A DNA stretch of 64,000 nt from NCBI RefSeq assembly GCF_963853765.1, contig NC_088855.1, forward strand, positions 22,072,001 to 22,136,000. The letters are read 5' to 3'. The DNA comes from Magallana gigas. Taxonomy: Eukaryota. Both the position numbers and the translations under genes were made by a program. How positions within the stretch are numbered: the first letter of the stretch is position 1; every line of letters begins with the position of its first letter. The notes under the pieces are model-generated. The model was not told the origin of the DNA. It saw only the letters and a program-made list of their open reading frames with translations, and made no database searches. Shown here piece by piece: positions 1 to 64,000 of the stretch.

Positions 1-13000: not shown

Positions 13001-15803
13001 CACCGTGGATCAGTGATTAAAGTATCTTGTGTCCCACAGATCACGAGTTTGAATCCGTTGGTGACTTTTGTTAATAATTACTTAATAAAACTCTTAAAAA
13101 TAATTATTTTTATTCAAATGTTGCATATATATATTTCACGTAGTTAAGTTACATATTTCTTATGCATTATGGGTATGTGTCATAAAAAAACTCTGATGCT
13201 TAAAGAAAGTACTTACGCGATTTGTTATTCTTTGACCTCAGATGGTACTGAAAATCGGTGTCATAATCCGGAGGCATGTCATTTTGACGCCACATCTTGA
13301 CTCGAACAGAAGCATCGGAATACCTGGTCTGAATGGTACCTCCATTAAGAGATAACGGTTGATACCAGGTGGTATCTGTACCTATAACAAATCGATCGCT
13401 CTTTTTGGCATTTATACAAGATTAAATACTTCTAAATTTAAAAACATTCCAATAAGTCACTTGTAGCTGTCAATTCTTAAAAATAATGGATAGAAAACTG
13501 TTCATTCCTACTAATTGTGGACAGTAAGAGGAAAAATTGTTATGAATTTATTGGACAGCTATGGGTATTTTGGAAACAAGAATAAAGGCATTCTATTTGC
13601 CAATTTAGAAACAGATGATATGTTTTACACCTAAAAACGAGACAAGTACTAGCATGATATATTAGAAAACTACACTGTCAACATATGCAGTGTCTCTTTT
13701 ACACCCCTTAACATTATTAGATTAGAAATGTTATCCCAAATAGACAATATGTTGCTTAGTAGAAGAATCAATGAAAATAAAATTTTCACAGCACAGCTTT
13801 ATAATTCCCTTATATTCGAAATTCAAATAAAATATTATATAAAATAAAAACACTGAAAATGTCCATTACTTGAACAACAGAAAGTGCTATACAAGAGTAG
13901 TTTTATTGTTCAACATTAAAAAATATATCTATTAGCATTGTCAACAGGTGCTCGATCAGTACTCTCTCTCTCTCATAGTATAGACAGTTTTTGGGGCTTA
14001 TATCCCTTAATTCTGTTTAATTTTGTAGTACGTCATAACTAATTTTGGCATTTCATATATTTTATCGTATTTTCAATCCAATATTTTATTTGAATTTCGA
14101 ATAAAAGGCAATTAATATTAACATTATTGCTATGCAAAATTCAAAGATTTTAAAGAATTTGACTGCGACGTCTAGTTAGAACTATATAATTATAGCAGAT
14201 TCATTTATAATTTAATACTGACAAACCGGTAACTTAATAAAAGCTTAATTACATTTTTTAAACTTGATATCTTCTATAAGGATTATAGAATCCTTATAGT
14301 AATGGTATAGTAATTAACAATTACTGATGGTTTATTTTTTTGATTTATTTTTATCAATTTAATTTTTTCTCAATACCAAGCCAACCTATTACTAAAATTA
14401 CAAAATGTATCGGGTTTGTTATCTAACGCGTGCTTACAAATGTATAAAGGTCTACGTTTACTCAGAATGAAAAAAATCCACTGATGACAATGAAAAACCA
14501 TCAATTGTGTGTTAAAGACCTATCATGCTAGTGCTATTTTTCGCTTTCAAAAAAAGTGGGTTAGTGACCTACTTTTTGAGATAATGGACATTGAATATTT
14601 TTGAAAATTTAAGAAAAGTCCCTAAAAAATTTACACTATGATTGAAATTCTCTTAATTGTGAAAATAATACAAATTGCTAAAAAAATTAAAAATGAAATA
14701 CAGTTAATGAATGGCAGTGACACTAAACAGACACAAAGCATTGTAGCAACCTCTAATGATACAACGTCCACTAATGAGAAATGTTGCATTAGTGATCAAG
14801 ATGTTGACCACTAATGATAGAGTTTTATCATTAACGAACGACCTAACCGTCCGCTAATGATATATTTTCAGATTTATATCAATAGCTGTCAACAATCGTA
14901 ACCTATAATGATATGGGGGGGGGGATGAGAAATAAGTACTACCTTGACCACTAATGATACACATTTGCACACATTTTCAATTGCATTTGTGGATGGATTT
15001 GCAACCTTTAATTAAATAATATGATATAATTTAATATAAAATTATTTATATTTATATTTATATTTACATTTGGAAACAAAATTTACTAAAGTGACGTCAT
15101 AGATGGACAGGTCATGAACCATGGTGACTAATGTTGAGTCTAATATGTTAGACAACCTCTGTAAACGTTGGATAAAGATTTGATTTTGTAAGATTTTACA
15201 TAAGAATTGGTTAAAATTGAGGGGGGGGGGGCAGATATCTGATCATATATATAGTCCTTTATTGTAAAATACACCATTCTGACATTGCCCCTGATATTTC
15301 GCCTTTTAAATTGAACTGAAATAGTCGCATACAGACAAAATACATAAAATTTATGACTTCGTCTGTTTACTTGAAGATCCAAATTGATTATCATTATTCA
15401 AAAAGGAGTTGTGCTGAATATTTTTAGTTGAAGAAAATTTGAAGAAAAGCAATTTTTCGATATTAAAATATAATTGTAAAACTTTAAGCGGGGTTTTATT
15501 AAAATAAAAAAGATCCAATTCATAAGATATTTTGCTATTGTGGTCTGTAGCACAATTAAATCACTCATCTGTTGTTAAATTGAATATGTGAATGTTTTAA
15601 TTATGTATAAGAACAACAAAGAATATTAATTAAAGTTGGTTGAATTAAAACTACTTAAACAATGGTGATTATGTCGGTGTAACAAAGAATGTTAACCTGG
15701 GTTGAAAATTGAACCGGGTTTGATAAAATTATATCATTAGTGGTCAACATCCTTACTACTAATGCAACATTATATCATTAGTGGACAGTGTATCATTAGA
15801 CAT

Positions 15804-15837
<34 letters not shown>

Positions 15838-15934
15838 GAAGGATAATTGTGTTTGCCAGGGGGGGTCCGAGGCATATTTTCGTGATAATTTTACTATGTA
15901 AATTTAATAAATTTTCATTTTCCAGGGGGGGTCG

Positions 15935-15969
<35 letters not shown>

Positions 15970-17169
15970 ATTAGAGGTTGCTACAAAGCAATAAGTTTTC
16001 ATTCACAATTTTTATGAATATTCCAGTCCGAATTTCCTCTATCAGTATTCAAATTCCTACCCTTTTTGATTCAATTTTACAAAAAATAAATGATGATAAT
16101 ACTAAAAGATTTATAGCATTAAACTAGGTATGTTGACCTTACTCTGCATTCATAAAAGTTTTATGAGAGCAATGATCAAAATATTGTGATATGGCATCTT
16201 TTATCGTTTTTAAGCATTTTTCAATACTTTTGTAGTGCATGCCATTCGAATATCTAAACGAAAAAGAGAGATAATCCTGCAGAAAATATGCAAAATTATG
16301 TTGACTAACAAAGAAAATCCGAATTTTCTCTGTTTTGCTAAAAGTCCAACTTTTTTTTAGCCTAATTCCATAATAAAAAAAAATATATCGAATGGTTTGT
16401 CAATAATAATTCATTTCATGAATATTTTTAGTGTTTAGAACAAATTTTACTCATGACATTGAATTTTATAACAATCCGAATTTGAGAACTCAAACCCTGA
16501 GTAAACAACGTCCTTAATAAATAAAGAGATTGTTTATGAAGATACGCCGAACTCTTGTCATTGAGTCCTGCCTTACTTTTATAAATACACTGTAATACTG
16601 GACAGTTTTATCAGATGCACACTCACCAAGGTACACCGCTAATCCATCGTCATTTTTCATATCGAGTGGGTCGTTATCAAACTTCTCTGGTAAAAGAATC
16701 AAAACACCGCTTGCATTGTAGAAATAAATAACACCTCCATATTTTTCAGTTGCGTCATCATCTCTAGGAGACGAACCAAAGGCATTGAATATGTAATAGT
16801 CAGAACCATCTTCAACCTTGACCTCAACAATGACCTTGACCGGTACTTGCGTCTCAGTTGCATTTTTTATATCCGTGAAGGGCACGTAAAACTCGACCTT
16901 GTGATCATCTTGTGCCTTTGCTGTTATCCAATCACTTATGAATGAAGGTTCATACACTGTCATTCCATTCGCAAACCCTAAGAAGAAATGGATGCATGCA
17001 TTAATAAAAATCTTAAATTCATAACTTAACTAATTTGGTATCGAAAAACTGGAAACTTTAAATTTACTGAGTGCGTTTAAATACAATTTTTACAATAGTT
17101 GTCGTACATATTGTATTTATATTCACTTTGTAAATTCAAAATTTACATGTACATATATTAAAAATTATG

Positions 17170-17234
<65 letters not shown>

Positions 17235-17543
17235 GTTAAAGGATTTATTGTTGAGAATACTTTATACTTTATCGCATTTTTGTCATATGAAAACTCACTA
17301 CAGATTCTGTACAATTTGTACATGTAGTTGTTTATTTGTTTTACACTATTACTTAAGAATGAATTTATTTAGTAAATATTAACTTAGGCATGTATATTTA
17401 AATATATTTGCCCTACTAAATCACTACTAAAATAAAAAAAAAAATGTTTTAACCGATTTCTTTCAAATAAGGTGCGATGAATGGTACTTACAGTGATGAA
17501 CAAAAATCCAAAATGATACAACCGAGAGTCTGTCTATAGGCAT
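858..17543 (-). CDS. Gene B (3'-partial paralog of gene A): signal peptide, 3x unassigned repeat and at least 5 intact sushi/CCP modules; continues off the left edge
   Basis: Join, complement of 17492-17543, 16627-16977, 13217-13381, 12714-12839, 12512-12604, 11898-12133, 11264-11531, 9538-9717, 8355-8531, 4387-4620, 2908-3096, 858-1091. Introns are GT-AG and the frame is open. Exons 1-9 are homologous one-to-one with gene A in size and phase. Confidence 0.85.
2908..3096 (-). CDS. Gene B exon 11: sushi/CCP (S10 type)
   Basis: 189 nt, phase 1-1; EIFCEPL...FSCNPGFQINGSSSLLCQIDGTWNGTQPNCL. Confidence 0.9.
3486..4219 (+). mobile_element. HINE/pearl(CvA)-like non-autonomous Helentron-type element
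   Basis: 5' subterminal IR gggtcttccgtc and 3' gacggaagaccc, TATTC-like microsatellite after the 5' IR, 3' palindrome ctcgttgctcgcaacgag, ctagtt end, T-rich insertion site. Confidence 0.8.
4387..4620 (-). CDS. Gene B exon 10: long-loop sushi/CCP (S9 type)
   Basis: 234 nt, phase 1-1; VITCPALTLPDNV...YSCVPGFNHSGGDLTRNCLRNGTWSGDPVMCN. Confidence 0.9.
6871..7047 (-). pseudogene. Decayed sushi pseudo-exon in a gene B intron (homolog of gene A S5/S8)
   Basis: 177 nt open frame EILRPNVTIPPNSEIVISSYSVNGTLTYTYKAGFEHTFGNLNRKCLLNGSWSGDSPICS. The acceptor reads ctttcaa instead of ctttcag, Cys1 is Arg and Cys2 is Tyr. Confidence 0.8.
8355..8531 (-). CDS. Gene B exon 9: sushi/CCP (counterpart of gene A S2)
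   Basis: 177 nt, phase 1-1; ETYCPDESDLPNG...YTCNLGFNISEGNLNRTCLPDGTWSGYPPVCS. Confidence 0.9.
9538..9717 (-). CDS. Gene B exon 8: atypical sushi/CCP S1 (5 Cys)
   Basis: 180 nt, phase 1-1; GSCNTTGLSLTNGYLNVPYVLPCERVAIVCNYGF...HCNLDAEWNQTVLQCT. Confidence 0.87.
9876..10203. mobile_element. MITE with 14-bp TIR and 5-bp TSD
   Basis: caggcacgtagcat ... atgctacgtgcctg, flanked by acaaa on both sides; poly-G and poly-C tracts inside. Confidence 0.85.
10639..10997. mobile_element. Second, more degenerate copy of the same MITE family
   Basis: caggcacgtagcat ... atgctacttgccta; internal sequence similar to 9876-10203; no TSD retained. Confidence 0.7.
11264..11531 (-). CDS. Gene B exon 7
   Basis: 268 nt, phase 0-1; ...FYGVGSVVTSGDYNPDMQSRYSGLIFGYNQYGVFVW...; weak donor gttggt at the position matching gene A. 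Confidence 0.85.
11898..12133 (-). CDS. Gene B exon 6
   Basis: 236 nt, phase 1-0, gtgagt donor; PITSAADGWG...IRVLAWNFDN...CRWTWN. Confidence 0.87.
12512..12604 (-). CDS. Gene B exon 5 (CxxC)
   Basis: 93 nt, phase 1-1; GIPGCFTCGTEAGGLTFAYNESHVRVWVKES. Confidence 0.88.
12714..12839 (-). CDS. Gene B exon 4
   Basis: 126 nt, phase 1-1; TYFEIPIGMTSYPDMVVVQAKP...GLISEGN. Confidence 0.88.
13217..13381 (-). CDS. Gene B exon 3
   Basis: 165 nt, phase 1-1; GTDTTWYQPLS...DASVRVKMWRQNDMPPDYDTDFQY. Confidence 0.88.
15801..15969. mobile_element. Short MITE with 12-bp TIR and 6-bp TSD
   Basis: catgcgcggatc ... gatccgcgcatg flanked by attaga on both sides. Confidence 0.85.
16627..16977 (-). CDS. Gene B exon 2: head repeat 1
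   Basis: 351 nt, phase 1-1, tag acceptor and gtgagt donor. Confidence 0.9.
17174..17233. repeat. (TA)30 microsatellite
   Basis: Pure TA run in gene B intron 1. Confidence 0.95.
17492..17543 (-). CDS. Gene B exon 1 (coding part): signal peptide MPIDRLSVVSFWIFVHH
   Basis: aaaaaATGCC context, 52 nt, gtaagt donor; splices to WFANG-MTVYEP; mirrors gene A exon 1. Confidence 0.75.
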
Positions 17544-18978
17544 TTTTTATTGAGCTTTAACCAATGGCTTGCTAAATGTAACCTTCTTTTGCATCAGTCT
17601 TTCGAGGACTAGTATAGTTTTGAACATCTACTAAGTGAGTAAAGGAAACACTGGAATTTTATGAAGCACTTACAATGGCAGTCACTCATGAAAATCGATT
17701 AAATATTGCCTTTCGCCTTTTACCTAGTTACATATATATTTGATGAAGTGGTATTCGATTTTTTTTTTAATTCCTGTTTTGACTTTACAATTATTGAATG
17801 GTGTTCACTATCAACCCTTATTGTGGATATAACAAAAACTTACCAATACTTCATGTGAACAAATAAAAAGGCAATGACGGTGAACTCTTTTAGAGCAGCT
17901 TCACTTATTTCACTTATTCCTTTTTCCGAAAAATGGTTATACCAAAGAAAATATCCATTCAATTTATTTCATATCATTGATTAAGATCTGGTTGTATTAA
18001 CATTGATTTAAAAGGTTGTATTCTATTATGAATAAATACCGTCAAAACACAAATTTCTGCTTATTTCATGTACTTTTAGCAAAACTGGAGATGTGCCATC
18101 GGTTGAATGAAGATCAATTCTTAAATCTTTGCATTAATCATTTCGCCTATCCCATTTCAGACCATTAATCCATTCACCAATATCTGTTTCAACCTCAGGC
18201 AATTAAATTTTGCCATTGGTCCATTAATACCTGCAGTGAAGATGTTATACACATACTAGCTGTGTCTTACGACAGGTTGATAAAAGGTAATTAGGTTGTC
18301 CCACTATTTTGTTTTTGATGTTGTATTGCCTCGGGGTGAAAAGAAAATCATGCTGTCAGATTTTAAAATCTGGATGCATTTGACTGTAACATTTTACGCC
18401 TTTTTATCTATCAAGCGGATGAAGCTTCGAACATCCATTGAACGAATTCGATATAATTGATTAATGTTTTGAATTAAATGATCTGCCATCCTAACCGAAA
18501 ACTGTATTATCAAATTACATTTTGAAATACGCTTGAATAGATTATAAGTTACCTGGGGTTTTTTGTTTTGTTTTCAAAGAGATGATTCGCAAAACGTTTC
18601 ATCTTCGTTGCTTTAAAATTGCCAAAGTTGAAAGATAATGAGTGACTTTAAAATGTCCAAAGATGAAAGAGAATTATTCAAGAGTTTAGTTACAGATGAT
18701 TGAATTGATAAAGTTCAGAGTTTGATTTTCTCTACTTCAAGCTAAAGATAAGCTACAGAAAATTTTTCTTTAAAAGTATTTAGAAACCAAATGCTTTTCT
18801 TTTTTGCGAACCTCTCGCTCTAAGGTAATGCTTGACAATTTGAAAAACCCGATTACAATTAAACTACGGGTCAGGGTCATTTTGATCAAAGCACATTAAA
18901 TATAAATCTGAAATATATCATTAAATGATATTGAATTATATTTTATATAAGATAGCATCGTGTTGTACATGTGCTTAC

Positions 18979-19060
18979 CTTATCAGGATTGGTTGCAGAC
19001 AGTATGGTCCGGATGGCTAAATAGTATATACAGTGTGCGATACAAATTGCTCTTGTTGGA
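18979..19060 (-). other. Possible non-coding 5' UTR exon of gene B
   Basis: Strong donor AAG|gtaagc at 18979, upstream of the ATG exon, which has a candidate acceptor at 17572. The 5' boundary is not determinable and the end coordinate is approximate. Confidence 0.3.
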
Positions 19061-22000
19061 GATTCTATTAAGGTAAAGTATGTATGTACATCTTACAACA
19101 CGTTTGCTATTATTATACTCACTGTACATGTCGTTTACTGACAAATATTGCTGATAGTTGTGACGTTTGACTATTGTATGGTCTTTAGAAATAACATTAG
19201 ATTGATTATTTATTCAACAAGTTGCTATATAATCCAAAACGTAACTGTTCTTTTTCAGAAATGAGTTCTTTTCAAAGCTGACAAAATGTCATTTAGATAT
19301 GCTTGACTCATACGAGAAAAGGCAATTAAAACACACCTAAATTAATCTACACAGACTTGGATCCACCCCATTCAATTATTAAATCATATTGTATATCTTA
19401 AGGACAGTGCTTGATCATGAGTTGGTCAGTTGATATCTACTACCTTGGTTTTTATTGATTGTCAGAGTCAGGTTGAATCGGTTGCTCTCTATTTTTTGTT
19501 TTATGTGTTTTACCGCCAAGTTTGACATTAATTGACAGGACATTGACCAGAGCAGCAGACCTATATACACATATTGACTTGCACTTGAATTCTGGACCAG
19601 AACTTGCTAATTTTTGGGTAACTTTATCAAATACTAATATTCATGTAATTGAATTGTTCATTAGGATCAATTAGACTATTTTATTCCAGAAATTTTCTTA
19701 GAACTATTCTCTTCAAATTACATAATCAGATGTTTATGTTGTATCTACAAATATTATCTAACTTATGCTAAAAGAATGGCGAGGAAGTGCTATTGACTTT
19801 TTTTTAATGAGCAATATAATTTTCTATGACCGACCAAGTATTTCTGAGAATTGTAATGCTTATTATTATATATAAGAGTAATCTCCCGCCGAAATGCTTT
19901 AAAGTATATAAGGTAGTGAAATAATGTTGAAAATATTATCTTGATGGAAATCATTAAATGCTGTACTGTACTAATGTTATAATTAATATGAATTGTATCC
20001 GAAGGCAGAGGGCGGCATAACACTTCAGGGCTTTCCTGTCGCCTCAGGGAAAATATTTTGGTATGTCGCCCTCGGAGCCATGTAATATATCATGTTATAT
20101 TATGTTATATAATATTTTTAAAAATAAAAATCTGTTTACCTCATTAACAGATGTATTTTAATTATTAATGCATCTTTTTATATTATAAATCAATTTTTTG
20201 GCAAAATGTCGATAGATGCTTTCAAAAAAAGATAATTTTTCAAAATACACTATTAAAGTAAGTTTCTCTGAATAGCAAACACTGTCCCGACATTTCGAGG
20301 AACTGTTTACGTCTGCTTAGCTGGATTTCAAATCCGACGTAATTAATATGCAGAATTTAGCACGTGAGGGTAATATAACAGTTTCAGTAGGTCAATATAA
20401 CCATTTCATGTGAAATTATGACTCTTTTAACTTTTTCCGGGAGGGCAATATAACTATTTCCGGTGTGATTCAGCAATTTTCAGGGCATAGTAAAAAATTA
20501 TCCCATTTGTGACATATCGAGAAAAACTGATTCCAAAATGTTATATATTATATTTAATCACACAAACCTGGATTATGTTTATAATAATTGATATGAAAAC
20601 TTTTCCGGATGTCAAGTGTCCCTTTTTTGTCAATTTTCAAAATTATCCAAATCATCACGTCACGTTATTAGATCACAGTTAGTATAGTGTACCAAAAATA
20701 AATATTTGACTCGATCTTTTGCAGCATTATCTGGTGTAAAACAAGATCAACATCTTAATGATCCAACATGTTTGGTAGTATTGAGGAGAACAGACATTTC
20801 TCATTTAAAAACAGAATACTGCAGTCATATGCTCTCACCCGATTCATACCTTAATTTGAATTACAATGTAAGCTATAATAGTTTAAACACAACGTTGATA
20901 AGATTCTTATACAGTTTTGAATTAATTTGTATACTTTTGCAGTTTAACCAAGCTATGAATTTCTGTGCAAAACACAAAATGGAAATTTGCAAAGATCAGC
21001 CTTAGCCACCATTCAAATTCAATTTTGTAGAGTTTATTATCATAGTTTGTGTTTGAAATAGAATTTTCGACAGTATATTTTTCGTGCGTGACAATTGCCC
21101 CTTTAACAGGGTTTAAAAAATAATCGAAAATGATCTCCTTTCCTCATATCATCACTATACTTTTGTTAACGGTCTCCGATAATCAGCACTGTTCTATAAC
21201 TCTAAAATATCCGGATTTGTTTTATTCGTACCATAAAGCTGCCTTTCATATAGACAAATTTAATAAGTCTTGTAGTGTTAATATTTACATAAAGACACCA
21301 ATGAACTACTTGGTTTCGTGGCTTCACGGAAACCTACTACCTAGAGGTAGAGGGATTCGAGCCACTGATGCACCGGCATAAGTGGGTTTTTTTTCTTATT
21401 TTGATCTCAACTTGTATACGTTATTTATTCTATTATATCCATTGTGGCTAAATTGCAATTATTTTAAAGTACGTTGATGCCACCAAATTTTTTTTTTTAA
21501 TTTTAAATTCTATTTATAAAGTTTGAAGGATAAATAACATTCTTAAGATGAACAAATGTTTGAGGCCAAGGATCGGAGGACCTTATTATTATTTTCTTAT
21601 ATGATAGAGTAATATATTAAGTATTGTTTTGTTAGATATGACCGACGGATGTCTAGAATAATTTGTTGGAGTATATGAATTTGATTTTCTTTTTGCATTT
21701 TCGGATTTCAACATTTCCATTATTTATTTTAAAAAAACGACATTTCACACCTTATCTTAGCGGTGATAAAATGCCTTTAGTTAAAATACCAATGGCCGGG
21801 AGGAACATTATACGCCTATTCCAAAGATAGGCCTTTGGCTTTTTTTAGATTTGAAAATTAGGTAAAGAACAAAAGATGAATTGCTTTTTGATTACATTTA
21901 TAGTATGCTATTAACCTGAGAGTTTTGCTGTATATTTTCAATGCATTTTAAAATAATTTAGTGACTATCAATGTAAGAGTACATAGAAAAAATATGGCGA

Positions 22001-25000
22001 TTTAAAAAATATGGCATTTAATATGATTCAAAATGTCTAACGAATCGAATAATTTTAATTTTTACGCTGCATAGATTTAATCTATATATCAAACTTATCC
22101 ACATCTCTCTAAGAACTATTTGTTGTTCTTTGAAATTCATTTTTTAATGACACAGAAGTAGTTTACAAAGTACTAGTATTCAGTCTTTAAAATAAATTAC
22201 CAACAAATGCTGAAAAATGAAGACAACATATGCAATTTTTCTGTGTTTCAAAGGTTTAAAAGGTTATGAACAATATAATATGCTTATAACTATAATGCAG
22301 TCTAAGGCAATTAGGTAATTATTTCACCTGGACAATTTCTTGTTCCGCATACGTCTTTTTCTTTACCAGATATTCTGATACATGTACATTTTATTTGCAA
22401 AACGGCAACAAACCCGATTAGGATGACAAAGACTTCCTTTATTATCCATGTTTTTCATCTTTATATATGAGTAGAGAGAAACATATCTCATTGTTTGATG
22501 GTGAAAACAAAAGGATTAGGTCCAAGTTCTAAAAACTTTCCAACATGTACATATGTAGTGATAACATAAAGTAATATTTCATATTAAACACACCGTATAC
22601 ATGGTCAATATTAGTACATGAACACATAAAATGGTTGAAATTAGGACAGAAGTTACACAGAAAAATAATTCAAAAGACAAAGTGTATATGGCTTAGTAAA
22701 GACAATAAATAACCGACAGGTGTTGTATTGTAATTTTTCCCCCTTGTCATCCGTCCTTCCGTGAAAATGACGGAAAAATGCCTATATGGTAGGTTCCTCC
22801 TCGAAAAGCTAGCTATCTATTTTAGCTATATATATAATATTTCCCCAATTTTTATAGCCAGGTCATCCCCACAAAAAGCCTTTTATATAGTAGATTTTCC
22901 TCTTTTCATTCTATTCCTGTCTCTTCACACACTACCTGGCAAATCTTGACTTAATTTGGTGTACCATATAAGGGAAGTATGGAGCTGGATATTGCAAAGT
23001 TTATTGCTCCTTTCTTCCTTCAAAGGCCACTCATGTCATAAACTGTACAGAAAATTATTTTCAAATCTTTACTCACTACTTCTAGATATCTTGCTTTGCT
23101 TTGATAGGTGGGTTCTACATGTAAGTAAAGGTATGGATTACTACCAATCATGTAAGAAAAACGAATTAAAAACCGAGTTTTGAAACATTTACATGTTTAT
23201 AAATACATGAGCACGAAGCGCATTGATATACTGATAAAACTGCAAGTAATTTGGATATGAAATTAAACGCAATGTTATACAATGTAAATAATTTGTAAGC
23301 AAATGGTATGGCTTTTTTCAACCATATTTCAGTTTGATTCTTTGCTGGATGAACGCATGATTCGTTAAAATAATGAGTAGACAGTCTTCAAGTTGTGCCT
23401 TTATTACGAAAGCCCAGAATTCGAGATCTGAGATACTAAAATTATATGGTTTTCATCATTCACTGTATGTAAAAATTTATAGAACATTTATTTTAAAGAT
23501 TACATCTATACTTTTAATTTTGAATTTTGCAATAAATATAATAGTGTAGGTTGGCTTTGAATGCAGTAAAATCAATAAAATATAAAACACTATCCCTTAT
23601 ATAACTTTTTTTTAGTGATTATGCAGTTGCGCTATATTGTGCAACTTACTAAATTGTAAAAAAAAATACACACTTCTTCCTGCATAAAACTGGCAGGATT
23701 GTTTGGGGGTTTGTTAAAAACTTATGCGTAAGTGATGTATATATACAACTTTCTTATTTTTAATTTTACATGAAATATTGAATTTATGACAATTTTTAAC
23801 TGATAAAAAGATAAGAAATCTTTTTCTTTTTAAAAATGATTTACACCTGTAAAACATAAAGCGTATCTAACAACAATACGGGTTTAATGGATGACCTTTT
23901 GTGGCGTATAGGCAACGTACACAATATGCATGTCCATGACTGTATGTGTACAAAGTAAATTGTGTGGCAATTATATACAAACTCATGAAACATGATTTGA
24001 TCGTAAAAGAGAATATAATGGTTGATAGTCAATTAGTCATAAACACAACAGAGTAAAACATTCAAATAACCATCAAATAATGAACGATCTTTGTATGATA
24101 TACATGTAGAAACTCCAATTGATTCTCCAGAGCAGAAATATTGCCCAAACAAGATTGTACAAACAGACGAATGAACCAAACAAATGCCGAATGAATTAAT
24201 TCAAAAATATCATTAGGATTTTATTTTATAGACAATTTTAGTTTACAATCTATACGCATAAATTCTCTGTATTTTATATGAAATTTAAACAAATCAAAAC
24301 TTTGCCTACACAATGTAAAAAAATTTACAAAAAGTGTACATGTACATTGTACATGTATACAGGCTTATGTAACATTTAGATGTACAAAACATTGATTTAA
24401 TCTTGACGGACTCTTCGTTAATTGCATTATCTTTTTTTAAAATCTTAACAAAAAGCGGGAAGGGGGGGGGGGCATACTGTTGGGAAAAGTCTATTACTTT
24501 TTTTATACCCCCGTGGTAAAAACTACTATAATATAGCCAGTTTTCCGAGGGGGGCACTATGGGGAGGGGGCTGCTATACAGTATACAACACTGGAGCCCT
24601 TTGCAAATTTCAGTACGTTGAAAAACATTTTTTTCTTTTCTGCCATAACAATGGAATCATCTCCCTTATTACAAAACATTGTAGTCTACAATGTTTCAAC
24701 TATCTATTCTATTCTATAGTCCAATAACGAACTCCAAAAGAAACCTTAGACGGCCGTGTGAAGTACTAGAATGTCGAAAACTGTTCTTAAACGAGCTTTA
24801 ACTTGGAAAATTTCTAAATTATATGGATATTGCATTCCATATATAAATGGCTGTTAATAGGTAAGATGATATACAAGTATTTATTCTTCCCTAAGTAATG
24901 CTATTATAATAACTGTTAAGACTGACTGGTAAAAAAGTTCAGTTCAGTTAAGCGATTTTTCAAACAAAAATATCCGTAAGATAGTTAGGTTATATATTGT

Positions 25001-25889
25001 AATTAGTTTCATATAAAGGTGTTCTGAATTTCTTATTTTGTCAATCAATAAGTGCTTCCCACTCGGTTTCACGATAAAAAAAGTCTCCTGACACTAACAA
25101 AATTAGACATGTAACTATTCACGGTGCTAAAAAAAGTTTGAAGTTCTTTGAGTTTATATGAGTACGAGTGACCATTACCGTGCATTACAATTATTATTAA
25201 TAATATTTTTCATATCATGCATTATATATACATGCGTAATTTTATCTACATTGGTAAGTTGGGTATTATTTAATCACCAATCGTCATTTCAATCCATATT
25301 TTGACTTTCTTTGCATTATTGTCACTATTCAATTAATTTTTCGTATTCTACATAAATTCATTTAAACGCTTTTAATTTTTATTGGCGTAGTTTTAAATAA
25401 AAGTCAGTTTACAATGTGCCTAACATGGTTATATCAATATTTAGGGGAAATAAAAAATTATTTTGGAAATGCTAAACAGTATTTTTCAAATTTCGTGAGA
25501 TATTATTTTCAATTTTTGTTCTCAAGAATATGCATCCCATACGTTATCTGAAACATAGTCTGTATATAACATCGATAGAAGTAAATTCCACGAAATCGCA
25601 TCCCTCTTAAATTCAAAAATATTGACTCAAATGACAAGCTCTCACAGAGAGCAGGGGCCTGAAAAGGTTACCATACAAATCAAGTCAAAACATATACATT
25701 TTAACTTGTTTCTTTAAACGTAATTATCTGGCATGAACTGAAATAATAATGACACACGACTCAATGCAGGCATATGTCAACACAGTAAACTGCTCATTAA
25801 AAAAATAAACCTTAAATTACTTTCCAATGCACTTCCTCCTGCTAGTAATCGCATGAGGTGGAAAATGAGGAGGAGTGTCCGTCTTCTGT

Positions 25890-26215
25890 TTAGCTTTTGT
25901 GAAAACGTCTATGATAGGAATGTCCATTTTGAAAAAAGTTTAACAATATGTACCGAATAGCTTTTAACATGTCCGGAATGATAATCAACCCAGCCAGCAC
26001 GATGAGAAATACTACCCAGACGGCACCAGAAGCATTCGTGGAAGGTCGGAAATCTTTAATGCAGATCTTCTTCCTTAAAGCCGCCGAAGTTTGATTCTTT
26101 AGAACCACCAATTCTTTCTGCATCTTTTCAATTTTCTGAATGAGCCTCACATCGCTAACGTTTGTGTATTTTGGTACGGTCACAAAATCACAAGGGCACA
26201 AACAATCACCGATAG
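25890..26215 (-). CDS. Gene A terminal coding exon: CxCxC, coiled-coil, juxtamembrane motif, TM (about 25977-26024), short cytoplasmic tail, stop
   Basis: acag acceptor; AIGDCLCPC...LIQKIEKMQKELVVLKNQTSAALRKKICIKDFRPSTNASGAVWVVFLIVLAGLIIIPDMLKAIRY...HKS then TAA at 25892-25890. Confidence 0.88.
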
Positions 26216-29200
26216 CTGTTGTAAATCAATCATATAAATAAAGCCACTTAACTTTATGTTTTGTAAAAAAAAGTATTAAACAGTAATTCTCGCGGAAAAT
26301 AGCATGAAATGTTATATGTAATCAATAGTGTGACTTCCAATTAATGCTTTTTCATTCTTTTCCCCGTTTGTTTGTTTTTTTAATACATAATTTTTTTCTT
26401 TTAAATTGAAAATTTGAATTTTCATTTTACGATCATTTCGTTTTAATAATAGTGAACACTAAAAATGTTGTATTTTCAATAAAACAACTTACCTTTACAT
26501 ACAAGCTCGATTCCACTCCATTTTCCGGTCGCCAAGCACTTTTGCTGTAAACTTCCGTTCGTTTGCTGGTAACCCTTATTGCAAACGAACTGCGCAGTCC
26601 CATTTACAGACTTATCTATACTTGTTAACGTGCTATTTGGGGGCGTTTCAAGATCAGGGCAGTATATTTCTAAAAAGATTCATTCTAAAAATTAGAATGT
26701 GCATAAAAAATTCTACACCCTTTTCAGATTACATTTCATCTTAATATTGTTAAAAAATGATATTTACCACAATTTGAAAATTTTATCATGCAGTTGTATC
26801 GTCATTATATTATTTTAAAACTGTGTCACATTACAACGTATACAAATATAAAAAAAAAAGTCAAAATTGACTTTTTTATGTTGTACTCTAGCTAGACGTG
26901 AATTAAAATGAGGTTTTTATTTTATTCCTTATATTTTGTCAATTGAATCTCTTTCTTATTTGTTTTGGCTTGTTGTTGTTTTGTTTTTTGTTGGGTTTTT
27001 TTATTGTAAATTCCGAGTAAAACCGGAATTTAATCATTCTGTTTCTTCTTCTTCTTTTTTTTTTTACACTAGACCATTCCATTTTCTAAGTTCTCTTCAT
27101 TTTGTAGGTAGTACAGTGTCTGTATAGAGTACATTATTTCCCCTTCCATGGTGTAAATTGTAAACAGAATATGTTCACTTCGGCGTACCTGAACAATTCG
27201 GAAGTGTCCCGTTCCAAGTTCCATCTATTTGACAGAGAAGGGAACTACTATCATTTAACCGAAACCCTGGCTTACAGGAAAACGTGGCGCTTGTGTTTAC
27301 AGAAATGTCCATCGAGTTCGTTTTAGAAACGCCTGTTGACAAATTCATAATGGTCGATGCCGAAATAGTTAGCGGCGGACAGAATATTTCTGCAACAAAA
27401 AATAATATAGTTAATCGGAAGTTTCATTAATATTCGAGGGCAACAAATTTTATTGATTGAGTAGATTGGTAATTTCAATATTACTATGACAACAATCCTC
27501 TGTCTGTTATGAAATAATGATTTTAATACAATACTTTTTGACTTTTTGAAAATGGGTAATATTGGAGGGGGGGGGGGGGGGGGGTTACATATAGATATTA
27601 AACCATATCAAATATAGTTCTCTGTTGATTTTCTTTTTCAATAAAAATCTGTTGTTACATACCTTTTTTGATAAAACAAAAAAGGATATGGCAAAATTTA
27701 TTTTAATTGTTACAATAAAATATATTTTTTTCAGCTCATAATGGTTTTCTAATCATTATAGAGTTGGGTTATTCAGCGACAATATTTACTATGAATACGG
27801 TACATTTAAGCTTTTTAAAGCTATATGAGCTGCAATTTTGAAGCTGAATTTTTTAAAAAGAAAATGTTATTTTCTACTAAATGACCAAAAATATAATGGT
27901 TTTTAAATTTCTGTTAGCCATATTTATGTAGGGAAAGCTGTTAAGAAGCCTTTAATTAATTATTGTCGTCCTGTACAAAAATTAATCTGCTATATATTCC
28001 TTAGAGTTGAAATCTTTCTTTTGACAAAAATTAATGATTTTTTCAAATCTTATTTATCATTTCATGCAGACTTATCATACTAGAAGTCTTTTGCAGCAAA
28101 ATACAATTCTAAAAAAAATACAGCTCATATTGCTTTGAGTTATTTAAGCTATTCAAACATTAAAGCTATTTAAGCTTTTGATATATCACATGAATATATA
28201 TATATATGTATATATATATTTATCATTTACATGAAATTTGAAATCTCGTGGATTAAGGAATATTGCTCTGAGCTTACCTGAAATAAAATATAAACACAAC
28301 ATTATTGCATAAGTAAAAAATTTATACAAATTACAGTTTTATGCCATTTTAGAAATTACCATCACACGTGACGGAATTTCCATCCCATGTTCCATTATTC
28401 AAACAGGTGCGAGTCAAATCGCTCCTGGAAGGATTGAACCCGGGGTTACAGGCGTAAGAAGCTTGGGTTCCGATGGCGTAGGACGATTGACTTCCCATAG
28501 GGTAGTAAAGTGTATTCAAAGTGGGGTCTTGTGTTGACACATCAATTCTGCCATTGTCAGGGAAAGGTAACGCCAAGCAGGTGATATCTATAATTCAGAG
28601 AAAACTTAATCAAATCAAGATATAAGTTTGATTACCGACACTGATGCAAATGACATAGATACATAATAATTAATATTAAACCGTATAATTTGTATTTTAA
28701 CAATATATAAATATGTATTGCACCTGCATCATTATTACTGTCCTTAAACATTTAATTTCTCCTTTAGAAATTTATATCGCATTTTTAGTAAAAATATTGT
28801 ACACCTGGAAAAGTTAAAATGGTGATTATATTTTCCACGTGACATACATAAACTAGTTAAAATTGATATATCAAAGTGTCTCATACGACCTCTCATTAAA
28901 GTAATTGCATAGTATTTTGTAGAAAATTGGATAGTTTAATTTCCTTCTTTAACCTCGTTTTCAACTAACAAAAGCTGGAAACCTACAATCATATATCATC
29001 AAATCATTTATTTGTGTTTATTTTTTGGTAGAAGTTACAACTATACTTCTATTTCGACTTTATTTAATTGTGTTAACTTTAGCAAGAAAACTTGATTTTC
29101 GAAATTTTCAATAAATAAGTAGAGATAAAAGAAAGAGTTCAAATTTCTAAAATATTTCCCTTCAAACATCAGATTATGAGACCAGGTCATATACAATTTA

Positions 29201-32200
29201 AGCGTAAGCAAAAAGACAAACAAATATTGTAAAGAAATCATAAATACCTAATACATGTTTAAATGAAGTAAAAAAAAATAACTGATAATTTTCTTAAAAC
29301 TGTTTTTGGTCAAATAAATTATCCAGTTTTGTTCTTAACTCTTGTTTATTATCATACATCCATCACCAGTTTAATGTAAAAAAAAATTATATATAATATA
29401 TATAAATAAATGAAATCGATTTGTTAACAAGTAATCTGCAATAAAGTACCCGAACATATAGGTGGTCCTCCGCTCCAGGTACCATTCAGCGTACAGACTC
29501 GACTCAGATTTCCAGACGTTACTTCAAAGTCTGTGTTACAACTATAAAGTAAGCTCCCATTCACCTTGTTGTCTATACTCTCCACCCTCCCATTTCCAGG
29601 GTCGGTTACATTTGGACAAAGGATTTCTGTTCAGTAAAAAAAAGGTAATTTAAACTGTAAATAACAACTCTTAATATACTAATATTGTCATGAATTGAAG
29701 CGACTTAAGAATTTAACCATAACACTTATGGAAATGCTCTAGGGTAGGCATTTATAATATGTCGGAATGAAGTATTAGAAGATATTACGATTGGTGACTA
29801 CAACGAGTGAACTCACCGGAACACACAGGTGGAGCTTCGGACCAACTTCCGGTGACGAGACATGTTATGTTTAAATCAAGTGATAATCTAAATCCCGCGT
29901 CACATGAAAAGGATGCAGTGCTATTAATAGGAACACCAGAAGATGAAGATATTACAACACTATATGTCACGTCACCGTTTTCGAAAGTTTGAATATCTGT
30001 ACAAAATATCTCTGTAAAAAGAAATAATAAAAAATTATGATGTATTTTCAATAATAAAAAAATCTGAAATCACCAGTGCTTCAACCAATTCCAAAGTTAG
30101 TCACCCAAATATTAACAATTACATCTTCCCAAATGGTTTAGATATAGCAAAAGTAATGATTCTTTCCTTCCCACTAAAAAAAAAGAGTACCACTACATAT
30201 TGCTGGTTCTCCACTCCAGGTTCCGTTCAGCTGACAGGTACGAGTCAAATCGCCCCCGGTATGATTGAATCCTGTGTCACATGAGTAAATTGCTTGACTG
30301 TTGATAGAGGTTTGTTCTGCGACAGCTTTTCCATTTAGCGGATGATATAGCCCCGGACAGAATATTTCTGTTGTTTAAAAAGACATTGAAAAAATGTTTG
30401 AATAGTATTTTCCTTTACACTATTGAATTAGACGGTTTTTATTAAAATTGTGCACTGAATACTAGCAAGAACAGTCTTTTAAAAAAATTGTTTGAAATGT
30501 GTGTGCAATTTTCTTTGCTAACACATCAACTGGATTTTTCATAAGATAAAGATAAGATAATATGATTGTATCAATTATTCAATGAAGTTACCAAAAGGCA
30601 GTAAAATAGCTAGATTTTAGCTATTTTGGAAAATATTTCACTCCAAAATATATTTCCGAGGATTTAAAATTATTAAAACCCAACGTTCACAATGACTTGC
30701 CAATGATTTTCCCAAACAGTGGCTTAAAGGAAAAGGACAGGTAATGAAAATTAAAACATAACGATATTCTTTCAAATAAGAAGTGGTATATAATGACATT
30801 TTTAATTGTAAATTAACAAACTGACTTAGTAAAGCGTAAAAAAGCATGTCATAAGAATTCCGATGGAAAACCGTGAGATCGTCAATCTTCACTGCGTACC
30901 CGAACAATTTGGCGGATCCCCGCTCCATGTACCGTCCAACAGGCACGTTCGATGTAGATTTCCGAACGTGTGTTCGAAACCATCAATACAAGAATATGTA
31001 AGAGTGCTATTAACAGAGTGATTGCTAATCACCATTTCGCTATTTGCTGAGGCATTGACGGGCGGGCAAAAGATTTCTGAAAGAAATGTAGAGACTGATT
31101 ATATATCTGAAATTGGTTAAAATGATCAAGCTGTCAATTTAAAACAGGATTGAACACGATAATCCTCAGCATAATTTGCGTGGCAGGTGTGAAAGTGAGG
31201 AAAATCGAATTTCCAAAATAAAATAAATCCGCATACAATGCAATTCGCAAATGGCGATGGTATGAGTTGGATAAAAATCATATACCATAACAAATCATGA
31301 AAGATTCTTTTTATCACAATGACATGTCTACAAAGGTTTGTTAAACCTTAATCTTTTCTGTAAAAGTTATGATCGTGAGCCGCACAATACATTTTCTGCA
31401 AGACGTCAACAACTTTACGCATGTAAAAAATGTTCCTTGATCATTTAACAAAGAAACGTTCATTATCGAACATATCAATTTATGAAAAAATGAATAAAGT
31501 GACCTTAAAGTAACAGTAAATGCCGTTTATGTACAACTCCACACTTTTCAACTGAAATTAATTATTTTTGTACTTATTCATTCTACGTCAATCAACCGCC
31601 TCAACCTATGTAATGTTTAAATATGACGTCACATGGAGTAAGCACACACAGTGTAATATCAAAAATTTATTACATGAGTGATATCCACCGTATAATGGGA
31701 TGAACATGTAATAAAAACAAATATTTGATGATTCCTAATAAACTCAAAGTTGCCATTAGAAGGTTTAGTTTGAGGATTATTCGATTTCGTTTGAGGTTTT
31801 TCTTTACACCCTGTTTCCACGATAAATATCCCCGATTGCATGCTTCAAAGTCCAACCATACAGACCCTACCTTAAAAAATTTCAATTGTTTTTTCTCTTT
31901 TGTTCGTGTAGTGATGCTTGCGCTTCAAAATAAATGGTCTCTTCGTGTTCGATGCAAAACTTACCGTTACACACTGGTGAGTCTGCGGACCAATCTCCGG
32001 TAATTAAACAGGTGATGGTTTCGTATGACGATAATGAAAATCCCGGCTGGCATGCAAAGAAAGCTGTTGTGTTGACGGAAATATTATGCGCTGCGTCTCT
32101 ATGGTACCCAACAATAACGTTATCTTGAACGGCGATCCATGGACAAAATATTTCTGAAAACATTTTTCAAAGTACCAGTTCAGTGTCCTGTGCATTTAAA

Positions 32201-35200
32201 ATTGGAAAAAAGCTCTAAAATTTAGTTTAATATCTTCTGAAATTTAGGCAATTTCTTTTGAAAATCCCAACTTTATCATAGAATCAAAATCCTGTCAGCA
32301 GTCAGAGAACAAAAAAAAAAAAACAATTCGTGTGATCATTCAGTCATTCAGAACATACTGTGCAATCATTAGAATTCGTTGTGGCTCAATTTTCATGGTA
32401 ATCGTTGCTAACCCTTTCCCCCACGAATTTACATCCTTGACGCAAGCAAATTAAGAAGGGGAAATTATTTTTCTGAAACTGAAAACCGATGCACTTACGA
32501 AAATACATCCCTACAAATAAGGAAAAGAGCACAATCCACGAAAATTGGCCCCCACAAATTTTAATGCCTCCACAGTATTATATCTTTTTCTATTTTATGG
32601 GTTCAGGTGTAGATGATTTTTGTGTCCGTTTTAAGGCAAACACGTGAGATTTCTTTAGGTTAGATACCTGAACACTCGGCCGATGTGCCAGTCCATGAAC
32701 CGTTAGGTGCACAGGTTCGTGTCAAACTTCCATCCGTCAAGGTAAATCCCGGATTACAGCTAAAAGTAGCTACCCCATCAATTAATGTTCCGCTTATATT
32801 AACAGCGCCATTGATTGGATCCAACAGTGAAGGACAACGAATTTCTTTAAACAAAGCAACATCAAACTGATTGAAAATGAAAGGTTAGAGTAGTCGATAA
32901 ATCTTTTCTAAAAACTCAAAAATCTTAAATAAACGACATAATACAACACATCTAGAGAGGATTTTTATTTTGACTTTCAAGGATAAAATTTGCTTTCTGC
33001 TAAAATAATCATAACAAGACTGGTACATATTATACATACAGTAAAAGAGAAAAAATGTTAGTTAAGCCGTATAGTAATGCATATTTTCAGCAATATCCAA
33101 ACAAGATAATGTGATCAGATTTCTTACCTGAACATGTCGGAAGAATACCACTCCACGTTCCGTTTGGGAAACACGTCCTGTTCAAATTTCCCGCCGAAAT
33201 ATTGAATCTTTCGTTACATGCATATTGTATGACCCCGTTCACTGATAAATTCTTTTCCAAAACAATTCCATTTGGCGGATCAATTTCATCTGGGCAGAGT
33301 GTTTCTGTAAAATGTGGGGTTATTTTTTTTCTTCAAAAATCATCATTAACAAAAAAAATATTCGTCTTTTTCTGCTAAATGGAACTATTCGATATCAAGG
33401 ATTTGAGTATTATGAGGTGATAATTTCGGTCGGGGCATGGTCAAATCCAATAAAGCTCGAAGGGTTTTATGATAGTTTTGACCACGCTCCGACCGAAATT
33501 ATCACCTCATAATATTCAAAGAATGATTTCTTATTACATGTACTTACATTTATATTATTCTGAATTTCTACACTTTAAAACAACATAAATTAAAGCCACT
33601 TCTTCTTGTAGCACGTGTGTTACAACGCACTTTGAAATTCTTTCCAAAGGGCGTTACATTTGGCACCAAGTCAACGCACTTTCAGTAAATTTTTTTCAAA
33701 GTGCGTTGATATCGTCGATATTATAAACTTTGAAAAAAAGATTTTTATTTTTTCAGGATTTAGTTGAAATAATTAATACTTTTATATGCAATAAATGACT
33801 GTATTAACCTTCTCTAGCTCAATGCGATATATTTAAAAAAGAACCCAAATACATACTCAGCTAACATGATAAACATTTTCTGGATTAGAATTATTTTGCT
33901 TTTCTCATAAGCTTACGTAGTTTGACAATTTACATGAGAGATTTGAATTATTCAAATAAGCAACTGCATTTTCCTTTTGTTAGGTATTCAGCAAATTTAC
34001 TTCTTATCTGGACCATTGGTTTATGCCAGAAACAAAACTGATTTATATATATTGATAATGGAGATCATTGTAAAACATATTTTAACTGGCTAATAAACAA
34101 ACATGATGAGAAAAAAAATATACATTAGTTATGTTTTTAAAAAACAACAACAATGTGATCATGATCTTTTGGAAGATCAATGCGAAATTAAAACTACCAC
34201 ATCCTAATGCTTATTTTTTCTTTAATAATAATACTATATTTGTCAATGTAACTTCTTTTTTTTTTTATAATAAAATGGTTTATTTGATTAGAATTTGAAA
34301 AGAAGGTTTATGCTAAAACACTTATAGATTGTTTAACATACATGCACCATTGGAGAAATTATTGTTTGACCAGCTCGTTTTTTCAATACCACTGTACGTA
34401 TTTAACAACAAAGCATATTTCTTTTTCCAATCTTAAATGTTTAATATTAGTGGCTGAATATCATGTTTTTAAAGGAAAAATGAGGGGCAAGAGATCTTCC
34501 TCCTGTAATCAGGTAAATGGTGTACTCGTAATTGACATGTATCTATTGTTAACTCCCACCCCCAAACTTGTTCTCGAAGAAGGTAAATGAGATTCACTAG
34601 ACTAGTGTTAACAAAAAACCTATCAACAAGTTAGAAATTCAATTTCATAATTTGTGATTTATACATATTTTTTGCGTTTTATGTCTCGATGCTAGAAAAT
34701 GTTGATGTACCTTCATAACGCACTTTAAAAAAAAAAAATTCAAAGTTGGTTATCTTGGTTCCAAATTTAACGCACTTTGAAAAAAATTTCCTGGTGCGTA
34801 ATTTTTTCAAAATGTGTTGCCACACACGTGCTTTGTATTACTACGCGGCGCAGCCAATACCGTTTACGGTTATGCTATAAGACACGCCCATTTGGTGTCG
34901 CTCATCTTTTATGAAATTATTGGGTTTAAGGCTTCAAAATTGATTCGTAATGTTATCACAATGATATGTAAATATATAGAAATAAATGCAATCATTTTTA
35001 CTTCATGCCGTGCTATGTAAATGTTATAAATGCACGTAACTTTACCGTGGAGAACATGCATATATACAGTGCTCAGGGTCATAAGTTACTAAAACCCTAC
35101 AACAGTTGACCTAAAATCGATTGTTTGAAGAGATACGAAATGTTGCGCTTAGTTGAATTTGCATCTCTATAGCATTGAATGATTCATTTTTGACGTCGTC

Positions 35201-38200
35201 GTGTCAATAACTGCCGTCAGGTGAGCAGACAAATTGAATAACGCGCATTAGCGCGTTATGATAATTTGTCTGCTCACCTGACGGCAGTTATTGACACGAC
35301 GACGTCAAAAATGAATCATTTAATGCTTATATTTACATTCCCTTACTGAAGAAATCAATTGTTTACTTAAATAAATCGATATAAAGTGCAGATCACGGAG
35401 GGAGTGAATAAGTAACAGCAGGAACAGCTGTTTTGTAAAACCGGTTTAAACTGGTTTTCACATAGACTGTTGGAATGAGATCGACGAGCATGAAAATATA
35501 ATCCATGATAAATAACTCTTGAAATGGTGCTTTAAACAATAAAGTCAACTTTTTTGTTGAATAATTATAAAACATGGTGTTTTTACAACATTCATGAAAT
35601 ACATTTTTTAACAAATAACATAGAAATCACTGTTTGAGAACTACTTATGTAAATTAATCGTAAATTCATACGCAGTGAATAGGTGTTGCATTTAGAGGCA
35701 TTTAAACGTCACGGAATTTAATGGAAAAACACAGTAGAATGTAAATATAAGGAAATAAGCGCCGCATTTTTGTTTGTAACTTCGTAATTGTCTCCCTTAT
35801 TTACTGGTCTTCAAACTTTATTAATTACATTCTCTCCGTATATAAAAGCTTTTACGATGCTTTCATTGAAACGTAGTCGTATTATTGTCATTCTGTACAA
35901 TATTTGGCTTCCTTTACAGGGCACAGATCTTTTATATGATGATGATGATGGTCAACGCTATGGTCAAATCGAATAAACCACAAAGATTAATAATGCATGC
36001 AAAATAATTACGATGAATACATATGCAGCCCATAGCTATAACTGGCCTTTTCCCATTCGGAAGAGAGAAACCCGATCAATTTATAGCACTTAATCATAGC
36101 CACCTCGTTAATAAAATATGAACACGGGGTTCTGATATTATCCTACCTATACACTGAGGTACATTGCTATTCCAGAGTGCGAGTAGATTACAGCGCGCAA
36201 CCGTATGGGTCTCGTTTTCAATGTGATATCCAAAGTTGCAGACGACAGCCTCATTCTCACATGGTTGTAATAAACTTGGGTTTAAGTATCCATTCATCAC
36301 AGCCAAATCTGTGGTGTTGCATGAATCTGTCAAATTGAAATAAAATACACTGTAGTAAATAAAAAGATTTTAGGTCAAAGCCCATCATACATTAGACATT
36401 TTTAAAATATATGAGAAGAATATTATAATAATTCCAAACACTGCAAGTTTCGCAAATGCTAGAGAATTTAACCAACTTTTTTAACTTGAACGAGCGTGAT
36501 GGACTTTATATGTTCGAGAGAGGGGAGCAAATATGGCATTGATGAAAATATACAAATTTCCACATGAAAACTACCTCAGGTAAAAGAAAACTGGAATAAA
36601 TCTGTTCTGCAGAAATCGGAGTTTATTTTTCAGTGTTTATAGATTTCTATTTGGTTTTAACCTGTTTTATTAATTTTAAAGTATTTTCATAGCATTTGTG
36701 CACACGATTCCGATAAAATTCCGATAAAATTTTAACAAAACTATCATATGATTTTAAAATCCATTGAGAATTTTTTTTTATAGGAAACCTACCTGTCTGA
36801 ATCAAATTCTAACAGAAAATACCTTTTTCCTATGGGAAGTATAATTTCCTATAGGATTTTCAGAAAATCAAATAGAATTTAAATACTTCCTATAGGAAAA
36901 TTATTTTTCCTATGGGAGTTATTATTCTACTATGGGATGTTTTTGAAAAATAAATATCTCACCTGTCAGGTGAGACACACTTAAAACAAATGTGGTCATA
37001 TATTCTCAAAAACTGATCCAATATTGGATGTATATGGATTTTTACGAAACTGCATCTTATGCGGGTACAAACGTGCCATCTTGGCACTGACATAATTATC
37101 TGGCACGTTAAATGTGTAATAAAAACGAATGGTTTATACCAAACCAATTAAATGCTTCATGTGAAGGTACATCCACCTGGATAAAGTTTGATATTTTTAA
37201 GCCTGAAATCAACCAGTGCTCTTCTTGCAGTCTATTCTATCAACATGTCATGAAAAGGTAAGCGATTTTCATCCATTAGATAAACCCTAATTTATCCTTG
37301 GTAGTGACATTCTTTTGTAATTTCATTACAATAATACAAAGATGTTTGTGCATTCAAATGAAAATTGTGTATCATCAATGAGATTATATTTCTTTTAAAA
37401 GCTTGTATCTGAGACAGTGTGTTCTATACTTACTTCTGGACATCAGTCCGAATACGTAGATGCCTATCTCCACGTCATTTGTTTGATGTTGTTCCTTGCC
37501 CCCTCCCCACGGTTCATCAATATCAAAGGTATACGATGTAGTTGTTGGTCTGACTCTCCAGACGAAGACTCCATACTGATTGTACCCAAATATCAACCCA
37601 CTGTATCTGCTTGGTTTGTCCGGGTTATAATCACCGGAAGTAACCACGGAACCAGCTCCATAAAACTGGAAACCGTGATTTGGACCGTTTAAAGGACTGA
37701 TCTGGAAAATTTAATATTTTAAAAAAAATGATCATATTTTCAATATCAAGTGTTTTATGCTGTGCCATATCAGTTTCCAAAATAGCACACCTTTCAAGAC
37801 ACTTTTTATCTCATAACCGACATTTTACATATTTCAAACTGAATCAATGGTATGAATTCATATCTTGAAGCTACGGCATTGATGACTGTTTAAATTTGTA
37901 CACAGAAAACGTATATATTGCTTTATACGATGATTGTCGGATATATAATGTTTTGTACAATTAATGCTTTTAGAAATAATTTAAAACTTTGAAAAGCACT
38001 AAGCTATGGTAAACCGCAATACACATTTGGTTGACTGAATATATTCCTCGTTTATTCGACGTATCAAATTTTGTTAAGAAATGAATTTAATTAATATTTA
38101 TTTGTTTTATACGATATAAAATGGTTTGGGGCAGTTTACGCTTTTTAAACTGCGAAGCGGTTTATAAAAAAGCATTAACTGTTTCAAACCATTTTATATC

Positions 38201-41200
38201 GTATAAAACTAATAAATATTGAATTCATTGCTCTTAAATATAATTTTTTTACTCTTCATTGTAGATAAAAAGGTCATTTAACCTTTAAAATGACGTAAAA
38301 TTGTACAAAATTCAAACGTAACGTTAGGCGTATTGATACGTTTTTGACGTTAGTCTTACTATGACGTAGGCAACATTCTTTATACAATATTTAATCATTT
38401 TTTAGCCAATCAGAAAGCGCGTTACAACCAGAGTTAAATTACGCGATACTATCGAATAATGATTATTTAATTTGATCTTCCTTGAAAATGAGATTAAATG
38501 TTTCTTTTCAAAAAAGAAAGCTGTATAGAAAAGTAGTCTATGACTTCTCTCCTTGTACAACATCTCAACAACAACAAAAACAACCTAACTGTAACAAGGA
38601 CAAGAAATTCCGTAGGATTTTTTGTGCCCGGAAATATCATCCTTGGAGTGTCCTGTGACGCGTCATTGATTGTAGTTCTTTCGTTCCAGGTCCATCGACA
38701 TCTGTTCGGGGCGTTATCAAAAGTCCAGGCCAGAACTCTAACAGCGGCTTCGTGAGAAACCAAGCGTTGTTTGTCTTGATAATGTCTATCACCCCATCCA
38801 TCTGCGGCACTTGTAATAGGATCTATGAAGAAAAAAAAATGTATGGTTTTTTTTCAACTTCCATAGATTAAGCGCTTGAAATTTATTTTAATAAATTCAA
38901 TAAGATTAAAATTATAAGAGTGAATAACTTCTAAATTCTGTTAAATTTTAAGTAACTAAATAGACACACAAAAACAAGTGGATTATTAAAATCTTACCAA
39001 TTACATGTACAATAAAATATTAGTAGACTGAAGACTTTATTACATTTTGTGACGGTACACATTGACAAATTGTAAATATTATTTTCAGTGACAAAGATGA
39101 AAATACCAAAATGATAAACAATAAGAAAAGTCTTACGATTTAATTTTACCCAGACTCTGACATGAGTTGTGTTGTACGCAAAAGCCAAGCCTCCTGCATC
39201 ACTACCACAGCGTAAACAAGCAGGCATTCCTTAAAATAAATGGACAGCTGTGGGCTCAAACATAACGAGGCTGGGCGATTAACTAACAAATTATCTATCT
39301 GATCATATTAAATCGTTTATGTGGATTTTTTCATCTACAATAAACTTTCAATTATTAAGGTTAAAAACCAATGGACTATATATGATTTAGGCCAAAAATA
39401 GCTCCCTAAAATAAATATCATCATTTTACTGTAATTCTTTGTTTTCTTTGTACAGATACGTATGTGATGTTTTTACATAACAAGTGCCCCTAATTTAGAA
39501 AAATGACATCGTAAAGACAACCTTTTTCCGCCATTTTTGCAATTTAAGCATAAAACAGCTTGTTTCCAAGTAGTTTATCTTTAAAAAAAAAAAAAAAGGA
39601 GCGCATGCTTGAAAAAACAAATAAATTCAATCAGAGATGTATCTAGCCAAGACTAAAAAGTGACCAAAAATGTTCCTTGTTTAAGCATACGCTCTATATT
39701 TCCCATTCATAAAAAGATAAGAAAAATGTAAATTTTTGACTGATTTCGATTAAATTATAGAAATAGCGTCACTTTTGACGTCATATACTGCCAGTGAGTG
39801 CGAATAAATCAAATAAATAGGTGAAAAATATTTTTATATCAACCCTTCTAAAAAATAACATAATTTATTGTACCCGAAACACTTTAAAAAATGGCGAATT
39901 ATGGGGGCGAAATTTATCTCATATTATATAAAGTTACCTTTAAATTTTAAATGTTTTCCTTTATCTTTATTATAATCTTCTAGTGAATAATATTAGAATG
40001 CTATATAATAATATTTTAATACTTTTATATCATTAAATTATATTATATCAGTTCATGGTATGTTTTGTCATATTGATTTCCTGTTAAATTATATAACATC
40101 ACAGTGAGTTAATACACATGAAAGTATGCCTATGTATTGTTAAATCATAATATACTGTATATCAAAACATAAAGCATATCATTTTTATAGTATGTTTTAT
40201 TACCATTTCCTTCAGAAACCAGCCCGCGAAGTTCATCAAATCTCCCTGGAGGTTTCGCTTGTACCACTACCATATCAGGAGCTGACGTCATATTAGTAAA
40301 GGGAATTTCTAAATAGGTTATTGTTTCCATCGGTTCTGAATTTAAATAAAACCACGCTATTTGATCAGTTGGTGGTATTAGAAAGAGTCAAATGATAATT
40401 TAAACTCCATATCATAATAACTGTTATAAAGCATGTCAAAAGTCAAAAGTTATATCAGTTAAAGTATTCTGATTATTTTTAATTTTATCATGATAACTAT
40501 CTAAATAAATGTATATTTTTATACATGTATATTACTATCAAATTTTGATGATAAATTTTATCCCGCTTGCTTGTGATTGTCGCTGACGTTAATTGGTTCC
40601 CTATACTTTTTTAACACAAAAGGAAATGACGTCATATAAAAACAATGTATGCAAAATTATGGATTTCGTGACAATAGTGAGAAACATTCAATAGAAATAT
40701 CTTGGATTTTTTGGCAATAAGGTTGCAATCATATTATTCTTTATTTAAGCATAGGTTTTTTTTTTCTTTAATGAATATTTTGACGAAAGGGATTAGATAA
40801 GGCAACTCGTTTCATGTCTGACCTCGCACTGATATAACAACAGTAAGCAATGACTCTTACGATCTGTTGTTGCTGTAGACATGGTCGTCAATGTATTCAG
40901 GTTATACTGAAAACCAGAATCAAAATCTGGAGGCATGTCATTTCGTCGCCACATTTTGACTCGAACAAAGGCGTCGGTATATTCTCTTTTAATAGACTGT
41001 TCTCTATTCGATAGCGGATGATACCACCTGTCGACTGTACCTACAATGGATTAGTGTAAAATCAGAAGAATTCGTTGTTTGGTCTGAACATATTTCATCG
41101 TAATATATTACTACGGGACTGGTTACAAATTCTGTAAACTATGAAACCCTCTACCGAGAAGTCGTTTTAGTAAAGAAATTCACAAGCGCGTTTAATGTAA

Positions 41201-44200
41201 TACATAATGTAATAATGTAATAATAATGTAATACAGTTTGCAATCTTTCCGACTAACCATTCTTCTTTAACAATGGCTAACGTCGAACATTTCTGAAAAT
41301 CATCAAAATAGTCATATAAAAAATGTATTGTCTTTGCATGGTCTCAAACCTGTAATAAAACTTTGGATATTATTCCATTTGATGTTTCCGTGTTGGTATC
41401 TTTTCTTTTCACTAAAAAAAAACTTTTAAGGCACACTCTTTAACGTCCGTGTAATGACAGTCACGTGCACGTATTCATTATTGGTCGACTTTTCTCTTAT
41501 AATAGCATGGACAAAATTTCCTTTCGAAATGATGCGTATCAATTTCAATTTCATTTGTTAATACCTAATAAAAAACAGAGGCATATTACGTATATACACA
41601 TAAGTTAATTATTCTATGGTCTGATATAGGTGTTTGAGTTGTAAAGTATTTCATAATTCTCACCGGCTTTTTAATTATTAAGAGAGAATTTCGTATGTTG
41701 TAAAAAAAAATACGTTGCATCGGTAACAAATAAGTTGGAAAGTCAATAAACTGTCTGTAAATATGAAGTTTTTTCATAAGTGAAAGATCGTATTTCATTG
41801 TTTCCTTGTTCATGCTTTTTTCAAATTAAGATCTAGAGTCTCAGAATGTATTTGTATGGTAAGATTCAGTTGATGTTAAACACTGTCGAACATGTGTTTT
41901 AAAATATATAGGTTTTCTGTCTTTTGCCATAAATTTTTTTGTATTTTTAGTGGTGGTTGATTTTTCTTTTTTTTTTAACTGTTTATATTTTTGGCAGTAG
42001 TGAGTATAAACTGTTCGAAATACCTACATGTGTTCTTCAACACTGTTAACCATCAACAAAAAGTCATATATTTTGCATCAAAAGAATGTCATCAAAAGCA
42101 TGTTGATATTTTTGATATCACTATAGCATTGAATCATTATTTTTTTTTTAAGTGCATAACTGCAGCGGTGTGTGCATATAAATTGAGTAACGCGCGCTAG
42201 CGTCCGAATCAAATCATGGTTTAATGCTTATATTTACATTTTTTTAACTTCTTGCCTTGTGTGCAAACGTGATTTATACCTTAAAATTTCTATCTTATCA
42301 TAAGGATAGGTTCAAATAAATGGAAGAACCAGAATAAGAGCCGCCAGCGTGAACTTTGATTTTCACTTGTGACGTTGCAGTTTACAGTGTTCAACGTTTA
42401 TGACGTCATAATAAAACTAGTCATTTTAACCTTTGAGTACCCTGTGTGTGTTACAGTGTTATAACTGCCGTAGCTTTCAACACACTTTACAAGCAAAAAA
42501 TATGTGGAATTTAAATACATACATGTATATGGTATTTGGAATGCAGTATCTGTCTTGCAACGCAAATGAGAAAATTATAAATTCGAGCCAAAATTTTGAT
42601 TGAAAAACCTAGTTTAAGAACATATTATGTAATAATGTTTTGAATGAACATCGTAGAAATGTCAAAGAGTAAAGATTGAATAAAATGTTGGAGTAAATAA
42701 TTATGTTCATGGTACGGCTGAAATCGTTAACGTCAGATGTGACCTACAAATACATAGGTATTAATTAGGACCCGCTTGCTGTGGACACCCTGTAGTGATC
42801 AGTCTTGTCCGTCCGTCTTTACGTTCGGCTGTCCGTCCGAATCGCTTGTCCGGAGATTTCTTCTCTCTCCTTGGCCCAATCTGGCTCATACCTCACCCGC
42901 AGAGTGTCTTTGCGTAAAGGGTGTGCAGTGACCTTAAATTATGTTTCTAGATCTAAGATTAGGCCATGATGATAGAATTACAGTGACCATGAACTAAGTC
43001 AATGTATAGGTCAAAGTGCTTACCCTGGCTCAGATTCTCAGATTCAACAAAAATGCCTGTTTTTAAGGGGTAATGAGATTGAATTAGAAGTTTTATGCCA
43101 GCTGGAAAATGTCTAAGTTTTAGGTCAAGGTCAAAGCTAAATTCTATGAAATTCTTTTCATTTTATTGTCCATTATTTAAGCAGGACCCTTTGAGATGGT
43201 CACCATCTCAATAGTGTCTAGTTACGTATATGTTTTTATTACGGATTTGTATTTTGTATTATATTGCACACTTGTACATAAAGTATTTACTTGGAGCAAA
43301 CGTTGATTTTTAAAATTGAATCGCAAAATTCTCTCATAAATCCTAGCATTGAAAAAATAATTTGTTTCCGATAACCATGTATTGCTAAGGACCTAGTGAC
43401 ATTTTGCATCCGTCTTTGGTGCACTTTTTGTAAAATTTCAAATACATCATATATAGATAGATCATTGCTTAAAGAATTTATACAGTTAACAACTTTTATT
43501 ATTGATGCATTTCACCTGTAAGGTGAGAGATTTACCTTCAAAAATTAAATTCCTACGGAAAAATCTTTTTCTATAGTAAAACACATTTTCCAAAATGAAA
43601 TTTGAAATTTAAAACTGAAATAGAAAAACTTCCAAAGGCAATTTTAATTACGATAAGATTTGAGCAAAACTCCATAGGGGTTTTAAATTCAGACTGGAAA
43701 CTGTGATTTCCTGAAAGAAATATGCCCGCTGTCTGAAGGAAAACTATTATCGTTTAAAATATACCTTTCAAAAATCCCTACAGGATTTTAAAAACACCCT
43801 GAAGGAAAATTATTTCCCGTATTGAAATTATTCTTTCCAGGTGGATAGTATTCTTTAAAGGGAATTTTCTCATCTGTCAAGTGAGATTCACAAAAACAAA
43901 AGTGGTTTTGAAAATAACTCTCTATAGTCTTTCCCAATTAATTGTTTTCGTCACTTTTTGACAATTTTTAACGAAATTAAATATACATGTCACTTAAGTA
44001 CCATCAAAATCGATGAAAGGAAAAATAGATTCCTCTATTGATTTCTTTTATGACACGTCATCTGCTAATACCCGAAGAAATTCACATGATCGAAAACGAA
44101 TTACTTAGATCAATAATTAGAAATGTTGACAGTTTTTCTCCATTCGAAAGTACTTGTAACACCTCTGACAGAATTTGTAATGCTATCATCCAGGTTACTT

Positions 44201-47200
44201 TCATATCGTTTGCAATGCAAAATCCCCGTAGACTCTTTACTTTTAGCCTTGTATTGAAACCTTACAAGCTAGAGCGACGTTTCAAAGAGAAATTTTGAGA
44301 AAAAATATTATTTTATTTAATGAACATCATTTGAGCCCTGAGATATTTATGAATATTTTATAATTTAAGAAAATAGAAAAGAGTACTAGTAATGGTCTAT
44401 CATTTGGTATAAAAAAAAAATTTAAAAGCGAACATGTACTTGATGGTGTAATGCAGGTGATCTATGAGCCCTTTTACGAAAGAGCCATGTTCATAACGTA
44501 GATATTCTGATGGTCATATTTTCTACATAATGCAGCGTGTTTTAGAAAATGGATTGAACCTGACTGATAGCACAAATATCTTTACTTACACTACGGTAAT
44601 TAATAAATTCAAGTAACTTAAAAAGTTTGTCCTAACTAAGAAATCAGTTGTAAAACAAAAGTTTAAGAAAAGTGGCAGATTCGCTGGTCTTGGTTCTTTT
44701 CTCAAATTTGTCAACCTGATTACAAGGTAATAATTTGAGATATAAAGAGCAATGCAGCAAATAATAGTTCATTTTTGGGAGTTGATTTTAATCAACTCTC
44801 CTATGCAGTTACTCTGGCAAAACGAAAGTGAAACAGTGTTTGGACCTAAGCACAAATCATCACCGCTGACAAGACTAAGTTCTTGAAAATAATAGAAAAA
44901 AATAGATGTAATGTATGCTGAAACATTGTATTTCAAGGAAACTTATCTATAAACACTTTGAAAATAGTCAAATTTTATATACTACGAACAATTTAGATAT
45001 TTTTGTAGTCCCATGTATTCCTACGCCAGAGTTAATATAGTCTCGTTCAACCAGACGCTCGGCTGTCTCCGTAAATCTGCGACAAGCAGAGAGGGGGCTT
45101 TCTTGCTTGTTGGATATTAACGGAGACAGCCGAGTGTCTAGTTTAACGAGACTAGAGTTCGATATCAATAGTGCTTGGATCCATACAATTTTTAGAATTG
45201 TTTTGATAACTAATACATACTAGTAGTTGAAATCTATCTTTAAATATTACACAACATGATTCATATGGGGTTTCTTGAAATTCTTGAAGGAAAAGTCATA
45301 TTATAACTTCATATTATAAAAAAGTGCGTAATTCAAATACAAACTAGAAACTAATTGCCATGCAAGATAAATTGATTTTAAATTAAATGATAATCGATAA
45401 AATCAACTCCCGTCAGTACTTCAGTACTTTGATTTGTATATGAATGTACATGTATATTACTTTGTTAACGTAAAAGGAATGACAAAGTAGATTACATATA
45501 AACTTAAATTTTAGAGAGATCGCATTATACATTTATGAGAGTATTTTTTGTTACATAATTACGAAACCATTGAATGTATTAAAGCTTTTGCAGTAAATGA
45601 TACTCAATTTCTTTTCTTTAGCTTTAGGTTAACAAATCATCACATTCTAGAATCGCTGATCTGGTTGGCTTGACATGAATTGCAAATAATTTCTTCTCTG
45701 GATTTGATTATTGTTTTGCCTATCAGTTACAAATGGATTAAGGCGATTGTTGTTTTATAAATATATTTATTTTGTCACAATAAATTTAAATGGTCTTCAC
45801 AACAAATATTCAATCTAAAATATGATATATACCACCATTTAAAGATATTAGAGAGTATTAAGTCACATGGACGCGTTTAATTAATCAGTTAATCAGTCAA
45901 TCAATTAATTTATCAGATTTCATGTCAATGAATACATCATTCAATTAAGCCTCAGAAACAAAACAAAAAAGATTCCCTTTTAATTCGATACGGACTTACC
46001 GAGATAGACCGTTTTCCCGTCGTCTTTCTTTATATCAAGTGGATCGTTCTCAAACTTCTCGGGTAAAAAGATCAGAACACCGCTTGCATTGTAGAAATAA
46101 ATAACACCTCCATATTTTTCAGTTGCGTCATCATCTCTAGGAGACGAACCAAAGGCGTTGAATATGTAATAGTCATCGCCATCTTCAACCTTGACCTCCA
46201 CAATGACCTTGACCGGTAAATGGGTCTCAGTTGCGTTCTCTACATCCGTGAAGGGCACGTAAAACTCGACCTTGTGATCATCTTGTGCCTTTGCTGTTAT
46301 CCATGTACTTAAGAATGAAGGTTCATACACTGTCGTTCCATATCCAAACCCTGCTAAGTGAAAGAACTTTGGAATTTGAATTGGTCATAAATGTCACTCA
46401 AATCTATCCCTTAAAAGAAGTTTTTGACATAATGATAAATTAACATTCATATACACATGTATATGCATTTAAGGTTGTTCACAAGATATATAAATTTTCC
46501 TTAAATTCAAATTTTCTGAAACTCTTCCATTTTGATTAATGTAATGATATCTGTAAATGTCTAAAAAAAAAAAAAAAAAAAAAAAGGTAACCAACTTCGC
46601 CTTATTTTCTATACACGAATTTTAACTTACCATTCTAATCTTCTTTCAGGGGAGTGTTAATTGAAATAGACATTGTCAGAATTTGCATCTCCAGAAGGTT
46701 GCTTTTTCAGATATAACAAATATTTGTGCTGCTATTTATAAAGAAGACACCTATTTGATAGTGAGCTGTACTGAAATATATTCAAGCTGGTAAAACAGTA
46801 AACTCTGATAAAATATTAAGTAAAAAGGTGCATGTAATTACATATACCTTTTATCTAAAACAAAAATTGCAACGTTAAAGATCTCCGAAAATAAATAGCA
46901 TAATTTAAATGCAACGAAATTTAACAGATAATGAACATTTATCCATGAGTATTTTAATTGATTTGGGTTTTAAAATGTTTGTCATGGGTGAAAATTTGAG
47001 TTGAAAAATGTTTGATAAAACTACATACAGTGTAATAATGTTTGGTGTTTGACCTTTATATATGACCTTTGAAATTCGATTTGCATATACTTTTAACACT
47101 AGTGATGGCAATATTTAAATAATTAAAGCCCGGGTCTTTACTGTAATAGAAACCCGAGCCAATGATAGAAAGTTGGCTAATTTGCACAACAATCGAATAA

Positions 47201-49870
47201 TTACCAATGAAATGTAGCTCCTTAAAGCCGCTTGGTCCGCTTTTTTGCCAAAACATTTCTGAAATCTATCTCATTTCCTTTATTTATAGCGAATGTCAAA
47301 TTAAAGTTGTAAGACAATCATACTCGTCTTGACTTCGGAGTTGACTCATAATAAGGAGCAAATTACCTAATACAATGCCCTTTGAAAATTTGATTTGTAA
47401 TCAAATTTTGTATATTTTATTTTCCCTTTAAGATATGGCTTAACTGTTGAAGAACTAACTGCAATGCCTATTACTATACATAATTATAATAAGTAAAACA
47501 ATCGTTTAAAGGCATACATAAAAACTGATTTAAAATCGAACCAAGATCGTTATATTAGCTTACAGACAGAGTAATGCTATTCTTCGTGCATTTGAGATAA
47601 TCATGAATGTCTTGTATTTTCTATCTAAATATGAGTAATACGATTACAAATAAAAAAAATGTTCATATTCTCCTTGATATATGAGCAAATCTATGTAGTG
47701 ATATAATTGGTATAGACAGAAGGATAATTATATCAACTCTACCCACATTGTCCTTGGTCTGCCCTCCTTAAATCTGAATATTTATATCCCATTAATAAAT
47801 TTGTGCTTAAACTAATATGGCCGAAGTTTCCCCAGACAATATCAAAAGTATTGATTGACATGTGATATTAAACATATTGATGTCCCCTATTTTGATTGCA
47901 CAATTTAAATCATCATTTTACATCATCCGGAATATAATTCGTCTTTACAAGGACATATCGTAAGCGATAGTCTCATGGAACTTTTATTCATTTAATTCGA
48001 AAGATGTTCGATACTGAATTTTGATAATGATCAAGTGGGCCTCTGGCACCCGAGATGAAGTACATGTAAATCTAGAAGGTCTTTGCTGAGATAAAACCTC
48101 AACTCTGTGAAGGTATAATATTTCAAAAATAAACATTGAGAAAAAACTTTGAAAGCGTTTTAGTATTTTATTTCACTGTTATAATTGTTTCTTCATATTA
48201 ATATGTACTTAGTCTTTTTTTTTTAGATTTTTGAAGTAGTAATTTACACGCTGAAAACGTTTGATCCGCATATAGGTACAGTATGCTTTGCAAGACTTTT
48301 ATTTTAGTAAATTAAATATAAATGGTGTTCTGTAGCAAGCTGGCTACGAAATCGAAGTATACAAAGAAAGAAAAGAAAGTATAAAAAGGAAGTAAAGTTT
48401 TGATAAGACTTCATTTTTTTAAAGGAATAGATTTACTGAAATGTATTTCTTAAAAATCCCAATGCAGAGCATTTTTCCACAAGGAGATCAATAAAGCCTA
48501 AAAATGACTATGACCGTCAAGTTCTCTTAAAGCATTGTTCGTGATCAGTCACACGATGTTACTTTTTTTAAACACAGCAGTAGTTTCCCTGACAATAATT
48601 AGAAAACGTAAATCGGCAAAAGAATCGAAGTAATGAATATTTAAAATATTTTGCAAACTATTCTAACAACGTTCTTGTCTTTTCTCCCATAAAACAAAGC
48701 GTATTTGTGTTGGTTTTATTTTTGTTTTAAATAACAAGTCAGTCACAGCATATTAGAGGCATGTTAACAAGTTAACCTAGTTGCTTTAAACAGAGCTGTG
48801 ACGTACGCCTGTGGTCTGTCTATTTCGTTATCGACCATTTAGCCTGACGTGGCTCATTGAAAGGTTTCGCTTTTGAAAACAGCGCATATTTTTGCTTGAG
48901 AACAATGTCATTTTTAACTTGTACTTTGATGCAAAAGGTAGATAGGTACATCAGACCAAAACTCTACGATCTTGTTGAAATGGCTCTCATATGCAAAGAA
49001 AAGTTGTACCTATTAGCAAAGACTAAATCTTGTTCGGTTTCATTGCACATTATGATTTTAAATATTACAATGTCCTCCGGGTATAACGAGCTCGGATATT
49101 ACGAGGCACTGCTTACAACGAGATGATTGTGTGGTCCCAAATTATCTCTTAATTATTTCCTTTTTTATAAAATCCGGATACAACGAGATCGTTTATAACA
49201 GGACCTCTTATATTACGAGGTGACAATTTGTGCCCGTTAATGATGCGGTATCAGAAAGCATAATTTCAATATCAAACCTGCAAGAAAGTTTAGCATATTA
49301 AAATTCAAGCAAAGGGTCAATAGTCCGCTAAAACTTTTTAAGATTTCTGAGTCCAAATGTAGGGGCCTATACGCTTTATGTTTGAATTTATATATATCAT
49401 GTGTCCGTACAGAAAAGATTTTCTTAAACAATACCATGTATATTGTACAAAAGTTTATCTTGATAAGAATAAATTATATCGTAGATTTATATTTTATTAA
49501 CTGTTAACTATTTACTTACTGTAATTAGCCTTTGAGCTATACCTAAAGATTACTCATATAAGGGTTTTTTTATGTCGTAGGTACCTTATGGTTTTTGTTT
49601 AATTTCTGAGAGCAACTGAAATATTGGAACTGATAGCTAAATAATAAATTCAAATATCTCTTTTGCATTCTAGTCGCATGTTCGAGATCATCAAAAATAT
49701 TTTCGCTTTACCAGAAAAATAATCTTTTTCAACTATTATATTAAAAAAGTATTCATTCCCTACGGTTAAAGATTACCCGATACTTTCATCATTTTACAAC
49801 CAGAGCACATGCACTTACCAAACTGTATGAAAATCCACATGAATACACATTTGAATCGCACGTTTGGCAT
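25890..49870 (-). CDS. Gene A (complete, 19 coding exons, about 1229 aa): type I membrane protein with signal peptide, 3x unassigned beta-rich repeat, 11 sushi/CCP modules, coiled-coil, TM and short tail
   Basis: Hand-built join, complement of 49819-49870, 46000-46350, 40861-41040, 40204-40335, 39137-39229, 38590-38822, 37434-37701, 36147-36326, 33128-33304, 32668-32844, 31965-32153, 30900-31076, 30191-30367, 29817-30011, 29450-29626, 28360-28587, 27189-27389, 26493-26669, 25890-26215. All introns are GT-AG, phases are compatible, and the total is 3690 nt, open from ATG to TAA. Confidence 0.85.
26493..26669 (-). CDS. Gene A exon 18: sushi/CCP S11
   Basis: 177 nt, phase 1-1; EIYCPDLETPPNS...FVCNKGYQQTNGSLQQKCLATGKWSGIELVCK. 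Absent from the ORF track. Confidence 0.92.
27189..27389 (-). CDS. Gene A exon 17: sushi/CCP S10
   Basis: 201 nt, phase 1-1; EIFCPPL...FSCKPGFRLNDSSSLLCQIDGTWNGTLPNCS. Absent from the ORF track. Confidence 0.92.
28360..28587 (-). CDS. Gene A exon 16: sushi/CCP S9 with a long inserted loop
   Basis: 228 nt, phase 1-1; DITCLALPFPDNG-(insert)-GTQASYACNPGF...DLTRTCLNNGTWDGNSVTCD. Confidence 0.92.
29450..29626 (-). CDS. Gene A exon 15: sushi/CCP S8
   Basis: 177 nt, phase 1-1; EILCPNVTDPGNG...YSCNTDFEVTSGNLSRVCTLNGTWSGGPPICS. Absent from the ORF track. Confidence 0.92.
29817..30011 (-). CDS. Gene A exon 14: sushi/CCP S7
   Basis: 195 nt, phase 1-1; EIFCTDIQTFENG...FSCDAGFRLSLDLNITCLVTGSWSEAPPVCS. 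Confidence 0.92.
30191..30367 (-). CDS. Gene A exon 13: sushi/CCP S6
   Basis: 177 nt, phase 1-1; EIFCPGLYHPLNG...YSCDTGFNHTGGDLTRTCQLNGTWSGEPAICS. Absent from the ORF track. Confidence 0.92.
30900..31076 (-). CDS. Gene A exon 12: sushi/CCP S5
   Basis: 177 nt, phase 1-1; EIFCPPVNASANSEMVISNHSVNSTLTYSCIDGFEHTFGNLHRTCLLDGTWSGDPPNCS. Absent from the ORF track. Confidence 0.9.
31965..32153 (-). CDS. Gene A exon 11: sushi/CCP S4
   Basis: 189 nt, phase 1-1; EIFCPW...FACQPGFSLSSYETITCLITGDWSADSPVCN. Confidence 0.92.
32668..32844 (-). CDS. Gene A exon 10: sushi/CCP S3
   Basis: 177 nt, phase 1-1; EIRCPSLLDPING...FSCNPGF...RTCAPNGSWTGTSAECS. Confidence 0.92.
33128..33304 (-). CDS. Gene A exon 9: sushi/CCP S2
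   Basis: 177 nt, phase 1-1; ETLCPDEIDPPNG...YACNERFNISAGNLNRTCFPNGTWSGILPTCS. Absent from the ORF track. Confidence 0.92.
33408..33535. mobile_element. Short palindromic (fold-back) element
   Basis: 38-bp arms tattatgaggtgataatttcggtcgg..ggtcaaa and tttgacc..ccgaccgaaattatcacctcataata, followed by a ttcaaagaatgatt.cttatt end also seen at about 60266. Confidence 0.7.
33610..34832. mobile_element. 1.2-kb non-autonomous TIR DNA transposon with 4-bp TSD
   Basis: TIR agcacgtgtgt ... acacacgtgct, subterminal aacgcacttt repeats at both ends, ttgt duplicated on both sides; no transposase ORF. Confidence 0.8.
35168..35748. mobile_element. 581-bp element with a 143-bp near-perfect palindrome (copy 1)
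   Basis: Perfect 58-bp arms at 35178-35235 and 35263-35320; the whole block is repeated at 54188-54768. Confidence 0.8.
36147..36326 (-). CDS. Gene A exon 8: atypical sushi/CCP module S1 (5 Cys)
   Basis: 180 nt, phase 1-1; SCNTT...NGYL...PCE...VCNFGY...RC...W...PQC. Confidence 0.85.
37434..37701 (-). CDS. Gene A exon 7: head repeat 3
   Basis: 268 nt, phase 0-1; ISPLNGPNHGFQFYGAGSVVTSGDYNPD..SRYSGLIFGYNQYGVFVW...PWGGG; same length as 11264-11531. Confidence 0.9.
38093..38450. mobile_element. Fold-back MITE-like element
   Basis: About 36-bp inverted arms aatattta.ttgttttatacgatataaaatggtttg and caaaccattttatatcgtataaaact.ataaatatt (38093-38220). The right boundary is approximate. Confidence 0.6.
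38590..38822 (-). CDS. Gene A exon 6: head repeat 2/3 junction
   Basis: 233 nt, phase 1-0; PITSAADGWG...VRVLAWTFDN...CRWTWN...PRMIFP...LVLVT; donor gttagg. Confidence 0.85.
39137..39229 (-). CDS. Gene A exon 5: head repeat 2 with CxxC
   Basis: 93 nt, phase 1-1; GMPACLRCGSDAGGLAFAYNTTHVRVWVK; homologous to 12512-12604. Confidence 0.88.
40204..40335 (-). CDS. Gene A exon 4: head repeat 2
   Basis: 132 nt, phase 1-1; TYLEIPFTNMTSAPDMVVVQAKP...GLVSEGN; homologous to 12714-12839. Confidence 0.88.
40861..41040 (-). CDS. Gene A exon 3: end of head repeat 1 and start of repeat 2
   Basis: 180 nt, phase 1-1; GTVDRWYHPLSN...DAFVRVKMWRRNDMPPDFDSGFQY; homologous to 13217-13381. Absent from the ORF track. 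Confidence 0.88.
42765..43223 (+). mobile_element. HINE/pearl(CvA)-like element
   Basis: GTCC tetranucleotide repeats near the 5' end, 3' palindrome gagatggtcaccatctc and ctagtt terminus. Confidence 0.75.
43510..43890. mobile_element. Degenerate MITE
   Basis: Imperfect terminal IR cacctgtaaggtgaga / tctcatctgtcaagtg; a related terminus tctcacctgtcaggtgag lies at about 36957-36975. Confidence 0.5.
44777..45434. mobile_element. HINE/Helentron-like family 2 (copy 2)
   Basis: Subterminal IR gggagttgatttt / aaaatcaactccc, 3' hairpin agtact-tc-agtact, internal palindromic core at about 45040-45155. Confidence 0.75.
46000..46350 (-). CDS. Gene A exon 2: head repeat 1 (most of it)
   Basis: 351 nt, cag acceptor and gtaagt donor; encodes ...PVKVIVEVKV...FGSSPRDDDATEKYGGVIYFYNASGV...; 86% aa identity to 16627-16977. 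Confidence 0.9.
49819..49870 (-). CDS. Gene A exon 1 (coding part): signal peptide MPNVRFKCVFMWIFIQF
   Basis: aaaaaATGCC start context, 52 nt then G|gtaagt donor, acceptor cctgcag at 49918. Same length, phase and start context as gene B exon 1. Splices in frame to GFGYG-TTVYEP. Confidence 0.75.
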
Positions 49871-51082
49871 TTTTTTAATCAGTTTCCACACTCGCCAAGT
49901 AATCTGACTGATTTGAACTGCAGGTATACATGTACCTATGTTTCCTGGGATGCGACAGTGTCAATAATTGATAGGAGAGGAAGAAATAATGAAATTTTGC
50001 GAAGCGCTTATTATGGATATAACTCACGAAAATCGATCGGCGAAGTGTCCTTCGATGTCTACGTTCTTAAGTGTATTTTTGCTAAATATTTGATTGCGTG
50101 TTTGTTATCTTAAAAAGTTCGTTAAATAGATAATCGGTGTTTAATTATTGGGAAGGAAAAGAGCAGCATTGCAAACAAAGGCCAATATATTCAATACATT
50201 GTCGTTAGTTTGCAATACTGCTTTTTCCATTCCTTCCCTCCTCGAGAAAATTCTATTTTAGTATGGGGTCGTGACTTGAGGTGACATGAGGACATACTGA
50301 AAGAAAAGAGGAAAGAGAAAGTGTTTAATTATTAGGGTTTGTTTTTTTTCATTTTTGTAACGCACGATTGAAAAAAAAAAAAGGAAATTTAAAATTAACA
50401 CTACATTCTTTTTTATAAATGAATTATTTGTCTTAAATAATGCAAATCTAATTAAGTTAAAACGTGAATAAAAATAATTTGCATGGAACCTTGTTCAAAT
50501 ATTTGAAACCTACATTGTTTTCCCCTCATTTCTAATGATGAATTTTATCATTGCATTCCAGGAACTTTCAATAAATCAAACTTTTGAATTTGCTTGACGG
50601 AAATCGATATAATCAATCATGCTAGATTTACATTCCTCTTCGTGCACAGTTTTCATTTACGATAAATCCAGTACATAATATGTTTTAACCACAAGTAAAC
50701 AGAGAGAAAGAGAGAAGTTAGCAAAATTAGTAAACATTAAAAGCATAAAAAGAATACGATAAATTTTGTGCGAAAATAAGGATAATAGCAACACATCATA
50801 TAAAACTTCAACTATATATTGACAAATTTGAAGTACATTTAATTCTTTAAGCCCCTTTCACAATTGGCGCACGAGCAGAAGCGACCACATATTCGTGCGA
50901 CCGAAAAAATTAGATATGAATCGTTTATTGTTGCCGAATTAATCGCATATGAAAAAAGTAATCGTACGAATTTCGCACGTTTTAAGCGTAAAAAGTAAGT
51001 AAAATTCACTAAATTACTGCTAATGTACATGAGAGCGTTAGGTAAAAGAAACAGCCAAATCGTCTCCTGTGAGACTTTGAGT

Positions 51083-51433
51083 CTGACATCATCGTGATTA
51101 TTTCGTGCAGTCCCTATGTTTTCTTAGGTAGTTGTGGGTCTCGATAAACAGGCCATGTCACTTTCTTGTCAGTTTCAGCCGCTGTAGATTTCGACCAATC
51201 GATGAGCGGGGCGTGTAAACCTCATTCTGGCTGTTTCTATAGAGCTTTGAATTAACTATAACTTTCCATAAGAAATAGATGGAATAATACTTGGTAGATT
51301 TAAATATAGCTCTAAAGAACAGCTGTAGAAACTGACAGGGCTGAAATCTACACGCCCCGTTTATCGATTGGTCGAAACCTACATCGACCTAAGAAAAATC
51401 ACGGACTGCACGAAATAATCATGATGATGTCAG
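51083..51433. mobile_element. MITE with about 30-bp TIR
   Basis: ctgacatcatcgtgattatttcgtgcagtcc ... ggactgcacgaaataatcatgatgatgtcag; internal inverted segments; partial copy at about 55339-55560. Confidence 0.75.
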
Positions 51434-54187
51434 TATTTTATTGTTAGCATAAAATGGACGGGTTAAATGGACATTACTAGTTACATGGTTTGACTTGTCA
51501 TCTGATTTTAGTTCCCAACTTGTGCGATATATATTGTTAATGTCGCATTTTCATTGGCGATATTGTTTGCGTTGTCGCTTAATTATACATGTAGGCAATC
51601 AATTTTGTTCGTGAAATAATATCGTCGCTTAGCGGGCAATTACACAAACAAATTCGCCGCTTAGTGGGCAATAGGCAAACAAAATTGTCGCGAAGCAGGC
51701 AAAAACACAAGCAATATCGCCGATTAGTGGGCGATATTACTAATATCGCCCACTTATTTTTGTGGGGATTTTTTTCACTTAAGGGCGATATTGTTTTCGT
51801 AATTGCCCACTTAGTGGCGATTCTGTGATATAGCACATCGCAACATTGTTCGTATCACCCACATAATATTATAGTATATATCAATTTTTTTTCTCATCTT
51901 CTTGAGTCAAAAATGACTTCAAATAAATAAGTAAGGAAGAATAAAATAGGTTAAGTTTCAATCACTAATAATCAAAGGAGATAGAGTTAGAAGCGGGCTT
52001 TCTAAATTAACCGTGTTTTTGCAGCCTGCTCCTAGTGAAGCACTTGTTGTATCAATCTTCTTCAGATTTATTACACCAAGGACCTCACCTTAATTCCTTT
52101 GATTTCTACTTAACCCTACCACTAATCTTTTTTTCTGTGAAAGGCTTACATAGGCAGTGTCTACTGCCTAATCCATTTATGTAAATATGTACATTGTATT
52201 TGCACAATAAATTATGTTCCAATTAAAATTCAAATCCCTTCTTTCAATCTTCTTCTTGCTTCAATTTATCTTTCCCATGTTTCGCTTCCGCTGTTCTTTT
52301 ACAACTATCTGAAATTCAAATATATTGGATTTGATTTCACCAACCGTATTTGGTCACTTCATAATACTCAAGGAAAGATTCTTCATTCCTTGATTAACAC
52401 CTTTCATTATTAATATCTGAATAAAGATATATAGATCAGACATTGAATTCGCCAAACCATCACCATCGCTGTTTCATACTTTTTTAAAATCTGATTTTTT
52501 CGTATTTGCTTTCAAATTCATTAAAACTTTATTATTTCTACTTTCATGTAAATGTAAATTAAGTTGTTTAAAAGCTTCTCTCAAAAAATTAAGATTTTTC
52601 GATTACCGTTTTCATTATGTAGGCCTAGGTTTTTGAATTGTAACCAAAGATCGTTTTCCTTGCAGTTGTATTTTAATAGAATTATTGAAGCGAAGTGTAG
52701 CGTAAATCTTTGTTAAGTAGTTTTTACTTGAAATTTTTCTGTTCGAATACTCAAATAGTATATCGTTATATCGTATTTAAATTATTCATATAAATTGAGT
52801 TTACTTGATATGAGTTTTTTTTACGCGAAAAGATAAGCGATGCCGCTGCCTTATTTTTTCAAATTATACGATATACATGTATTCTTTACTAATAAGAACA
52901 GATATGATATAAACTTAAGAAAGTAATATAAGCAGTAGCGCTGAATAAATTATCCTTTCCGATAACAAAACAAGTTAACAACTGTCGTTTTATTTGCTTC
53001 GTAAGTTTTGAAGCAAACTTCGGTAAAAGATTTTTTAAAAATAAAAAATGAGATGCTTTTTTATCATCTTGTTGATCAATCATAATAAAAATCAAGTTTG
53101 ATCTGTAGTCTCTCGTTATAAAGCTACACAGCAAGTCTCAAACATTTCACTAAATCTTAATTTAAAAAAAAGTTTGAATAACGAAGCAGGGACCTCAACA
53201 TAATTACCGACAGCGATAAAAACTATATTCATCGGTAGGCGACAAAATAAGACAAATTGCTGAATTGAGATTCTGGCAAAATTTATCTCTAAAATAAAAT
53301 TCCTTTAATGCTAGATGTACCATATTATATATTGCCGTCAAGCCTATGCTTGAATTATTTATGGCTTATGGCTAAGATAACGTTAAATCATGGAATATTG
53401 ATTATTGTTTTGAATTAGGAAGGGTTAACGAGTACATGTATACTGAATCTCTGAAACATGTCCGAATAAAGCTTTCCTGCATAAAGGATAACCGCAAGAG
53501 AATGGGTCTATTATTGATGGTTAAACCCTTGAGGCTTAACATCCTCGGCAAATTAAAGTTATGCATTTATGGAAACTGGTGATAGAGATGTTGATTGAAA
53601 CTAATCAAGAGCTAAACTGATCTATATAAATTCAGCATGACATGCTAAAATGGATATTAATCTATTGTCCAAAATAAGGCAATCGTTAATTTTGAACAAA
53701 AAGCTTTTTTTAACCATAATGTCATTGTTGAATGGTTTGGAAGGGCAACCAAAGAAAAAATTATTTTTAAAACAGTCTTTTGAACCAGATATAATTCACT
53801 GAACACGCGTACGTAATTCCAATACTTTCGCTTAAAAATTGCTTCTGCATGAGAAATTCTGCGAAATGTACCTGTAATTATAGTCAAGACACGTAAATCT
53901 TTTGAACGCAGATATTGCGTTCATTGATATTTGAAAAATAAATATCTGTCGATTATATCCTTAATTCACAGCCCTTTTTCACTTGTACGTTCTTTCTCAT
54001 TGAGTTCATGCTTTAGCGAAAAATTAATACACCAATAGCTATCATGGTCAAATGAATTTCAGACTTCAACTTTTGTATGTATAGGTACATTGTTAAAATT
54101 TGATGTATTCCTTGAATGTTGTATAAATGTTTTTTTGCTACACCTCAATGTTTTGTCACGTGTAAATTACGGTGAATTAACTTGCTA

Positions 54188-54768
54188 TATAGCATTGAAT
54201 GATTTATTTTTGACGTCGTCGTGTCAATAACTGCCGTCAGGTGAGCAGACAAATTGAATAACGCGCGTTAGCGCGTTATGATAATTTGTCTGCTCACCTG
54301 ACGGCAGTTATTGACACGACGACGTCAAAAATAAAGCATTTAATGCTTATATTTACATTCCCTTACTGAAGAAATCAATTGTTTACTGAAATAAATCGAT
54401 ATAAAGTGAAGACCACGGAGGGAGTAAATTAGTAACAGCAAGAACAGCTGATTTGTAATACCGGTTTAAACTGGTTTTCACAGAGACCGTTGAGATGAGA
54501 TCGACGAGCATGAAAATATAATCCATGAAAAATAACTATTGAAATGTTGCTTTTAACAATAAAGTCAACTGTTTTGTTGAATAATTATAAAACATGGTGT
54601 TTTGACAACATTTATGAAATACATTTTTTAACCGATTACATAGAAATCACTGTTTGAGAACTACTTATGTAAATTACATGTAAATTCATACGCAGTGAAT
54701 AGGTGTTGCATTTAGAGGCATTTAAACATCACGGAATTTAATGGAAAAACACAGTAGAATGTAAATAT
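54188..54768. mobile_element. 581-bp palindrome-containing element (copy 2)
   Basis: Colinear and highly similar to 35168-35748. Confidence 0.8.
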
Positions 54769-55655
54769 TTATATATAGACAACGTTTGGCGTTACTACAT
54801 GTATAATAGTTTCTGTGCTATATTTACCCATATTGAAATGTCATCAAAACTATTCACCGGCCACTATACATTTTCCTCACGTTAAGTACATTGTCATATT
54901 CCTGTCGCTACTTCCATTCAAATTTTGATAATTTGAACTAATGCGTAGTTTACAAATGATAAACAAACTATTAGAATCTCCGAGAAATAATTTAAAAAAA
55001 TTTCGGCACAATAAAACACATTTTTTTGCGTTTTCTGACAATAGCAAGTTTACTGTCTTAGGAGACAACAACTACTAGTATTTACTGTGGCCAGGGGATC
55101 TGAAGGGTAGTTGTTGTCTCGAGGAACATAATACATAATTATGATACATGCATTATTTAAACAATAAAGTGAATCATCAAAGAAAGCATTTTAATGTTTA
55201 TATAAACATCTTACTTTTAACTACATGTAATTAATAAATTGATTATGAAAAGTAAGTAAAATTCACTAAAGTAATGTCAATGTACATAAGTACGTTAACT
55301 AAAAGAAACAGCCAAATCGTCTCCTGTGAGACTTTGAGTCTGACATCATCATGAATATTTCATGCAGTCCGTGATATTTCGTAGGCGGCTGTAGGTTTAC
55401 ACCAAACGATAAACAGGGAGTGTCAATTTCAGTCCTGTCAATTTCCTGTCAGTTTCAGCTGCTGTAGATTTCGACCAATCGATAAACGGGGCACTTCTAT
55501 AGAGCTATGAATTAACTTTTAGTTTTCGTAAGAAATAGAGGGAATAATCATTGGTTGATGTAAATATTGATCTGTAAACCGTACAATTAACAATTAAATA
55601 AACTTTACCAGATATGATATTCTAAATCTTTTATACTACTTTAACATATTAAAAA

Positions 55656-55783
55656 NNNNNNNNNNNNNNNNNNNNNNNNNNNNNNNNNNNNNNNNNNNNN
55701 NNNNNNNNNNNNNNNNNNNNNNNNNNNNNNNNNNNNNNNNNNNNNNNNNNNNNNNNNNNNNNNNNNNNNNNNNNNNNNNNNNN
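55656..55783. other. Assembly gap (128 N)
   Basis: Run of N. Confidence 1.
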
Positions 55784-56030
55784 ACTTTATTTCACTATAC
55801 TATACTATTCTAAACTATACTATTCTATATTTTATTATACTATACTATGCTATATTATACTATACTATACAATACTAAACTATATTATACTATACTATAC
55901 TATATCTTACCGCACTTTACTATATCTTACCATACTATACTATATCTTTATATACCATATCTTAATATGCTTTTATTTTAATATACTATACTATATCTCA
56001 CTTTACTATTTCTTACTATACTATATCTTG
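55784..56030. repeat. Degenerate (TATAC)n pentanucleotide microsatellite abutting the gap
   Basis: Repeated tatac/tactata units. Confidence 0.85.
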
Positions 56031-57559
56031 AATTTAACTAAGCGACTTGGATTACACCAGAGGTGCTTCGAGATTTAAAACTAGAGTAATCAATGCTGCT
56101 GGTGAAAAGCTTCGATGACTATTCGCATGGCCATATTGCACGGAAACTATTTAATGGTTAGATTAGTTTAGATGTTATGGTAACTTAATTCGTTGTTAAT
56201 TTACATAGAAAATTTACAAAGAGTTATCATAAAATATACTATACTAATTTGATTTAATACACTATACTGAGAGTATAAATTGCGGTATAAAAACAATAAT
56301 TTCCGTTTCAGTACTTCAAAAAAATTCCATTTATAAATGCATTTTTTTTTTAAGATTTCTATTAAGTAGCACCCTTTACAGTTTATCTTTAAGTTTGCTA
56401 TGATGGAGTGCTCGGCTTTCGCTGTATTAAAAATTTGACACGAAGTATAAATAATTCATACCTAAATTAATTGCATTACTCTTTACAACTCCGTATTTTA
56501 TTTTTTCGGATATTCCATGTCTTTCTGTCGGTCCTTTAGGATTCTGTAGGTGTATATAAAGTGACAGAAAGCCAAACATTAGCATTTTTCCTATTTCTCA
56601 TTTTTCTAGGTCAAATTGATCATGATCAAACAAATATGGCATACCTCTGAAGTATCCATATACAAAATGTCTCTGTTATTTTTAAAATGAATTTCACATC
56701 CAAGAGCTGATCTTGCATCTCTATTTAATTTTCTTTACACACTAAAAATACTTTTCATGTGCAGTATTATTTCTAAACAAACAATATATACTTATTTCTT
56801 TGGTCTTCCATTTCATTCTTTTTTTTTTATTATTTACATTTTTTCAAATTCAAACATACACAATTTTTCTTAAACTGATGTCGATTTTTTTAAAATATTT
56901 TAATCACTCTCTTTCCAGACCACTTTTATTCACACACTCATTTAAAATTCAAAAGTAAATGAACCTGAGGTTGTATAATGGGTAAAATGGGTAAAAAAAA
57001 ATGGAATAATAATATTCATACCAAATTCCACTTCTGTATAATATAATTATACAATTTTAAACAAAAGAAATCTTCCCACAGCTGTGACCAGCACTTTTCA
57101 AATTTCCTAAGTTGAAATTTTTGAACTGATGCATATTTCTCTATCTTGTATATAAAACTCAAATGATATAATAAATCAACATAGTTTGGGATCTTATTCT
57201 GCTCTAATCTCAGCGAGATTCGTCGAGACTGAACAATTTTTGACGGACGTCTCTTCCGAATCTCAGACCAGTGCCACACAAAGTGATTCGGGAAAATTTG
57301 CCCCAACTTCGGCCGGTTGTTATGTTAGAAATACGCCGAATTAAATCTTCTGCTCGCTTCAACTTTTTACTTTGAACATCCCTTTAACTCCCTATCAACA
57401 TAAAATGTTAGGTTCCTACCGTAAAAAGATTTATATCCCTCAAAATATGAACTTGTTTATTTTTCAATTCATTTCCACACTCATTCACATCTCCAGTGCT
57501 GAAGAGAATCTCGCTGAGATTAATTCTGCTCATACATATAAATTTGAATTGTTTTGTAT

Positions 57560-59165
57560 ATAAAATTATAAAGATTACAGGTCTATTGTCTACATTTAGA
57601 GAATTTTCTCAAAATATATAGTATATTGGTAACATTGAATCCAACCCTCTTTTTTGTTTTTCTATATATAGACATACTAAGATTATTCCAGAAGGGTAAA
57701 ACATTAGTACAACTAAAAAAATACACGTTGTATTGTTTCTATTTCTTCTTTACAAAAAGTACAGCAATCATTTGCAATGATCTTGATATTTTAAAAATAA
57801 TAGATCACAGGAATAATTCTGTGTAGAACTCTGTACTGTAGCCATTGAACAGATGTATCATTAGTTGTCGTGAAACATATTTTGAAACAGTCTTGTATGA
57901 ACAAATTTTGTCCATGTGGTAATTCATTATTCCATCTTGATATTGCATTTAGGACCACTTCAGTATAGTTCAAAGTTTTATAAATTGCCTTGGTACATTT
58001 TTCATTCAATAAAATCACTTCAAAATACATTGATAAAAAAAGAGTACAATTTTTTTCAATATTTACTCTTTCACCGTGAACTGATTTTAATAAATTTGAA
58101 ATAGCACATGTATTGCATGACATATACATCGGGCAAGTTAAACGTATGTAAAAAAAATTTATTGTATATCAAAAAAAGCTCCATTTGCAGATAAGAAATC
58201 TCCAACTAATTTTATACCACGTTGGTACAATACATTATTAAAGAAAGATTTATTGGAAACTGTAATACAGGAGTTGTGCCATATTGGAACATAGGTAATA
58301 TTTTTCTTAATATAACCAGGCTGTTTGTTAAACATGTTCACTACCTGGAGCCATGATTGAGAAACATCTTGCCAAAAACATTATTTTGTTTAATCATCTT
58401 TCTGATAAATCAACCCCAAACTCTAACATTTTCATAACAACCACTTTGTCGTTAATTGCCAAAGAAAATATTCATCCATGGTTTGTGTTTGAGAGTTAAC
58501 CTTTTAATCCATGAACATTTGAGAGAAAAAACAGAATTATGGACATCTAGCATTTGAAACCAACTTTTGTGTAATCTTGAGTAACTATCTACCTTTTTAC
58601 TTTATCACCTTTAGATTTCCATATAAAATTAAATATTGCTGTATTCAATGAGGATACAAATGTTTTATTAGGCATGGGAGGTGAAATAAATAGATGATTC
58701 AATTTCGGCAAAACTAAAGTCTCGGCTCCGGTTACTCTACCAACAGGAGTTAGAATCCTTCTGTTCCATTGTTGAATCAGTGAAAGACTTTTTGGCAGTT
58801 GTATGTTGTAATTTAATTCAGTAATTTTATCTAATTCTACACAGAATTTTGTCCCTAACAGATTAAAAGTTGCACTACCCCAATCGAGTTTCCATCGAGT
58901 ATGGTGAAAAACCTGATATGAGAACTTTCTTGAGCCTATCCAAACCACCTTGGTTTTTGAGATATTTATTTTTAATCCAGAACGTTTTGAGAAGAAATCT
59001 AATGTATCTAGAGAATTAAAAAGAGACTCTGGTGAACCATCAAGTGTCAGTGTTGTATTATCGGCATATTGAGTTTCTTGTGTTCTTTACCATCGGCTAT
59101 AATACCCTGAATGTTTGTATTGGTTAATGCTTCCATTTCATTCTTAACAAAAGGAGATAATGACC
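57560..59165 (-). mobile_element. 5'-truncated, frameshifted non-LTR retrotransposon (L1/Tx1-type ORF2: RT C-terminus plus zf-RVT-like region)
   Basis: LSPF..IQGI..DGKEHK, then QYADNTTLTLDGS..SGLKINISKTKVVWIG (YADD motif decayed to YADN), WNRRILTPVGRV..LVLPKLNHLF, and downstream QWLQYRVLHRIIP; multiple stops and frameshifts. Confidence 0.88.
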
Positions 59166-60181
59166 TCATTTAAGATCACTTGTCCCTAAAATATGAAGAT
59201 ATTTCAATTTTTCATAAACCATTTTTTTTTTTCACTTGCAAACTGATTTAGATTGAAACCAAATTGAAGTGTACCTCAGGTTCATAAAAAATGTAAGGAT
59301 TAATGTCGTAACCTCTGGAAATAACATGATAGCTTCCAAGAACCATTCTAAAGTTATTGCTCTTTGAATAACAAAGTAAATACATTGTATATACAAATTT
59401 TGTTTAAAGTTTTGGTCATTGATGCTTGTTTTCAAGGCGTTAACAGCAACACAAATTTTGATATTAATCAAAGTTACGCAACGTGTTACCCTTAAATTCT
59501 CGCTTCCATCCGTCTAGTATATCCCTTTTATTTAGCTATGTATCGTGTTAATTTTGTATTTAAGAGGGCTGGTAGCTCGTGACCATGTTTATACTATATC
59601 AATCTCCTCTAAACAAAGAGCTCATCATAATAAAGATGTAAGAAAATATTCAAATTTTAAATCAATTTTTTTTTAATTTTTTTGAACTGATCAATAGTTA
59701 TGCAGCCACCTTCAATGCCTGTAAATCCATTATTCATTGACGTTTAGTCGATCAGGACGTTAGAGCACTATCAAAATGGGAATGCAGTGACCAAAGTCTT
59801 GGGGGGTATAACTAGGTAATACCCAACCCACAGACTGCGTTTCATCAGACTGCATTGTGATGCAATTCTTATTTGTTGAATTGCTCATTTATTAGTTGAT
59901 TAAAGTGTCATTCCTTCATGAAACTACTTGTTTCATAAGTTTCATAAAATAAAAGAAAGATTTTTTAATATTTCTTAAACCACGTTCTCATTAGTTTCGA
60001 CTGCAAACTGAATTCAATAAAAGTGTTATCTTGAATTGTGTAAATTAAAAAATGAATGCGATTTATGATGTGAATGATCATATAACACCTTTATTAGCAA
60101 GTATACGATTTTGATTAAAGGAATAAGGGATTGTTGGTTTTTTTTTACTGTTATTTGGTGATTAATACGATCGTGGTTGAT

Positions 60182-60741
60182 AAAATACAATAAATCCCTA
60201 GAGGGCTTTAGGGCGATTTACGATATATTTTATCATGCCTGGCGTTTTGCTCACCTTATATAGTATTCAAAGAATGATTCCTTATTATCTATTTCTGTAC
60301 AATTTTCAGATATTAAATATTAAATGATTGACAATTTCAAGTTATTTTCATTTCATATGATAAAACAAACCCCGCTCGCGTCCCAATACTGTATTTGACT
60401 AAATGTTACAAAAGTCGACTTGGTACGTGTTATCACGTACACAGTCACTGAAAAATGTTATTATATGTGTTTTAAAAAAAGATTTCTAATCCTGTATTTA
60501 TGATGTTTACAATAACGAAAGCACATTTTGACTTGCATCATGAAATTGACATCATAAACAATGTATGCAAGCCAAGAAAAGAACTGCTTTACTTAATTTG
60601 AAAATCTTTCTTCTTCGTTGCCCAAAGTGGAGGATATCGATTCTGTTCTTTGTGTTATGTTTTATTTTTTATGATAAAAATATTTTGCATTTTGAAGAGG
60701 ATTAGCAATTTGAAATCATCGCTGCATTACAGCGTCCAACA
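60182..60741 (+). repeat. Direct repeat copy 1 (about 560 bp), partner at 63421-64000
   Basis: Colinear and highly similar from aaaat.caataaa to cagcgtccaaca. Confidence 0.85.
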
Positions 60742-62202
60742 CAAACGATATACAATCGTATCCAATGGATACATATATGAATACTATTAGGTACTTCATG
60801 GGTGGTGGTTAATGGGGGTCCTGTAGCACGGAAGGTGAATATTATTTCCATTCTAACAAAGAATTTAATCTTCCAGAATTAAAAGCCACACATTTTAAAA
60901 GGTTCAACATTTGATATTATCGAATTTTAACTGCATGGTCTTGACTGAATAAAAGTCATTTGAAATAAAATGTATTCCATCATGCTTTTTGTTCGTTTAA
61001 CAGTTGTTAGTCTTTTTTAAAGTGTATTAAGCAAATAAAGCATCTATGGAAATGCGTCATTTCAATTATTTGTTTAATTCATATTGGTCTCAAAAACTAC
61101 GTTTTTGTTCCATTTATCATTTTCTAAATAAGTTGTCTCTTAATGCACGCATTATGTCAATGATTCTTATACAAATTCTACAATACTTAAACGATTTTTG
61201 GGTCTTTCGCAATTAAAAAAAATCGCAATTATAATCCACCCCCCCCCCCCCAAAAATTGATCTTTGTTCAGTCAGAGTGCAGTTATGTCAAATGAATGAC
61301 AATTGTACTCTTTAGATCTCTGCTTCGTCAAATCTTTTGGAAATCCATTTCTAAACGCAGTCGTTGCAATGTAAAATGTTTCAGTGATAGGGAACGCTCC
61401 ACTCTACAACAATGAATAGTTCTTTGAAGAAGAGAGACAATGAACCAATTTGTATGTACACTGTAATGTTATTTGTAATTGTCCTAATGTACCATACCAA
61501 AAAAATAAATGAACTAAACTGAACAATTATTATTTACTTAAAGCATAATATAATTATATGATTGCGCCCATGAGAAAAGGGTCTTATGGGGGTTTTTATG
61601 AATGGGACCAATATCGTCACAAATTTTGACGTTATTCCATGACGTTGTCCGAAAAGTGGAAAGCTTAAAGCGTTCTTTTCATAACGAGTAGTATTGTTTA
61701 CCAGGTTTTTACGAATTCAACACTTTATTTTGGGTTAACGCTTTATTTTGGAATAACTCATTAAGATATATTGACAAATTCATTTTGTGCTAGATTTATC
61801 AAAATATGCTTATATCTATCCTTGATAGGGAAACTCTGATTATTTTGCCCAATTTTACTGAGAACATATAAACTTCTAGGCCTAGCAATGTGCTCGATAA
61901 TGAAAGATCTTCCATAATTATGAAGGTGGCCATCTTGAATTTTTCCTGTTAAAATAGCTTCAACAAAAACGGAGAAAACCTCAACTCACAGCTGGTTTAT
62001 AGCCATTAAATTTCAGATTTGACAACTTTGAGATGTGTTTTATTCAATTCTGTTCATTACCTAATAAAATACGATTGAGAATGAAATATTTTACAACCTT
62101 CATTTACAGCAAGGCTTGAGGGACTTGAAAACTTCATTGGAAAGAAACCTATCAGTTACATGTAGAATGGTTTGGCATTGTCAAATACTATTTTATATTA
62201 TT

Positions 62203-62856
62203 GGAAGTTGATTTTAATCAACTCTCCTATGCAGTTACTCAGACAAACCGAAAGTGAAACAGTGTTTGGACCTCAGTACAAATCATCGCTGCTGACAAGA
62301 CTTAGTTCTTGAAAATGATTGATGAATTCGATGTAATGTATGCTAAAGCATTGTTTTTCAAGGAAACTTATTTAAAAAAAAAAATTATAAATACCTTGAC
62401 AATAGTTAGATTTTAAATGGTACGAACAATTATTTAAATAGTTTTTGCAGTCGTATGTATTCATACGCCAGAGTTCACTATAGTCTCGTTCAACTCGACG
62501 CTCGGCTGTCTCCGTAAATTCTTGTCGGAGATTTACGGTGTCAGCCGAGCATTTGGTTGAACAAGACTAGAGTTCAATATTGCTTGGATCCATACAATTT
62601 TCGAGAAATATTTTGTATTACTGATACATAGTTTGGTTGAAATAATTTTACTCTAAATATTATCTAACATGATTCAAATGGGGGTTTCTCGACATTCTTG
62701 TCGAAGAAGTCCAAAAATTCATATTATAAAAATGTGCGTAATTCAAATACAAATTAAAAACTACATGTACTTGTCATGCAAAATAACATTTAATTGGTTT
62801 TAAGATAAACAAACATCGACAAAATCAACTCCCGTCAGTTCTTCAGTACTTTGATT
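62203..62856. mobile_element. HINE/Helentron-like family 2 (copy 3)
   Basis: Colinear with 44777-45434, including both subterminal IRs and the internal hairpin. Confidence 0.75.
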
Positions 62857-63420
62857 AAATGTATGTTTCCCAAATTGTGGGCAAGAAGGTTTACTTACAT
62901 AAAGCCAATGTTTCTTTGTTGATGTCATCAATTTATTCTCGCAGTTCGTTTGTAATATTATTTAACTTTGTCAGTCACGAGGGTCTTATCAATTGACCTT
63001 TTTGGTAAACTGTAACAAACAACAGTTTTCAAATGACGCTTAACCCGCAATTTCAAATATTGGTCATTTTTGTTTTTTACTCAATTTTCAGGTTTAATTT
63101 TACAAACGCTGAAAATAAGAACCCACACTGCTTTGATTCTGAATAGAGCCTTATTTCAGCTTTATCGAAAATTTTATTTGAAAACACTTCTATTGGATTA
63201 TAAAAAATTGAAATAAAATTATTAAAACATCCATCATAATCATAAGTCAGAAAATGGATCTAAATAAGCCACATAATGGGGTCGGTGAATGCTATATCAA
63301 ATGGACCAGTTTGTTGTTTATTTGACTTCGTTATCCGGTGATCTCGATCAGTAATTTGAATGAATATAGATTTAACAGAACTAATTTGTGTCAAGTCTAT
63401 TTCACTGTCTATTTGAATTT

Positions 63421-64000
63421 AAAATGCAATAAAGCCCCAGAGGGCTTAAGGCCGATTTACGATATATTTCATCATGCCTGGCGGATTTGCTCACCTTATA
63501 CAGTATTCAAATAATGATTCATTATAATCTTTTAATGTACAATTTTCAGATATAAAATATTGACAGATATTAAATATTAAACTATTGACAATTTCAAGTT
63601 ATTTTTATTTCATATGATAAAACAAACCCCGCTCGCGTCCCAATATTGTATTTGACTAAATGTTACAACAGTCGACTTGGTACGTGTTATCACGGACAAA
63701 GTCACTGAAAAATGTAATTATATGTGTTAATAGATTTCTAATCCTGTAGCTATCATAATGATGTTTGCAATAATGAAAGCACATTTTGACTTGCATCATC
63801 TTTTTGACATCATAAACAATGTATGCAAGCCAACAAAAGAACTGCTTTACTTAATTTGAAAATCATTCTTCTTCGTTGCCCAAAGTGGAGGATATCGATT
63901 CTGTTCTTTGTGTTATGTTTTATTTTTTTATGATAAAAATATTTTGCATTTTGAAGAGGATTAGCAATTTGAAATCATCGCTGCATTACAGCGTCCAACA
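63421..64000 (+). repeat. Direct repeat copy 2 (runs to the window end)
   Basis: Matches 60182-60741 with small indels. Confidence 0.85.

What the first reader, a model, noticed from the sequence alone, without database searches (positions are those of the whole stretch)
37434..46350. Unassigned roughly 125-145 aa repeat present three times in the N-terminal head
Seen: exons 2-7 of both genes encode three internal repeats sharing P-x-[FY]-x-[ST]... P-x2-V-x-V-x-[VA] ... [FG]-x2-G-x-G ... [YA]-[GS]-G-[LV]-x-[FY]-x-Y-N-x3-V-x-[VIL]-[WL] ... W-G ... V-x-[VI]-[RQY]-[VI]-x2-[WFL]. Examples are KYGGVIYFYNASGV, AGGLAFAYNTTHVRVW and RYSGLIFGYNQYGVFVW. Alternating hydrophobic strands suggest a beta-sandwich. 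The repeats are not delimited by exons, so the triplication is much older than the CCP exon shuffling. I cannot match it to a named domain. Three repeats at the membrane-distal tip suggest a pseudo-trimeric ligand- or carbohydrate-binding head (inference).
Basis: partly seen in the sequence, partly recalled or inferred. Interest (0 to 1): 0.8.

Follow-up and report, generated by a model that had tools for sequence, protein, structure and literature searches.

The report
Three-repeat trimer-like head of oyster receptor
Two neighbouring oyster genes encode membrane proteins whose outer tip has three copies of a small beta-sandwich domain that bacteria and phages carry once per chain at the end of trimeric fibres or enzymes, so the animal version looks like a ready-made trimer in one chain; the family is unannotated and its ligand is unknown.

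Summary
Exons 2-7 of gene A (46353-37434, minus strand) and of its paralogue B (16977-11264) encode a 412-419 aa head. It holds three copies of a ~120-aa repeat, which score 90, 50 and 56 bits against one repeat HMM. Four of the five junctions between these exons are seen in RNA contigs.

The repeat belongs to a real family with no Pfam model. A 1.84-billion-protein search gave 140 cluster representatives, from bivalves, a sponge, Nematostella and hemichordates. Of the members of 330 aa or more, 70 of 80 carry exactly three copies, and copy n matches copy n across phyla.

About 30 bacterial proteins carry one copy at their extreme C-terminus, behind fibre-like or collagen-like shafts.

Best reading: a covalent pseudo-trimer ("single-chain trimer") of a fibre-tip or trimerisation domain, displayed on a CCP stalk. 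Ligand binding is inferred, not shown.

The parts
49820..49870 (-). Gene A exon 1: start codon and signal peptide (MPNVRFKCVFMWIFIQF)
   Evidence: tblastn of P0142 residues 1-17, 100% identity
46000..46353 (-). Gene A exon 2: most of repeat 1, including the RDDD...KYGGVIYFYN motif
   Evidence: Splice sites and translation; query of the big search
40861..41040 (-). Gene A exon 3: end of repeat 1 (VRVKMW) and start of repeat 2 (PPDFDSGF); the repeat boundary is near 40949-40933
   Evidence: junction 40335|40861 in RNA contigs
40204..40335 (-). Gene A exon 4: repeat 2 strands (YLEIPF..PDMVVVQAKP)
39137..39229 (-). Gene A exon 5: repeat 2 core (AGGLAFAYNTTHVRVW)
38590..38822 (-). Gene A exon 6: end of repeat 2 (DGWG..VRVLAW) and start of repeat 3; the boundary is near 38725-38703
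37434..37701 (-). Gene A exon 7: repeat 3 core (RYSGLIFGYNQYGVFVW..PWGGG..IGIYVFG)
25893..36351 (-). Gene A remainder: CCP/sushi exons, then a last exon (26216-25893) with a Cys-rich motif, coiled coil and transmembrane anchor
   Evidence: tblastn of P0142 residues 422-965; Sushi Pfam hits in orthologues
11264..16977 (-). Gene B head, exons 2-7 (16977-16627, 13381-13217, 12839-12714, 12604-12512, 12133-11898, 11531-11264): the paralogous three-repeat head, 71% aa identity to A

Best explanation
Architecture (shown). Each gene encodes a type I membrane protein. After the signal peptide come three tandem ~120-140-aa beta-sandwich domains of one family, then a stalk of CCP modules, a Cys-rich and coiled-coil segment, and a transmembrane anchor.

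Domain identity (shown at fold level, sub-threshold at sequence level). The domain is a distant relative of the C-terminal trimerisation domain of the Pseudomonas aeruginosa pseudaminidase PA2794 (Pfam PF22432). It is a closer relative of an unannotated domain that sits once, at the very C-terminus, on bacterial secreted fibre-like and collagen-like proteins.

Mechanism (inferred). In bacteria and phages three chains would each bring one copy to form a trimeric tip. In animals the three copies are fused in one chain and pack into a compact pseudo-threefold head, a natural 'single-chain trimer'. The three copies have diverged in a position-specific way, so the head is asymmetric.

Function (inferred from position and analogy only). 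The head is a recognition module held far from the membrane. It would bind a ligand, glycan or protein, on a microbe, cell or matrix.
For: The repeats are real and form a family:
- The three repeats score 90, 50 and 56 bits against one repeat HMM.
- The big search gave 140 family representatives at E<1e-3.
- 70 of 80 members of 330 aa or more have exactly three copies, one has six, and the median linker is about 4 aa.
- Copy n is the best match of copy n in other proteins in 65, 70 and 64 of 73 cases.

Structure:
- Head model: pLDDT 92.2, pTM 0.93, with three units of the same strand order.
- Foldseek gives probability 0.99 for 2w38 and 3h6j.

Sequence link to PA2794_C:
- Family profile against PDB sequences: 2w38 at E 0.0015.
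- PF22432 is the Pfam family matched by most members, but only 3 of 111, all sub-threshold.
- hhalign against a phage PF22432 domain: probability 91.7%, E 7.6e-7, collinear end to end at relaxed settings.
- The PA2794 domain is used as a trimerisation domain in engineered proteins (PMC9147764).

Bacterial single-copy form:
- About 30 bacterial-type proteins carry one copy each. All but two end one residue after it.
- It follows a signal peptide plus an 'INYQG' shaft, or Gly-X-Y runs of up to 105 residues.

Selection and expression:
- dN/dS between heads A and B is 0.29.
- The gene is expressed and spliced.
Against: - No window exon or family member reaches Pfam's threshold for PF22432.
- The confident part of the sequence match to PA2794_C covers only the first ~40 residues.
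- The model is of a 93%-identical proxy (P0142), not the window's own protein.
- Some eukaryotic members combine three copies with collagen repeats (P0035, P0011), so one chain does not always replace a trimer.
- No binding data exist for any member.
Confidence: 0.7

Rival explanations
1. Each repeat is an H-type lectin domain, as in Helix pomatia agglutinin, discoidin and SLL-2. The head would be a GalNAc-type sugar binder with sites at the repeat interfaces.
Confidence: 0.08
2. The three repeats are ordinary tandem Ig-like modules strung in a row as a rod extension of the CCP stalk. There is no pseudo-trimer.
Against: - The copy number is fixed at three (70 of 80 long members) or six, not variable.
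- Linkers are about 4 aa.
- A pTM of 0.93 for 417 residues implies a fixed mutual arrangement.
- Whole-span matches are to single-chain trimers.
- Bacterial relatives sit behind collagen triple helices.
Confidence: 0.12
3. The head is a C1q/TNF-type jelly-roll trimer encoded in one chain.
Against: No TNF or C1q chain is among the top 50 matches of the single repeat. The repeat has 7 strands, not a 10-strand jelly roll. There is no C1q or TNF Pfam hit. The resemblance lies in the quaternary arrangement, not in the protomer fold.
Confidence: 0.05

Closest known systems
C-terminal trimerisation domain of the Pseudomonas aeruginosa pseudaminidase PA2794 (PDB 2w38, 3h6j; Pfam PF22432 PA2794-like_C), also found on a sialidase-like protein of Pseudomonas phage PP21
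- The sequence motifs are collinear: PDFxSxW, HGLxxxPxxVxV, xVRV and the terminal VRVxAW.
   Different: - Sequence similarity is below Pfam's threshold.
- The known domain occurs once, at the C-terminus of an enzyme, and forms a homotrimer from three chains.
- Here there are three diverged copies in one chain, at the N-terminus of an animal membrane protein.
Unannotated bacterial secreted fibre-like and collagen-like proteins with one C-terminal copy (for example P0133, P0184 from a Gammaproteobacteria MAG, P0169 from Candidatus Kentrum, and L004:3416-4363 in a Desulfobacteraceae MAG)
   Same: They belong to the same HMM family at 148-169 bits per copy. They are 55-60% identical to some eukaryotic copies and 30-35% to the oyster copies.
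   Different: They carry a single copy, and all but two end one residue after it. The copy sits behind a shaft or a Gly-X-Y triple-helix region. None has been characterised.
Engineered single-chain TNF-family and C1q heads (PDB 4zch, 5hzf)
   Same: Three beta-sandwich protomers joined by short linkers into one compact trimer-like globule. These are the best whole-span structural matches.
PCSK9 C-terminal domain, built of resistin-like modules (Pfam PCSK9_C1 and PCSK9_C3; PMC5403857 citing Hampton 2007)
   Same: An analogous precedent: a domain that forms a trimeric head, repeated within one animal chain. That there are three modules in pseudo-threefold symmetry is my own knowledge, not tested here. 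In the bacterial locus L004 the neighbouring gene has the same shaft but a resistin/PCSK9_C-like head.
   Different: An unrelated, disulfide-rich fold.
H-type lectins (Helix pomatia agglutinin 2ccv, SLL-2 3wmp)
   Same: Small trimer-forming beta-sandwiches found in invertebrates.

Membership tests
PA2794-like_C (Pfam PF22432) | Match to the Pfam HMM above the gathering score (27 bits) | tested here: not met
   No hit on the six window exons. Three of 111 family repeats matched, with a best E of 0.0086. A phage member scores 137 bits for comparison.
PA2794-like_C (Pfam PF22432) | Fold of the 2w38/3h6j C-terminal domain | tested here: met
PA2794-like_C (Pfam PF22432) | Detectable sequence homology at profile level | tested here: inconclusive
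   Profile against PDB sequences: E 0.0015. hhalign probability 91.7%, E 7.6e-7, confident over 36 columns and collinear over 102 columns at mact 0.05. A narrower profile gave only E 0.11.
PA2794-like_C (Pfam PF22432) | Single C-terminal copy that forms a homotrimer from three chains | tested here: not met
   The window proteins have three N-terminal copies in one chain. The oligomeric state cannot be tested with these tools.
Three-repeat head family (unnamed; defined here by the HMM) | Three consecutive copies of the ~120-aa repeat with position-specific motifs | tested here: met
   Head A scores 90, 50 and 56 bits; head B scores 90, 58 and 55 bits. In the tree, each oyster A repeat groups with the same-numbered repeat of the other oysters.
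H-type lectin (Pfam PF09458) | Pfam HMM match, or a clear fold match to HPA or discoidin | tested here: not met
C1q/TNF superfamily | 10-strand jelly-roll protomer | tested here: not met
   The repeat has 7 strands. No C1q or TNF chain is in the top 50 for the single repeat. Only the three-protomer arrangement resembles it.

The most novel reading that the evidence does not exclude
An ancient, still unnamed extracellular module of animals, from sponge to hemichordate and bivalve. It would be a covalent pseudo-trimer made by triplicating a bacterial fibre-tip or trimerisation domain. Some bacterial copies are 55-60% identical to eukaryotic ones, which hints at transfer between domains of life. 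The three copies have diverged in a position-specific way, which would turn a symmetric trimer tip into a single asymmetric recognition surface. This surface is used at the tip of many adhesion- and receptor-type architectures (CCP, cadherin, EGF, LamG, pentraxin, VWD).
Probability: 0.4. Interest if true: 0.7.

Novelty: new variant of a known kind. Interest (0 to 1): 0.6.

Why it matters
It gives a name and a structural logic to a domain that is currently blank in Pfam. The domain occurs in at least 140 protein clusters (50% identity) from animal and other eukaryote-like sources and from bacteria.

It offers a natural example of the 'single-chain trimer' design that protein engineers build by hand for TNF and C1q.

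It links animal surface receptors to the tips of bacterial and phage fibres, which are classic receptor-binding devices. That makes the head of these oyster CCP proteins a concrete candidate for microbe or glycan recognition, which can be tested directly.

Tried and rejected
Searches that gave nothing useful:
- Pfam on the six exon translations: no hit.
- PDB sequence search with single exons: only compositionally driven DARPin hits and noise.
- Foldseek of the whole head against PDB: nothing meaningful, TM below 0.2. This is expected for a three-domain chain whose relatives are separate chains.
- PHROGs and NCBIfam on 111 repeats: only scattered single hits.
- BFVD: uncharacterised tailed-phage proteins and tail-fibre proteins, at probability up to 0.99 but E of 0.02 or more. 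This is suggestive only.

Attempts to assemble a PA2794_C family alignment failed:
- The 38-aa fragment was too short for the search for related loci.
- The phage PP21 domain found no other phage or plasmid record.
- It found no genome locus either.
The profile-profile test therefore rests on one phage sequence.

Other points:
- A literature search for six LOC identifiers of family members found nothing.
- The window's own spliced head could not be handed to the fold tools, because no reference exists for a spliced sequence. I used the 92.8%-identical P0142:19-435 instead.
- The repeat tree is too poorly resolved at depth to place the bacterial copies or to decide the direction of any transfer.
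- C1q/TNF and H-type lectin membership were considered and rejected (see the membership test).
Full report
**What is in the window.** The window is AT-rich eukaryotic DNA with about 31% GC. Two tandem paralogous genes lie on the minus strand. GT-AG sites with consistent phases define six head exons in each gene. In gene A they are 46353-46000, 41040-40861, 40335-40204, 39229-39137, 38822-38590 and 37701-37434. In gene B they are 16977-16627, 13381-13217, 12839-12714, 12604-12512, 12133-11898 and 11531-11264. The spliced heads are 419 and 412 aa and contain no stop codon.

**Support for the gene model.** A 965-aa database protein, P0142, is 92.8% identical to head A and agrees at all five junctions between head exons. 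It is collinear with gene A from a signal-peptide exon at 49870-49820 to the last exon at 26216-25893. RNA contigs from three runs show junctions 37701|38590, 38822|39137, 39229|40204 and 40335|40861. The closest named relatives are Saccostrea and Crassostrea proteins at 57-65% identity, and several runs that hold the DNA are labelled oyster. I therefore take the source to be an oyster and did not identify it further.

**The repeat is real.** Direct repeat-to-repeat alignments within one protein are weak, at z 2-6. I searched 1.84 billion proteins with exon 2 and found 140 representatives at E<1e-3, many with three matched stretches. A repeat HMM iterated on these converged at 120 positions. 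It matches the three repeats of head A at 90, 50 and 56 bits and of head B at 90, 58 and 55 bits. The repeat boundaries fall inside exons 3 and 6, so exons do not delimit the repeats. dN/dS between heads A and B is 0.29.

**The family.** Named members come from oysters, scallops and a clam, from the sponge Oscarella lobularis, from Nematostella vectensis, and from the hemichordates Ptychodera and Glandiceps. All are annotated 'uncharacterized' or named after other domains.
- Two long intron-less contigs look like other eukaryotes.
- Pfam finds nothing on the repeat region.
- Pfam does find Sushi, cadherin, TIG, EGF and laminin-EGF, F5/8C, LamG, ILEI, fibrinogen-C, pentaxin, VWD, D8C and, weakly, collagen elsewhere in these proteins.
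- The repeat region is therefore a mobile extracellular module.
- Among members of 330 aa or more, 70 of 80 have exactly three copies and one has six. Linkers are about 4 aa.
- The best match of repeat 1, 2 or 3 in another protein is the same-numbered repeat in 65, 70 and 64 of 73 cases. The triplication therefore predates most of the family's divergence.
- One protein, P0004, has three nearly identical copies that form their own clade. This indicates either a separate triplication or homogenisation.

**Structure.** The result was pLDDT 92.2 and pTM 0.93, with three units of the same strand order. A single repeat, folded with 111 sequences, gave pLDDT 87.3 and a 7-strand beta-sandwich.
- Foldseek gives probability 0.99 for 2w38 and 3h6j.
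- These whole-head scores are weak, but all three matches are three-protomer globules in one chain.
- Together with pTM 0.93, this points to a compact pseudo-trimer. I could not measure the symmetry because model coordinates are not exposed.

**Sequence link to PA2794_C.**
- The family profile hits 2w38 in PDB sequence space at E 0.0015. The motif match is striking: PDFESDW...SHGLQRSPRRVVVEF, and a terminal YYRVRAW.
- PF22432 is the Pfam family hit by most repeats, though only 3 of 111 and all sub-threshold.
- A phage PP21 protein has a bona fide PF22432 domain at 137 bits. It aligns to the repeat profile with hhalign probability 91.7% and E 7.6e-7.
- At relaxed settings that alignment is collinear over 102 columns.
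- The PA2794 domain is used as a trimerisation domain in engineered proteins (PMC9147764). PF22432 is also reported on Pseudomonas prophage tail proteins (bioRxiv 10.1101/2025.01.20.633936).

**Bacterial single-copy form.** A genome scan with the most consensus-like member found a Desulfobacteraceae MAG contig. It holds a 315-aa ORF with a signal peptide, a fibre-like shaft, and one copy of the domain ending one residue before the stop codon.
- The adjacent gene has a nearly identical shaft but a resistin/PCSK9_C-like head.
- A word search found about 30 further proteins of 187-496 aa with exactly one copy each. All but two end one residue after the domain.
- They include ones from Candidatus Kentrum and a Gammaproteobacteria MAG.
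- Two have long Gly-X-Y runs directly upstream, of 48 and 105 residues.
- From general knowledge, collagen-like runs form three-chain helices. The single-copy domain is therefore expected to sit as a trimer at the fibre tip.
- The same search returned eukaryote-type proteins with three copies (P0160, P0161, P0163, P0035).
- The pattern of one copy per chain behind a trimeric shaft, and three copies per chain where there is none, is the strongest comparative argument for the single-chain-trimer reading.
- Some eukaryotic members combine three copies with collagen repeats, so the rule is not absolute.

**How it most likely works.**
- Shown: the domain family, the three-copy architecture, the beta-sandwich fold, the fold-level relation to PA2794_C, the membrane-distal position, expression, and purifying selection.
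- Inferred: the three copies pack around a pseudo-threefold axis. Because they have diverged position-specifically (RDDD...YGG in repeat 1, DGWG in repeat 2, GxNxGF and WGxG in repeat 3), the head offers an asymmetric surface.
- Inferred by analogy only, with fibre tips and with C1q and TNF heads: it binds a ligand.

**My probabilities.**

| Claim | Probability |
|---|---|
| Homology to PA2794_C | 0.85 |
| Compact pseudo-trimer | 0.75 |
| Ligand-binding head rather than a purely structural cap | 0.5 |
| Carbohydrate as the ligand | 0.25 |

**Novelty.** The library's Pfam copy has no model for the repeat, and searches of the paper library found no description of it. It is a new variant of a known kind of domain, a trimerisation or fibre-tip beta-sandwich, in a new three-in-one-chain arrangement in animals.

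Noticed in passing
window 46000-46353 versus 16627-16977: Exon 2 of the two paralogues has dS 0.31 and 89% nucleotide identity. The other head exons have dS 0.7-1.05. This suggests gene conversion of exon 2 between genes A and B.
   Followed up: partly
window 38086-38478 and 39396-39919: Stretches in introns 6 and 4 of gene A reach depths in the thousands in RNA contigs, with many loose ends. They are probably copies of an expressed repeat or transposon and not part of this gene.
   Followed up: no
window 44806-45449 versus 8-687: A ~700-bp stretch in intron 2 of gene A is 69% identical to the start of the window, and an inverted piece (45040-45152) matches 381-275. This is a dispersed repeat.
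   Followed up: no
window 40861-40900 (exon 3 of gene A): The 93%-identical database protein P0142 lacks six residues here (NTLTTMSTATTDQP versus NTATADQS). This is an indel in the linker-like start of repeat 2.
   Followed up: no
window 30177-30374 and 28356-28464: CCP-like open frames in gene A that were not among the >80%-identity tblastn hits of P0142. They may be extra or alternatively used CCP exons.
   Followed up: no
L004:2482-3282 and L004:3416-4363 (Desulfobacteraceae MAG): Two adjacent bacterial genes share a nearly identical signal peptide and ~150-aa shaft but carry different C-terminal heads. One is resistin/PCSK9_C-like and the other is the domain studied here. This looks like head swapping on one fibre scaffold.
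   Followed up: partly
P0004 (L003:971-7807): A 2278-aa protein on an intron-less contig, next to a kinase/EH-domain gene. Its three repeats are almost identical to each other, which indicates recent triplication or concerted evolution.
   Followed up: partly
   Followed up: no
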